DNA from: Escherichia phage vB_EcoM-E33
Length of the DNA: 64,000 nucleotides
Strand: one strand, 5' to 3'
Sequence record: OL780484.1
The position numbers and the translations under genes are program-made. Positions 1-64,000 of the stretch are shown piece after piece (within the stretch, counting starts at the first letter, position 1; each line of letters starts with the position of its first letter). The notes under the pieces are model-generated. The model searched no databases and was not told where the DNA came from. It worked only from the letters and a program-made list of their open reading frames with translations.

Positions 1-254
1 TTCCAGGCTTTAGTAAATTTGTTCTGAAGGTCTTCGCCAAATAGCTGGTCTGGATTAACGTATTCACGCGGTATATAATAAAGCTCAATACCACGCATTT
101 GAATAGACTCAGCAACTAAAGCATCAGCCAATGTTTGGGTATTCTCATGCTTGTAGAAGTTGACGAACGGATTCATTATTTCAGTTTCGTTCGTGTTAGC
201 ATAGCCAGTATTATTTTCCAGCTTGGCAAATAAACTCGAATCGAAAGTAGCCAT
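1..254 (-). CDS. 14: neck protein gp14, N-terminal portion only (gene runs off the window start)
   Basis: Reverse complement from ATG at 254-252 reads [25 protein letters not shown]..., like the T4 gp14 N-terminus as recalled; lies directly downstream of gp13. Confidence 0.8.
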
Positions 255-256
255 AA

Positions 257-1192
257 TTATCCAATTAAAATAGGTGTTGGTGGGTCGAGTAAATCTAATT
301 CTTCGCGAAGGCGTTCTTTTTCTAAACGAGCTTCTTCAATCAATCGAATACCATCTACAGTGGTTCCACCCGCAAGTTGCATGCCTTGGTGTTTGGCCAA
401 AATATTACCATTGACTTCTTTAACCAATGCCGTCGCATAATCTTTGACCCAACGGTTATTATATGAACCATCTTGCAAACCAAGGTCTTCACCTGCCCTC
501 ATACCTGAAATACGACGAGCCGGGTTATCCCAAATAGCTCCGGGGCTCCATTCATTTTCGTCGCACCCGCCAGAGGCATATCCATATCCTGCGGTATTTC
601 CTACCATAGAATCGACCCCATTAAAAGAGCGAGTATAAACTTCAATTACAATAAAATCGCCTTTAACAAAGTTACCCATTACCTTCAACTGTTCAGTGGC
701 ATCGTTATACCAATAATCAGGCAATGGAACCAAAAGGTCCTGCATCATAGAACGATATTGCATTAATTGTGTAAAATACCCGAGGTCAGCACCAAAGGCA
801 TTAGGCCCAAAGCTGTTACAAGAAGTTCCAAGACCGCCGTTAATACCAGCTAGGCCTAATACAAAATCAGTAAACCATGGATAAGTCGCTTGGCCATCCA
901 TAGATGTTAAAGAACCTACATTAGTTCTTAAAATTTGTGTTACTGCAAATATATTACGGCCTTTAAGGTCAAATACGCCGTTACGGAATTTTTCTTCGTC
1001 ATCATGGCCTATATAAAAAGCCTGATAACCTTTGTTATAGCCGTTATAATGATACTCACCGTAGAGCTCCAGGGCGCGCTGGATGCAATCGTATACTTGG
1101 TCTGTAGTTACTTCAATATTCGTAATCGGTGCACCCAGGCGGCGCAGGATTGCGTCCTTGAGTTGCTTAGGGTTATATGATTCACTTGCCAT
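257..1192 (-). CDS. 13: neck protein gp13
   Basis: 311 aa; [29 protein letters not shown] and C-terminal [16 protein letters not shown] match T4 gp13 as recalled; synteny. Confidence 0.9.
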
Positions 1193-1213
1193 GGTTTATT
1201 CCTCTAATAACCG

Positions 1214-1221
1214 TATTTATA
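1214..1221 (-). promoter_or_regulatory. late promoter (TATAAATA on minus strand) upstream of gene 13
   Basis: Plus-strand tatttata is the reverse complement of the T4 late consensus TATAAATA, about 22 nt upstream of the gp13 ATG. Confidence 0.5.
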
Positions 1222-1223
1222 GC

Positions 1224-1241
1224 AAAAAAGGGCCGAAGCCC
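1224..1241 (-). terminator. rho-independent terminator after wac
   Basis: Minus-strand RNA forms GGGC-UUCG-GCCC hairpin followed by UUUUUU, immediately after the wac stop. Confidence 0.55.
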
Positions 1242-1246
1242 TTTTA

Positions 1247-2836
1247 TTATGGTGCTGGGTTTAAAGTCACAAAATCTGACAATAGCACCCACGCATTATT
1301 AACAAGAACATATGGAAGTCCATCAGCAACTGGAGCCACTGGTGGACGTTTAGCAAGTTCAGTTTCTAATGCAGTGATTTTATCTTCTGCTGTAGTAACT
1401 CTAGAAGTTAAAGCTGCCACATTACCATCGGTAACAACTAAATCAGCTTTAACGGTCCCTATTTCAGTAGAAACGTTAGGAACTTCGGTCCACGTAGCAT
1501 TACGACGAGCATAAAGCTTACCATCGGAAGGGGCATCATTCAACTTACCTAACATCCGGGTTTCTAAAGAAGTAACCGCGTTAATAAGACCACGTTCTTC
1601 TACAGTAGTACCGTTAGGGTTTGTCCCGTCAACCTTATTGGTGAGTTTAAGTAAAGTACCCTTAATACCGGATTGGTTATTTCCAATTTCTACTTGAATA
1701 TCCTGGATAGATGAAGTAGATTGGTTTGCTTGGATAATAACGTCATTTAAACGCTTATTAATGGTCCCAGCTGCCGGAGATACTTCACTACCTAAACGGC
1801 GGTTGATATCAGTAACTTGGAAACGTAAGCCATCACTTGAACTAACACCCACTATGGTTTTAAGGTCATTTACATCAGTACGAAGACCGCTTAAACGTCC
1901 ATTAATAGAAGTAGGAGTTGATTCAGAACCTATTTGGGTTTCAATTGATGTTACACGAGGTTTTAAATCAACGTTGACTGAATTTTCTAGGGTAAGAGTT
2001 TTGCTTTCTAAAGTAGTTACTCGGTCCTTTATAGGCATACCGGAGAAATCAATATTAGTCTTAATTTCGTCGATAGATGTATTGAAATTAATTGCAGCCG
2101 TTTCTAATACAGAAATTCGGGTATAAGCCTGTTGTTTACCTACCGTATCGGAATGGGGCCCGAGTTCAGCACGAATTTCATTTAATTTAATACCTAGTTG
2201 CCCGACGTCAGAATCTTCATAATTCCTTTCAAGGGTATCAATGCGAAGACGATGGTCGACCAATTGAGTGGTATTATCAATGATGCGACGTTTCATACCG
2301 GTGGCTTCGCTGGTTTCACCAGGAGGCAACGGATTACCATTTATATCCTGGTTTTCATAATGACCTATTTCGGTTTTAAGAAGAACAATATTTTCACGTA
2401 CAGTTAAATATGGGCCATCTTGTAAAGGGTCATGGTAACCAACGTCTTCTTTTAGGTGGTCTAAATTTATGGTTAAATTGTTTAGCCCAGTAGTGGTTTC
2501 GCCTTCTACTCTCTTAAGCTCTACGATATCAACACGGTTTTTCTCAATTTGTTGGATGACGGAAATATCCGTAGCCATTTCTAAGGCATCATTGATATTA
2601 TTAACGTTTTCTACCAGTTCGTTAACTTTATCTGCGGTTTTCAAATCATTCGCATCAAGAGCTTCAACGTTTTTCTGAACTCCTAAAGCAGCAGCGTTCA
2701 AATTACCTTCATTGCCGTATTTTGTTTTTGCTGCAGACATACAATCACCCTCGCGTATCCATTGGATACGCTTTTGAGGAGCATCAGGTACGCCGTCAAC
2801 AAATGGTAACTCACTAAGTTCCAATTTGTTAATCAT
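1247..2836 (-). CDS. wac: fibritin (whisker, neck collar fibre)
   Basis: 529 aa; N-terminus LPFVDG.P, long heptad-rich middle, C-terminal foldon-like DGLPYVLVNNAWVLLSDF; position between gp12 and gp13. Confidence 0.88.
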   Translation of the reverse strand: MINKLELSELPFVDGVPDAPQKRIQWIREGDCMSAAKTKYGNEGNLNAAALGVQKNVEALDANDLKTADKVNELVENVNNINDALEMATDISVIQQIEKNRVDIVELKRVEGETTTGLNNLTINLDHLKEDVGYHDPLQDGPYLTVRENIVLLKTEIGHYENQDINGNPLPPGETSEATGMKRRIIDNTTQLVDHRLRIDTLERNYEDSDVGQLGIKLNEIRAELGPHSDTVGKQQAYTRISVLETAAINFNTSIDEIKTNIDFSGMPIKDRVTTLESKTLTLENSVNVDLKPRVTSIETQIGSESTPTSINGRLSGLRTDVNDLKTIVGVSSSDGLRFQVTDINRRLGSEVSPAAGTINKRLNDVIIQANQSTSSIQDIQVEIGNNQSGIKGTLLKLTNKVDGTNPNGTTVEERGLINAVTSLETRMLGKLNDAPSDGKLYARRNATWTEVPNVSTEIGTVKADLVVTDGNVAALTSRVTTAEDKITALETELAKRPPVAPVADGLPYVLVNNAWVLLSDFVTLNPAP

Positions 2837-2845
2837 TTTTTACCC

Positions 2846-4372
2846 TTATTCTACTTTAATAATAAAAAGAACGGACATTGTCCATGGACGTGTTTCGTTG
2901 GCAATAAGACCTTCACTATTCAATGTGGTATGTCCATCACGGTTCCAAGGATCGGTGGTCTCAAAACCTTCGTTGGTATAATAACTACGGTTATCCCAGT
3001 CAAGGCCTTTACGAGTACCAACATATCCGGAGTTAGCGGTGTTACCAAAAGCGCCATAGTTATCATGTTCACCAAAACCACCAGCATGTTTATGATAACG
3101 TAATGCTTGGGCTTGAACGGAAGATTGCGGGAAAGAACCAACACCATTACCTAAACGGGCTTTACCTTTACCGTCTTCTCCTCGGTTACCGGCAATATGC
3201 GGGTTAACTTCGCCTTCAGAATATCCACCGACCATGTTAGCGCCACGAGGATATAATCCACGGAAATCTGGAATAGCACCCCACCATCCCCAACGCCCAC
3301 CAACAGCATTTAAATATGCACCACCAGTGTAAGTCCCACCTACACAAGCACGCCATTTACCAGGTATATTACCTTCATTGCCACCCCACATGCAAATAGT
3401 ACCCACCGGAACGCTATCTGATAATTGGTCATGGGTAACAACATCAACACCATTACGACGTAATGCTCCATTAACGTTTAAAGTACCCCATATTTCGCCG
3501 CCTGAAGTAGAAATAACGTTAGCATTATAAGCCAGCGCCGTATTACCATCGCCTTGGCCTACAGTAGTAGATAAACGAACCAACCCAATACGTCCAGTAT
3601 TACCTGTACGAGCTAACAAAGAAGCCGGTGTAACTGCGGCGGTATGGTCGGTACCATTAGATACCATATCCCAACCTGCGAGTTTAATAATACCGCTTCG
3701 TTCTTCGGTGGAAGTTAATGTGGCTAATCCTGCCGGAGAAATAGCGATACCTACCGAAAGACTTCCATTACCAACCTCTGCATTGGTCGCTAAACGAACT
3801 AAACCTTCATTTGTAGTCGTTGCTGTAGAATAAACCGGTAACGCGGCCGTCGCTGCACCAATTGCCTGAGATACTTTAAGTGGGGTCATTGCTGTGGTAT
3901 CATCGGTACCAGCTAATGCGGCAGGTGTAGTTGAAATCTTGATAACGCCTGTGGCGTTCTCTGTTGATAAACGGTTCTCAAATGTATAATCCATTACCGC
4001 TTTCAAAGAGGTTGCTACGATTGCAGCCTGGGGCTCTGTGCCTGCTATGGCTTCAGCGTTAGTAGCATAACGGGTGATACCTACATAAGTTTCTGTTGCC
4101 TGAGTAGGAATATCTAAACGAGCTTTTAAAGTTGCTGGTGTCACTGCACTATAAGCATCCAGACCATCCATTACTTCTTGTGTGGTTGCAAGACGAATAA
4201 TACCTTGGGATGTTTCTGTGGCTGAAGGAACATTACCTGTGACGCCGATTAATGAAATAGTGGCCAATGCTTCTTGAACATTAGTAATATCAGGCGGGAA
4301 ATTCGACCCAGTAGGGTCGAATGATTTGAATTCCGATTTATCACTAATGTGTTTTAGTGTGTTTGTTGACAT
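2846..4372 (-). CDS. 12: short tail fibre gp12
   Basis: 508 aa; KFDPTG.NFPP.IT.VQ N-terminus and C-terminal HKHAGGFGEHDNYGAFGN...GNETRPW match T4 gp12 as recalled. Confidence 0.9.
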   Translation of the reverse strand: MSTNTLKHISDKSEFKSFDPTGSNFPPDITNVQEALATISLIGVTGNVPSATETSQGIIRLATTQEVMDGLDAYSAVTPATLKARLDIPTQATETYVGITRYATNAEAIAGTEPQAAIVATSLKAVMDYTFENRLSTENATGVIKISTTPAALAGTDDTTAMTPLKVSQAIGAATAALPVYSTATTTNEGLVRLATNAEVGNGSLSVGIAISPAGLATLTSTEERSGIIKLAGWDMVSNGTDHTAAVTPASLLARTGNTGRIGLVRLSTTVGQGDGNTALAYNANVISTSGGEIWGTLNVNGALRRNGVDVVTHDQLSDSVPVGTICMWGGNEGNIPGKWRACVGGTYTGGAYLNAVGGRWGWWGAIPDFRGLYPRGANMVGGYSEGEVNPHIAGNRGEDGKGKARLGNGVGSFPQSSVQAQALRYHKHAGGFGEHDNYGAFGNTANSGYVGTRKGLDWDNRSYYTNEGFETTDPWNRDGHTTLNSEGLIANETRPWTMSVLFIIKVE

Positions 4373-5037
4373 TAATATAATCTCTTATAGTAATATAAAG
4401 GAATCGTGCCGTTAACTGTACCACCTGCTAACGATTGGGTAGAGTTACCTAAGTATTCCCACTTACCGTATCCAGCCCTTGGCTGTTGGACTATAGTATG
4501 GGAAATTGTACAACCCGATTGTTTATATGGTGAAAAAATATGATTCTGATAGTCATTGTATTTAATATTCAAGGTAGATTGGTCTAAGGCATCAATAGCA
4601 GTTTCGGCCAAAATATAGCTATTAGCAATAGCGTCTAAAAACACATCATTTACTTTAGATGCAACCAATACAGATGAATCGCCAACTAAGACCTCTACAG
4701 GAAGTCCGAACACTTTAATAATAACCGGGTCGCCAAGTTCACCGCCTGAAGAAATAGAACCGGTAAATGTAATTTTATCAGATTGCTGGATAAATCCAGG
4801 TGCTCTGTTTTCTGTGGTAATAATAACAGAGTTCACAGGAAGCTCTGTTCTAAATGCAATATCATCTATTGCACTTTGGACCGTAGGAAAATAAACACCC
4901 TTCTGAGTTTGGTTTGCAGAAGGACCACCGATAGGACGTTGGTCAGCGACAGCAGTAGGCTTGTCACTAGTGTAAGATAATTCCAAATAATCGGCTAAGC
5001 GGGATTTTAGCCCGCTTTTCATTTCAGTTAAAGTCAT
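4372..5037 (-). CDS. 11: baseplate wedge/short-fibre attachment protein gp11
   Basis: 221 aa; size and position between gp10 and gp12; SRLADYL and FGLPV motifs resemble T4 gp11. Confidence 0.8.
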   Translation of the reverse strand: MTLTEMKSGLKSRLADYLELSYTSDKPTAVADQRPIGGPSANQTQKGVYFPTVQSAIDDIAFRTELPVNSVIITTENRAPGFIQQSDKITFTGSISSGGELGDPVIIKVFGLPVEVLVGDSSVLVASKVNDVFLDAIANSYILAETAIDALDQSTLNIKYNDYQNHIFSPYKQSGCTISHTIVQQPRAGYGKWEYLGNSTQSLAGGTVNGTIPLYYYKRLY

Positions 5038-6848
5038 TATGCAATCCTCATCCAGCGATGAACAGTTAAGTATGGTGGTAGAGTATTAACCGGGATAGGA
5101 GTGGTTCCTTGAGCCTTATTAATACTGGCTTTATCTTCACGATATTTTGTATAAGCCGGTCCTTGTGAATCAGGGTCAACTAAACACCCACCTACAAAAA
5201 TAGGGCCATCGTTATCAGCAATAAGGACTTTATCATCGGTATTAAGTTCAGGGATATTCTCATATTTCAAATTAGCCACATGAGCGCCACCAGTACCGCC
5301 AGCAGTTGACTGTGGAATACCGGCAGAATCCAGATCGTTGTTATTTGCATTAAACAAAGAACTAGCGTCAGGAGACCAACCTACCAAGAACACATCAGAT
5401 AAACGCTTCCATGAACCAAAGCCCATATAAGTTTTAGGGTTATTAGGGTTCACCGTATTCTCATAGATGGTTCCTATTGGATAAACCAAATCAAAAAACG
5501 TTGCTGCTGTATCTATTGTAATATTGGACGCGGCGACCGGTTCAACGTTAGGTGCAAAAGGATTGTCTACATCAGTGATACGAACTTGACCTGTTATATC
5601 GATAGAAGGCCCTTTAGAAATATAGATGTTGTTGGTATAATCCAAAATCTCATCAATTTCCATGGTGGTACCGATATCATTATTGTACCAAATTACTGTA
5701 AGAATATCGCCGTGTTCAAAGTTACGTCCAAATTCAATAGATTCAATCTTGTCTTCAGGAGTCAAATTAAAAATATAATCTGATTTAGATTGGGTCCATT
5801 GACCACCAGCATTAAAACACTCGGTAGCAGTACGACCATCAGCACCTTCACAATAAAACGAAGGAAGTCCTGCTGTACCGGCTTGATGAAGTAATGTGCT
5901 ATTAAGCATGACTTGACAAGCATTTGGGTTGATAGGACTGTTAACAGAAATATTCAAATCAGCGGCTGATATAACATGCGAAGTATTCAAATCGGCTACG
6001 AAGGAAGAACCAGGAACAGAAACGTTTTTAGTCAATTCTGAACTTTGGATTGTTATATCACGGCGGTTATAAGAACTACGCCATTGGGCAAGTCCGTCAT
6101 TATATGATTTGATAATAACAGTATCACCTGCTTCACAAGGATATTTTAAACGGATGTCCTTACCATTCAAAGCTACCAATTCGCCCGGTTGAGCACCTGG
6201 AGAACCGAACTCTGCGGTAGCGGCATCAAAAATATCATCAACACCGTAGAACAAATTGTTACCACGTTGTGAAACGCTTAAACTCGCTACGTTATAAGAA
6301 AGCCCTGGGAAAATGTCTAGAAAATCTGTTTGGCCTTCAGTGGCAATAAACTGCTTAGTTGCTACAGTAGCGAGGTCGTTATTTGGAATACGGTTTACTT
6401 GCTTGTTCTCGACATATTCCCAACGTCCTGGGGCGCAATAAACTAATTCAAGGTCAGAGAAGTTGCGAGCAATTTCTACTTGAGTAGCTGAACCCTTAAT
6501 GGTATCACCCGTGGCAGGGATTAGGGTTACCGGGTTAGCTTGCCATGAAGAATACACGTCGCGTACACGGATAACAAAGTTATATTCTTCAGGAGAGCCT
6601 TTAGGAAGCTGAACGTTAATACGCCCACCTTGAGTATTAAGGGTATAGCTATGACCCATTACAGCGTTCAACAAAGCACCATCTGCAGTAGAATGCTGTT
6701 TCCAAGCGCCTGCTGCATGAGGGTTGTTGCCATCACCTAATTGGTAATAAAGCTCATTGAAGTTGTTATTAATTTTAAGACCACCTGCACGCAGGTAATC
6801 ACCGGACCCGTCATCAACAGCGGAACCTACTTTTAAGTCTTGTTTCAT
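5037..6848 (-). CDS. 10: baseplate wedge protein gp10
   Basis: 603 aa; MKQDLKVGSAVDDGSGDYLR..., ELVYCAPGRWEYV, YENTVNPNNPKTYMGFGSWK, C-terminal YTKYRE..VHRWMRIA match T4 gp10. Confidence 0.9.
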   Translation of the reverse strand: MKQDLKVGSAVDDGSGDYLRAGGLKINNNFNELYYQLGDGNNPHAAGAWKQHSTADGALLNAVMGHSYTLNTQGGRINVQLPKGSPEEYNFVIRVRDVYSSWQANPVTLIPATGDTIKGSATQVEIARNFSDLELVYCAPGRWEYVENKQVNRIPNNDLATVATKQFIATEGQTDFLDIFPGLSYNVASLSVSQRGNNLFYGVDDIFDAATAEFGSPGAQPGELVALNGKDIRLKYPCEAGDTVIIKSYNDGLAQWRSSYNRRDITIQSSELTKNVSVPGSSFVADLNTSHVISAADLNISVNSPINPNACQVMLNSTLLHQAGTAGLPSFYCEGADGRTATECFNAGGQWTQSKSDYIFNLTPEDKIESIEFGRNFEHGDILTVIWYNNDIGTTMEIDEILDYTNNIYISKGPSIDITGQVRITDVDNPFAPNVEPVAASNITIDTAATFFDLVYPIGTIYENTVNPNNPKTYMGFGSWKRLSDVFLVGWSPDASSLFNANNNDLDSAGIPQSTAGGTGGAHVANLKYENIPELNTDDKVLIADNDGPIFVGGCLVDPDSQGPAYTKYREDKASINKAQGTTPIPVNTLPPYLTVHRWMRIA

Positions 6849-7708
6849 TATACTGGAACTCCAATAGTTTGGGTTTCTACGACCTTAATTGCAAGCCTCA
6901 TAGGATTGACAGAAGAAGCGGTCGCGATAATATAGTTTGATGTATCGAATTTAAAATCTAGGGAATAAATTTCGTCATCATCTGAAGTTTGCCCACGTTT
7001 AATAACAGCGTATTCGGTGGAATAAATCTTTTTAGCTTGGTTGTCGATAAACACAAGATATTCTGAAGCTTTGTAAATGGTTTCGTTGGCATTCACTGCC
7101 GTAACTAAAAGTTTGACCAATGAATACTGGCCGGAATAAACCACCGGAATATCACGAGCGACAGAAGATATATTATATGTCTTATTTAATGGAACTCGTT
7201 TATCACCAAACATACTTTCAATTGAATAATCCCATACTGCAATGCCGTTTGTATCTGATACACACCATAAAAGAACTCGTGTATAAGGTGTTACGATACG
7301 CAAAGTCGAAGTTGAATGGCTTGCAAAAGTATCCAATATACGGATTTCAAGATAATTAGTGGAAGAAATACTCCCGTTAGAGTTGATAATCTCGATTCCT
7401 TCACCGACTGCACCTTTTACAGTGGTTAATACGATAGAACCGGTAGAAGCATCGATATCCACCAAAGAGCCTAAATCTACTGAGCTTGCTTGGTCCATAT
7501 CACCAAATTTTTGATAATAACCTGTAGCGTGTAATTTCTGACCGGTTAATTCACCAGTTAAAGCAGTTTTGCGTTGGTCGCCGAAAGTATTATATATGTT
7601 GTTTAAGTCAGTGTTCAGTTTAACACCGCCATCATAAAGAATGTCGCCGGTGCTGGCATTACCAATTTCACCGACGTCAATTAGTTCTTTACCAGTTTGC
7701 TTAATCAT
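6848..7708 (-). CDS. 9: baseplate wedge/long-fibre socket protein gp9
   Basis: 286 aa; IDVGEIGNASTGDILYDGG, HATGYYQK, WDYSIESMFG match T4 gp9. Confidence 0.85.
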   Translation of the reverse strand: MIKQTGKELIDVGEIGNASTGDILYDGGVKLNTDLNNIYNTFGDQRKTALTGELTGQKLHATGYYQKFGDMDQASSVDLGSLVDIDASTGSIVLTTVKGAVGEGIEIINSNGSISSTNYLEIRILDTFASHSTSTLRIVTPYTRVLLWCVSDTNGIAVWDYSIESMFGDKRVPLNKTYNISSVARDIPVVYSGQYSLVKLLVTAVNANETIYKASEYLVFIDNQAKKIYSTEYAVIKRGQTSDDDEIYSLDFKFDTSNYIIATASSVNPMRLAIKVVETQTIGVPV

Positions 7709-7743
7709 AGGTATGCCTCATTATTGATATACTGTATTTATTA

Positions 7744-7766
7744 AACCCGAAAGGGCCTTGCGGCCC
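7744..7766 (-). terminator. terminator-like GC hairpin between gp8 and gp9
   Basis: gggcc-ttgc-ggccc stem-loop just after the gp8 stop, followed on the minus strand by UUUCGGGUUU and a near-consensus late box TAATAAATA. Confidence 0.4.
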
Positions 7767-7769
7767 TTA

Positions 7770-8774
7770 TTAGAATTCGAAGATAATGTTAATTTCTTCT
7801 GTTTGGTCCATGGAACGAATAACCGGAGGACGGTTTTCCATATAAATCATTTCACCTGAATGGCGGGAGAGGTCTATAACATCATAGTACTCTTTTTCGG
7901 CTTTAATGATCGGATCGGATGGGTGAGCTTTAGCTTCTAATGGATTAGAAATTATCGAAAGCTGTCTAAATCCTTTGTTACCAGGAAGACTAAATTCAGG
8001 GAAGTAAACTGAATCTAAGAATGCTTTAAAACGAATGGTATTGCCTTTAATACGATAAATCAATCCATAATCGTCTTGCTGCCAAGTAAGATTATTCTCG
8101 TATCCCCAACGTTCAGGGTCTTCGGCAATTTCTTCTGGCCATGGTACTACAATATATTCATTAGTGCAACGGTTAATACTTACATCAGGTGGAATCTCAT
8201 ACAAATATTCCCAGAGATACCCATCACCCGTATCAACCATACCTTCCGTATCACCTTGACCTGCTGGAGCTTTAACCGACTGTACATTTGAGGTCCATTT
8301 ACCACCAAGTTTAATACACTCAGTTTTATTATCAAGGGACAAAATAGAACATGTACCTGATTCTGGGATATCTACACAACGATAAACCATCCACCCGGCA
8401 CCGACATCAGTACGGTTTTGCGGCTGGCTGTTCGCCACTACAATTTCACCAATCTGGAAAGTAAACGGATTAGGATAAGAGGTATCGCCCCAGTCTTTGC
8501 GCGGGACAACACAATCCAACATGCTCTTATAAACCTTAACGCATCCCATCATGTTTGTCCAGACGTCTTCTACGCCTTCAGAATCATCTACAGGATATGG
8601 CGGGGCAAAACCTGGGTCGTTTTCGTTATCGGCCCATGGTCGGGCCCTTCCGAAAGATACATACATGGTGTTCTGGTCTTCACCATCACCTATTGTTCTG
8701 TAAAAGTTGTACATTTTTTCCGTTCTAAATTTTGAAGTAACAATAGAACGATAAACTACTGTAGAATTAATCAT
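7770..8774 (-). CDS. 8: baseplate wedge protein gp8
   Basis: 334 aa; YRSIVTSKFRTEKM, NRCTNEYIVVPWPEE, GEMIYMENRPP match T4 gp8 closely. Confidence 0.9.
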   Translation of the reverse strand: MINSTVVYRSIVTSKFRTEKMYNFYRTIGDGEDQNTMYVSFGRARPWADNENDPGFAPPYPVDDSEGVEDVWTNMMGCVKVYKSMLDCVVPRKDWGDTSYPNPFTFQIGEIVVANSQPQNRTDVGAGWMVYRCVDIPESGTCSILSLDNKTECIKLGGKWTSNVQSVKAPAGQGDTEGMVDTGDGYLWEYLYEIPPDVSINRCTNEYIVVPWPEEIAEDPERWGYENNLTWQQDDYGLIYRIKGNTIRFKAFLDSVYFPEFSLPGNKGFRQLSIISNPLEAKAHPSDPIIKAEKEYYDVIDLSRHSGEMIYMENRPPVIRSMDQTEEINIIFEF

Positions 8775-11700
8775 TAATTTTTACCTGAGTTGGAACTTTA
8801 GGGTCTCTAGGATTTCCAATATCGTCTTTAAGACGCTTATCAACCAGTGCACGCCAATTGGCAAAGGTCACAGCACTTTGGTCAAACAATGGACTATGCT
8901 TTTTAATACGTTCGTGTGGTAATTGACCTTGGAATACAGAGAAATCATTTTCCGCATCATAATCTGCAGGGATATCAAACGGTTCTCCTGCTTTAGGTCC
9001 AACGTTATAAACCGGAAGTCCTGTTCTAGGGTCTCGTTCTATATTACCATCAAAACCTATTACAGCAACTCTATCATACCATTCAGATGGCAAACCTGAG
9101 TCCCATTTGTAGTTCTTAAGGATATTAATAATAGTTTCTGTATGTTTTAGCGTTAAACCTACGTTAACGAACATAGAAAGCAAAGTTATACCTACAAAGC
9201 CGAAACCTACTGGATGAACAAATCTCAAAACATCGTTGCGATAACGAGAAGTAGGGAGATTAGACTTAATGGTCATCACATAATAAGAACGGTTACGGTT
9301 GATATAGTCGATATTGTTACTCAAAAGCTCTTTACCACGTACGCCCTGAACAATCATACCCTTGAACGAAGTACGTTCAGATTTAATTTCTTGTCCGACT
9401 ATAAAACGACCTAAAAGATTATGAATGGTTAAACGCCATTGCAGTTTACCATCTTTGTAATTTCGTTCTATATAAGTAACATTACTACGACCTGTAGGAG
9501 TATAAATCGTTTGGCCTACGATATCTTCACTGATATTATCAGATTCTACGATGATATCATATTCGATAGAGTTCTTGGACTCGATATCAATTTCTACATC
9601 TTCATTGTAAAGCAATTTAAACAGGAATTTATATGAAGCTTCGGTACCTTTTGTAGACCAAAAATCGGTTTGGCGCGCCTGGAAAAAACGAACTACTTCG
9701 TCGCGTTTTTCTTTCGACAAATAGATATTACGCTTATAGATTTCCGACCACAAATATTCCCATGAATCTTCTTCACGTGGGTATTGGTTACGAATAAGAT
9801 TCAACAAATTATTATAGTGTGTACCTGAGCCATCACTAATAAATTGGAGATAGTATTCACAGAATTTTTCAAAGTTGCTATCTTGAAGCAAATAACTATC
9901 TGGAATCATTTTAACCAGTAAAGGCTGGAGGTCCGGGTCTTGCTCACCAACTTCCTCTTTAGGTTTCCACGGGATTTCATGTTCTTGGTTTTGCAATTCA
10001 GCCGTAAACATAATTTCTTTAGGCTTCCAAATAACACGGACTTCATCGCGTACACGATAGTCGAATTCAAAATATCCAACCAATTCACCTGTAGATTTGT
10101 GAATCATCATTCCGGAAGAATATTTCTTAAAGCCGTTGAACTCTATATTAGGAGATGTGACTTTACAAAAACCTTTATTCCAAATCTCATGAACAATACG
10201 TTCAGGTGAAGAACCACTGTTCAGGTCGATAATTTTCTGGTATAAAGCATCATTATAAACAACCATCGCATGGTCGCTAGTAGTAATCCACGAACGGGTT
10301 CCATCGCGTCGAGACCAACTAAAGAATGGTTCGGCATAATAAGCCATACGCCCAGGTTTAAATTCTTTGAAATCGGATTTAGAGTTAGACCTAAAACTCA
10401 TCATCAAATAATGTTTATCGTGAATCCATTGTTCATCTTTAACATATTTAACGGCGGAGGTGACAATTTCAGGGTATTCCAAAGGAAGCTCAGAATCAAC
10501 CTCTACTTCATATCTAAAGTTGCTTGAACTGAAAAATAATTCCTCTCCATCAGTAGACATGCTGGTATATCCATGCTCTATACGACGACGTTCTTCTTCA
10601 GTGTTTCCAAATACACGGGTCCATGTATCAGTTGAAGTGTCTAACCAATAAACACCTTTGGATTCAGAATCAACCACATTGGATTCGACCGTAGGGTCCA
10701 TTTTTTCTTCTTTAACTTCACCTGTAATTAAAGCAAATGTATGGCCTTGGATAGAATCTAATTTATAACAAACAGCTTTAGGGTTCCCTGTGATAGTCGA
10801 ATATCCGCTTTCAAATATCTTCTCTCCATAAGTCGGAGAACTAGGGTCGGTGTCTATAGGGGCCTCAGATGTTTTTGCTTTATAAACTCTGTCTCTACCT
10901 GCAACATAAATGAAATCATCAGAAGCGCATATAGCTTCAGCAATAGTGGAAATAGGCAAAGGAAGTTTTGCATATGACCCAAATATCTCGATTTCAAATG
11001 GAAGGTCGATATCACTACCTATTTTAGCAAATGTTATATCTTGGGAGCTAAAACGGACATCATCAGCAGACCAACGAATATCACTTGATTTACGTCCGTA
11101 AAATATTTGGTCATAACCTAGAACATACGTAGTAGTTTCAGTTTGGTAATGTGCCGTACGTGAAACAGGGTTACCTACTCGGTCATTAAACAAACGGATA
11201 TAATGCCAGTTCTGCCCTTTATCATTAGAAACCTTAGCGGTACTTTGGAATCTTTCTAAAAGGTAAAGTACACCACCAAGTTCCATTAAAATAGAACGTT
11301 TAGGGTCTTTACAAACCGCTTGGATGCTTCCTTGGATTTCATGGAAACGGTCGGCTTTTAAAACATAATTTGATATAGATGACAAATGCGAATACGCTGG
11401 CGTAAAGTTAAAATCTTCCGTCATTAAGGAAGCCATAATGGCATCGGTATTAAAGTTCACATAATTCTGATTATTTTTTGTGAATTTTTCTTCAATAAAT
11501 TTATTAGACAAAGTGAATTCGCGCATATGCTCAAATGTATATGCGTTGGTAGAGAAAGTTTCAAATTCTTCAGTGTAAACCCATTCGGACTGCTCAAACC
11601 CCTGGGCGGCCACCGCAACTCGCATTTTATAAAATGAATTAGGAGAAATGAATGCCTCTTCAAACCATTCGTTATTAGGGGTGTAACCTAAATTTCTCCA

Positions 11701-11862
11701 AAATAATCTATCGTCGGGAATTTCTACACCCGCATCCTTCGTTTGGGCCAGTTCTACGAAATAATAGAAGTTGGCGCCTACGTCATCCCAAAGAATGCTC
11801 ACATGGTTAGCCGAGAGTTTATCAATTCTCAGACTAGTAACATAAGGCGCTTGTACAGACAT
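8767..11862 (-). CDS. 7: baseplate wedge initiator gp7
   Basis: 1031 aa ORF overlapping the gp8 start by 8 nt; size and position match T4 gp7. Confidence 0.85.
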   Translation of the reverse strand: MSVQAPYVTSLRIDKLSANHVSILWDDVGANFYYFVELAQTKDAGVEIPDDRLFWRNLGYTPNNEWFEEAFISPNSFYKMRVAVAAQGFEQSEWVYTEEFETFSTNAYTFEHMREFTLSNKFIEEKFTKNNQNYVNFNTDAIMASLMTEDFNFTPAYSHLSSISNYVLKADRFHEIQGSIQAVCKDPKRSILMELGGVLYLLERFQSTAKVSNDKGQNWHYIRLFNDRVGNPVSRTAHYQTETTTYVLGYDQIFYGRKSSDIRWSADDVRFSSQDITFAKIGSDIDLPFEIEIFGSYAKLPLPISTIAEAICASDDFIYVAGRDRVYKAKTSEAPIDTDPSSPTYGEKIFESGYSTITGNPKAVCYKLDSIQGHTFALITGEVKEEKMDPTVESNVVDSESKGVYWLDTSTDTWTRVFGNTEEERRRIEHGYTSMSTDGEELFFSSSNFRYEVEVDSELPLEYPEIVTSAVKYVKDEQWIHDKHYLMMSFRSNSKSDFKEFKPGRMAYYAEPFFSWSRRDGTRSWITTSDHAMVVYNDALYQKIIDLNSGSSPERIVHEIWNKGFCKVTSPNIEFNGFKKYSSGMMIHKSTGELVGYFEFDYRVRDEVRVIWKPKEIMFTAELQNQEHEIPWKPKEEVGEQDPDLQPLLVKMIPDSYLLQDSNFEKFCEYYLQFISDGSGTHYNNLLNLIRNQYPREEDSWEYLWSEIYKRNIYLSKEKRDEVVRFFQARQTDFWSTKGTEASYKFLFKLLYNEDVEIDIESKNSIEYDIIVESDNISEDIVGQTIYTPTGRSNVTYIERNYKDGKLQWRLTIHNLLGRFIVGQEIKSERTSFKGMIVQGVRGKELLSNNIDYINRNRSYYVMTIKSNLPTSRYRNDVLRFVHPVGFGFVGITLLSMFVNVGLTLKHTETIINILKNYKWDSGLPSEWYDRVAVIGFDGNIERDPRTGLPVYNVGPKAGEPFDIPADYDAENDFSVFQGQLPHERIKKHSPLFDQSAVTFANWRALVDKRLKDDIGNPRDPKVPTQVKIND

Positions 11863-11889
11863 TAAATCTCCTTAAACCTCCGAAGAGGC

Positions 11890-13848
11890 TTATATTGTAA
11901 TTGGTTCCAACTCTATAGTTGTGTACTGAGGACGAAGGTCATCTTCAAATACGATTAAAGAACCGTCTTTGGTAAAGATGTTGTCTTGGTCTGGCCCTGC
12001 ATAAAGTTCAATAGACTGGACTTCAAAACGGTCGGAAGTAAGGCCTATTGCGGCGATATCCCAGAAAATAAAGTCCGAGTAATAATCAATTTCGCCAATA
12101 ACATAGTAGACCGATTGGTCTGCAGGCGCTGCCATTTTATCGAAGTCATCTCCGGTGTAAGGTTGGATGTATTGGTTTTCAATTACATCGCCAGGTCGGA
12201 AAGGACCTATAACCATTTTACCATCGCCTCGTTCGTCTTTATCTGTGGCAACAATACGTACGTTGTAAGATTTAACAACATCGGATACGTTTGTTGGGAC
12301 GAACTCAAATTCACTAGAAGTTACAGAACGGTTGGTGTATTGATTATAGTATTTAATACCTGCTTCAGGTGTTTTGAAGAAGTTTAATACCTCGCGAACC
12401 ATTGTTACCGTAGCCGAAGAGCCAAGGATACTGTGGTCTGCATTATCAATATAAGTCAGCATTTTAGACTTGGCAAATCCGTGGTTGAATATTTCAACTT
12501 CGTTAATATAATAACGGTCTATTTGGGAAAGGATTTGAGCCGTTAACCATTGTTCGGATTCCTGTAATTTGTTCAGTGCATATGAAACCTTAATTTTATG
12601 CTTCAAGAACAAGTAGTCAGGAGAAATAACCGAAGGGGTAATAGGTGCCAAGTTAAATTCTGAAAGATAATTTTGGATATCTTCGCGTTGAACCGCAGTC
12701 AAATACAATCCTGATTTAGGTTTAATGGTAACAAAGGCATAACCTGGTTTATTTGGGTCTGTAAAGGTTTGTACTGCTTGTACAATAGAACCAAATCGCT
12801 CCGAAACGAATGTATCATAATCTGTACCGGTTACAGCACGCATCTGGGCTTCACGTTTAACTACAGCAAGTTCACGAATACGTTCAATATCTTCAGGGTC
12901 ACCACCACCGTCAGCACCTACATAATCCGGGTTTTCATCGTAGTTTTCTGTAATTTTTTCAACCGTAATATATGCCAAAGAATCCGCATAACTAAAGTCC
13001 ACCGCCCCGTTAGCAACTTCACCGTCTGTACGAAGGTATTCTATAACAATGGTGGCATCTTTAACAGGTTTTAAACCACCAATATAATTAGCTTCTAATA
13101 CCCCACCTGCAACTGATTTTTCAGCAACACCTTCACCAAAGAAGAATTCAGTATTACCATCTACGGTTTCACGCATATAGTAAATTGTTGATGTACTACC
13201 AGCATGAACCATGGATTTATTAGTCCAGTTAGTCCATTCTGCGCCATCGACATAAAGTTTAACTTCCTGTCTATCAATATCCGGGTCACGAATAAGAATA
13301 GGAGTTTTAGGGTCATACTTAAGTTCAGTACGGATAATACGACCTTGTGCTAAAGATACGATAGGAAGATATTGGTTATTAACATCACGTACGGCAATAA
13401 CGTTTTCCGTGGTAACAAAAGCATACGGGTCTGCTGAAGTATCACGGGCATAGGCCAAGAATTTAGTACCACGTGGGATACGAATATTCTTTTCATTCAG
13501 GGCTTGGGTACAGGTCAACATGATACTTGTTTTGGCTGCTGATTTAGAACTTGGCAAATAGCCGTTATCCTGTGCAGCCTGGACGACGGAGGAACGCAAG
13601 TTAGCAGTACCGATGAAAGATTCATATACCGCGGTATTAGCAAACTGCTGCATATACAGGGTGTTGTAAGCTAACATGTCAATCAGGATATTCATTCGCG
13701 AACCAACGAAATCGTAATCCTTAAATTCGTCCTGGCTAGAAAGCCAATCGATAATATTCTTTTTAATCTCTTCAAACGTAGCTCCCACAAATACTTTTGG
13801 GATAGCGTTAACGGTTCTTGTTAATTGGTAATTCGTAGGAGTAGCCAT
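11890..13848 (-). CDS. 6: baseplate wedge protein gp6
   Basis: 652 aa; position upstream of gp7 and length close to T4 gp6 (660 aa). Confidence 0.85.
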   Translation of the reverse strand: MATPTNYQLTRTVNAIPKVFVGATFEEIKKNIIDWLSSQDEFKDYDFVGSRMNILIDMLAYNTLYMQQFANTAVYESFIGTANLRSSVVQAAQDNGYLPSSKSAAKTSIMLTCTQALNEKNIRIPRGTKFLAYARDTSADPYAFVTTENVIAVRDVNNQYLPIVSLAQGRIIRTELKYDPKTPILIRDPDIDRQEVKLYVDGAEWTNWTNKSMVHAGSTSTIYYMRETVDGNTEFFFGEGVAEKSVAGGVLEANYIGGLKPVKDATIVIEYLRTDGEVANGAVDFSYADSLAYITVEKITENYDENPDYVGADGGGDPEDIERIRELAVVKREAQMRAVTGTDYDTFVSERFGSIVQAVQTFTDPNKPGYAFVTIKPKSGLYLTAVQREDIQNYLSEFNLAPITPSVISPDYLFLKHKIKVSYALNKLQESEQWLTAQILSQIDRYYINEVEIFNHGFAKSKMLTYIDNADHSILGSSATVTMVREVLNFFKTPEAGIKYYNQYTNRSVTSSEFEFVPTNVSDVVKSYNVRIVATDKDERGDGKMVIGPFRPGDVIENQYIQPYTGDDFDKMAAPADQSVYYVIGEIDYYSDFIFWDIAAIGLTSDRFEVQSIELYAGPDQDNIFTKDGSLIVFEDDLRPQYTTIELEPITI

Positions 13849-13849
13849 T

Positions 13850-15913
13850 TTAATTCCTAGTAGGAGATTCTAAACAAGGTATGCAAATGGAAAGGGATGG
13901 AAATGCAATCGTTAAACCGAATATTCCCAGCATCTTATTAATCCATTGTACCACCTTACTTAAGGATAATGTTGATATTTGGTTATACATTGATTTGCAC
14001 AAGTCTTTCATTGACCTGGAACCATCAGTAAATTCGTGATATAAAGATTTTGCTTTAGTTACTGAGTTCTCGTATATAACCATGATATCATCTACAGTAG
14101 CTCCGAGCATACCGAGAAGTTCTTCCATTTGAGCCACAATAGGAAGTTTTTTGAATTCTTCTAAAGCCATATCTAATACATCAGAAACGGAGGTTTGACT
14201 TTCGGTAATAGAGTTCTTAATCTGATTATATTTATTCTTTAAAAGTTCGAGTGCAGCTTCAGCTTGTGCTAATGCGGCTTCCTTCTGAGCAGTTAGCTCG
14301 TCTGTAACTTTTTCGTACATTCCTGAAAGATATTGTTTAAATTCAATAGCTTGTTTTTGTACTTCTTGCTTTTTGAGCTTAATCTCATTCCACAGATTGA
14401 GTGCCTGGGTTTTAAGAGCCTCAATCATTGCATAAGCTTCGTCTATTTTCTGGTCTACCTTTTCCATAACCATTTGATAAACATCTGATGCTGTGAATCC
14501 TGGAAAGTTACCGCTCATTATCATGTCCAGTGGTTTAACTTGCTTCATCATTTCCTTGACCGCAGTAATAACGCTCCAAACTGGGTTCGGAACTATAGGA
14601 GGCATACTCCATATTTGAGCGAGGTCTACACACAGTTTTGATAATGCAACACCAGCCATAAGCAATTGAGACCAGGCCCAGTCATACAAGTCTGTAATTG
14701 CATCAATAAGGTCACGCGAATACATCTTGACGCGTTCAACCGAATAATCGTATGCAGACCCAATGGCAGAATAAATCGATTGGATGGTTTCTTCTAAATT
14801 AAAGTTTTTCCATGCTTCTTTTAATTTCTGTACACCATCACCTGAAGTGCAGAGGTCTTCTAGGTCAATAGTCATGCCCATAATAGTAATCGAGGGTAAA
14901 AAGCTTTTAAGTAAGTCCCACCCACCGCCAACAATATTCAAGACCTGTGATATGGCATCTTTAAATGCAAGAAAAGCCATTTGCTGAACATATTGACACA
15001 TAGCAACAGCTGAGTTGCCTAGCTCTTCCATTGCGACCGATAGCTTACTATAACCAGAATCGAAGAATTTTTCCCAATCGGTTCCACCAGATGATGGCCA
15101 TCCAGGGAGCATATCCCAATATAATTTGAATGAATTCCTAGATGTATTCCATGAAGCCATAATCGCATTGGTCAATCCGTTGTAAGGGAATTCCGCTGTA
15201 AAAGGAACACAGCTTATTGCCCTGGCTCGCCCGGTTATTTCTGGCGGTAAAGACCCGATGGATACCGGTCCCGGAATCGGAGTTCCTGGGATACTCATAT
15301 CAACATCTAGATTTAATACCAGTCCAACATAAGTACAAGGTTTTGTCTCATAGTACTTCAAATAAGCCCTGCGGGAGTCACCAAGGCCGTTAAAGTTGAC
15401 ATACATATGATAATCAGCCGTAACTGCAATCATCGTCCTGGGGTCCATTCTGGGGCCTTGTGATGTCCATACACCGCCACAGTTTTCGATGCGATACATA
15501 TCATATTCAATAGATGTTTTATACAATACAGATTTTGATAAATCAGCGCCGTACCAATCATTACCGGGCAAAAGAGTTGCACCAATCGATTCTACATAAT
15601 TTTCTAAATCCAATTGCGTAATAAAGAATATTCCGAGTTTAGCACACCAGATACCTTGACTTGTTCCATCTTCCGGTGGGGGAGGTGCAGGAAAAGTTTC
15701 GGACTTATTACCAAATGGATTTTGTGTGTATAAATGTGTAGCTAGTGGAATAATCTCGGTATCCCATTCAACGCCATTCCCAGGTTGAATAAAAGCACCT
15801 GTTGGGTTATATAATTCCCATTTAACCCGGCGATATTCACCGGGTCCTACTGCGTCATCACAGGGACTTGTTACAGTCCCTACCACTTCATCAACTTTAT
15901 CGTAGTAATTCAT
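13850..15913 (-). CDS. large hypothetical protein in the gene 5.x slot (coiled-coil-rich C-terminal third, hydrophobic C-terminus)
   Basis: ORF track gives 13850-15937 with a GTG start; the ATG at 15913-15911 sits 1 nt after the gp5 stop (TAA-T-ATG) and gives 687 aa; its stop abuts the gp6 start. Confidence 0.7.
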   Translation of the reverse strand: MNYYDKVDEVVGTVTSPCDDAVGPGEYRRVKWELYNPTGAFIQPGNGVEWDTEIIPLATHLYTQNPFGNKSETFPAPPPPEDGTSQGIWCAKLGIFFITQLDLENYVESIGATLLPGNDWYGADLSKSVLYKTSIEYDMYRIENCGGVWTSQGPRMDPRTMIAVTADYHMYVNFNGLGDSRRAYLKYYETKPCTYVGLVLNLDVDMSIPGTPIPGPVSIGSLPPEITGRARAISCVPFTAEFPYNGLTNAIMASWNTSRNSFKLYWDMLPGWPSSGGTDWEKFFDSGYSKLSVAMEELGNSAVAMCQYVQQMAFLAFKDAISQVLNIVGGGWDLLKSFLPSITIMGMTIDLEDLCTSGDGVQKLKEAWKNFNLEETIQSIYSAIGSAYDYSVERVKMYSRDLIDAITDLYDWAWSQLLMAGVALSKLCVDLAQIWSMPPIVPNPVWSVITAVKEMMKQVKPLDMIMSGNFPGFTASDVYQMVMEKVDQKIDEAYAMIEALKTQALNLWNEIKLKKQEVQKQAIEFKQYLSGMYEKVTDELTAQKEAALAQAEAALELLKNKYNQIKNSITESQTSVSDVLDMALEEFKKLPIVAQMEELLGMLGATVDDIMVIYENSVTKAKSLYHEFTDGSRSMKDLCKSMYNQISTLSLSKVVQWINKMLGIFGLTIAFPSLSICIPCLESPTRN

Positions 15914-15914
15914 A

Positions 15915-17702
15915 TTAACCGACCTGTACGTTGCCACCAGATACTTTAGCTAATGAACCGCCATCCATATGCACAGTATTTGATGCGTTTAAATTAATGT
16001 TCGTCGCTGCAAAATTTAAATCTTGTTCGACATTTACATCCATATTTTGAGCATTGATTGTGGCCTTTTGTTTAACGCTTATATCTGCATTCTGGTTGAC
16101 ATTAACTGTTGTATCTTTTTCAACCGTAATATATGCTTCTTGTTCAACAGTTATATCAGCAGTACCCATAATAACTATTTTAACATTTCCTTTAACAAGC
16201 AGAGTTCCATTACCTTCTACAGTTTTGGTTTCATTCCCTCGAATATGAATGCTTTCAGACCCATCAGTTTGACGGCGCACGTTTGCCATATTATAATAGG
16301 TTTCATCGCCACCAACGTTGACTTTATTATTACCACCAACATAAGTATTTGAATCGCCTTGGGTCATATAATAACCATCGGCTACCGTCTTAGAAGTTTT
16401 ACGTCCATCAGGAGCAACTTCTTCATAACTACCGGTAGGATGGATTAAACGGTATCGTTCTTGCCCTGGGGTATTATCGAATTCTTGGATATGCCCGCCT
16501 TCAGTTTGCATGGTTTGGACATATGGATATTCGCCTTTATAACTAGAATCAGGTTCTTTAAAAAGAATCCTTGTGTCTTCTGGAGTCCACGGGTCGGCAG
16601 GGTCTGAATTTGTAGGGGCCACAAAGGTTTGAATCATTCTATACGAACGGCCATTAAATGACCTTTCTTTAGGGGCCATAATACCATATGATTCCATGTT
16701 ACCTGTGAGGATAATCATTGACACCCTTGATGCGCGACCTTTAGTTTGGTTAAACCATACTGAATTACGAGCTTCCTCAAATGCCTTTTTATAATCGCCT
16801 ATTAGCATTGCACTAAGCATTCCACGGAATTTAGCCAATCCACCTAATCCCATTTGGAAAGCCATGTTTTCAAGAGCCATTTGTCTTGAACGGTTTTCTT
16901 TATTGTAAACAGGACCTACAACACTATGCCGACCTATATCGTTTTGGACTTTTTTAAGGTCTTCTTGGAATAATTTAGAAGCCTCATCCATTGATATTGC
17001 ACCAGGGTTGCCTTTAACTTCTCGTCCTACCTGATTAGATAATATTTTGTTTATTCGATTCATATCTCTAATAGGTTGTGGTGTGATAAGGTGGCCTATA
17101 CCTATAGTAGGATAACCTTCGGTATCCCAATATACCTTCAGTCTAAGCCCTTCATCACGATGAAGCATGTTTTCTATTGTGAAATTAGGATTATCGTCTG
17201 GTTTGACTTGACTTAAATCCAACCCGTCAGGATTAATACCTACATCAGTGTTTGCATCTTGTATTACGTTAGAAGTGGCATCGTATCCAACTTCACCACC
17301 TCGGTTTAAAGCAGCAGCATCGTTACCTAAATAAAGCGGATATTGGCCTGTAGGGTCACTAAACCCTTCATTAGGATTAGCCTTCTGTCTTGAAGCGGAA
17401 CCGTATGTACCAAGGACAAGTCCGTTTAATTTCCACTTATCAAGAAAGTGACCATAAACTTGTGTACCGGGGACCATACCAGTCATAGCGGTTTGGATAC
17501 CTGAAACAGAGGCAGAAGATGTAGGCATTAATACCGACATCCATGGTAAATCTTCTGTACGAAGGCCTTTTACAGGGCCTTGTACTTTTTCATATGGATG
17601 CATACCCCATACGCGCACGCGTACTCGGCCTTGTTGGAGTGGGTCCATACGGTCTTCAACCACCCCTACGAACCAACTGACATTATCAGACATGTTAATC
17701 AT
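15915..17702 (-). CDS. 5: baseplate hub/cell-puncturing spike with lysozyme domain gp5
   Basis: 595 aa; N-terminal WFVGVVEDRMDP; lysozyme motif DEGL..WDTEGYPTIGIGH; C-terminal repetitive VxVxQ beta-helix segment. Confidence 0.92.
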   Translation of the reverse strand: MINMSDNVSWFVGVVEDRMDPLQQGRVRVRVWGMHPYEKVQGPVKGLRTEDLPWMSVLMPTSSASVSGIQTAMTGMVPGTQVYGHFLDKWKLNGLVLGTYGSASRQKANPNEGFSDPTGQYPLYLGNDAAALNRGGEVGYDATSNVIQDANTDVGINPDGLDLSQVKPDDNPNFTIENMLHRDEGLRLKVYWDTEGYPTIGIGHLITPQPIRDMNRINKILSNQVGREVKGNPGAISMDEASKLFQEDLKKVQNDIGRHSVVGPVYNKENRSRQMALENMAFQMGLGGLAKFRGMLSAMLIGDYKKAFEEARNSVWFNQTKGRASRVSMIILTGNMESYGIMAPKERSFNGRSYRMIQTFVAPTNSDPADPWTPEDTRILFKEPDSSYKGEYPYVQTMQTEGGHIQEFDNTPGQERYRLIHPTGSYEEVAPDGRKTSKTVADGYYMTQGDSNTYVGGNNKVNVGGDETYYNMANVRRQTDGSESIHIRGNETKTVEGNGTLLVKGNVKIVIMGTADITVEQEAYITVEKDTTVNVNQNADISVKQKATINAQNMDVNVEQDLNFAATNINLNASNTVHMDGGSLAKVSGGNVQVG

Positions 17703-18301
17703 AGCGCTTTTTCCATTTCTCTAATTAAAGCGGAAACAAAGGACTCGATGTCATTAGGGTCTATAATCTTTATTTCGCGCTTATATTCATTTTTACGAAT
17801 GGCGTCCTCGTAAATATCTACTGCAGCCAAAGGACCTTCATATTGAGGATAACGTTTTTCTGTATCACCTTTATCGTACCAAGTATAAGGATTTTCCGGA
17901 GTATTTACTAGATTCCAGAATTTCTCACCCTTTTCATTGACATGATAAAGGACTTGGTTTCCGCCTGCAGTAGCATAACGTTGAATAGCTGCTTGATACG
18001 CAGATTCTTGGCCTGTAATCCAGCCGTAATAAGGGTCATAGATATTGTTACACATTAAAAGGACCCAATATAATTGCACGTTACCATAAAGTTGATGGGC
18101 TAATTCTTCTGGACGAGGGGCCCCACTGATATAATATGTTTTAAGTGTATAATTTTTAGCCACTTTATCAAAATATTCTTTATAGTTTCTAAATATATCA
18201 GTCATCGGTACGCTCAGTACATCGGCATCAGTTAATGAGCCCGAATCCGGCTTGACTGTTTTTGATTCATAATTGATAGGATCGAAAAATGAGAAGAGCA
18301 T
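17699..18301 (-). CDS. 53: baseplate wedge protein gp53
   Basis: 200 aa; MLFSFFDPI..MTDIFRNYKEYF..YWVLLMCNNIYDPYYGWITGQE match T4 gp53. Confidence 0.9.
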   Translation of the reverse strand: MLFSFFDPINYESKTVKPDSGSLTDADVLSVPMTDIFRNYKEYFDKVAKNYTLKTYYISGAPRPEELAHQLYGNVQLYWVLLMCNNIYDPYYGWITGQESAYQAAIQRYATAGGNQVLYHVNEKGEKFWNLVNTPENPYTWYDKGDTEKRYPQYEGPLAAVDIYEDAIRKNEYKREIKIIDPNDIESFVSALIREMEKAL

Positions 18302-18346
18302 AGTGCCTCCGAGTATAAATAATATTAATATTTATAAGGAGGCACT
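18302..18346. promoter_or_regulatory. divergent late promoters (TATAAATA on both strands) inside a palindrome
   Basis: Plus TATAAATA at 18314-18321; minus TATAAATA (plus tatttata) at 18329-18336; flanked by inverted repeat agtgcctcc / ggaggcact that carries the Shine-Dalgarno (SD) sequence of each divergent gene. Confidence 0.6.
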
Positions 18347-18796
18347 ATGGCCTACTCAGGGAAATTTAAACCTACAAACTTACAAAAATATAAAGGTGAT
18401 TGGAAGAAAATCCAATATCGTTCCTCTTGGGAAGCATGGCTTATGCGTTGGCTTGACAACCATCCTAATGTCGTCCAGTGGAACTCGGAAGAGGTTGTGA
18501 TTCCATATTTTAGTAACGCTGATGGAAAGAAACGTCGGTATTTTATGGACTTCTGGGTGAAGTTCGACAATGGTCAACAATTCTTTTTCGAAGTCAAACC
18601 TTTTAAAGAGACCCATCCTCCAGCGGCGCCTGCTAAAATGACTACAGCTGCTAAAAAGAGATATATCAACGAACATTATACATGGAGTGTAAATAAAGAT
18701 AAATGGAAAGCTGCTAAAGCTACAGCAGATAAAATGGGAATTAATTTCAGATTGATTACCGAAAACTCACTGAAAAAATTAGGATGGAAAGGATGA
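18347..18796 (+). CDS. 4: head completion protein gp4
   Basis: 149 aa; [41 protein letters not shown] match T4 gp4. Confidence 0.88.
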
Positions 18797-19620
18797 GTAT
18801 ATTTTCTTACATCAACGAGGCTACTGAAACTACAAAAGGTTCCAAGCCTACTCGTTCAGAACAACAATGGATAACTTTAGGCGTTGAATATGCCAACGCT
18901 AAGGCTAAAGGTGTTTCGGCTAAGAAATTCGCTGAAGATAAAGGCATCAAGTATTCTAGCTTTACATCTGCGATGTCTCGATACTCGAGTCGAATTAAAA
19001 CTGCTGTACAGGTTGAAAAACTTCAGAAGAAACCTGGCAATAAATTAACCAAAGCAGAACGTCAATTAATTTTGGTGAATAGTTTTAGAAAGAGTATTCG
19101 CGATAAGATTGCTAACGAAGGCGCTGCCGTAAACAATAAATCAGCTAAATGGTTTACAGAAACATTAAAGAAAGGAATTCGTGGACACCAGGTATCTAAA
19201 CCGTCTCCTGGTAAGCTTTATGCTTATATCTATGATGCCAAACATAAGGATACCCTACCATACTGGGACAAATATCCTTTAATAATTTATCTTGGGTTAG
19301 GTAAGCATAATTTAATGTACGGACTGAACTTACACTATATTCCACCTAAAGCACGTCAGCAATTTCTGGAAGAATTGCTGAAGCAATACGCGAGTACGCC
19401 TACCATTACGAACTCGACTAAATTAAAAATCGATTGGAGTAAGGTAAAAGGATTCGCTGGCGCCGACGTGATGATTAAGGCTTATATCCCTGGAAATATT
19501 AAGGGACCTTTAGTAGAGATAAAACCGTCTGATTGGGCTAATGTAATAGGATTACCACTTCAGCAATTTGTATCGAAAGGTAAGCGTTATTCAGCTCAGA
19601 AAGTTTGGAAGAAGGCATAA
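18784..19620 (+). CDS. 2: probable gp2 (DNA end protector), assigned by position
   Basis: 278 aa basic protein between gp4 and gp3, size close to T4 gp2; alternative start ATG 18793 overlaps the gp4 stop (ATGA); no motif recognised. Confidence 0.55.
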
Positions 19621-20270
19621 TGAATTACCAGAAAATATATTCTTCATTAATTACACGTGCTCAAGGACGAGCACTATCCTGTTATACCGAATCTCATCAT
19701 ATTTTACCTAGATGTATGGGTGGAGGTGATGAATCTACAAACTTAGTTGATTTAACTCCTGAAGAACATTATTTAGCACATCAACTATTAGTTAAAATGC
19801 ATCCAGGACATCCTGGTCTAACTTTTGCAGCTATGACAATGACTCAAGGCCCTCGTCGTTCTAATAAGCTTTACGGCTGGCTTAAACGTAAGCACTCTGA
19901 GAATATCACAGCAACCCAAACAGGAAAGGTTTATTATAATAATGGCAAGAAGTGTATTAAGCTGTTTCCGGGTGAACCGATTCCTGAAGGATTTGTAAAG
20001 GGACGAGGATGGAGTCCTACAAAAGGAACCACTCATGATAGGAATAATGGCCGTTTTGCCAATAAAGAACTCCAAGCGGAGCTTTCTAAACGGAGATGGG
20101 ATAAAGCCAGAAAGGAAACTTGTGAACAATTTGGTGTGGATACTATAGAAGAGGCCAAGGATATGGTTCGGGCATTTAAAGCTACATGCCACGAAAGATA
20201 CTGGATAAAACCAACTATAGCCAAATGGCCTTTTATGACACCAGTAAGACTACGTGAATTTATAAAATAA
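19620..20270 (+). CDS. HNH homing endonuclease (free-standing), copy 1
   Basis: YTESHHILPRCMGGGDESTNLVDLTPEEHYLAH is an HNH motif; start taken at ATG 19620 overlapping the gp2 stop (TAATG); ORF track start 19605. Confidence 0.8.
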   Translation: MNYQKIYSSLITRAQGRALSCYTESHHILPRCMGGGDESTNLVDLTPEEHYLAHQLLVKMHPGHPGLTFAAMTMTQGPRRSNKLYGWLKRKHSENITATQTGKVYYNNGKKCIKLFPGEPIPEGFVKGRGWSPTKGTTHDRNNGRFANKELQAELSKRRWDKARKETCEQFGVDTIEEAKDMVRAFKATCHERYWIKPTIAKWPFMTPVRLREFIK

Positions 20271-20352
20271 TCTATTATCCCAGCCAGTTATTGAATGGAA
20301 CAGACCTAGGACCATTATACACTGTCTGGGACTTAAGCAATATAGGAACCCT

Positions 20353-20943
20353 ATGAACGGTTTATTTAACCAAACTAACACTACTAACTTTATCTTAGAG
20401 GTTAGTGACGCAGGAATGACACAGGCATTCAAATTGAACGTACAAGATGTAACACTACCGGGTATCCATATTCCGGTCTCAGACGTCCCAGGATCGACCC
20501 AGGGCATACATCGTGCTAAGCTGCCAGGTTCTACTGTAGAATTCGACCCATTGATTGTGAACTTTCTTGTGGACCGTGAATTGAAATCATGGCTTGATGT
20601 TTATAAGTGGATGTTGTCATTAAACAACTATGTAACCCATGATTCAGAAGCCTGGCACCCTAAAGGACAACCGGAAGCTATCACCCTCCACATCCTTGAT
20701 AACAACAAACAAAAAATCGTAATGAGCATTCATTACTACGGTGGTTGGCCATCCGACCTCTCGGAAATCCAGTACTCTTATAAAGAGGATTCTGACCCGG
20801 CGATAATCGCCACAGCAACATTCAACTTCAAATCGTTTGCTGTAGAAATAGATGGTACAATAGTTACAGGTCGTCCACAAATTGATTCGTATGCCGAACA
20901 ACGAGTGGCTCGTATGTCTATGCATCCATCTATGAGAAAATAA
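20353..20943 (+). CDS. 3: probable gp3 (tail tube terminator), assigned by position
   Basis: 196 aa ORF between gp2 and gp1 as in T4; no motif recognised. Confidence 0.5.
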   Translation: MNGLFNQTNTTNFILEVSDAGMTQAFKLNVQDVTLPGIHIPVSDVPGSTQGIHRAKLPGSTVEFDPLIVNFLVDRELKSWLDVYKWMLSLNNYVTHDSEAWHPKGQPEAITLHILDNNKQKIVMSIHYYGGWPSDLSEIQYSYKEDSDPAIIATATFNFKSFAVEIDGTIVTGRPQIDSYAEQRVARMSMHPSMRK

Positions 20944-21693
20944 TGAAACTAATATCAATTGTAGGAATCAAACGTAGCGGTAAGGATACCGTTGCTAACT
21001 ATGTAATCGAAAATATGGATTCGGTAAAATTTCAGCTCGCAGGTCCTATTAAAAAGTATCTGGCTGAAGCCTATGAATACATCTCTGATGACCCTGTATT
21101 CGACCGTAGTTACATGCCTAAACTAGATTTTAACTGTTTTGAAGGTATCGGTTACGACCGTGAAGAAATCCTTCCTTTAAAACCAGATGATGTGATTGAT
21201 ATCTTTGAACATGCTATTGTCAAACTGAATAATATCCTTCCTATTCCAGGAATTGATACCGTAACTACGTATCATTATGGTCCTACCATTCAATATCTGT
21301 CTGAAGAAACAAAAGACCAACTGTTTGAAGTAATAAATAAAAATAACAATTGGTCAGTACGTCGTCTCATGCAGACCCTTGGGACTGATATTATTGTTAA
21401 CCAATTTGATAAGATGTATTGGGTTAAGTTGTTCGCTTTAGACTATTTTGATAAAATATACTCTGATGCGAAATACTATGTCGTACCTGATGTTCGTCAA
21501 ACACACGAAATTGATTCGCTCAGAGCGATGGGTGCTACGATTATTCATGTAGTTCGCGCTGAAACCGGTCAAGTACAAGACTCGCACATCACTGAAGCGG
21601 GTCTACCAATTTTACCCGGTGACGTTGTTATTGAAAATAACGGCACTCTTTCTGAACTATACACCACTATTGATAAATTATTAGGAAATAAAA

Positions 21694-21701
<8 letters not shown>
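20943..21701 (+). CDS. 1: deoxynucleoside monophosphate kinase gp1
   Basis: 252 aa; VGIKRSGKDT, KFQLAGPIKK, WSVRRLMQTLGTDIIVNQFDKMYWVKLFALDY, HITEAGLP match T4 gp1. Confidence 0.92.
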
Positions 21702-22379
<678 letters not shown>

Positions 22380-22386
22380 GAACAAA

Positions 22387-30163: not shown

Positions 30164-31123
30164 ATGATGTTAGTTATTGGTTCTCGTGCACTGCACCACG
30201 CTGGTCTGATTGAAAGTAAGCATATCGAAAATTCTGATTGGGATTTCATTGCCTACCAAGGCTCATGGAATCACTTTAAAGCACGTATGTTCGGCGCCCA
30301 TGTACACGTTGACAATCCTGATGTCCAGGCTTTCAAATGTATGCATAATGGTAAAGAAACCTATTTTGAAGCATATATCGTTCGTGCTCTGACTAACGTA
30401 CGAGAAATCACCGGTGAGCTCCAAGATGAAGATTTCACCTCAAGTTATCGTCTTCTGAAATATGCTGAAAATCATATTAAAAAGGACCGTCTTACAGGTT
30501 TCTATTGGGCAACCCCTGATATCTGTCTGGCTATCAAAACCTCCCATCGTTTCTTGAAGAATAATCCGTTCTTCTTGAAAACCATGTCCCACATCAAATA
30601 CCTTCGTAATAAAGGTATCACCCTTAACGAAGAACTCCAGGAAATTATGTTGCAACGTCAAAAAGAAACGTTGAGCTATTCCCACCCTAAATTGGATGTA
30701 AACAAATCATCGTTCTTTAATGATACCATTTATACCCTAGACCACGACTCTATCCATGAAGCAGTGGCATTGGCAGGGCGCCCTGCATATACCTTTTATA
30801 TGAAGGAAGGTTCTGAAGTCATGACCTCTCGTGAGAAGTTCGAGGCTTTGCCTGAAGCTATTAAACTGGCTGGTGTATATGAAGAAACTTGTGTCCTGGC
30901 ACTAGAACGTTCACAGGTTCCTAATGACTTCAATATTTCACCATCATTAAGTTTCTATATGGCCCTTGAGAAAGTGTGCACCTCAATCACTTCAGGTTGG
31001 TTCCGCACTTATGCATGGGAAAACTACCAAGCTGTGGTTAATATGTACAAGACTTTAGGTGAAAACGACTACATTGAACGGTTTAAGCGTAACCAACATT
31101 TAATTCGTCCTTTCGAAAAATAA
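30164..31123 (+). CDS. putative nucleotidyltransferase-fold protein
   Basis: ATG 30164 after SD gagga; N-terminal LVIGSRALHHAGLIESKHIENSDWDFIA fits the minimal NTase pattern G[SG]x9-13[DE]h[DE]h. Confidence 0.55.
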   Translation: MMLVIGSRALHHAGLIESKHIENSDWDFIAYQGSWNHFKARMFGAHVHVDNPDVQAFKCMHNGKETYFEAYIVRALTNVREITGELQDEDFTSSYRLLKYAENHIKKDRLTGFYWATPDICLAIKTSHRFLKNNPFFLKTMSHIKYLRNKGITLNEELQEIMLQRQKETLSYSHPKLDVNKSSFFNDTIYTLDHDSIHEAVALAGRPAYTFYMKEGSEVMTSREKFEALPEAIKLAGVYEETCVLALERSQVPNDFNISPSLSFYMALEKVCTSITSGWFRTYAWENYQAVVNMYKTLGENDYIERFKRNQHLIRPFEK

Positions 31124-31135
31124 TTGCACAAAACA

Positions 31136-31164
31136 GTGTACAAGGTCTATAGGTGTGATACTAT
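31136..31164 (+). promoter_or_regulatory. early promoter cassette inside a 10-bp inverted repeat
   Basis: -35 GTGTAC 31136-31141, TACTAT 31159-31164; aggtctatag (31143-31152) pairs with ctatagacct (31161-31170). Confidence 0.5.
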
Positions 31165-31201
31165 AGACCTATCAAAACAACAGAGTGAAATGGAGAATAA
31201 A

Positions 31202-31414
31202 ATGAAACTTTCTAACCAAGCAATCAACATGTTAAACGAAGTTCGTGCAGCTGGTGCTAAATGCCTGATGGTTAACACTCGTGACGGTGACCTTCGTCAA
31301 GCATTTGGTGAATTGAAATCTGCTGACCTGGTTAAATGTTCAGTTGGTATTGGTAACGCACTTCGTGTATCCTTATCCCCTAAAGGTAAAATGTACTTTT
31401 TCAACAAAAAGTAA
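31202..31414 (+). CDS. hypothetical small protein
   Basis: ATG 31202 after conserved leader gagtgaaatggagaataaaATG; ORF-track start 31124 would include the promoter. Confidence 0.55.
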   Translation: MKLSNQAINMLNEVRAAGAKCLMVNTRDGDLRQAFGELKSADLVKCSVGIGNALRVSLSPKGKMYFFNKK

Positions 31415-31428
31415 GTGAGGAAAATATT

Positions 31429-32115
31429 ATGAATAGTTCTAAAGTGTTTAATAGTCAAGCTCGTGCAGTAGGCGGTTTTGCTCATGCAATTAAAAACGAC
31501 CAGATTAAAAACGAGCCTATGTTCTTTAACTGTGATTTGAATTTTGCTTTTGATAATGGCAGCCCAATTACTCGTAGCTTTATCCAAAATCTTCCTGACG
31601 ATTGGAAAGACTCGGATGTAGTATTTGATTCCCGTGTACACATGTTAATGCCTGGCTGGTATCCTGCTATCCCAGGTTATCACCATGATGATGTACCACG
31701 TCCGGATATTCCGGTGGGTCAACACTTTATTACCGCAGGGCAACCTGATTATGATAATCCTCGATACCATTCTGAACATATTCTTGGTCTTGTTAACGCT
31801 GATGTGTGTCCTACTCATTTTGCAACCGGAACTGCACAGTTCAGTCAGATTCCTGAAGGCGAACTTATCTATCGCCAGTGGCATAAAGAAGTTCTGGAAA
31901 AAATTGAGTCCAATGAATTAACCAAGTGGGATGCTCCTGACCGCACGTTACTCCAGTTTGATTGGCAGACATGGCATACAGGTTCTCGTGCAGTAAGTAA
32001 CGGTTGGCGCTGGTTTGGTCGTGTGTCTCGTAATACAGACCGTGTTAAAAAGATTACAAATGAAATCCGCGTTAATGCTCAAGTATATCTGGAATTCCCT
32101 ATGGAGGGCTGGTAA
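31429..32115 (+). CDS. hypothetical protein; spacing of HxD...H...RxS reminiscent of 2OG-Fe(II) oxygenases (speculative)
   Basis: 228 aa; HHD at residues 85-87, H183, RVS 198-200; SD gagga then ATG. Confidence 0.5.
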   Translation: MNSSKVFNSQARAVGGFAHAIKNDQIKNEPMFFNCDLNFAFDNGSPITRSFIQNLPDDWKDSDVVFDSRVHMLMPGWYPAIPGYHHDDVPRPDIPVGQHFITAGQPDYDNPRYHSEHILGLVNADVCPTHFATGTAQFSQIPEGELIYRQWHKEVLEKIESNELTKWDAPDRTLLQFDWQTWHTGSRAVSNGWRWFGRVSRNTDRVKKITNEIRVNAQVYLEFPMEGW

Positions 32116-32708
32116 TGGCCCTTTATGAACCTGGTTGTATGGGTATTGATACAAACTTCATCCGTCGGTCGGAAAATGCTGGAATTATTATCCCAAGTGG
32201 TGAGAATATGATTATTAAAAAGTCCTGGCGAAATATCGATGACTGTGATGAAGGAATTTCAGCCAGTACAATAGATTGGTCAGGTTGTACTGCCGAAATG
32301 AAACAGCTTTTAATTGAGGAATATAAAATGGGCTATATTGTAAACGGCTGGCAACCAGTAAAGAAAATCACTCGCACTGACGATAAGTATATTTGTCTCC
32401 AAGATGGAAAGGCCAGGCTCATTGATACTGAATGGCTTACGTTCGGACGATATGTTGTAGCGTATTTTATTACTTTACTTCCAATGTTAGTGCTGAGTTC
32501 ATTTTTAATCGATGCCAACTGGAATGATGCGCTAGAACGAACTATTATTGGCGCTGGATTAATGAACCTTGCCGCCGCTGGCGCTGCTTTAAGTATTTGG
32601 TGCTTGGCTATTGAAATGCCATGGCGTTTACGTCGTCAACAACGTCTTTACGACGAAGGTAAAATCAAACAGAATTTAAATGAGTTTATTGAGGAATGCC
32701 GTAAATGA
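32115..32708 (+). CDS. membrane protein (two C-terminal transmembrane helices)
   Basis: TAATG overlap with the upstream gene; hydrophobic YVVAYFITLLPMLVLSSFLI and IIGAGLMNLAAAGAALSIWCLAI. Confidence 0.55.
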   Translation: MALYEPGCMGIDTNFIRRSENAGIIIPSGENMIIKKSWRNIDDCDEGISASTIDWSGCTAEMKQLLIEEYKMGYIVNGWQPVKKITRTDDKYICLQDGKARLIDTEWLTFGRYVVAYFITLLPMLVLSSFLIDANWNDALERTIIGAGLMNLAAAGAALSIWCLAIEMPWRLRRQQRLYDEGKIKQNLNEFIEECRK

Positions 32709-32941
32709 GTATTGCAATTTATATTAAATCTGAGTCATGTGATTCTTACCTGTATTCCTATGATACCGGAACATCAGAAGAGAAAATTAAAGAAGACTTA
32801 GAAAGCGATATGGATATGTTCTGTCCTATTGGTGACTATATGCTTCAAGTGTCTGATAGTGAAAGTCCATCATCAGAAAATAGACTTCAAATTATTATGC
32901 AAGATATTTTTAAACAATCATGGGAACGAGACGATGAGTAA
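32705..32941 (+). CDS. small acidic hypothetical protein
   Basis: ATGA overlap with the upstream stop; 78 aa. Confidence 0.5.
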   Translation: MSIAIYIKSESCDSYLYSYDTGTSEEKIKEDLESDMDMFCPIGDYMLQVSDSESPSSENRLQIIMQDIFKQSWERDDE

Positions 32942-33383
32942 GAAAGCTAAGGAATTATCGGCAGGTATTTTGTTCATGACCGTTGATAAAGAACTAGTTA
33001 TGGGTCGTGTAACAGGCTCTCGTAATCCAGAGAATATGCGTCATAAATGGGACATTCCTAAGGGTCATGTCGAACCAGGCGAAGAGCCTATTCAAGCGGC
33101 AATGCGCGAAACCGAAGAAGAGATTGGATTCACAGCATACGATCCTGCGTTCCTGAAAGACCTAGGTGAGTTCAAATATTCAAGCAATAAGAATCTACAT
33201 CTGTTCTTATATACAGTGCCTGTGGAACACGAGCAGTTCAAGGATTGCAAATGTACGGCTTACCATACGTTCCCTGATGGTCGTACTATTCCTGAATTCG
33301 ATGCTTTTGCCTTGATTAAACGGCCACAATGGGAATATGTCATGGGCCCGTCGATGTTTAAGGTTTTGGATTCACTCTTTTGA
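32934..33383 (+). CDS. nudE: Nudix hydrolase (NudE-like)
   Basis: Nudix box GHVEPGEEPIQAAMRETEEEIGF; ATG 32934 overlaps the previous stop (ATGAGTAA); ORF-track start 32829 would be a 35-aa extension. Confidence 0.85.
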   Translation: MSKKAKELSAGILFMTVDKELVMGRVTGSRNPENMRHKWDIPKGHVEPGEEPIQAAMRETEEEIGFTAYDPAFLKDLGEFKYSSNKNLHLFLYTVPVEHEQFKDCKCTAYHTFPDGRTIPEFDAFALIKRPQWEYVMGPSMFKVLDSLF

Positions 33384-33413
33384 TATAAATACCTCCTATA
33401 CTCAGGAGGTATT
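33384..33413 (+). promoter_or_regulatory. late promoter TATAAATA plus SD-sequestering hairpin of gene e
   Basis: TATAAATA 33384-33391; atacctcct (33389-33397) pairs perfectly with aggaggtat (33404-33412), which contains the e gene SD. Confidence 0.7.
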
Positions 33414-33908
33414 ATGGATATTTTTGATATGTTACGTCAAGACGAAGGTCTTGATTTAAATCTTTATAAAGACACTGAAGGTTATTGGACTATTGGCATT
33501 GGCCAATTGATTACTAAGAACCCTTCTAAAGATGTTGCTCGTGCTGAACTTGATAAGCTTATGGGTCGAGTTTGTAATGGTCGTATTACTATGGCTGAAG
33601 CTGAACAACTCTTTAACCGATCGGTTGAAAATGCTCGTAGAGCTATTCTGCGTAATCCTAAATTGAAACCTGTTTATGATGTACTGGACGAAGTTCGTCG
33701 TTGTGCTTTAATTAACATGGTCTTCCAAATGGGTGAAGCAGGCGTAGCAGGGTTCACTAACTCTTTACGTATGCTCCAACAGAAACGTTGGAACGATGCG
33801 GCAGTTAACCTGGCTCAATCCCGTTGGTATAAACAAACTCCTAATCGTGCTAAGCGCGTGATTTCAACATTTAAAACAGGTACTTGGAAAGCATATGAAA
33901 ACTTATAA
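33414..33908 (+). CDS. e: endolysin (T4 lysozyme e)
   Basis: 164 aa; [30 protein letters not shown]...[31 protein letters not shown].. near-identical to T4 lysozyme; catalytic E11, D20, T26 present. Confidence 0.95.
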
Positions 33909-34293
33909 TGAATTTATCGCAGAGAATGTAATTCCTGCATCTAAAGAACTTTTGGCGATGTTTGAATCTGAAGAGTTCACTGAAGAACTGAATGAGAACC
34001 TGACCCAGGCCACTCCTCAGGTTATTCGCGTTCGTAATGCCCTTCAGACAGGCATGCAGGCTCGTGTATCTAAGACTATGAAGCTGGCATTCACCACTTC
34101 TAAAAATGAAGACTATGGTGATGGTATTGCAATGAACACTGGGCAGTATTATGTTGAGTGGAATGGTGAAACCGGTACTGCTAAGATTCGCCAAACGAGA
34201 GCAGCGGGTGGCAAAATGTTGGACCTTAAACTGAACGTTAAAGAGAAAGACGTCGCGGCTTTGTTCAAGAATTGGATGAAGACTTACAAATAA
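33895..34293 (+). CDS. internal-protein-like protein with capsid-targeting leader
   Basis: N-terminus [11 protein letters not shown] (identical EFIAE site to the T4 leader); start overlaps the e stop; 132 aa. Confidence 0.7.
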
Positions 34294-34322
34294 GTTTACA
34301 TCTCCTGTAGTCATGATACTAT
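34294..34322 (+). promoter_or_regulatory. early promoter inside stem-loop
   Basis: GTTTAC 34294-34299, 17 nt, TACTAT 34317-34322; arms atctcctgtag / ctacaggagat, the latter containing the denV SD. Confidence 0.6.
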
Positions 34323-34349
34323 AGACCTATCAACTACAGGAGATTAAAA

Positions 34350-34766
34350 ATGACTCGTATCAACCTTACCTTAGTATCTGAATTGGCTGACCAACACTTA
34401 ATGGCTGAATATCGTGAATTACCACGTGTTTTCGGTGCAGTTCGTAAGCATGTTGCTAATGGTAAACGTGTCCGTGATTTCAAAATCAGTCCTACTTTTA
34501 TCCTTGGCACAGGCCATGTTACATTCTTTTACGATAAGCTTGAATTTTTACGTAAGCGACAAATTGAGCTTATAGCCGAATGTTTAAAACGTGGTTTTAA
34601 TATCAAGGATACTACTGTCCAGGACATTAGTGACATTCCTCAGGAATTCCGTGGTGACTATACTCCACACGAAGCTTCTATTGCTATATCTCAGGCCCGT
34701 TTGGACGAAAAAATTGCACAACGCTCTACCTGGTACAAACATTACGGCAAGGCTATTTACGCTTAA
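34350..34766 (+). CDS. denV: endonuclease V (pyrimidine dimer DNA glycosylase)
   Basis: 138 aa; [34 protein letters not shown]... essentially colinear with T4 DenV as recalled. Confidence 0.93.
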
Positions 34767-34808
34767 TTAAATCCGTGATAGAATACTTCTATCAACTTAA
34801 GGAATAAT

Positions 34809-35168
34809 ATGAAAACTTACCAACAATTTATTACTGAATCTACTCAGCGCATTAACGAAGCTATGTCTCCTGAACAATTGGCTAAGGCCAAAGAAGGGCT
34901 GAACCCATCTGAAGTTTTTAAAGTTACAGGTAAAGACTTTGCTTCCATGGCCACTAACCAGAGCTTGGCTAAAGAACTTAAATCTAAATCTAACTTCATT
35001 CATGCTACATGGAATGGTGATTCTCTTACTTCAATAAGTGTGTACAATAAAAAAGGTCTCCTTAAGAGTTCTTATGGCGCGGATGCCATCCGTGTTTCTA
35101 AATCAGATTGGCATAAAAACACTACTAAAGCAGAAAAACCTCATAACCCGGCACTAGACCATCTTTAA
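34809..35168 (+). CDS. internal-protein-like protein with capsid-targeting leader
   Basis: N-terminus MKTYQQFITEST; 119 aa. Confidence 0.7.
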   Translation: MKTYQQFITESTQRINEAMSPEQLAKAKEGLNPSEVFKVTGKDFASMATNQSLAKELKSKSNFIHATWNGDSLTSISVYNKKGLLKSSYGADAIRVSKSDWHKNTTKAEKPHNPALDHL

Positions 35169-35176
35169 GGCTTAAT

Positions 35177-35434
35177 ATGAAAACTTACCAAGAATTTATT
35201 ACAGAATCCACTTTAGTTTCTAAACGTTGGAATATGATTGTAAACGTTAAACCTTCCGGCACTGAAGTTTCTATGGCCGACCCTAATGATGACGAACTTG
35301 AGCACGCTTTTAGCTCTAAAGAAACTGACGAGAAAGTGGTTAAGCAACTGGTTGCTGATGCAGATCAACTTCGTAAAGTAGCAGATGTTGTTAAGCTGTT
35401 TACTAAGAAAGGTTTTAAACACGAAGAACGTTAA
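35177..35434 (+). CDS. internal-protein-like protein with capsid-targeting leader
   Basis: N-terminus MKTYQEFITEST; 85 aa. Confidence 0.7.
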   Translation: MKTYQEFITESTLVSKRWNMIVNVKPSGTEVSMADPNDDELEHAFSSKETDEKVVKQLVADADQLRKVADVVKLFTKKGFKHEER

Positions 35435-35584
35435 TTAGCATTTTTAAATGGGAGCAACCTGGACCTCACAATTCTGTGAGGGACTCCCGCCAACCTGTAA
35501 TAAGGTCGAGCCCAAGTGCGGTAATGGGTAAATGCAGAAAGGGACGAATTAATGTGCCAAGGAACGGCCCTCAAAGGAAATACT

Positions 35585-36112
35585 ATGAAATTTTTAACTC
35601 CCATTTATCTAACCTTAATGCACGCCTTCGCTGAACGCGCCATTGAACGTTTAGACTCAGACCAATATACCTGGTATGAACCTGCTTCAAGAATGCAAGA
35701 GTTTGGTACTCTTCGACTTGATGGCGGACGCCAAACAGGTAAAACAAGTGCCCTTGCTCAGTTCGCCGCTGATTGGGTTTCCAAGGGTAATGATGTGATT
35801 GTTATGTCGAGTTCTTCGCATCGCTCGCGAGAAATTTGTAATGTAATAAAACAGGTTTCTAAGGCACACCCACATCTCCAAGTCGAAGGTCCTGGTTTTG
35901 TTGTCTATGATACTGTGCGCAGTTTCCTTGATGAAGACAATTTCCATAAGTATCGTGGACTATCTGTTACTCGATTATTGATTATTATCGAAGAGCCAAT
36001 GCGCCTTCCAGCGATGGATAAGTTCTATGAAGCTTACCAGGTAATGATTAATAAATTTATGTGCCAAGGCGACAAGCCTTTGCCTCTGTTCTTTGTGATA
36101 GGAATGCAATGA
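35585..36112 (+). CDS. small P-loop NTPase
   Basis: Walker A GGRQTGKTS and Walker B-like LLIIIEEP; start ATG 35585 (SD aagga); alternative ATG 35552 (ORF track). Confidence 0.55.
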   Translation: MKFLTPIYLTLMHAFAERAIERLDSDQYTWYEPASRMQEFGTLRLDGGRQTGKTSALAQFAADWVSKGNDVIVMSSSSHRSREICNVIKQVSKAHPHLQVEGPGFVVYDTVRSFLDEDNFHKYRGLSVTRLLIIIEEPMRLPAMDKFYEAYQVMINKFMCQGDKPLPLFFVIGMQ

Positions 36113-36405
36113 TGACTGATGAAGAACTTTTTGAGTTCTGTTATTTCTCACGTAAGGTTCGAAGAGAGGACCTTACTGCAAATTTCGAATATGCTTATTT
36201 CTACCCATTGGAATATGTATTCATGTCAGGGCCCTTTAAGGGCTCTCGTTTTAGATGTCATGCTCCTAGTATCCGATTAATGAAACAGGTTCCTTACTTC
36301 ACTCTCGAGTTCATCTCAGGGCCTTGTAAGGGTATTATTACTCGTAGTCTCTTGACTTATGACCAAGAGATTCATATGATTTCTGACTGGAAAAAATATG
36401 TCTAA
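36109..36405 (+). CDS. hypothetical protein
   Basis: ATG 36109 overlaps the upstream stop; internal repeat MSGPFKG / ISGPCKG. Confidence 0.5.
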   Translation: MMTDEELFEFCYFSRKVRREDLTANFEYAYFYPLEYVFMSGPFKGSRFRCHAPSIRLMKQVPYFTLEFISGPCKGIITRSLLTYDQEIHMISDWKKYV

Positions 36406-36616
36406 ATTGACAATTGAAGGTTCTGAAGAAGCTCTGAAAAGATTTGTTGAATGGCTTAATGGACCAGGTGAACAAGACTTTCTGGAAGTCTGGGATGGCG
36501 GTCGGTGGAATGGTAAAGAAATGATTTACCCGACTACCTATATCTCCGTGCAAGGTTGGACTGAAGGCCTTCGTTTGGTAGAATATGATATCGCAACTGG
36601 CGAGGAAGTGAAATGA
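36398..36616 (+). CDS. hypothetical protein
   Basis: ATG overlaps the upstream stop; 72 aa. Confidence 0.5.
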   Translation: MSKLTIEGSEEALKRFVEWLNGPGEQDFLEVWDGGRWNGKEMIYPTTYISVQGWTEGLRLVEYDIATGEEVK

Positions 36617-36891
36617 TTGAAGATATCAAGGGTTATAAGCCGCATACCGACGATAAAATCGGTAAAGTAAACGCTATCAAAGATGCTGAAGTTCGTCTTG
36701 GGTTAATGTTTAAAGCTCTGGAAGAAGAACATGTTACTCATTATATGAACTTAGATACCGAAGAGGTTTCTGAACAAGAACTAGACCAGGCTCATGAACG
36801 CATCACCCAGATTCGTAATGCAATTGACCGTCTGAAAGAAGCAAGCATGTGGGCGTGTCGTTCCGTTTTCCAACCCGAGGAAAAATACTGA
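36613..36891 (+). CDS. hypothetical protein
   Basis: ATGA overlap; 92 aa. Confidence 0.5.
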   Translation: MIEDIKGYKPHTDDKIGKVNAIKDAEVRLGLMFKALEEEHVTHYMNLDTEEVSEQELDQAHERITQIRNAIDRLKEASMWACRSVFQPEEKY

Positions 36892-37100
36892 TGAAAATTG
36901 AAAGTTTACAAGATTTCCAGCGTATCATCGGTGAAGCCTGTACTGGCTACCACAAATACTTGCTTGACGACCAAATGGCTTGTCTCGAAGAAGGTGAAGT
37001 ACAGTATGCAGCCCAACGCCTTGAACAAGTGAAAGAGTTTTACCCTGTACTGGTAGAAATTTGTTCAGCTGCTGGAAAACTTACCCCATTCCAAGAATAA
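36891..37100 (+). CDS. hypothetical protein
   Basis: ATG 36891 overlaps the upstream stop (ATGA); ORF-track start 36849. Confidence 0.5.
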   Translation: MKIESLQDFQRIIGEACTGYHKYLLDDQMACLEEGEVQYAAQRLEQVKEFYPVLVEICSAAGKLTPFQE

Positions 37101-37104
37101 AGCA

Positions 37105-37133
37105 GTTTACATCTCCTGTAGACGTGGTACTAT
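37105..37133 (+). promoter_or_regulatory. early promoter inside stem-loop
   Basis: GTTTAC 37105-37110, 17 nt, TACTAT 37128-37133; same arms atctcctgtag / ctacaggagat as the 34294 cassette. Confidence 0.6.
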
Positions 37134-37161
37134 AGACCTATCAACTACAGGAGATTACAAA

Positions 37162-37620
37162 ATGTCAGAAATTAATTCAGAAGTATTCATCCGCCGCAAT
37201 AAATTACGTCGTCAGTTCGAAACCGAATTCCGTGAACTGAATACGTCCATCAAAAAAGCCGCCATCAAGAGCGGAGTCCCAGCCTTCTTTATTAAGTACT
37301 CTAATCACTTGTTGGACCGTGCTATCCAACGTGAAATCGACGAAAAATACGTTTTTGCTTTATTCAAGCAACTCCATAACCATGTTAAAGAAATTCATGA
37401 ATTTTTAATCCAGGAACCTCTACCTGATGTAGAATCCGAAATTGTCCCTGGTAAAGTGTATCGTCCATTGCGTCTCGAAATTACCGATAAAACCTTATGG
37501 CTAGGTATGACAGTAGACCGTAAACATCCTGATAAAGGATATTCCCTTAAATGTCGTATGGCATTTGTTAACTCTAAACGTTTAGAAGGTAAAACCAGCA
37601 CGAAAGTAATCTATCTTTAA
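37162..37620 (+). CDS. hypothetical protein
   Basis: SD aggag inside the hairpin 3' arm, then ATG; 152 aa. Confidence 0.55.
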   Translation: MSEINSEVFIRRNKLRRQFETEFRELNTSIKKAAIKSGVPAFFIKYSNHLLDRAIQREIDEKYVFALFKQLHNHVKEIHEFLIQEPLPDVESEIVPGKVYRPLRLEITDKTLWLGMTVDRKHPDKGYSLKCRMAFVNSKRLEGKTSTKVIYL

Positions 37621-37632
37621 TAATGAGGTCTC

Positions 37633-38172
37633 ATGAAAAAAGTATTAGCCACTTTACTATTGACAGTTAGTATGTCTGCCCATAGCGTAGAGCCTACTTT
37701 CAGTAATGAACAACTCGATAATTTACATTATGCGTATGCTTTCGGTGAACAATACCAAAAGTCGGGAAAGTTCAAAGAAAACCCTAATCAAAAAGGATTA
37801 GGATATATTATGGCCGGATTACTATGGCAGGAATCATCTGCCGGAATTAATCAGGGTTTAAATAAAGATAAGCACCATGCTTATGGCATGTTCCAAAATT
37901 ACTTGCCTACGTTAAGAAGTCGTGTTCAACAGGTAGGTTGGAAGATGTCTGACAAAGAAATAATTCGTATGGTCCAAAAACGACAGAACAGTGCCTCTTG
38001 GGCCTACATTGAACTGTCTTATTGGATTGATGTTCACAAAGGTGACCTGAGAAAAGCGATTGCTTCTTATAATGCGGGCTGGAACGCCAAAGCAGGCAGT
38101 AAATATGCTTCTGAAGTTCTAGAAAAGGCCAATTACCTAAAATCTAAAAAGATGTTTGAGGCGGTGTATTAA
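37633..38172 (+). CDS. secreted lytic-transglycosylase-like protein
   Basis: Signal peptide MKKVLATLLLTVSMSAHS; SLT-like motifs LLWQESSAG, AYGMFQ, ASYNAG. Confidence 0.6.
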   Translation: MKKVLATLLLTVSMSAHSVEPTFSNEQLDNLHYAYAFGEQYQKSGKFKENPNQKGLGYIMAGLLWQESSAGINQGLNKDKHHAYGMFQNYLPTLRSRVQQVGWKMSDKEIIRMVQKRQNSASWAYIELSYWIDVHKGDLRKAIASYNAGWNAKAGSKYASEVLEKANYLKSKKMFEAVY

Positions 38173-38529
38173 ATGATTAAGCAGATGACTATAGCGCTTA
38201 TGTTGATTGCTCCGGGAGTATTAGCGTCACAAGTTGGTGATAGTAATAATTCAATTGTCGAGTATGCTACCCGTACAGCAAAAGATTATTGTCATCCGAG
38301 TAATACTGAATGCATTATCGAATTCAGTTCAAAAATCACAGCTGCTTTTAAAGATGGGCAGAACGACGTAGAGCATCGTCGAATGAAAGAGAAAACTCTT
38401 TCTAAAAGATACGAGCAACGTCTAAACGTTACTGAATGTATTCCATCTGATAAAAAGTACAAAGAAATGTGCGCGTCTATGGTAGACAGACTCGTTGACT
38501 CTTACAACCGAGGATTAAACTCTAAATGA
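38173..38529 (+). CDS. small secreted Cys-containing protein
   Basis: Signal peptide MIKQMTIALMLIAPGVLAS; four Cys; ATG one nt after the upstream stop. Confidence 0.5.
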   Translation: MIKQMTIALMLIAPGVLASQVGDSNNSIVEYATRTAKDYCHPSNTECIIEFSSKITAAFKDGQNDVEHRRMKEKTLSKRYEQRLNVTECIPSDKKYKEMCASMVDRLVDSYNRGLNSK

Positions 38530-38993
38530 TTATTGATTATATTAAGGGCGATATTGTCGCCCTATTTCTTCAAGGTAATAATGTTGCACACGGGTGCAAC
38601 TGTTTCCACACAATGGGTTCAGGTGTAGCTGGACAATTAGCTAAGGCTTATCCGCCTATTCTCGCTATCGATAAAACTACTTATTTAGGTAATTTGGCAA
38701 AACTTGGCACGTTTACTCAAGCCACAGGTAATAATGGCCAAATTTGCTATAATTTATATACCCAATACGAACCAGGCCCTAATCTTGATTATGGTGCTTT
38801 AGTAAACTGTATGATAGAATTAAATCAACAAGCAAAAGGTCTTTTGTTTAAACCAAGAATTTATATCCCTCGCATTGGTTGTGGTATTGCTGGTGGTGAT
38901 TGGGACAAGGTTTATCAATTGATTAATTTGTTTACTCCTGATATTAATTTAGTGGTGGTAGATTATGAAAGCCCATTACCCGCATCCGTTTGA
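38526..38993 (+). CDS. macro-domain protein (ADP-ribose binding/hydrolase fold)
   Basis: GNNVAHGCNCFHTMGSGVAGQL and IPRIGCGIAGGDWDKV match the two macro-domain signature blocks (N-x6-GxGVA and P-x-IG-x-GI-x-G); ATGA overlap with upstream gene. Confidence 0.65.
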   Translation: MIIDYIKGDIVALFLQGNNVAHGCNCFHTMGSGVAGQLAKAYPPILAIDKTTYLGNLAKLGTFTQATGNNGQICYNLYTQYEPGPNLDYGALVNCMIELNQQAKGLLFKPRIYIPRIGCGIAGGDWDKVYQLINLFTPDINLVVVDYESPLPASV

Positions 38994-39177
38994 CCCTAAA
39001 AACAAAGCGGAAATTATTCGACGCTGGACCGAAACACGAGTAACTAAATGCCCTATAAAAAGTCAACACAACACCGATAAATGGTATATTGGTGAATATG
39101 TTGAGTATACTTTTATAGATAAAAATAAACGTAAACAGCATGTAGAAGAATATTGCTTAAAGGTGCAATGGTTATGA
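38965..39177 (+). CDS. hypothetical protein
   Basis: 70 aa; overlaps the macro-domain gene end by 29 nt; its stop overlaps the next ATG (ATGA). Confidence 0.45.
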   Translation: MKAHYPHPFDPKNKAEIIRRWTETRVTKCPIKSQHNTDKWYIGEYVEYTFIDKNKRKQHVEEYCLKVQWL

Positions 39178-39347
39178 GTCTGAGTAAAGAACAGAAAGAT
39201 AAATTGTTTGAGCTTATCCATGAGCTTATGGAACTCAACATAGAATGTGAATTTGATAACTCTCTGGATTGGGATTGGAGAGGTGGTGAAGAGGATGAGT
39301 TTTCTAAAAAGGAAAATGAATTAATTGCTTATGTAAATAGTCTTTAA
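39174..39347 (+). CDS. small acidic hypothetical protein
   Basis: ATG 39174 (MSLSKEQ...); ORF-track start 39153. Confidence 0.5.
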   Translation: MSLSKEQKDKLFELIHELMELNIECEFDNSLDWDWRGGEEDEFSKKENELIAYVNSL

Positions 39348-39356
39348 GAAGGTAAT

Positions 39357-39929
39357 ATGGCTCAACTTTATTTTCATTATGCGGCGATGAATTCCGGGAA
39401 AACCGCTTCATTGCTAACGGCAGCTCATAACTACAAAGAACGTGGTATGGGCGTACTCCTTTTAAAGCCTGCGATAGACAATAGAGAATCAAGCCATAGC
39501 ATTTCGTCTCGTATAGGGATTAGTCAAGAGGCTAATGCCGTGACTCCGGATATGGACCTATACGAGTTCTATCGTTGGGCTGAATCTCAAAAAGATATCC
39601 ACTGCGTATTTGTGGATGAAGCACAGTTCTTAGAACCTGCACAGATAAAACAACTGGCAAAGATAGTAGACAATTATAATGTTCCGGTTATGTGCTATGG
39701 GCTAAGAACTGATTTTCAGGGTAAACTGTTTCCTGGCTCTGCTGAATTACTCGCTACGGCAGATAAACTCGTTGAGTACAAAGGTGTGTGCCATTGTGGC
39801 CGTAAAGCTACTATGACTGCTAGGGTCCAGGATGGTATCGCAATTAAGGACGGCGCCCAAGTTTCTATAGGTGGCAACGATTCTTACGTGTCATTGTGCA
39901 GGAAGCACTGGATAGAAATAACGAGTTGA
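39357..39929 (+). CDS. tk: thymidine kinase
   Basis: 190 aa; YAAMNSGKTASLLTAAHNYKERGM, DIHCVFVDEAQFL, VSLCRKHW match T4 Tk. Confidence 0.93.
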   Translation: MAQLYFHYAAMNSGKTASLLTAAHNYKERGMGVLLLKPAIDNRESSHSISSRIGISQEANAVTPDMDLYEFYRWAESQKDIHCVFVDEAQFLEPAQIKQLAKIVDNYNVPVMCYGLRTDFQGKLFPGSAELLATADKLVEYKGVCHCGRKATMTARVQDGIAIKDGAQVSIGGNDSYVSLCRKHWIEITS

Positions 39930-39936
39930 GGGTATT

Positions 39937-40215
39937 ATGGACCTAAATTCAAAGATTTTAATTCTAGCGTTCGCTGTGGCTATTTCTTATATTGTTCTTT
40001 CGCCTATCATGGATGATGTGGCTTACAAAAGAGAGATAGAGGTTGTAGCAGCGACGTATAATGCTAATAATAAAGAGTGTCCTAATAAAAACGGGATGGA
40101 TTTAATTAAAGCGCATTATATGCTTTCCATTACCTCGCCTATACAGAGGAATTGGGTTGAATATAATTTTAACGACGTGTTCTATTCTTATTGTCGTAAG
40201 CTTAAAAAGCTATAA
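39937..40215 (+). CDS. membrane-anchored hypothetical protein
   Basis: N-terminal hydrophobic helix ILILAFAVAISYIVLSPI; 92 aa. Confidence 0.5.
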   Translation: MDLNSKILILAFAVAISYIVLSPIMDDVAYKREIEVVAATYNANNKECPNKNGMDLIKAHYMLSITSPIQRNWVEYNFNDVFYSYCRKLKKL

Positions 40216-40218
40216 ATA
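40211..40218 (+). promoter_or_regulatory. possible late promoter TATAAATA
   Basis: Exact TATAAATA overlapping the upstream stop, about 90 nt before the rI-like gene. Confidence 0.35.
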
Positions 40219-40307
40219 ATAATACTAACCGTAGAGCTTTAGCTTTTGGTAATCGCTATCGGTTAAGGCCGAAAGGCAAATAGTATAAAACAACAAAGGA
40301 CTTTTGT

Positions 40308-40601
40308 ATGGATATTTTCCGTACAGCGGCTTGTATCCTTATGGCGGGATGTTTAAGCCCTACAGTTTCACTAGCAAATGGTGCCAATGATAAATTGATG
40401 GATGCATTTGCTAGTAGTGCGATGCCTGTTTATGCGCAAATGAGTAGACCCAGCGTAAAGGCCTCCGAAGACTATTGGGCCTATGTTACGGCTTCCTGGA
40501 AGATTTCAAGTTGTCGGACTATAGAAGCGTGCTCAATTGAAGGTCGGGCCATCGGAGAGCGTTATGTAAAACTAATGAAGGTGGAAGATGAAGTTCAATG
40601 A
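40308..40601 (+). CDS. rI: rI-like lysis-inhibition regulator (periplasmic, signal-anchored)
   Basis: 97 aa, same length as T4 RI; N-terminal hydrophobic segment with LSP; C-terminal Cys pair region C..IEACSIEGRA resembles T4 RI C..FECIERGA as recalled. Confidence 0.5.
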   Translation: MDIFRTAACILMAGCLSPTVSLANGANDKLMDAFASSAMPVYAQMSRPSVKASEDYWAYVTASWKISSCRTIEACSIEGRAIGERYVKLMKVEDEVQ

Positions 40602-40971
40602 TTTCGTACCCAGTCGAGGGTCTGAAGTGGATTCTTATATTGGTTGGCTACTGGTTTCTTTAGCCTATTTTAAGTCAGCCCATTTAGAAACCAAAAGCTA
40701 TGCAAGACACAAAGCGTATGACTTCTATTATGTAGAAGTTCAAGGACCACTGGACCAATTTAGTGAGCAATATCTTGGATTCAGTGGCAAAGAATATAAA
40801 GCATCATTACCGTCTGCTTCAGACTTGCCTAAGGACCCTGTAGATTTCCTTGACGAGCTTCTTAAAGCATCTGATAAAATCTATGATACCCTTCCCAAGG
40901 CCATCCAGTCGACTTTGGACGATATCACTGGCGTCTTTTACCAGACTAAGTATTTGCTGACGTTAGAATAA
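40588..40971 (+). CDS. hypothetical protein
   Basis: 127 aa; overlaps the upstream gene end; followed by a terminator. Confidence 0.5.
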   Translation: MKFNDFVPSRGSEVDSYIGWLLVSLAYFKSAHLETKSYARHKAYDFYYVEVQGPLDQFSEQYLGFSGKEYKASLPSASDLPKDPVDFLDELLKASDKIYDTLPKAIQSTLDDITGVFYQTKYLLTLE

Positions 40972-40976
40972 TCAAA

Positions 40977-41002
40977 GGTCTCACTTCGGTGGGACCTTTT
41001 TT
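40977..41002 (+). terminator. rho-independent terminator
   Basis: ggtctcac-ttcg-gtgggacc hairpin followed by tttttt. Confidence 0.7.
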
Positions 41003-41011
41003 CGTTTAGGT

Positions 41012-41040
41012 GTTTACATCCTCTAGGAACATGATACTAT
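41012..41040 (+). promoter_or_regulatory. early promoter cassette
   Basis: GTTTAC 41012-41017, 17 nt, TACTAT 41035-41040, then agacctatcaa. Confidence 0.6.
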
Positions 41041-41068
41041 AGACCTATCAACTAATGAGGAGAACAGT

Positions 41069-41305
41069 ATGAAACTTACAAGTACTACGGTTTCATTAGA
41101 ATATGAAATCAACGGTCGTATCCTTGAGATTAAGATATTCGACGACCGAAGTATCTTCGCTGATTATCGAGGATACAGAATTCGTCTAGAAAAGGACGAG
41201 CTCAAGGAACCGTGGCTCCTTAAAGACACATTAAAGGGATGTGGATGTAAACTGAATACAGCCCAGGCCCAGGAATTGATTTCTAACATTAACAAATATT
41301 GGTGA
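41069..41305 (+). CDS. hypothetical protein
   Basis: SD gaggag then ATG; 78 aa. Confidence 0.5.
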   Translation: MKLTSTTVSLEYEINGRILEIKIFDDRSIFADYRGYRIRLEKDELKEPWLLKDTLKGCGCKLNTAQAQELISNINKYW

Positions 41306-41309
41306 TATT

Positions 41310-41492
41310 ATGTTAACTACTGAACAGATTGAACAAATCCTTAAACTCGCTACTGCTATTGAACGGGATTCTTATGATATTGCAGTAGAACATTGCGAAG
41401 GCTATTCATATTCCGGAATAGAGCAGTGTAAACGAGATTTGGCTAACTCTAAAGCAGCATTGGTTGAGTATCTTAATGAGTTGAAAGCATAA
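41310..41492 (+). CDS. hypothetical protein
   Basis: 60 aa, tightly packed. Confidence 0.45.
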   Translation: MLTTEQIEQILKLATAIERDSYDIAVEHCEGYSYSGIEQCKRDLANSKAALVEYLNELKA

Positions 41493-41749
41493 TGGCTGTC
41501 GGTTTTGCGAAGGATGGAGCCGAACAGCTCGAAATGGAAGCTGTTGTACAAGCCGCTATCACCCATGCGAGAGCACAAGTGGCTGTTGAACGTGAATCCT
41601 CTGAATTCTGTTTTGACTGCGACGAAAAAATTCCTGAAGCGCGGAGACAAGCGATTAAAGGTGTGATATATTGTGTTGGTTGTCAATCAATGCATGATAA
41701 AATTTTTAAACGTGAGCCACGAAATTGTTGGCACAGGAGCATGAGATGA
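41492..41749 (+). CDS. TraR/DksA-like C4 zinc-finger protein
   Basis: CFDC-x5-IPEARRQAIKGVIY-CVGC: C-x2-C-x17-C-x2-C with the IPEARR motif typical of the TraR/DksA zinc finger. Confidence 0.6.
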   Translation: MAVGFAKDGAEQLEMEAVVQAAITHARAQVAVERESSEFCFDCDEKIPEARRQAIKGVIYCVGCQSMHDKIFKREPRNCWHRSMR

Positions 41750-41840
41750 TTTACTATCTTGAACCTTGGGCTTGGTTAACAATGACCGTAGGGCCTGTTT
41801 TAATTGGTTTATTCTTTTCGTGGTTGGCGAGGAAACTGTA
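41746..41840 (+). CDS. possible 31-aa hydrophobic peptide (not in ORF track)
   Basis: ATG 41746 overlaps the upstream stop (ATGA); MIYYLEPWAWLTMTVGPVLIGLFFSWLARKL; its TAA is followed immediately by the next ATG. Confidence 0.35.
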
Positions 41841-42038
41841 ATGTTATATGACCCGAGTGGTAATTCTGAAGATGGTATTATTGTCCTCTTGGCAGATGTT
41901 GAAGAATCCGACGATGACATCTTTGTTAAAGATTGGGAAGAAAAAGGTGGAATCACGCTCCAACAAGAAAATGATATGATTTGTCTGAATGCAAGCCAAG
42001 TTGAAGAGCTTTATAGTATTTTAAAACATAACCGTTGA
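41841..42038 (+). CDS. small acidic hypothetical protein
   Basis: ATG 41841 after ggcgaggaaactgta (MLYDPSGN...); ORF-track start 41766. Confidence 0.5.
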   Translation: MLYDPSGNSEDGIIVLLADVEESDDDIFVKDWEEKGGITLQQENDMICLNASQVEELYSILKHNR

Positions 42039-42048
42039 GGAATAGAAA

Positions 42049-42609
42049 ATGATTATTGAAACAACTGAATTGTTTGGCGAACTGTCCGCTGAAGTAGTTA
42101 ATAACGCAATTGAGCTTTCACAAGAAGACGATAAAATCGTACTGACTATCGCTGATATTAAACCGCTTTATGATTTAATGGTTTTGGATAGACACGATTA
42201 TCTTAATGGTCGTGCTAGTGCTCCTATTGATATCAATGATGATATGTATGCCTATATCTATAAAAACGAAAACGGGTTTAATCTGGAAAATGGTATTGAA
42301 TGTCTGAGCATCAGCGATTCTGATAAATTCTTTGATTGTATTTTCAAACTGTTCCAGGAAGAATGTAAGCCGGAAGTTGAATGGAAAGTCCCAGGCCAAG
42401 ATGCTGTGATTCGTTCTAGTGAAACGTTTGAAGGCACTGAAGAGGAATTAGATTATAATACTGAACTGACTGTGCTTCAACATAACGGCCGTGATTTGCT
42501 ATCCTTGACCCAAAGACACGACGGTGAAAATGAAGTGGTATTTACTAAGGACGAGCTCAAAGCTTTAGTCTCTTATCTGAACTCTGTTATCCCAACTATG
42601 AACTCTTAA
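42049..42609 (+). CDS. acidic hypothetical protein
   Basis: 186 aa; SD gagga then ATG. Confidence 0.55.
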   Translation: MIIETTELFGELSAEVVNNAIELSQEDDKIVLTIADIKPLYDLMVLDRHDYLNGRASAPIDINDDMYAYIYKNENGFNLENGIECLSISDSDKFFDCIFKLFQEECKPEVEWKVPGQDAVIRSSETFEGTEEELDYNTELTVLQHNGRDLLSLTQRHDGENEVVFTKDELKALVSYLNSVIPTMNS

Positions 42610-42619
42610 GGAAAATATT

Positions 42620-43078
42620 ATGATTATCAATGCAAACTCTTGGCATGTTAAACTACATGACCGTTTTTATGCCAGTTATTCACGTCCGCGCTCATTATGC
42701 GCATACTTCTGGAAAATGGTTTGGGCGTGCTTTATATGTTCTGTGCTTGCAGGTAGTACTATTTTCGGCTTAACTGTTGCAGGTGCCGGTATATTGGAGC
42801 AGTTCTTTGTATTGAGTACTCCTGTTGGTTTAAGTTTAGGTTTTATTTTAGGACTGGTTACACTAGCTCTTATTCTAGCGGTAGCCGTTGGTATTGTGTA
42901 TTGTATAATGAATTTATGGTCCTGGTATGATTTACGTAAAGAAGAAAAGGAATGGCTACTAATTAAAGCTAAACGTGAAGGAAAGGAAATTAAAGAAAAT
43001 ATCGTTATTCAATATATCAAAGCTCGTAAATCTAAGGTCTGCCCTGTAATCCACTTCGAGAACAAAACAAACCCATAA
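42620..43078 (+). CDS. integral membrane protein
   Basis: Several hydrophobic helices (FWKMVWACFICSVLAGSTIFGLTVAG, PVGLSLGFILGLVTLALILAVAVGIVYCI). Confidence 0.55.
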   Translation: MIINANSWHVKLHDRFYASYSRPRSLCAYFWKMVWACFICSVLAGSTIFGLTVAGAGILEQFFVLSTPVGLSLGFILGLVTLALILAVAVGIVYCIMNLWSWYDLRKEEKEWLLIKAKREGKEIKENIVIQYIKARKSKVCPVIHFENKTNP

Positions 43079-43842
43079 TGAATTATACCAAGCTTTATGA
43101 TAGTCTAATCCAAAGAGGTAAACTTAGAGGATTAGACAAATCCAAATTAAATTTTTATACAGAGTCCCATCATATACTCCCATCATGTATTGGTGGGAGT
43201 GATGAACCTAATAATTTAGTTCTGTTGACAGCCAGAGAACATTTTATAGCACACTGGCTTCTAGCTAGAATTCATTCTGATTCTTCTGGACTAATTTATG
43301 CTTGGTGGTCGTTTTATAGCTTCGGTGAGGATTCTCTAGGAAGAAATCTTAAACTAACTTCTAGAGGATACCAATTAGTTAGAGAAAAATTTTCAGAAAT
43401 TCATTCAAATGCGATGAAAGAAATATGGAAGACTGAAGAGTATAGAAATAAACGTTCTATAACTATGAGTCTACCGGAAATAAAAGATAAAATGTCTGCC
43501 GCTCAAATAGAAGCTCAAAACCGTCCTGAAGTTAAAGAGAAAATTTCTAAAGCTATTAAAGAAGCATTTAAACGCCCTGATGTTAGAGAAAGGCATTCTA
43601 ATGCTGTTAAGAAATCTCTAAATAATCCGGAAACTAAAAAGAGGCAATCTGATGCTTCTAAAGCAAAGCAAAGAATAGGAAAACATTGGCAAGATTATGA
43701 TTTGCTTTATTCTTTATGGGTTAAATTAAATAGGCCTAAGCGTGGGGCTTTTGGTACTTATATTAGTAAATTAGGATATCCCAAATCTAACTACCAACGT
43801 TTAATTATGCAATTTATTGAAGACTATGAAAGAGGTGAATAA
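43078..43842 (+). CDS. HNH homing endonuclease (free-standing), copy 2
   Basis: YTESHHILPSCIGGSDEPNNLVLLTAREHFIAH HNH motif; N-terminal ~60 aa paralogous to the 19620 endonuclease; C-terminal repeats NRPEVKEKISKAIK / RPDVRERHSNAVKK / NPETKKRQSDASK. Confidence 0.8.
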   Translation: MNYTKLYDSLIQRGKLRGLDKSKLNFYTESHHILPSCIGGSDEPNNLVLLTAREHFIAHWLLARIHSDSSGLIYAWWSFYSFGEDSLGRNLKLTSRGYQLVREKFSEIHSNAMKEIWKTEEYRNKRSITMSLPEIKDKMSAAQIEAQNRPEVKEKISKAIKEAFKRPDVRERHSNAVKKSLNNPETKKRQSDASKAKQRIGKHWQDYDLLYSLWVKLNRPKRGAFGTYISKLGYPKSNYQRLIMQFIEDYERGE

Positions 43843-44852
43843 TGAGAACAGTTATGAAGGGATATTTTGGCTCCCACCTTTATGGAACAAGTACTCCGGA
43901 ATCTGATGTCGATTTTAAAGAAATCTTTGTTCCACATCCGCGTGATATTCTGTTAGGTACGGCTATGAACCATACCAACCTGAATACGAATAACACTGCT
44001 TCCAAAAACACTAAAGATGATGTTGACCACGAGCTTTACAGTCTGAAATATTTCTTTAAACTAGCGGCTGATGGCGAAACAGTTGCTTTGGATATGCTCC
44101 ACACTCCACCTGAACTGGTGGTTAAATCTGATTTACCTGATGTATGGAAATTTATCCAGGATAACCGTTCTCGGTTCTATACAACCAACATGAAAGCCTA
44201 TTTAGGGTACGTCCGTAAGCAAGCTTCTAAATATGGTGTTAAGGGTTCTCGTCTGGCTGCTCTGCGTGGTGTACTGGCAATCGTTAACCAGATTCCTGAA
44301 CAGTGGGTTGACTATCAAGAAGGAATCCCTGATAGACTTCGTCGTACTAAGGTAGAAGATATCAAACACAGACTCCCTGAAAATGAGTTCTGTGAATGGG
44401 TATTCCATAACCATGAGAAAACAGGCCCTCAAACGTTCTATACTGTTCTAGGACGTAAGTACCAAACTACTTTGTCTTTAATCGAGCTCAAGCAATCTCT
44501 GAATAAGCTCGATGCTGAATATGGTGAACGTGCCCGTAAAGCTGAAGCTAACGAAGGTATTGACTGGAAAGCTCTGAGCCATGCTTATCGGGCTGGGTAT
44601 CAATTGTTGGAAATCTACCAAACAGGCGACCTGGTATTCCCATTGCGCGAAGCCTCTATCATTAAGCTGATTAAGGCCGGTGAACTTCCATTTAAAGAGG
44701 TCCAAGAACTTCTTGAAGACACTGTTGATTTAGTCGAAGTACTGGCTATCCAGGCTCATAAGAACGGTATGCCTGCTAAGGTAGATATGAAGTTCTGGGA
44801 CAAGTTTGTTGAAGAGGTATACCTTGACAACCACAACTCTTATTATCGATAA
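43842..44852 (+). CDS. nucleotidyltransferase-fold protein (RNA-repair-associated family?)
   Basis: N-terminus KGYFGSHLYGTSTPESDVDF fits NTase G[SG]x9-13DhD; 336 aa; ATGA overlap with the HNH gene. Confidence 0.6.
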   Translation: MRTVMKGYFGSHLYGTSTPESDVDFKEIFVPHPRDILLGTAMNHTNLNTNNTASKNTKDDVDHELYSLKYFFKLAADGETVALDMLHTPPELVVKSDLPDVWKFIQDNRSRFYTTNMKAYLGYVRKQASKYGVKGSRLAALRGVLAIVNQIPEQWVDYQEGIPDRLRRTKVEDIKHRLPENEFCEWVFHNHEKTGPQTFYTVLGRKYQTTLSLIELKQSLNKLDAEYGERARKAEANEGIDWKALSHAYRAGYQLLEIYQTGDLVFPLREASIIKLIKAGELPFKEVQELLEDTVDLVEVLAIQAHKNGMPAKVDMKFWDKFVEEVYLDNHNSYYR

Positions 44853-44859
44853 CGAAGAA

Positions 44860-45048
44860 ATGAAGGTCTTTTTATCATATGGAAGACCCCATAAAACCCG
44901 ACGTTGGTATCTTGAAGCTGTCTGTAAAGAAACCGGACGTCGAGTCAATATCAAGTACGCATGCAAACCTACGCCTAAACAGACAAGACGATTTGTTAAC
45001 TGGGCTGTAAATGATATCCGCTTCTATAATTTTTGGAGCGCAATTTAG
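44860..45048 (+). CDS. small basic hypothetical protein
   Basis: ATG 44860 (MKVFLSYGRPHK...) just after the upstream stop; ORF-track start 44806. Confidence 0.45.
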   Translation: MKVFLSYGRPHKTRRWYLEAVCKETGRRVNIKYACKPTPKQTRRFVNWAVNDIRFYNFWSAI

Positions 45049-45069
45049 GAACCTTCGGGTTCCTTTTTT
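45048..45069 (+). terminator. rho-independent terminator
   Basis: ggaacc-ttcg-ggttcc hairpin followed by tttttt. Confidence 0.75.
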
Positions 45070-45088
45070 GGGTTTAGTGCAAAAAGGT

Positions 45089-45117
45089 GTTTACAACCTC
45101 GTAGAGCATGATACTAT
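45089..45117 (+). promoter_or_regulatory. early promoter cassette
   Basis: GTTTAC 45089-45094, 17 nt, TACTAT 45112-45117, then agacctatcaa. Confidence 0.6.
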
Positions 45118-45165
45118 AGACCTATCAAATAAATGAACTGAAACAACTTAAAACGGAGATACAAA

Positions 45166-45420
45166 ATGAATATTAAAGCACCTTTCGCCGGTAATGTTAT
45201 TCGTGAAGATTCAATCGAAATCAACGGTGTGGTAGTTAAAGCGGTTTTAACTGATATCAAAACCTTGGTTAAAGTTGATTACTTAACCTTTAATTTCGAA
45301 AACATTGAAGGTTATATTAATTTCCCACCAAGCATTAAAATGCATGTACGCCATGAAACTTGGTCTAAAGCAGATCAGCAAAAAGCAGTAGATTTTATTA
45401 TTGAGTTCTTCTCAAAATAA
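45166..45420 (+). CDS. hypothetical protein
   Basis: 84 aa downstream of promoter. Confidence 0.5.
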   Translation: MNIKAPFAGNVIREDSIEINGVVVKAVLTDIKTLVKVDYLTFNFENIEGYINFPPSIKMHVRHETWSKADQQKAVDFIIEFFSK

Positions 45421-45422
45421 GT

Positions 45423-45451
45423 GTGTACATATGCTTTAAACGTGTTATTAT
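45423..45451 (+). promoter_or_regulatory. early promoter variant (GTGTAC, 17 nt, TATTAT)
   Basis: Followed by agacctatcaaatctactgagtgaaatggagaatataATG, the same leader module as at 31170-31204. Confidence 0.5.
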
Positions 45452-45488
45452 AGACCTATCAAATCTACTGAGTGAAATGGAGAATATA

Positions 45489-46469
45489 ATGTTAACTATC
45501 AAAATCAACAAAGGTATCTATCGCGGTAATGAAATCTCTGGTACGTTCATGAGTTCAGGTAAAACCTGGTTCCCTAATAAAATTCATGAATCCGAAGCTC
45601 ACCTCGGTGATGGCAAGGTATTCGTACAGATTGATGGTGTTGAACGTGGTGTATGGGTGTTCAAATGTGACGTTGAAATGGAAGGTGCTGAAGCTCCTGC
45701 AGTTGTTACTGAATCCGCTGAAGAAATGAAACATCGCATTAACAAACGTTTTAAAGTAATGAACATGATGACTAATGGAATCATCGATGGTAAAATTCGT
45801 TCCCTTATCATCTCTGGTGCCGCAGGTATTGGTAAAACGTATTCTTTGGATAAAGCATTACAGAATGCCCACGAAAATGAAACTATCGAATATAAATCAA
45901 TCAACGGAAAGATTAGTGGAATCGGTCTTTACGAGCAGCTTTGGAATAACCGCGGCCCTAATAGTGTTCTTCTTATTGATGATGTTGATGTATTCTCTGA
46001 TATGGATATCCTGAACCTGTTAAAAGCAGCATTGGATACTGGTGAAAAACGTAAGGTGTGCTGGAGCACTTCAAGTTCTTATCTTGATGATAAAAATATC
46101 GATAAAGAATTTGAGTATGAAGGCACCATCGTGTTCATCACCAACGTTGATATTGACCGTGAATTAGAGCGTGGAACTAAACTTGCTCCACACCTCCAGG
46201 CTTTAGTATCGCGTTCAGTTTACTTAGACCTCGGAGTTCACTCGAACGAAGAGATTATGGTTCGTGTTGAAGACGTTATCCTGTCCACTGATATGATGCA
46301 AAACCGTGGTCTGACTGATGCCGAGACTTACCAAGCTTTAGCATGGATGAAGGCTAATGTATCTCGTCTTCGTAACGTATCATTACGTACAGCTCTTTAT
46401 CTGGCGGACTTCATTGCCACCGATAAAAATGACTGGAGCGAAATCGCTGAAGTTACACTTCTGAAATAA
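45489..46469 (+). CDS. AAA+-type ATPase with extra N-terminal domain
   Basis: Walker A ISGAAGIGKTY and Walker B VLLIDDVDVF; start ATG 45489 after SD ggaga; ORF-track start 45423 lies inside the promoter. Confidence 0.6.
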   Translation: MLTIKINKGIYRGNEISGTFMSSGKTWFPNKIHESEAHLGDGKVFVQIDGVERGVWVFKCDVEMEGAEAPAVVTESAEEMKHRINKRFKVMNMMTNGIIDGKIRSLIISGAAGIGKTYSLDKALQNAHENETIEYKSINGKISGIGLYEQLWNNRGPNSVLLIDDVDVFSDMDILNLLKAALDTGEKRKVCWSTSSSYLDDKNIDKEFEYEGTIVFITNVDIDRELERGTKLAPHLQALVSRSVYLDLGVHSNEEIMVRVEDVILSTDMMQNRGLTDAETYQALAWMKANVSRLRNVSLRTALYLADFIATDKNDWSEIAEVTLLK

Positions 46470-46478
46470 GGGTGAATT

Positions 46479-46820
46479 ATGTTTGAACAATTTATTTACA
46501 ATCTTTATAACGCAGGTCAGACTTTTTCCAAAGCTATGAAACAGTCCGTCGAGGACTATGATAAAGAACTTATCGATGGATATACTAATAGAGTTTATAA
46601 AACTGATTGTGAAGAAGGAGACTACAAGAGACTGCTCTTGGCCGCGAAGACCCAGGCCTTAATAAATCTAGACCATAAGCAGGTAAAGTTGGCAGGCGAC
46701 TTCCGAGATGAACTCTGCGCCATCAGGAATGAATATCGCATTCGTATTGAACACCAACGGAAAGAGAACACCCAATCCGCCTGGTTTAGTGGTCAAGCCG
46801 GTGAAAAAAGTTTCTATTAG
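46479..46820 (+). CDS. hypothetical protein
   Basis: 113 aa. Confidence 0.5.
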   Translation: MFEQFIYNLYNAGQTFSKAMKQSVEDYDKELIDGYTNRVYKTDCEEGDYKRLLLAAKTQALINLDHKQVKLAGDFRDELCAIRNEYRIRIEHQRKENTQSAWFSGQAGEKSFY

Positions 46821-46822
46821 TT

Positions 46823-46851
46823 GTTTACATCTCCAGTAGAAATGATACTAT
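46823..46851 (+). promoter_or_regulatory. early promoter inside stem-loop
   Basis: GTTTAC 46823-46828, 17 nt, TACTAT 46846-46851; arms ctccagtag / ctactggag, the latter containing the SD. Confidence 0.6.
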
Positions 46852-46877
46852 AGACCTATCAACTACTGGAGGTTAAC

Positions 46878-47402
46878 ATGAACGCTAAAGATATTTTTTC
46901 ACTCATCAATTATAACAATGGTAATTTCAAATCCGAAAAACAAAGCAAGTTCTTTAACGACGTTGCTTGTGGTAATGAGATTACTGTATCTGGAGGAGAG
47001 ATTTACAAAAGCCGTTGGAACTGGATTGTTGTCATCGATTCAGTTGGTATTGTAGAGCTCTATAAAAACACTAACAAAAAACGTACTCTTCACTGGAGTC
47101 GTGAAACCAATCAAGCTTATCAAGCTGAACGTAACAAACGTTTAATGCCTACCGAATCTGACCTGGCAAACGTTAAATCTGATATCGCTTATTTCGATAA
47201 TCTGATTGCTGAACAACAAGCTGTTATTGATAAGTTTGACGAAATCAAAGCTTGTAAAGAGATTCCTGAATTCATGCGGGAATCAGTAAACGAACAGTAC
47301 GCCCTCACTTCAGGTCGTATCGAGCAGTACAAATCACAACGAGCTGAACGCCAAGCTCTGCTTCAGAAATTTGAAGAGCGTTTAAAGACGGTTCTCGCAT
47401 AA
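46878..47402 (+). CDS. hypothetical protein
   Basis: 174 aa. Confidence 0.5.
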   Translation: MNAKDIFSLINYNNGNFKSEKQSKFFNDVACGNEITVSGGEIYKSRWNWIVVIDSVGIVELYKNTNKKRTLHWSRETNQAYQAERNKRLMPTESDLANVKSDIAYFDNLIAEQQAVIDKFDEIKACKEIPEFMRESVNEQYALTSGRIEQYKSQRAERQALLQKFEERLKTVLA

Positions 47403-47403
47403 A

Positions 47404-47428
47404 CGCTTTATACCAAGGATGGTATAAT
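47404..47428 (+). promoter_or_regulatory. promoter with MotA-box-like element (middle-promoter-like)
   Basis: aaaCGCTTTA about 12 nt upstream of an extended -10 tgGTATAAT; no GTTTAC at -35. Confidence 0.4.
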
Positions 47429-47465
47429 GGTTCTAGGTTCTTAATTACTTACTGAGGAAATTATT

Positions 47466-48308
47466 ATGTCACAGGCAATTAATCAAATTCGTTCTGAAGT
47501 TAAAAAAGTTGTTAAATTTGGTCGTATTCCGAGTTCTAAAGAAGTGGTTGAAAAGGTTCTATATATGATGTGGGACAAGTTCAATGTTTGTACTGTTAAA
47601 GATGACTTCACTAAAATCTTTGATAAGACCAGGTCGTTTACCTTAGAAGACCGGGTCATGAAAACTCTTCGTAAAACAGGTATGTTGTCTCGTGCTAATG
47701 CCAAAATTATTCTTAAAAATTATAACAAAGGCTACGACCTCTATGGTCGTTTAATCCCGGCGATGTCATTTGACGAAGTGGTTCAAGACCTTCATGCCAA
47801 CCAACGACGTCTACTAGCACTAGGTGCTCGCCTTGCAAAAGGTCAAGATAAACAAATGACCTTTAAGACTAATGGTTCAGGTGATTGGATTATCTTTAGT
47901 ATTGTTAACCACCCCAGAAATGAAAATGAGTATACCATTTCAACTTTTAGTGGTTGTCAATATGACAACTGGAAGTTCCATCTCCGATTAGCCTTGTCCG
48001 AATTAGAACAGCACGGTGTTCTTAGTTTTGGTGATGCCGAAACTGGGGTGGGTCAGCGTATTAAACTTTATAAAATTAAAGACCTGGCTGAAGAGCATTC
48101 AGAACAAGCTCCTAAACCGGAACCTGTGCCAGTGCGCAGCAATGAGAAGCACCAAGCTCAAATCGAGTATTTTAGCAATTTGCTTACTTGTCTTAATGTT
48201 ACAATTCAACAACAAGATGATGAGATTTTCCGACTCTCTGGTCTGAATGCTAAAGCCAAGGCTGAACGTCAAAAATATATCGATATCCTAAATCTTCTTA
48301 AGGATTAA
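47466..48308 (+). CDS. hypothetical protein
   Basis: 280 aa; SD gagga then ATG. Confidence 0.55.
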   Translation: MSQAINQIRSEVKKVVKFGRIPSSKEVVEKVLYMMWDKFNVCTVKDDFTKIFDKTRSFTLEDRVMKTLRKTGMLSRANAKIILKNYNKGYDLYGRLIPAMSFDEVVQDLHANQRRLLALGARLAKGQDKQMTFKTNGSGDWIIFSIVNHPRNENEYTISTFSGCQYDNWKFHLRLALSELEQHGVLSFGDAETGVGQRIKLYKIKDLAEEHSEQAPKPEPVPVRSNEKHQAQIEYFSNLLTCLNVTIQQQDDEIFRLSGLNAKAKAERQKYIDILNLLKD

Positions 48309-48310
48309 TT

Positions 48311-48526
48311 ATGGAAATTATTGGTTTTATTCTTGCTTATCTTGTGATAGGATTTATTACTGCTTTGATTGCGCATAAAACAGGCGCGTGGAACCCGGTT
48401 AAAATTGAATCAAGCTATGATGCGGTATTCATTACATTTGTATGGCCAGTATTTTGCTTTGCCTGGTTATGTATGCTAATTCTGTGGCCTATCGCTAAAC
48501 TCTATGAAAAATTATTTGGACTCTGA
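48311..48526 (+). CDS. small membrane protein
   Basis: 71 aa, two hydrophobic helices. Confidence 0.5.
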   Translation: MEIIGFILAYLVIGFITALIAHKTGAWNPVKIESSYDAVFITFVWPVFCFAWLCMLILWPIAKLYEKLFGL

Positions 48527-48527
48527 T

Positions 48528-49397
48528 ATGAACATTAAAACACGTAAAGAATATTCCATCTATGACCATGACACGACTCGTCGTATCGCTATCGATCGGC
48601 TGGCAGACTTTGGCCATATTTGTAATGGTAATTATACTTATGGTGTAGGTCGTAAAGGGACTTATATTAGTTCTTTGAACGATTATTGCCGTTGCCCTGC
48701 TCATTTATTTGGTGCAACACTGCGAGCTAATATCAAAGACCTCTTGGCTACCGCAGGACGTATTTCTACGGTTCCTGTCAATATCAAGAATATTAATTTT
48801 ACGGCTCGTAACCTAGTCATTAATATTCTGCCTGACGGTATTCAAGTTCGTTTCCGTCCTACCTCAAAAGGTAATAAGGCCCTTCGTGAAGCATTCGAAA
48901 CCTTATTCAGAGAGGCAATGACCCGTATTAAGGCAGTAGAATCATATAAAGTTACAACCGATGAATATGCTGATTGTTTTGAGCGGGCTGATGCAGTGTA
49001 TTTTAATGTTAAACTAACTCGTGAATATCTTTTGTCTTATGCCCCTTATCAATCCCAACAAAAGGACCCACAAATGGAACGTCGTATCTCTGCAGTATCA
49101 TGTGACAGTGTAGGCCAGTATGCGGCCTATGACAAATTCAAAACCACTGCTGTACCAAGCCCATTCAATTCCGAACCGTATCATTGGAAAATTAAACCCG
49201 AGAATTCTTTGGTGGTTACTAACCCTACGATGAAACCTATCGAGAAGTATCATGAGGACCACCTCCAGGAATCAATCCACCGTTTAAACGGCCAGATCGA
49301 AGATGAGAAAAAGAGTATCCAAGACGTATTGATTCGCATCAAGAACATGGAACTCCAGCGTGACAAGCTCCGCGCGGCAGTATTAGCTCTAAAATAA
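48528..49397 (+). CDS. hypothetical protein
   Basis: ATG 48528 two nt after the upstream stop; ORF-track start 48504. Confidence 0.5.
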   Translation: MNIKTRKEYSIYDHDTTRRIAIDRLADFGHICNGNYTYGVGRKGTYISSLNDYCRCPAHLFGATLRANIKDLLATAGRISTVPVNIKNINFTARNLVINILPDGIQVRFRPTSKGNKALREAFETLFREAMTRIKAVESYKVTTDEYADCFERADAVYFNVKLTREYLLSYAPYQSQQKDPQMERRISAVSCDSVGQYAAYDKFKTTAVPSPFNSEPYHWKIKPENSLVVTNPTMKPIEKYHEDHLQESIHRLNGQIEDEKKSIQDVLIRIKNMELQRDKLRAAVLALK

Positions 49398-49398
49398 T

Positions 49399-49428
49399 GT
49401 TTACATCCAAGGATGGATGGAGTATAAT
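49399..49428 (+). promoter_or_regulatory. early promoter
   Basis: GTTTAC 49399-49404, 18 nt, TATAAT 49423-49428; short catcc/ggatg repeat in spacer. Confidence 0.6.
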
Positions 49429-49454
49429 CTTTTAAATCTACTGAGGAGAATATC

Positions 49455-50465
49455 ATGACTCGTACTGAATACATCAATGCCTTTACTACGTATATCACTA
49501 CCAACACCCCTCCGTTAACCCCATACGAGGTAATAGTTTCTAATATCAATAAATGGGTCGACCAAATTGATGATGCATTATCGCGCTGTTTCAAAGCTGA
49601 AATCGAAAAGATTGCAGGCCGTTTGTGCATTCATGATATCATTAAAACATTTAAAGGTTCTCGACTGCTTTCGCGCCTGGTCAATAAGGACATCCTTTCT
49701 GAGTTCGGTAAAGAGAAATATCCAGGTTCCAACCGTGTTGTTAGCTACAAATGGTTTGGTGATACCATAAAAGGTTATATCAAAATTAAAGGTATGGACC
49801 CTAATAGTTTATTTCCGCAACGTTGGGTTAGCGAATTCAAGGCTAACTCTGCATTAATTCTCAAAGCGGCCTCTAAAACTATAGTTTCCGGTGATTGTCG
49901 TACTATTCACCCGATGGCTAATTGCATGATTAAAACAAATAGTTATAAAGGAAAAGCTATTATTTCTGTTATTTGGTCACCTAATAGGAAACCTAAAGAT
50001 GATGCGGAAGTTGTAAAGTATCAAGATATTGCTTACGATACCTTGAATACTATCGAACAAGCTTTAGCTCTGATGGATACCGTAGAGAAATATGAGACCC
50101 AAGAAGTTAAACACCACTTAGGCTGGAAAGGATATGAGGTCTTAGTAACAGTCCGTGAAATCAAATGTACCGTTCCAAAAACTGATGCTGAAATTTACAA
50201 AGAAAAATGTGAGGAAATTGTGAACACTGATAAAGAGCCTGCTACATTAGAAGATTTGATTAACGACTTGAACAGCCCTATCATGGCCCCTACACCAATT
50301 ACTAAATCCAAGTTACCGGAAGTCGTTGCCTTGGAAAAAGCGTATAAAGACGCCCTTGCTATCAACAAAAAACTGACTGGCCAATATACTGCTGCCAAGA
50401 AACTTTGGGAAGAGTCTACCAATCGTTTAGACCGTCTTGAACAGGCTCTGGAGCTGCTGAAATGA
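49455..50465 (+). CDS. hypothetical protein
   Basis: 336 aa; SD gaggag then ATG. Confidence 0.55.
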   Translation: MTRTEYINAFTTYITTNTPPLTPYEVIVSNINKWVDQIDDALSRCFKAEIEKIAGRLCIHDIIKTFKGSRLLSRLVNKDILSEFGKEKYPGSNRVVSYKWFGDTIKGYIKIKGMDPNSLFPQRWVSEFKANSALILKAASKTIVSGDCRTIHPMANCMIKTNSYKGKAIISVIWSPNRKPKDDAEVVKYQDIAYDTLNTIEQALALMDTVEKYETQEVKHHLGWKGYEVLVTVREIKCTVPKTDAEIYKEKCEEIVNTDKEPATLEDLINDLNSPIMAPTPITKSKLPEVVALEKAYKDALAINKKLTGQYTAAKKLWEESTNRLDRLEQALELLK

Positions 50466-50773
50466 AACAACGTTTAGCTGAAGATATTGCTTCAGCATCT
50501 AATACTGGTTTATTGAAATTTATTAAAGCCGCGGATGTTGAAGTTGAATTGGTTGGTAAAATTCATGGTTGTGATGATTATGATGATGCCGTTAATTGGG
50601 ATGCTGTAATGGCTATGGTCGCACGACGAGAACAAGCTTCTAAGAATGTTCCTAACTGTCCTAAGTGCGGCACAGAACAGGTTCAATTGGTCCATTGGCA
50701 GACTAGTAATCTTCGTTACAAATGCCGCCATTGTAAACATAAATTTGAGCGAGAAGAAAATGGCAAAGCGTAA
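50462..50773 (+). CDS. small C4 zinc-ribbon protein
   Basis: CPKC-x16-CRHC near the C-terminus; ATGA overlap with upstream gene. Confidence 0.5.
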
Positions 50774-50996
50774 AGAATATGTAGAGGCTGCCGATAAGGC
50801 AGTCCGCGAACTTACTTTAGCTTATTATAAAGAGCATGGTAAATTTCCGGACAGTTATTCAGTATTGAAATCTGCTTTAACTCGCTCGTATAATAATATA
50901 CTATCTGATGTGTATAATTTAAAATATGAGCACATGGAAAAATATGGAACAGAACTTGACCGTTCTGAAGCATTCAAACAAATATTAGGAATTTAA
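50760..50996 (+). CDS. hypothetical protein
   Basis: ATG 50760 overlapping the upstream gene end; ORF-track start 50646. Confidence 0.45.
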
Positions 50997-50997
50997 A

Positions 50998-51261
50998 ATG
51001 TTTAAAGTTTATGGTTATGATTCAAATATTCACCGTTGTGTTTTCTGTGATAATGCCAAACGTCTGCTTGATGTTAAGAAACAACCTTACGAATTCATTA
51101 ACGTGATGCCGGAAAAAGGCGTATTTGATGATGAGAAGATTGCTCAACTCCTGGCTGCGCTTGGTCGCGAATCTCAAATCGGTTTGACCATGCCGCAAGT
51201 ATTTGCCCCTGATGGAAGTCATATTGGTGGCTTTGACCAACTGCGAGCGTATTTCAAATGA
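50998..51261 (+). CDS. nrdC: glutaredoxin/thioredoxin (NrdC)
   Basis: 87 aa; MFKVYGYDSNIH.CV.CDNAKRLL..KKQP.EFIN.MPEKGVFDDEKIA.LL..LGR..QIGLTMPQVFAPDGSHIGGFDQLR.YFK nearly identical to T4 NrdC. Confidence 0.93.
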   Translation: MFKVYGYDSNIHRCVFCDNAKRLLDVKKQPYEFINVMPEKGVFDDEKIAQLLAALGRESQIGLTMPQVFAPDGSHIGGFDQLRAYFK

Positions 51262-51419
51262 TTGAATTAATGTTGGTTGTTTTGTATCTTATCATCGGTA
51301 TTGGTTATGCTAAGACCCTAGCTAAATTAGATGATTCAGGTGACTTTTGTTGGTGGTTGACGTCTATGATTTGTTGGCCTTTATTTCTGGTTGGTGCTTC
51401 ATTCTGGAACTTCAAATGA
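51258..51419 (+). CDS. possible 53-aa membrane peptide (not in ORF track)
   Basis: ATG overlaps the nrdC stop (ATGA); MIELMLVVLYLIIGIGYAKTLAKLDDSGDFCWWLTSMICWPLFLVGASFWNFK; its stop overlaps the next ATG. Confidence 0.4.
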   Translation: MIELMLVVLYLIIGIGYAKTLAKLDDSGDFCWWLTSMICWPLFLVGASFWNFK

Positions 51420-51724
51420 TTGAATTAAACGAACAAACCATTTTTCTAGGTGATGGTACCGAAGATGACCTGGAATATAAACTATACGAATATATGGTTT
51501 GGTTGGCTAAAGCAGAAGGTATAGACTTTGCTGTAGCCCATCCATATGGCGAGAACACTGTTGTAATCGGCGGCACCGCTTACGAAGTCCAATGGCAATA
51601 CGTTGGCCTTGAATCTGAAGAATTTGAAGAAGATGAACACGGTGATTGGCATCCAGTCGGTCCTTGGTACTGGGAACACGGTGAACCTGATTTTGAAGTA
51701 AGTAGTTGGTGGTGTGACCGTTAA
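51416..51724 (+). CDS. acidic hypothetical protein
   Basis: ATG 51416 (MIELNEQTIF...); ORF-track start 51347. Confidence 0.5.
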   Translation: MIELNEQTIFLGDGTEDDLEYKLYEYMVWLAKAEGIDFAVAHPYGENTVVIGGTAYEVQWQYVGLESEEFEEDEHGDWHPVGPWYWEHGEPDFEVSSWWCDR

Positions 51725-51779
51725 GCCATGGTATGTCGCTCGGTGGGATACGATAGAACCTACCGAGCCAGAGGAACCC

Positions 51780-51809
51780 GTTTACAACGATTCCGAAATA
51801 GAGTATAAT
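51780..51809 (+). promoter_or_regulatory. early promoter
   Basis: GTTTAC 51780-51785, 18 nt, TATAAT 51804-51809; preceded by a 10-bp stem hairpin at 51738-51768. Confidence 0.55.
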
Positions 51810-51855
51810 GAACCTTCAAACAATGATTTAATTGATATGGAATATGGGTTTTACT

Positions 51856-52032
51856 ATGAAAACTGAACTGATTTATACTGAAAAGTTAAATGGCGGTAAA
51901 GTCTGGAAACTTCTTATTAAAGGAAGTCCTACTGATCAGTTTATGGCCACTTGTGTAGGGTTATACACCCGTCCTACCAAAAAGATGATTCGTCAATTTA
52001 AACGGTTGCATCGCTCATTTTATAATGTTTAA
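51856..52032 (+). CDS. small basic hypothetical protein
   Basis: ATG 51856 (MKTELIY...); ORF-track start 51832. Confidence 0.45.
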   Translation: MKTELIYTEKLNGGKVWKLLIKGSPTDQFMATCVGLYTRPTKKMIRQFKRLHRSFYNV

Positions 52033-52070
52033 TAAATACCTATATCTAATTATTATTAAAGGTATAGGTC

Positions 52071-53144
52071 ATGCAAGATTTCGGACATTGGGCGGTATTT
52101 GAAGAAACCGATATTAAAAACCATATTGGATTTGTATACGTAATCACTTTTGAAGATGGCAAAAAATATGTGGGTGCTAAAAAGATTTGGAAACGAATTA
52201 AAGCTGCACCTTGCACATTTAAACGCGGCCCTAAAAAAGGATTTGAAGAATCTGATTGGAAAACCTATACCTCATCATCTAATGAACTAAACGCAATGAT
52301 AGAAAAGGGTATAAGTCCTAAAGAGTACCTTATTGTAGGATGGTATCCTACTTGGGGTAAAACTCTTATGGCAGAAATGGAAATGCAATTAGCCAATGAT
52401 GTTTTACGAGACCCTATGTGGCTTAACAAGCAAATTGGCGGACATTTCAACCCTAACTGCTTTGACGATTTAACCGAAGATGATATTGCAAGATGGATGG
52501 AATTTGATAAAGGGAACGAACATGTTTCCTGGCCTATGATGTACAAAATCGGTCAGAAAACCAAATATGTTAAACCTGACGAAGTTGGCAAGTATATTAA
52601 ATCTGGGTGGCAATTTGGTCGTTCTAAAACAGAAAAACATTCTGTTACCTATAATTGCTCTAAATTTACTATATGGGACTATCAAGAAAATAAAGCAGTG
52701 GAAGTTCTAAATCAAAATGAGTTTGCTCGTAATAATGATTTAAGTAGCAACCATCTAACTAGACTACTTCAAGGAACTCTCGACCTTATTAAAGATCGCT
52801 GGGGACTTCCACCAGATATTGCTCGTCAGCGTTATAAATTTCAGGACGTTTCTTCAGGAACAAAATTTTTATCTAATTCTGAGTTAGAAGAATTTTACGG
52901 TATGACTCGCGGTCAGGCTAACAAAGCCGTTAAAGATGGAAGAGCCGTTAAATTGGTAGTCGAAAGCAAAGAAGACCACATTAAAAAACTTGGCTCTATC
53001 GAATTGGTAAAAACCGAAAAGACAAAAGTTACGTCTCAAGTAATGCTTAACAGTTTTAAAGATATAGTTAATCCTATGACCACTGCCGAAAAATCAGAAA
53101 TGATTGAATGGTTGGAAAGTTATATAACTTATTTGAAATCTTAA
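52071..53144 (+). CDS. GIY-YIG homing endonuclease (Seg-like)
   Basis: N-terminal GFVYVITFEDGKKYVGAKK GIY-YIG motif; 357 aa with long C-terminal putative DNA-binding region. Confidence 0.75.
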   Translation: MQDFGHWAVFEETDIKNHIGFVYVITFEDGKKYVGAKKIWKRIKAAPCTFKRGPKKGFEESDWKTYTSSSNELNAMIEKGISPKEYLIVGWYPTWGKTLMAEMEMQLANDVLRDPMWLNKQIGGHFNPNCFDDLTEDDIARWMEFDKGNEHVSWPMMYKIGQKTKYVKPDEVGKYIKSGWQFGRSKTEKHSVTYNCSKFTIWDYQENKAVEVLNQNEFARNNDLSSNHLTRLLQGTLDLIKDRWGLPPDIARQRYKFQDVSSGTKFLSNSELEEFYGMTRGQANKAVKDGRAVKLVVESKEDHIKKLGSIELVKTEKTKVTSQVMLNSFKDIVNPMTTAEKSEMIEWLESYITYLKS

Positions 53145-53285
53145 TGAGGAAATCGCTTAAATGATTAATTTTTATGGCTACACATTTTATGCTTTAGCCG
53201 AATCTCTGAATGATGCGGTGCGTATTATGGGTGTTGAGTATCCTGCTCAATGGTTATTTGTTGTAACTAACATGTGGGTTCTTTA

Positions 53286-53501
53286 ATGAATAAATTTCGT
53301 AATGCTGTTTCTGATATCCTGGCTAATATAACATTGGTTCTGTTTATCGTATGCCTTTTAATCCTGGCTATTCCGTTTGGATTGCTGTTCATGATTATTG
53401 GTGCTCTGAGTACTGAAAAAGGTCTTGAAGGGTCCGAGTTCGACAAACGAATCCAGGCTGTTCATAGTGTTATTGCAAAAATGATGAAGGTGAAAGAATG
53501 A
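53286..53501 (+). CDS. small membrane protein
   Basis: ATG 53286 (MNKFRNAVSDILANITLVLFIVCLLILAIPFGLLFMIIGAL...); ORF-track GTG start 53274. Confidence 0.5.
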   Translation: MNKFRNAVSDILANITLVLFIVCLLILAIPFGLLFMIIGALSTEKGLEGSEFDKRIQAVHSVIAKMMKVKE

Positions 53502-53794
53502 AACGTTTTGAAGAATATGTAGCTTTGAATTGGACCGCTTGGGACAAGTTTGGTGATGATTGGTACTTCCATGACTGTGACCTGAACCCTGAATTCTTTA
53601 AAGGTAAGGAAGACGACCTCAAGGACATCTATGCTCTGTCAGAGATTCATGGTATTAAACCTACTGTCTATTTCTCTTTTGATGATACCGGGTTCCTTAT
53701 CCAGATTTACGTCCCATACGGAACTAATGAAGACGAAGTTCTAAAAACTTGGGACTACCAAGGAGTTATTTCCTGTGGACCAAAAGTTAACTAA
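53498..53794 (+). CDS. hypothetical protein
   Basis: ATGA overlap; 98 aa. Confidence 0.5.
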   Translation: MKRFEEYVALNWTAWDKFGDDWYFHDCDLNPEFFKGKEDDLKDIYALSEIHGIKPTVYFSFDDTGFLIQIYVPYGTNEDEVLKTWDYQGVISCGPKVN

Positions 53795-54092
53795 AATTGA
53801 GATTTACGGTATCCCTGAGACAGTCATGCGCTGTCCAGGGTGCATTGCTGTTCTATCGCTCCTAAATTCCCTTTCTATCCCACATACTTTCTATCCTGTG
53901 ATTAACCAGACGCCGTCAGGCGCAGTATACGACAAGCCTCTTATAGTATCATTGGCCAAACGTGCAGGCTTCAAGAGCTTAGCGATACGCTATCCTGTCA
54001 TATTTGTCGATAATAAGAAAATAGAAAATATTCCTGCCTTCAAATCGCTTTTGATTGAACTTGGTTATGACCAAGATTTAATTGAAGATTAG
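53775..54092 (+). CDS. thioredoxin-fold CxxC protein (glutaredoxin-like)
   Basis: KIEIYGIPETVMRCPGCIAV: beta-strand then CPGC as in glutaredoxins; apparent GTG start at 53775, since the first ATG would delete the strand preceding CPGC. Confidence 0.45.
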   Translation: MDQKLTKIEIYGIPETVMRCPGCIAVLSLLNSLSIPHTFYPVINQTPSGAVYDKPLIVSLAKRAGFKSLAIRYPVIFVDNKKIENIPAFKSLLIELGYDQDLIED

Positions 54093-54093
54093 T

Positions 54094-54122
54094 ATTTACT
54101 TCCTCTCCTCACGTGTTATAGT
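54094..54122 (+). promoter_or_regulatory. early promoter variant inside stem-loop
   Basis: -35 ATTTAC 54094-54099, -10 TATAGT 54117-54122; arms cctcacgtgtt / aacacatgagg, the latter overlapping SD gaggag. Confidence 0.5.
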
Positions 54123-54151
54123 CTATCCTATCAACACATGAGGAGAACATT

Positions 54152-54334
54152 ATGACTATCCAAGATAAAGAAATTAAAGCCGACCAGTATTATTTGGTAA
54201 ATGGCTACCCTGTTCAAGTAACAAAGGTAACAAATCTCGATGTATGGTATCAACCTTTGACTCACCCTGATGCTCCATTGATGGTGTGCGACCGTTCTTT
54301 ATTTTGTTCAGTAGCTAAGGAAATTAAATCATGA
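54152..54334 (+). CDS. hypothetical protein
   Basis: 60 aa. Confidence 0.45.
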   Translation: MTIQDKEIKADQYYLVNGYPVQVTKVTNLDVWYQPLTHPDAPLMVCDRSLFCSVAKEIKS

Positions 54335-54585
54335 GTCTGAAATTACATTCAATGAAAAATATCATTACCCTTAATCTGGATGATGAGCGCCTGATTTTTC
54401 TCACCGTCACTGATAAGAATATTGAAATTGCAAATGGTCCTAAGACTTATTGTTGCCCAGTGAAGAATTGGAAACATGTAACCTTTTTGACCCTGTGCGA
54501 CCGTCTGAAAGATATTAAGTTAGATTTGGATGTCAAAGATGTCCAATACATTAAAAATCTTATTGGATACAAACTGCTGAGGTAA
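54331..54585 (+). CDS. hypothetical protein
   Basis: ATGA overlap; 84 aa. Confidence 0.45.
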   Translation: MSLKLHSMKNIITLNLDDERLIFLTVTDKNIEIANGPKTYCCPVKNWKHVTFLTLCDRLKDIKLDLDVKDVQYIKNLIGYKLLR

Positions 54586-54587
54586 CT

Positions 54588-54881
54588 ATGGGTAAAACTA
54601 TTCGTCGTAAAGAATTGTCTGTAAAAGATTTTTATTATTCCGGACGTCGTAAAGCACCTGACGGCGTAAGTCAGGAACTGGTTGAAGAAAATATATTCCG
54701 TTCCGACAAGTGGAAACGTATGCGCGGTGTTGATTCTGAAGTTAAGAATGAAATGAATCGCCAACTTCGTAAAGAAGTGAGAAAGCTGAAAAAAGATGTT
54801 TACAACGACGATGAACCTGATTACAATACTTCTCATCGAGTTGCAAAACGTAAATCAAACGAATGTTATCGTTATAGCTGA
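54588..54881 (+). CDS. basic hypothetical protein
   Basis: 97 aa, Arg/Lys-rich. Confidence 0.45.
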   Translation: MGKTIRRKELSVKDFYYSGRRKAPDGVSQELVEENIFRSDKWKRMRGVDSEVKNEMNRQLRKEVRKLKKDVYNDDEPDYNTSHRVAKRKSNECYRYS

Positions 54882-54888
54882 GGAAAAT

Positions 54889-55020
54889 ATGAATATCAAA
54901 CGAATGCTTTTTAAGCAAGGACTATACACTTTAAATGTTAGTCCAAAGGGCGATACAACCACGTGGTCAGTAAATGACTGGATTAAATTCATTGATAAAC
55001 ACGGAAACTGGAAAATTTAA
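54889..55020 (+). CDS. small hypothetical protein
   Basis: ATG 54889 after SD gaggaa; 43 aa; ORF-track start 54796. Confidence 0.4.
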   Translation: MNIKRMLFKQGLYTLNVSPKGDTTTWSVNDWIKFIDKHGNWKI

Positions 55021-55221
55021 ATGAATCCTGAATCTAAATTATCACAGCGAATTGCTGAAGCTCGTCGTCAGTTCTTTGAAAATATGATAGCCCAAGGTAT
55101 TGATGACGAAGTTTTTCTGAACTGGTTTTGGAACCACAAATATTCAAGTTGTTCAGGCGCTTTATTAATTTCAGCTGCATCTATGTACGAAGGCTGGAAA
55201 GGTGCAATGAGTCAAAAATAG
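55021..55221 (+). CDS. hypothetical protein
   Basis: 66 aa. Confidence 0.45.
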   Translation: MNPESKLSQRIAEARRQFFENMIAQGIDDEVFLNWFWNHKYSSCSGALLISAASMYEGWKGAMSQK

Positions 55222-55250
55222 TTTACAAACTCTTGGGACCAGAGTATAAT
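55221..55250 (+). promoter_or_regulatory. early promoter inside stem-loop
   Basis: GTTTAC 55221-55226 (overlaps the upstream stop), 18 nt, TATAAT 55245-55250; gggacca / tggtcc repeat flanks the -10. Confidence 0.6.
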
Positions 55251-55289
55251 GGTCCTACGGATTATAACTTTAAAACTGAGGAAATTATT

Positions 55290-55619
55290 ATGTCACAAGC
55301 TATTAAAAACGTACTGAACTCTTTCGCTTTCGATAAAGTAAACGAACTGATGAAAACAGGTTTTGTAACTCCTCAGGTTCTTGACCAATGGGTTGCTGAA
55401 CTGTTACCAATCATGCACTCTAAAGACCAGAAAATTGGTAAGAACGGTATTCGTGAAATCCTGGTTCAATATATCCTTGATGAATTCGATGTCGCTGCCT
55501 TTGGTGTTGAATCCAAAGCTTGGTGCCCTGGCGAAATCACGGATAAAACTATCCGTCGTATGAAAAACCAACGTAAGAAAAAATTCGTTGACCTGAAAAT
55601 TGTTAAGGCAGCGAAATGA
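55290..55619 (+). CDS. hypothetical protein
   Basis: ATG 55290 after SD gagga; ORF-track start 55128 would include the promoter. Confidence 0.5.
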   Translation: MSQAIKNVLNSFAFDKVNELMKTGFVTPQVLDQWVAELLPIMHSKDQKIGKNGIREILVQYILDEFDVAAFGVESKAWCPGEITDKTIRRMKNQRKKKFVDLKIVKAAK

Positions 55620-55882
55620 TTAAAATAAAACTCTCTAATTACGATAAAAACTTGGAAATGATTGCTATGAAAGAAGAACTCTTGAATGATGTCCGCTTTA
55701 CCGGTTATGCAGTTCAATTTAATGGTGATGGGGCTCTCCAGATTGAGGGTGACCACTTCATCATCGAATACGAATTTAAACAGTACTGGCTTTATGCGAA
55801 GGACGAAGTTGGTGGTGTTGATTACGTCGACGAGTTCGATAACCTGGATGATGCCTTAGAAGGAGCTCGATTCCTACAATGA
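55616..55882 (+). CDS. hypothetical protein
   Basis: ATGA overlap; 88 aa. Confidence 0.45.
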   Translation: MIKIKLSNYDKNLEMIAMKEELLNDVRFTGYAVQFNGDGALQIEGDHFIIEYEFKQYWLYAKDEVGGVDYVDEFDNLDDALEGARFLQ

Positions 55883-56142
55883 AACCCATATCCACCACCC
55901 TCGCCTACGAAGGTCTCGGATTTTTCTTAATAGATAACTGTATGGATGTTGAGTTTGTTTGTGGTGAGACTTCTTTAGTATGGAAGTCTCATATTTCCAA
56001 ATACAACCATCGCGAATATCCAAGTCTTTTTAAAGAATTTTGTGGATATATGTCTGAACACGGGTGTACTGATACAATTTCTTATTCCGAGTTCACACAA
56101 ATCCTTGAAACAGTATTTCAGGCTTATTGCTTACTCCGTTGA
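55879..56142 (+). CDS. hypothetical protein
   Basis: ATGA overlap; 87 aa. Confidence 0.45.
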   Translation: MKPISTTLAYEGLGFFLIDNCMDVEFVCGETSLVWKSHISKYNHREYPSLFKEFCGYMSEHGCTDTISYSEFTQILETVFQAYCLLR

Positions 56143-56177
56143 TGCTTTAAAAGGGTCTTCAAATACTATGATATAAT
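56143..56177 (+). promoter_or_regulatory. promoter-like cassette (MotA-box-like TGCTTTA and TATAAT)
   Basis: gaTGCTTTA 56141-56149; TATAAT 56172-56177 followed by agacctatga (degenerate copy of the conserved block); no GTTTAC. Confidence 0.4.
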
Positions 56178-56208
56178 AGACCTATGATTTGAGTTATCTG
56201 AGGTAACA

Positions 56209-56766
56209 ATGACCGAAATTAAACTGACTAAAAATAACTATGTAAATAATAAGGAGCTTCTGAAAGCTATCACCCAATGGAAAACAGAACTCAGAGAAAA
56301 TACCGATCCTAATAAAATAGTTCGCCAGAACGACGTTATCGGCTTGGCTATTATGCTCATTGCTGAAGGACTAAGTAAACGTTTCAACTTCTCAGGATAT
56401 ACCCAATCTTGGAAGCAAGAAATGATTGCTGATGGAATCGAAGCTTCGATTAAAGGTCTTCACAACTTCGACGAAACAAAATACGACAACCCACATGCAT
56501 ATATCACTATGGCTTGTTTTAATGCCTTCGTTCAGCGTATCAAAAAAGAACGTAAAGAAATGGCAAAGAAATATAGCTACTTCGTCCATAATGTCTATGA
56601 CAGTAATGATGACGACATGGTAGGTATTGCAGATGAAACCTTTATCCAAGATATCTACGACAAAATGACTCAGTATGAAACCTCTTTAACTAAAGCACCA
56701 GGGTCTGATAAGAGTGCCGAACCTAAAGTTGGTGAACTGGATTTTTTATATGGAACATCAGATTAA
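56209..56766 (+). CDS. 55: late-transcription sigma factor gp55
   Basis: 185 aa; [71 protein letters not shown] match T4 gp55. Confidence 0.9.
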
Positions 56767-56980
56767 TATCACTCCACTTTTAGATGGAATGGAAGACTTC
56801 GAAGCACTCCCTTATTTTATTAAATTGATATTACGGGATGTTAAAGGTCTTCCTATTGATATTGACCCACTTAACGTCAGGAATATTGAATTCACTTCTC
56901 CTGACAATAACGTAGATTACCGTTATCATGTTGAGAACGCTAATTTCTACTTCACTATTGAATTGACTCCAAAGGATTAA
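56750..56980 (+). CDS. hypothetical protein
   Basis: ATG 56750 overlapping the gp55 end; ORF-track start 56714. Confidence 0.4.
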
Positions 56981-56981
56981 T

Positions 56982-57293
56982 ATGCAAAGCCATGACATTT
57001 CTCAATTGACTGATGAGCAAATTGAAGAAGCCCAGCAACGTTTAGAAGAGCACAATATTAAAGAAGCTAATTCTCAAGCGGCTAAGATTCTTAAGAAGAA
57101 TGCTCGTGAAATCCGTCGTTTAAATCTCCATGCCCAAGGCGCTGTACTTGAAAACAACTTTGAAGCATATAAGTACGCTTTAATTAAATTACGTGGTATT
57201 TACCGTCAACCTGTTACTGATGAACTTGTTCAATTGATGTGGGAATCTACCCGCAAACAAATTTGGGAAATCGTCAATGGCCCTAGTAAATAA
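56982..57293 (+). CDS. hypothetical protein
   Basis: 103 aa. Confidence 0.45.
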   Translation: MQSHDISQLTDEQIEEAQQRLEEHNIKEANSQAAKILKKNAREIRRLNLHAQGAVLENNFEAYKYALIKLRGIYRQPVTDELVQLMWESTRKQIWEIVNGPSK

Positions 57294-57477
57294 ACCCTTT
57301 AAACGGCTTCTTATTGGAGCCGCCTTTAGACTTCGCTCATACGGTAATATCTGTATTAAGCAGTCCGAAACCGAATATAAAATGGTCGGCCAGTATTCCG
57401 ATGGAATTTTTCGGATTGAGCCTGTAGCCAAGGTTTGGGTAGATTCTCATCAACTTAAGAAATGGTGGCAACGATGA
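57277..57477 (+). CDS. hypothetical protein
   Basis: 66 aa. Confidence 0.4.
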   Translation: MALVNKPFKRLLIGAAFRLRSYGNICIKQSETEYKMVGQYSDGIFRIEPVAKVWVDSHQLKKWWQR

Positions 57478-57536
57478 TAACGTGGACAGGCGGCTAATGA
57501 AAGACGAATACGAAAAAGTTTAAGAGGTTGTATGAA

Positions 57537-57710
57537 TGACGAATTCGATGGATTTTGATAAGATTAAATCTGACAAAAATGAGATGATACTTCAATTTGA
57601 AGCCGCTCGTATTAAAGCAGAAAATGAAGGTACTATTACCTATAAGCCTATCAAGTTCAGGTCTAATCACGAACCTCTGTACGGTGTATTAGTTGGTAAA
57701 GGAGCTTAGG
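57537..57710 (+). CDS. possible 57-aa protein (not in ORF track)
   Basis: SD aagagg then ATG 57537 (MTNSMDFDKIKSDKNEMILQFEAARIK...); stop codon tag lies inside the terminator stem. Confidence 0.35.
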
Positions 57711-57720
57711 CTCCTTTTTT
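57701..57720 (+). terminator. rho-independent terminator
   Basis: ggagc-ttag-gctcc hairpin followed by tttttt. Confidence 0.7.
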
Positions 57721-57774
57721 GCTTTCTGAATGGATGATAAAATAAATCTATGAAATACATTATAAAGGTAGATT

Positions 57775-58797
57775 ATGAAAATTTTGAATATAGGTGATTT
57801 GCATATCGGAGTAAAAGCCGATGACCCTTGGATTCAGGAAATCCAGCTTAACGGTATTAAACAGGCTGTAGAATATTCTAAAGCAAACAATATTGATACA
57901 TGGATTCAATATGGTGATTGGTTCGATGTACGCAAGGCTATCACCCATAAATGTATGGAATTTAATCGTGGTCTGGTGGAAATTATCAGCGATGCAGGTA
58001 TTAAAGTCCATGTTATAATTGGTAACCATGATGCAACGTTTAAAAATAGCATAACTCCTAATGCGGTTTCTGAACTTCTTACTCAGTATGAAAATTTTAC
58101 TGTTTACGAGAAACCTACTACGGTTAATTTTGATGGCACCGAAATTGATTTGATTCCATGGATGTGTGAAGAAAACACGACCGATATCATGGACCATATC
58201 AAAAATACTACAGCAGATTTCTGCATTGGCCACTGGGAATTAAATGGTTTCTATTTCTATAAAGGAATGAAATCACATGGTTTAGAACCTGATTTCCTTA
58301 AGAAGTATAAGCAAGTATGGTCTGGTCACTTCCACACCATTTCTGATGCAGCAAACGTCAAGTATATTGGTACGCCATGGACCCTGACTGCAGGTGATGA
58401 GAACGACCCTCGTGGCTTCTGGATTTTCGATACAGAAACCCATAAAATGGATTTCATCATCAATGAAACTTGTTGGCACCGTAAGATTCATTATCCAAAC
58501 GCGACTATCGATTACAAAGATTTTACAAATATCGCAGTTCGTGTTATAGTCGATAAAATTGATGACGGTCTTACTAAGTTCGAATCAGAGCTTGAAAAGG
58601 TTGTCCACTCTTTACGTATCGTGTCTAAGGTAGATAACAGTGTTGATATCGATGATTCTGAAGAGGAAGATGAAGTTAAGTCCCTCTTGGATATAATGTA
58701 TGATTATATCGATGCCCTTCCTGATGGCCACACTGAAGACGATGTTAAAGCCCTTAAGACTATGGCCGCACAACTTTATAATGAGGTTACACGATGA
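57775..58797 (+). CDS. 47: recombination endonuclease subunit gp47 (Mre11/SbcD-like)
   Basis: 340 aa; LNIGDLHIG, GDWFD, IIGNHD, GHWE, SGHFH phosphoesterase motifs; T4 gp47 size. Confidence 0.9.
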   Translation: MKILNIGDLHIGVKADDPWIQEIQLNGIKQAVEYSKANNIDTWIQYGDWFDVRKAITHKCMEFNRGLVEIISDAGIKVHVIIGNHDATFKNSITPNAVSELLTQYENFTVYEKPTTVNFDGTEIDLIPWMCEENTTDIMDHIKNTTADFCIGHWELNGFYFYKGMKSHGLEPDFLKKYKQVWSGHFHTISDAANVKYIGTPWTLTAGDENDPRGFWIFDTETHKMDFIINETCWHRKIHYPNATIDYKDFTNIAVRVIVDKIDDGLTKFESELEKVVHSLRIVSKVDNSVDIDDSEEEDEVKSLLDIMYDYIDALPDGHTEDDVKALKTMAAQLYNEVTR

Positions 58798-59057
58798 CTT
58801 TAGATGAATTCAAAAAATCAGGCCTTGAACTAGAACACGACTGCATCGTTATTGATGACGATAACCAAACGAATATCATTAAGTTCTGGTTTGAAGCCGT
58901 GAGCACTCGCGATACCAACGAGCTTATTAAAGTTTATGTTGCTACTGATTGGGCTGTAGAATTTAGCTTTAATGTAATGGTAGATGATACTCCAGAAACA
59001 TTAATTCATATGGCTGAATCATGCATCAAGGATGCTTATAATGACGAAAATGTATAA
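58794..59057 (+). CDS. hypothetical protein
   Basis: ATGA overlap with gp47; 87 aa. Confidence 0.45.
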   Translation: MTLDEFKKSGLELEHDCIVIDDDNQTNIIKFWFEAVSTRDTNELIKVYVATDWAVEFSFNVMVDDTPETLIHMAESCIKDAYNDENV

Positions 59058-59256
59058 ACATGATTTTCATATTGGCGATGGCTGGTTCGGTAATGTAGAA
59101 TGGGACGTGGATGGTTCTTGGTATACCGGAACTATGTATGTCACTTCTGGATATTCTGAAGGTGTTTCATGGGCCATGGAACTTGACGACGTGTTTGCTT
59201 CTTCCGAAGAAATGCTAGAATATGCCGAACAAACAATTCGTGAGAACAATACATGA
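59041..59256 (+). CDS. hypothetical protein
   Basis: ATG 59041 (alternatives 59032, 59050); its stop overlaps the gp46 ATG. Confidence 0.45.
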   Translation: MTKMYKHDFHIGDGWFGNVEWDVDGSWYTGTMYVTSGYSEGVSWAMELDDVFASSEEMLEYAEQTIRENNT

Positions 59257-60935
59257 AGACTTTTAAGTTAAAGAAAGTAACGTATAAAAATATCATGTCA
59301 GTAGGCCAGCAACCTATTACAATCCAACTTGATAAGGTCCAAAAGACCTTAGTCACCGGTAAAAACGGCGCTGGTAAATCTACGTTCCTTGAAGCCGTTA
59401 CATTTGCTCTGTTCGGTAAGCCTTTTCGTGATGTTAAGAAAGGGCAGTTGATTAACTCAAGTAATAAGAAAGACCTTTTGGTCGAACTGTGGATGGAATA
59501 TGATGGCAAAGAATACTATATCAAGCGCGGGCAAAAACCCAATATTTTTGAAATCTCTTGTGGCGGTGAACGTCTTGATGAATCTGCCAGCAGTAAAGAC
59601 TTCCAAGCAGAATTTGAACAGCTTATCGGAATGTCATATACCAGTTTCAAACAGATTGTCGTACTTGGTACAGCAGGGTATACCCCTTTCATGGGTTTGT
59701 CGACCCCTGCGCGCCGAAAGCTTGTGGAAGACCTCTTAGAGGTTTCTGTATTAGCGGATATGGATAAGTTGAACAAATCTTTGATTCGTGAGACTAATAG
59801 CCAAATCCAAGTAATCGACGTTAAGCAGGATTCTATTACCCAACAGATTAAAATTTATAATGACAACGAAGAACGTCAGCGTAAATTATCCGGCGAGAAC
59901 GCAGCACGTCTACAAGTAATGTATGACGAGCTAGTTAAAGAAGCCAGGACTGCGAAGGGCAATATAGAAAAACTAACTGATGAATTACTCAATGTCATCG
60001 TCGATGATGACCCTAGCAACTCTATGAGTGACCTGAGCAATAAAGGATTTGCAATCAAGAATGATATGGCAACCTTTACTAAGGTCGTGAAATTATACGA
60101 AACTGGCGGTAGCTGTCCTACGTGTATGCAAGGGTTAGAAGAGCATGGGAACATCCTTACTAAAATTAAGGACAAGAACTTTGAACTTCAAAAATCTTTG
60201 GATAAGATTAATGAGCAGTACCAAGAACTCAAGCTCATTAAGGACCAAGTAACCGAACAACGTAATAAAGCGCTGGCTATTAAATCTCAGATAGCTACTC
60301 ATAAGCAACAAGCCATTACTGCCGTAGAGAAAGCTAAAAAAGTTAAAGTATTAATAGACCAAGCCGCTGCTGAGTTCGTAAGTAATGCCGAAGAGATTGC
60401 CACGCTTCAAGCAGAGCTTGATAAAATCGTCTCTACCAAATCGTCCTTAGTAATGGAAAAATATCATCGTGGAATTCTGACAGAAATGTTGAAGGATACC
60501 GGTATTAAAGGTTCCATTATTAAGAAATACATTCCTATCTTTAATAAGCAGATAAATTCTTATTTGAAGATTATGGAAGCCGACTACGTCTTTACCCTAG
60601 ACGAAGAATTCAATGAGACGATTAAATCACGTGGACGTGAAGACTTTAGTTATGCTTCATTTTCACAGGGTGAGAAAGCACGTATTGATATCGCACTACT
60701 TTTTACCTGGCGTGATATTGCTTCAAAGGTATCCGGTGTTAATATCAGCACATTAATTCTTGATGAAGTTTTTGACAGTGCTACTGACGCCGAGGGTGTT
60801 AAGAGCATTGCAACCATCTTGAATAGCCTTGAAGATACGAACGTGTTCATTATCTCTCACCGAGACCATGACCCACAAGCTTATGGCCAACATCTTCAAA
60901 TGAAGAAAGTTGGACGATTCACGGTGATGGAATGA
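59253..60935 (+). CDS. 46: recombination endonuclease subunit gp46 (Rad50/SbcC-like)
   Basis: 560 aa; Walker A GKNGAGKST, central coiled coil with CPTC zinc hook, signature FSQGEKARIDIALL, Walker B LILDEVFD. Confidence 0.92.
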   Translation: MKTFKLKKVTYKNIMSVGQQPITIQLDKVQKTLVTGKNGAGKSTFLEAVTFALFGKPFRDVKKGQLINSSNKKDLLVELWMEYDGKEYYIKRGQKPNIFEISCGGERLDESASSKDFQAEFEQLIGMSYTSFKQIVVLGTAGYTPFMGLSTPARRKLVEDLLEVSVLADMDKLNKSLIRETNSQIQVIDVKQDSITQQIKIYNDNEERQRKLSGENAARLQVMYDELVKEARTAKGNIEKLTDELLNVIVDDDPSNSMSDLSNKGFAIKNDMATFTKVVKLYETGGSCPTCMQGLEEHGNILTKIKDKNFELQKSLDKINEQYQELKLIKDQVTEQRNKALAIKSQIATHKQQAITAVEKAKKVKVLIDQAAAEFVSNAEEIATLQAELDKIVSTKSSLVMEKYHRGILTEMLKDTGIKGSIIKKYIPIFNKQINSYLKIMEADYVFTLDEEFNETIKSRGREDFSYASFSQGEKARIDIALLFTWRDIASKVSGVNISTLILDEVFDSATDAEGVKSIATILNSLEDTNVFIISHRDHDPQAYGQHLQMKKVGRFTVME

Positions 60936-61123
60936 GTGATTTTATAACAGGCCAGCATTTGTTGGCCGTTCCTGAACTAAAGCGGTATGTTTTAGTTAAC
61001 AACTTCTCTGGAGACGAACATCTTGTTACTGAAGATTATCTCCGAAATGCTTTTAAGTCAGAGTATGATAGAATCATGTCGAACAGGAACCCTGCCTGGT
61101 TCGTTTATGAATACTTTGATTAA
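60932..61123 (+). CDS. hypothetical protein
   Basis: ATGA overlap with gp46; 63 aa. Confidence 0.45.
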   Translation: MSDFITGQHLLAVPELKRYVLVNNFSGDEHLVTEDYLRNAFKSEYDRIMSNRNPAWFVYEYFD

Positions 61124-61185
61124 ACGTTAAGTGCTTTAAAATATTGATTTATAATACATCTACCAACCAAATGAGAGAAAATATT

Positions 61186-61599
61186 ATGTTTGCTAACGCT
61201 ATTACTGTTAAAGATATCCAAGTTAAAACCATTCGTACTGACTCCAACCCACACAATCAAAACCGTATCCGTAAATCATGGGTACTGAATATTGATACCG
61301 ACTCTGCACGTCGTCTGCAGTCTCTTCCACAAGAAACTAAGTTCATGCTCTACGGTATCATTGATAACGACGTATCTGATAAGTGGGTAGAAATTATGCG
61401 TCGCCATTATAATGATTCATTGGCCGCAGGTGCTAAACTGGTTATCGACCGTGATGGTTCTGAACGTCTCGAAGATGATTATTGCGTAGATTTTGACGAA
61501 CAACTGCTTGAAGCCGGTGCTATTGTTGCTTCCCAGATTCCAGAGTATATTGAATCTCTGCCTGAATCCATTCGTAAACAAATGATCGTTATTGCTTAA
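61186..61599 (+). CDS. hypothetical protein in the position of T4 rpbA, upstream of gene 45
   Basis: ATG 61186 after SD gagag; 137 aa; assignment by position only. Confidence 0.4.
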   Translation: MFANAITVKDIQVKTIRTDSNPHNQNRIRKSWVLNIDTDSARRLQSLPQETKFMLYGIIDNDVSDKWVEIMRRHYNDSLAAGAKLVIDRDGSERLEDDYCVDFDEQLLEAGAIVASQIPEYIESLPESIRKQMIVIA

Positions 61600-61623
61600 T
61601 TTTTGACTTGATAAGGAAACATT

Positions 61624-62322
61624 ATGAAATTCTCTAAAGAAACTCTGAACATTCTGAAAAACTTCTCCAGTATTAACCCAGGTATCATGCTTAAGCCTGG
61701 TAACACTATTCTAACTCGTTCAGTAACGGGTGCAAGTTATGGTGAAGCTACTGTAAGTGATACCTTTGATATCGAAGCCGCAATCTATGATTTGAACGGC
61801 TTCTTAAGTATTCTGTCATTGGTATCTGATAGTGCTGAAGTTTCGGTAAGTGAAGACCAAACCACTCTAATTATTAAAGACCAACGTTCAACTATTAAGT
61901 GGCCTATTGCCGACCCAAGTACAATTGCATTCCCAAGCAAAGCTATTCCGTTCCCGGTGGCTGAAGTTATTTTTGACCTTAAAGCCGAAGATTACCAACA
62001 GTTGATGCGTGTGTCCTCTGGACTGAGTATTGACACATTTGCTATTACTGTAGACAATGGTAAAATTGTAATCAATGGCTACAAACAAGTTGATGATAAG
62101 GACCTGGCACGTCCATTGTATTCCTTAGTGGTTGCAGACCATGATGGCCCTGAATTCAAATTCATTATCAACAAAACTAATATGAAAATGATGCCTGCCG
62201 ATTACCATGTACTGTTATGGGCTCGTGGTGAAGGTCAGGACGCTCGTTTCGCAGCCAAGTTTGAAGGTTCACAAGCTTCTTATGTATTGGCTATGGAAGC
62301 AGGCTCAAGCCACTCGTTCTAA
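61624..62322 (+). CDS. 45: sliding clamp gp45
   Basis: 232 aa; LKNF..IN.GIMLK, AIYDLNGFL.ILSLV.D.AE, GKIVINGY, FIINKTNMKM match T4 gp45. Confidence 0.92.
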   Translation: MKFSKETLNILKNFSSINPGIMLKPGNTILTRSVTGASYGEATVSDTFDIEAAIYDLNGFLSILSLVSDSAEVSVSEDQTTLIIKDQRSTIKWPIADPSTIAFPSKAIPFPVAEVIFDLKAEDYQQLMRVSSGLSIDTFAITVDNGKIVINGYKQVDDKDLARPLYSLVVADHDGPEFKFIINKTNMKMMPADYHVLLWARGEGQDARFAAKFEGSQASYVLAMEAGSSHSF

Positions 62323-62328
62323 AGCATA

Positions 62329-62358
62329 GGGAGGAATATTCCTCCCTTGGAGTATAAT
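62329..62358 (+). promoter_or_regulatory. palindromic hairpin followed by a -10-like TATAAT between genes 45 and 44
   Basis: gggaggaatattcctccc perfect 18-nt palindrome 62329-62346, then ttggagTATAATg. Confidence 0.4.
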
Positions 62359-62384
62359 GTAAAAACAAACCTGAGGAAATTAAT

Positions 62385-63344
62385 ATGCTTACAGTAAACA
62401 ATAATGAATTCATGTTCGAACAGAAATATCGTCCAGGTACTTTATCTGAGTGTATTCTGCCTGCGCATGATAAAGAAACCCTCCAAGCCATTGTTAATAA
62501 GGGCCTAATCCCTAACATTATCCTAGTCTCTGCTTCACCAGGCACAGGTAAAACTACCGTAGCTAAAGCATTGTGTGCTGATACAAATTCAGACATGTTG
62601 TTTGTTAACGGTTCTGACTGCCGTATTGATTTCGTTCGTAATGAACTTACTCGTTTTGCATCTTCCAAATCTATCGAAGGTAAACGTAAGGTAATTGTTA
62701 TCGACGAATTCGACCGCGCCGGTGTTGCTGAAGCTCAACGTCACCTTCGTTCGTTCTTAGAAGCCTATTCCTCAAACTGTTCTGTAATTATTACAGCAAA
62801 CAATATTGATGGTATTATCGGTCCACTTCAATCCCGTTGTCGTGTTATTAAATTTGGTGAAGCCACTCCGGCCGACCAAACATCCATGATGAAAGAAATG
62901 ATTCATCGTGCTGTAGCAATCTGTAAAAACGAAAATATCGAAGTCGAAGACCTTAAAGTTATTGCTGCCTTAGTTAAACAAAACTTTCCTGACTTCCGTA
63001 AAACAGTTAACCAACTAGACCGTTACTCATCCAGTGGTAAAATCGATACAGGCATTTTGAGTATTGTAATGAATACCAATTCGCCTATTGATGAAGTAGT
63101 GGCTGCACTTAAAGATAAAAACTTTAAAGAACTCCGTGCATTAGCTCCACGCCATGTCAATGACTATTCCAACTTTATTATGTCACTGGCTAACGAACTC
63201 TATGGTAAATTGCCTGGGCCAAGCATTGTTAGAATGTATGAAATTGTCGGTGAAAATAACCAATACCACGGTATTGCGGCTAACCCAGAAATTCACATGA
63301 CTTATCTGTTCATCCAACTTGCTCTGGAGCTCCAATGGCTATAA
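62385..63344 (+). CDS. 44: clamp loader large subunit gp44
   Basis: 319 aa; EQKYRP, SPGTGKTTVAKALC, VIVIDEFDR, ITANNIDGIIGPLQSRCRVIKFG, MYEIVGENNQYHGIAANPE match T4 gp44. Confidence 0.93.
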   Translation: MLTVNNNEFMFEQKYRPGTLSECILPAHDKETLQAIVNKGLIPNIILVSASPGTGKTTVAKALCADTNSDMLFVNGSDCRIDFVRNELTRFASSKSIEGKRKVIVIDEFDRAGVAEAQRHLRSFLEAYSSNCSVIITANNIDGIIGPLQSRCRVIKFGEATPADQTSMMKEMIHRAVAICKNENIEVEDLKVIAALVKQNFPDFRKTVNQLDRYSSSGKIDTGILSIVMNTNSPIDEVVAALKDKNFKELRALAPRHVNDYSNFIMSLANELYGKLPGPSIVRMYEIVGENNQYHGIAANPEIHMTYLFIQLALELQWL

Positions 63345-63907
63345 GTCTTTTTGATGATGACGTTGAACTGAACGAACATGAAGTTGCTTGGAAATCACGT
63401 AACGACGCTGCAATTCAAGCCTTGGCCGATTCATTTAAAGAAAAGGCTGAAAACGAACTGTTCGCCATTATGAATGATATCACATATGGTAAGAACCAAC
63501 GTAACTTGGCTCAGTCGGAAAACTACAATCAATTTTGGCTCGATAATAGTTTGAGCCAACATGTGGATTGTATTATGCAGGCTGCAATGGTTAACTGTCT
63601 GAAACTTGATGACCAAAGTCATTTCAACTATCTTTTACACGCTGTTCCTAAGGGTAAGAGGTTTGGTAAATGGGCTAAGGCCCATGATGATGAAGTTAGT
63701 GTAGTTTTTATTACTCGTTTATTGATGAAATACCATTCAATTAATAATGATGACGCTTATCGTTATCTCGAGACTTATAAAATTAAAGGCCATCTTCCTG
63801 CAGTGCTTAAGAAGATGAAAGGGTTGGTTACGGACGAATTCCTGAAATCCGTAACTAAAAATGTTAAAGAACAAAAAGACTTGAAAAAGAAAGCATTGGA
63901 ATGGTAA
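63335..63907 (+). CDS. 62: clamp loader small subunit gp62
   Basis: 190 aa; LNEHEVAW, DSFKEKAENE, GKRFGKWAK, GLVTDEFLKSVTKNVKEQK..KKKALEW match T4 gp62. Confidence 0.9.
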   Translation: MAISLFDDDVELNEHEVAWKSRNDAAIQALADSFKEKAENELFAIMNDITYGKNQRNLAQSENYNQFWLDNSLSQHVDCIMQAAMVNCLKLDDQSHFNYLLHAVPKGKRFGKWAKAHDDEVSVVFITRLLMKYHSINNDDAYRYLETYKIKGHLPAVLKKMKGLVTDEFLKSVTKNVKEQKDLKKKALEW

Positions 63908-63913
63908 ATTAAA

Positions 63914-64000
63914 ATGATTGAAATTACTCTGAAACAACCTGAAGACTTCTTGAAAGTGAAAGAGACCCTAACTCGTATGGGTATCGCTAATAATAAAGAA
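63914..64000 (+). CDS. regA: translational repressor RegA, N-terminal portion (runs off window end)
   Basis: MIEITLKQPEDFLKVKETLTRMGIANNK matches the T4 RegA N-terminus; ORF runs past the window end. Confidence 0.85.
   Translation, partial: MIEITLKQPEDFLKVKETLTRMGIANNKE

Follow-up and report, generated by a model that had tools for sequence, protein, structure and literature searches.

SegE of bacteriophage T4 is a proven homing enzyme. A GIY-YIG domain is also present in eukaryotic Slx1, where it cuts branched DNA, including Holliday junctions, and the fold can act as a resolvase. In the Seg-type enzymes of T4 (Pfam subfamily PF19835) the GIY-YIG domain is N-terminal and extended DNA-binding-like modules come after it, and T4 homing endonuclease genes show presence/absence polymorphism in close relatives (PMC2988022).

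T4 endonuclease VII, the product of gene 49 (gp49; PF02945 and PF09124; PDB entries 1EN7, 1E7D, 1E7L, 2QNC and 2QNF), is a protein of 157 aa with a zinc-bound H-N-H fold. It is bound to the portal and has been described as “probably essential in vivo” (PMC9958956). Exchange of domains between this enzyme and homing endonucleases is documented in T4-like phages, where F-CphI of cyanophage S-PM2 is reported to be a homing endonuclease that uses the catalytic motif of endonuclease VII (PMC6083498).

The idea that gp49 can be replaced was put forward by Petrov and co-authors in 2010 (PMC2993671, citing Petrov et al. 2006), who referred to RB16ORF270c and 65ORF061w as “putative alternative nucleases” for gp49 in phages RB16 and 65. 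Both phages carry homologs of the nuclease considered here, which may be the proteins meant by the old ORF names. Unlike the present analysis, that statement takes one sentence, includes no domain analysis and does not mention the Dhakavirus dimorphism, the chimeras or the retained helix described below. Our literature search for later papers on gp49 replacement returned only the work of Petrov and co-authors and no experimental test of their proposal.

We analyzed a 64-kb stretch of DNA (the window) from a Dhakavirus-like T4-type phage. It contains a gene for a presumably late GIY-YIG nuclease derived from a homing endonuclease, which probably substitutes for endonuclease VII.

A GIY-YIG gene in the place of gene 49

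The initial annotation described the gene as a free-standing Seg-like homing endonuclease in the interval from nrdC to gene 55. The location proved correct: the gene lies between those of the NrdC thioredoxin (50998-51261) and the gp55 late sigma factor (56209-56766). An insertion between host genes, such as is typical of Seg genes, was contradicted by comparison of the flanks. In phage WG01 the same slot is occupied by gene 49, and the window cassette replaces this gene base for base, displacing it entirely apart from the last 20 nt. Thus the GIY-YIG gene is a replacement of gene 49 and not an intergenic insertion. The endonuclease-free allele of WG01 is not an empty site, since gene 49 is there, and the same is true of three other lineages.

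The window is 98.9% identical to WG01 at 50400-52053 and 99.6% identical at 53145-55000 (blastn). The right junction of the cassette is sharp, and the left one is fuzzy and falls within 51978-52053. The left flank at 51301-51977 is of the WG01 type (as compared with ABTNLS3 and Bp7), and the exchange tract is tight, with the left junction about 75 bp or less from the cassette. The gene 49 scar stands directly 3' of the GIY-YIG stop codon and includes the ribosome-binding site (RBS) and the start codon of the next ORF (41 aa, 53161-53286). The locus was exchanged recently between related phages, as the initial annotation supposed: on either side of it, a stretch of 1.0-1.4 kb shows 100% identity to WG01. 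Coordinates of the features are listed in Table 1.

Table 1. Features of the GIY-YIG locus (window positions, 5' to 3')
Feature	Position	Strand	Basis
T4 late-promoter-like box AATAAATA	52031..52038	+	7/8 matches to TATAAATA
RNA hairpin, 10-bp stem (52038-52047 with 52060-52069)	52038..52069	+	RNA fold
Replacement cassette, 1,091 bp (468 bp in WG01)	52054..53144		blastn against WG01, base-level junctions
CDS, 357-aa GIY-YIG nuclease	52071..53144 (including stop codon)	+	ATG at 52071, TAA ending at 53144
SegE-type GIY-YIG catalytic domain, aa 10-122	52098..52436	+	Pfam PF19835, conservation, order of strands and helices in the model
Middle and C-terminal region, aa 125-342	52443..53096	+	Secondary structure of the model, weak Foldseek matches, BFVD
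C-terminal helix 'EMIEWLESYITYLKS', aa 343-357	53097..53141	+	Similar to endonuclease VII residues 83-97
Scar, 3'-terminal 20 nt of gene 49 (..RKSLK and stop)	53145..53164	+	Equals WG01 locus 3632-3651

The upstream layout of the GIY-YIG gene is shared with gene 49 of WG01, which also has a late-promoter-like box upstream. Upstream of the S16 homolog, the corresponding position holds a perfect TATAAATA, and the box in the window is a putative promoter. The predicted hairpin masks the Shine-Dalgarno region immediately 5' of the ATG (-10.3 kcal/mol, z=-2.0). A hairpin is predicted in the corresponding position before gene 49 of WG01, where the stem differs in sequence (-15.5 kcal/mol, z=-3.35), and in S16 the stem is of 12 bp with TATAAATA in its 5' arm. 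As judged from these positions, a late transcript begun just 3' of the box could not form the hairpin, and the two signals together may restrict translation to late infection. Such a combination of a late promoter and an RBS hairpin is known for T4 late genes and for homing endonucleases (PMC2988022). We considered this layout as a sign of an endonuclease VII-like role and rejected it as a discriminator, since homing endonucleases use the same device.

Domains and candidate catalytic residues

The initial annotation recognized a GIY-YIG motif at the N-terminus of the 357-aa ORF from GFVYVITFEDGKKYVGAK (residues 20-37), and the Pfam search confirmed the domain. PF19835 (SegE_GIY-YIG) matches residues 10-122 with E=9.5e-34, scoring 116.7 bits where the cut-off is 25 and covering positions 8-123 of the 123 in the profile. 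PHROG 7363 (“homing endonuclease”) matches the protein over its full length (E=9.7e-180). A protein identical to it is encoded by Escherichia phage 04086, and one with 99.7% identity by Salmonella phage ABTNLS3. Naming of the PF19835 subfamily after T4 SegE counts against a role as a stand-in for endonuclease VII.

The AlphaFold2 model of the protein has a mean pLDDT of 82 and predicts the order strand-strand-helix-strand-helix in the GIY-YIG domain. Candidate catalytic residues are Y23, Y33, G35, K37/K38/K41/R42, Y66, E102 and N119. The GIY and YIG motifs correspond to G20-F21-V22-Y23 and Y33-V34-G35 and lie on model strands 20-27 and 32-38; the tyrosines of the two motifs are near-invariant, and Y23, Y33 and G35 are found in all 44 aligned relatives. 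Sixteen columns are invariant across 45 relatives.

The assignment to the fold would fail, according to the initial annotation, if the catalytic Arg and Glu were missing from an alignment. The Glu is E102, which is invariant in 45 of 45 sequences together with N119 and belongs to model helix 95-108, after strand 83-92. These two residues are 17 positions apart, compared with 15 for the metal-binding E75 and N90 of I-TevI; by position and spacing they may be the counterparts of that pair, the alignment itself not being significant. The Arg is less certain: R42 stands opposite the catalytic R27 of I-TevI only in a weak hhalign alignment of the N-terminal family profile with I-TevI residues 1-92 (P=0.078; the comparison sequence is 100% identical to T4 I-TevI), which is credible in its first half only. 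Position 42 is occupied by Arg in 32 of the 45 relatives (K in five, N in three, T in three), and the nearby K37, K38 and K41 are near-invariant. The lack of strict conservation at the Arg position is a further point against the stand-in role.

Residues 148-164 form a low-confidence linker in the model. It is followed by two modules, each of a strand plus two helices, and by a conserved “ESKxxxxKL” motif. The modules resemble DNA-binding modules of homing endonucleases in the model. Foldseek weakly matched two PDB entries, 1u3e (I-HmuI, prob 0.63) and 1i3j (DNA-binding domain of I-TevI, E=5). In BFVD, predicted viral GIY-YIG homing endonucleases match over 250-350 aligned columns with E from 1e-4 to 1e-10; among them are Seg-like, intron-associated and NUMOD proteins. 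The Seg-like ones are mostly of 190-310 aa, in contrast to the longer window protein. Pfam detected no NUMOD domain in the protein by sequence, and an NCBIfam search gave nothing.

A GIY-YIG domain with extended DNA-binding-like modules is the architecture of a sequence-directed homing endonuclease, which also counts against a stand-in. The sequence of the protein thus marks it as a GIY-YIG nuclease of homing-endonuclease ancestry, SegE/Seg type. In this respect the initial annotation holds, and the fold likeness agrees with it; a purely selfish role is unlikely, given the replacement of gene 49.

Foldseek comparison of the whole-chain model with the PDB gave no match with E<=0.001 and none to Slx1. 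All PDB chains were also searched by sequence and by profile, and none matched the protein, Slx1 included. The absence of a significant match to Slx1 or another solved GIY-YIG structure counts against the stand-in role as well. Unlike Slx1, the window protein has no RING/PHD domain and no Slx4 partner, and Slx1 is a functional analogy rather than a family to which the protein belongs.

The C-terminal helix and chimeras with endonuclease VII

The catalytic domains of endonuclease VII and of the window protein, which is more than twice as long, are unrelated. PF02945, the Endonuclease_7 catalytic domain with its zinc-binding cysteines, is absent from the 357-aa protein even at E<=10, in contrast to WG01 gp49, which matches it with E=4.8e-20. 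The endonuclease VII dimerisation domain, PF09124, was not detected by Pfam in the protein either, which is one more observation against the stand-in role.

The C-terminal end, however, follows the pattern “EWLE..TYLKS” of an endonuclease VII helix. This helix was the best tblastn match of gp49 both in the window and in the whole ABTNLS3 genome (E=0.45-1.2), and hhalign aligned it to endonuclease VII over 15 columns (P=0.003-0.037). Such a weak match alone is insufficient, and the homology to endonuclease VII residues 83-97 is transitive, because chimeric proteins bridge the two. The chimeras are three metagenomic homologs (P0023, P0024 and P0025) in which PF19835 is fused to PF09124 (E from 1e-11 to 5e-16). 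Their alignment with endonuclease VII spans residues 77-157 at 99% probability (hhalign, E=8.8e-18), and that with PDB entries 1E7L/2QNC spans residues 84-157 (E=1.4e-14). The window protein stops at the first helix of the segment that the chimeras carry. The genes of the chimeras are at the gene 49 slot too.

Thus, unlike Seg-type enzymes, the window protein has a C-terminal helix derived from endonuclease VII, and some of its relatives have the whole dimerisation domain. The role of the nuclease is presumed to be shared with endonuclease VII, as the carriers of the GIY-YIG gene lack that enzyme; by means of the retained helix the nuclease may dimerise or cooperate with the packaging machine. 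A common dimerisation mechanism cannot be assumed, since the window protein has no PF09124 and the Vibrio and Aeromonas homologs (298-326 aa) do not have even the terminal helix. One of these, ST65p046 of Aeromonas phage 65, has 298 aa and is 35% identical to the window protein over residues 1-237. The arrangement is the mirror image of F-CphI (PMC6083498): F-CphI is reported to be a homing enzyme with the catalytic domain of endonuclease VII, whereas here a homing-type catalytic domain has the slot and the tail of endonuclease VII.

Distribution and probable role of the nuclease

Endonuclease VII was not found in the window, nor in the complete genomes of two GIY-YIG carriers, ABTNLS3 (171 kb) and S16 (160 kb). 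These genomes were searched with four diverse queries and an HMM; the best E-values were 0.1-2.3, compared with 1.5e-85 for the positive control. Among the matches listed for Dhakavirus, none of the nine records bearing the GIY-YIG gene is among the 42 records that have gp49 with at least 97.5% identity. Such sporadic presence, together with perfectly identical flanks, is also what would be expected from a homing element.

An either/or swap at the gene 49 slot was observed in four lineages: Dhakavirus, Pseudotevenvirus, Acinetobacter Twarogvirinae and Vibrio Schizotequatrovirus-like phages. The swap is between orthologous flanks for SemperBestia and Cronuts, for Kimel and Ac42 and for ValKK3 and D490; in the last pair the slot is in a different neighborhood. 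In RB16, S16 and one metagenomic contig the GIY-YIG gene is directly upstream of nrdD, the usual place of gene 49 in T4-type phages. The RB16 homolog, RB16p243 (359 aa, 57% identity), has nrdC on one side and nrdD on the other. Of the S16-like phages, 14 of 14 records have the gene.

We consider it probable that the nuclease acts as a stand-in for endonuclease VII, instead of or besides being a selfish element, because gene 49 is replaced, the carriers lack endonuclease VII, all S16-like records have the gene, and chimeras exist. The recurrence of the swap, the mutual exclusivity in Dhakavirus, and the purifying selection and genome-like divergence of the gene given below favor it too. A Seg-type homing endonuclease would have given rise to a nuclease that holds the slot of gene 49 and its upstream regulatory layout. 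It would have taken over the job of gp49, i.e., the cutting of Holliday junctions and Y-branches in the replicated, recombining concatemer, with branched DNA cleaved by a GIY-YIG nuclease. Removal of the branches would keep the packaging motor from stalling.

If the stand-in reading is true, it fills what looks like a gap in the quasi-core genes of T4-like phages. It would also mean that a catalytic module of homing endonucleases was recruited to housekeeping, with the intermediates (chimeras) still in nature. Such phages would be a simple system for studying how a GIY-YIG nuclease, normally monomeric and cutting one strand at a time, resolves four-way junctions. At present the family is labeled “homing endonuclease” or “hypothetical protein” in databases (RefSeq annotations, PHROG 7363, the SegE-like Pfam family), and genome papers then score the carrier phages as lacking gene 49. 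A comparison of Acinetobacter phages, for instance, scored a loss of gene 49 and classed the GIY-YIG gene among the mobile elements (PMC4177764). The annotation of therapeutic phages is affected as well, S16 and the Dhakaviruses being candidates for therapy or biocontrol.

The nuclease could combine two roles, substituting for endonuclease VII and acting as an active homing enzyme with a target in or next to gene 49, so that mixed infections convert endonuclease VII alleles to GIY-YIG ones. All that favors functional replacement favors this as well, and conversion of alleles by such an enzyme would explain cassettes alternating at one slot in several lineages. The swap recurs at the slot even where the neighborhood differs, the scar of gene 49 remains, the chimeras look like repair junctions inside gene 49, and DNA-binding modules like those of homing endonucleases are kept. 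The tight exchange tract within otherwise WG01-type flanks is compatible with homing but not diagnostic of it. However, both alleles persist in Dhakavirus at 42 and nine records among the matches listed, with no sign of a sweep. Moreover, the GIY-YIG gene diverged between genera as the genomes did: its identities of 73%, 57% and 58% are in line with those of neighbor genes and of endonuclease VII (57% and 53%). An old polymorphism reshuffled by ordinary homologous recombination explains this divergence equally well. We therefore regard the double role as possible but rather unlikely.

A broader scenario, which we offer tentatively and hold to be unlikely in its entirety, extends the stand-in reading. 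A Seg-type enzyme would have been domesticated into a resolvase of Holliday junctions and branches by capture of the gene 49 tail. The chimeras, the window type with the first helix and the Vibrio/Aeromonas type with no tail would then form one series. The enzyme might still home into gene 49, thus uniting an essential function and a selfish drive in one protein, and in several lineages of T4-like phages two non-homologous resolvases would be maintained as alternative alleles.

Defects in T4 gene 49 can be partly suppressed by a decrease in recombination, and endonuclease VII may be dispensable in some backgrounds, which weighs against the stand-in reading. The nuclease might be an ordinary selfish free-standing Seg-like homing endonuclease that is copied in by repair after cutting nuclease-free phages and brings no benefit, the loss of endonuclease VII being tolerated or covered by other nucleases. 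If so, T4-like phages can live without endonuclease VII. The SegE-type domain, the likeness of the model to Seg-like, intron-associated and NUMOD endonucleases, the presence/absence pattern among near-identical Dhakaviruses with a very recent transfer, and the late promoter with its hairpin all fit such an element. There are other homing-endonuclease-like genes in the window and its relatives. The two further HNH enzymes of the initial annotation are roughly supported, as the ORFs at 19605-20270 and 43078-43842 match PHROG 655 “homing endonuclease” (E~1e-56) and, more weakly, an HNH PHROG. Nevertheless, a gene described as probably essential was replaced rather than joined by a neighbor, two carriers with complete genomes lack endonuclease VII, and the presence of the gene in S16-like phages is not sporadic. 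The copies are intact, conserved in length and diverged in step with the genomes, and a dN/dS of 0.05-0.23 shows purifying selection. Together with the lack of endonuclease VII in ABTNLS3 and S16, this speaks indirectly against the gene being dispensable to the phage. What an enzyme that is only selfish would gain from in-frame fusion to the dimerisation domain of endonuclease VII is not obvious. This explanation seems to us quite improbable.

That the gene is a decaying remnant, a pseudogene in the making on the site of a deleted gene 49, has a negligible probability and is effectively refuted for the window copy, which is intact, with the low dN/dS and the invariant columns given above. Two copies elsewhere could suggest decay. 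The copy of phage vB_EcoM_005 is shorter by 33 residues, but its deletion (aa 137-169) is in frame and overlaps the low-confidence linker between the domains. In Bp7 the annotation splits the copy into two ORFs; we rejected it as a pseudogene, since three single-base homopolymer deletions sum to -3 and restore the frame, and the split is most simply read as a sequencing error.

The GIY-YIG gene and its domain

The window derives from a Dhakavirus-like T4-like phage (JS98/WG01/Bp7 type). The initial annotation had placed a Seg-like homing endonuclease between nrdC and gene 55. Both the ORF (coordinates, strand, length and the motif GFVYVITFEDGKKYVGAK at residues 20-37) and its location proved exact: the interval is bracketed by NrdC (50998-51261) and gp55 (56209-56766). 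The Pfam search returned PF19835, "Putative endonuclease segE, GIY-YIG domain", over residues 10-122 (E=9.5e-34, 116.7 bits with a cut-off of 25), and PHROG 7363 ("homing endonuclease") matches the protein end to end (E=9.7e-180). Escherichia phage 04086 encodes a 100% identical protein, and the region of the gene is 98.5% identical to Salmonella phage ABTNLS3. PHROG 447 also matches the GIY-YIG domain (residues 7-127, E=3.6e-19); its label, "NAD synthetase", looks misleading for a family containing SegE-like domains.

Features of the GIY-YIG gene and the region upstream of its start codon in the window
Feature	Position	Strand	Remarks
GIY-YIG nuclease CDS	52071 (ATG)-53144 (TAA)	+	357 aa; ORF list and sequence
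Late-promoter-like box AATAAATA	52031-52038	+	7/8 match to the T4 late box TATAAATA; putative promoter
RNA hairpin over the Shine-Dalgarno region	52038-52069	+	10-bp stem; -10.3 kcal/mol, z=-2.0; putative function

Across an alignment of 45 relatives, conservation is complete or almost complete at Y23, Y33, G35, K37, K38, W40, Y66, E102, Q106 and N119. Residues 1-92 of I-TevI (100% identical to the T4 td-intron ORF) were aligned to the family profile. By spacing and secondary structure, E102 and N119 would occupy the places expected for I-TevI E75 and N90. The loss of catalytic Arg and Glu that was to speak against the initial annotation was not observed: E102 is kept, and R42, the candidate Arg, falls on I-TevI R27, with coinciding GIY and YIG strands, in a weak alignment (P=0.078) and at a position where no more than 32 of the 45 sequences carry Arg.

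No solved structure matches the window protein by sequence, profile or Foldseek search. Predicted viral GIY-YIG endonucleases (Seg-like, intron-associated and NUMOD-containing) match over 250-350 columns with E from 1e-4 to 1e-10. The structure model has a mean pLDDT of 82 and a disordered linker at 148-164. The vB_EcoM_005 copy (P0002, 324 aa) lacks residues 137-169 through an in-frame deletion that reaches across this low-confidence linker, which suggests that the connection between the nuclease domain and the remainder can be shortened.

Replacement of gene 49

In the related phage WG01 the same slot is occupied by annotated gene 49, encoding endonuclease VII of 157 aa. Identity to WG01 is 98.9% over window 50400-52053 and 99.6% over 53145-55000. 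Between these flanks, 1,091 bp of the window (52054-53144) substitute 468 bp of WG01, i.e., gene 49 less its final 20 nt. A sharp junction bounds the cassette on the right, where the GIY-YIG stop codon runs straight into TGAGGAAATCGCTTAAATGA. These nucleotides are the 3' end of gene 49 (..RKSLK, stop) and also provide the small ORF that follows with its ribosome-binding site and start. The left junction lies somewhere in 51978-52053. Identity to WG01 reaches 100% in both adjoining stretches, which extend over 1,395 bp to the left (50584-51977) and 1,050 bp to the right (53145-54194). Segment 51301-51977 of the left flank shows 0 differences from WG01 and 32 from ABTNLS3 and is thus of WG01 type; the GIY-YIG gene itself has just 6 differences from that of ABTNLS3. 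The exchange was therefore both recent and very tight. The initial interpretation holds as regards a recently exchanged GIY-YIG nuclease of Seg ancestry; an intergenic free-standing insertion it is not, since gene 49 has been replaced.

Endonuclease VII was searched for in carriers of the GIY-YIG gene. With WG01 gp49 as query, the 64-kb window yielded no endonuclease VII (best E=0.45). The complete genomes of ABTNLS3 (171,022 bp) and S16 (160,221 bp), assembled from fetched pieces, were searched with endonuclease VII of WG01, SemperBestia, Kimel and ValKK3 and with an HMM built from these four. It was found in neither genome: tblastn reached no better than E=0.14, and the HMM gave at best E=0.1 in ABTNLS3 and 2.3 in S16, vs 1.5e-85 at the WG01 control locus. 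Dhakavirus-type gp49 (at least 97.5% identity) occurs in 42 phage records and the GIY-YIG gene (at least 80% identity) in nine, with no overlap. All 14 S16-like records carry the GIY-YIG gene; none lacks it.

The swap recurs in other lineages. Among pseudotevenviruses, the gene order is nrdC, endonuclease VII, small ORF, nrdD in SemperBestia and nrdC, GIY-YIG, nrdD in Cronuts, with flanks of 98% and 90% identity. In Acinetobacter Twarogvirinae, Kimel carries endonuclease VII and Ac42 the GIY-YIG gene, both preceding a small ORF, nrdH and gene 55. In Vibrio Schizotequatrovirus-like phages gene 49 has a different location, on the opposite strand and flanked by genes for an RNA ligase and the head cochaperone. 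This slot holds endonuclease VII in ValKK3 and a 326-aa GIY-YIG homolog in D490, and the four proteins encoded around it are orthologs of 42-75% identity. RB16, S16 and a 71-kb metagenomic contig have the homolog immediately upstream of nrdD, the position taken by endonuclease VII in Klebsiella T4-like phages.

The window protein is 73%, 57% and 58% identical to its homologs in S16, RB16 and Ac42, within the range of the neighbouring NrdC, NrdH and gp55; endonuclease VII has diverged to a similar degree across these groups (57%, 53%). The dN/dS of the gene is 0.05 (vs ABTNLS3), 0.15 (S16), 0.21 (Ac42) and 0.22 (RB16 vs Cronuts). On these figures the two cassettes look old, and they are maintained by selection and exchanged among close relatives. 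The Bp7 copy (L003 3638-4705) is annotated as two ORFs; its three single-base deletions, all in homopolymers (GG, AAAAAA, AAAAA), together restore the frame, so the split is probably a sequencing error in the 2011 record.

Chimeric relatives and possible function

A search of a large protein collection gave 44 relatives, 43 with a precomputed PF19835 match; the exception is P0026, a 261-aa fragment. P0023 (427 aa), P0024 (432 aa) and P0025 (499 aa) combine PF19835 with PF09124, "T4 recombination endonuclease VII, dimerisation" (E=1e-11, 6e-14 and 5e-16; cut-off 22 bits). WG01 gp49 consists of PF02945 (residues 9-96) and PF09124 (104-157). The chimeras align with residues 77-157 of endonuclease VII (hhalign 99%, E=8.8e-18), and the match of P0024 to the solved structure of the T4 enzyme (1E7L/2QNC) covers residues 84-157 (E=1.4e-14). 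P0025 is encoded directly upstream of nrdD and thus in the gene 49 slot.

The window protein ends in ..EMIEWLESYITYLKS, which aligns with ..DYLEWLENLLVYLKA of endonuclease VII (T4: YLEWLENLLTYLKS) and with the helix opening the endonuclease VII-derived part of the chimeras. Direct comparison with endonuclease VII is weak (hhalign P=0.003); by way of the chimeras, homology of this C-terminal helix to endonuclease VII is credible. Core-only members from Vibrio and Aeromonas phages (298-326 aa) end at ES.xxY..RL, window-type members add the helix (357-365 aa), and others add both helix and dimerisation domain (427-499 aa). The family therefore forms a length series.

WG01 gene 49 has the same late-promoter-like box and, in the equivalent place, a hairpin of different stem sequence (-15.5 kcal/mol, z=-3.35). 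In S16 a perfect TATAAATA lies within the 5' arm of a 12-bp stem. In the known device, the ribosome-binding site is hidden in early transcripts and late transcripts begin inside the hairpin (PMC2988022). The layout argues for late expression of the GIY-YIG gene.

In T4, gp49 acts as a junction resolvase associated with the portal, releasing packaging motors that have stalled on Y- or X-shaped DNA, and it is described as "probably essential in vivo" (PMC9958956). We consider it rather probable that the GIY-YIG protein substitutes for endonuclease VII by cleaving branched DNA during late infection, because it keeps the place and upstream layout of gene 49, is the only remaining candidate in genomes without endonuclease VII, is present in each of the 14 S16-like records and has relatives fused to the endonuclease VII dimerisation domain. 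A single GIY-YIG active site would nick a single strand, and paired cuts would need two subunits. The chimeras could recruit the second through PF09124; window-type proteins might pair through the retained helix or the packaging machine.

An enzyme that replaces endonuclease VII and also homes into gene 49 is a less likely alternative. It would give a neat account both of the recurrence of the swap at gene 49, even where this gene has other neighbours, and of the existence of chimeras whose junctions fall inside it. A purely selfish Seg-type element in phages tolerating endonuclease VII loss seems improbable. The hairpin device, used in T4 by homing endonucleases and ordinary late genes alike (one supporting reference concerns gene 49; PMC2988022), cannot separate these hypotheses.

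Replacement of gp49 by putative alternative nucleases was proposed for RB16 (RB16ORF270c) and phage 65 (65ORF061w) by Petrov et al. 2010 (PMC2993671), so the idea is already in print. Both phages encode homologs of the window protein at plausible positions, which may correspond to these ORFs. Our literature search found no other paper mentioning the two old ORF names and no experimental work on this family. In a comparative study of Acinetobacter phages, gene 49 is reported as missing from some of them, and the GIY-YIG gene of Ac42 and 133 is counted separately, as an I-TevI-like mobile element (PMC4177764). The window contributes one more family member and a dimorphism within a genus. New support for replacement comes from the chimeras, the retained helix, the gene 49 scar and the exclusivity checks on whole genomes.

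Other variable segments

Two further ORFs, 19605-20270 (+) and 43078-43842 (+), encode Mob-like putative homing endonucleases (PHROG 655, E~1e-56) with weaker HNH matches (PHROG 12434) and no Pfam match at 1e-3. The first lies between gp2 and gp3 homologs, likewise in ABTNLS3; for the segment of the second (43066-43838), no counterpart was found at the matching place of ABTNLS3. That phage has an additional 231-aa homing-endonuclease-like ORF (37097-37792; PHROG 314, E=6.5e-20) directly upstream of gene 55 and overlapping it, absent at the window junction 56150/56227. A "NUMOD3 domain-containing DNA-binding protein" gene adjoins tk in ABTNLS3 (20876-21613); the window has only ~136 bp at 39227/39363, hence another presence/absence endonuclease-like cassette.

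Window 24704-25806 (~1.1 kb), for which no counterpart was found at the matching ABTNLS3 position, contains two ORFs, 24738-25202 (PHROG 2280, unknown function) and 25226-25801 (Pfam DUF7338, E=5e-63). Window 13859-16181 spans 2.3 kb vs ~1.0 kb in ABTNLS3 (167812-168857), and for ORF 13850-15937 (-, 695 aa) Pfam gave no match at E<=0.001; this part of the baseplate gene region is therefore divergent or replaced. In the metagenomic T4-like contig that carries P0025 (Logan SRR14300940), an ORF for an I-HmuI NUMOD-like endonuclease (12738-13232) separates pieces of nrdD (11497-14732); the insertion is probably of intron or intein type.
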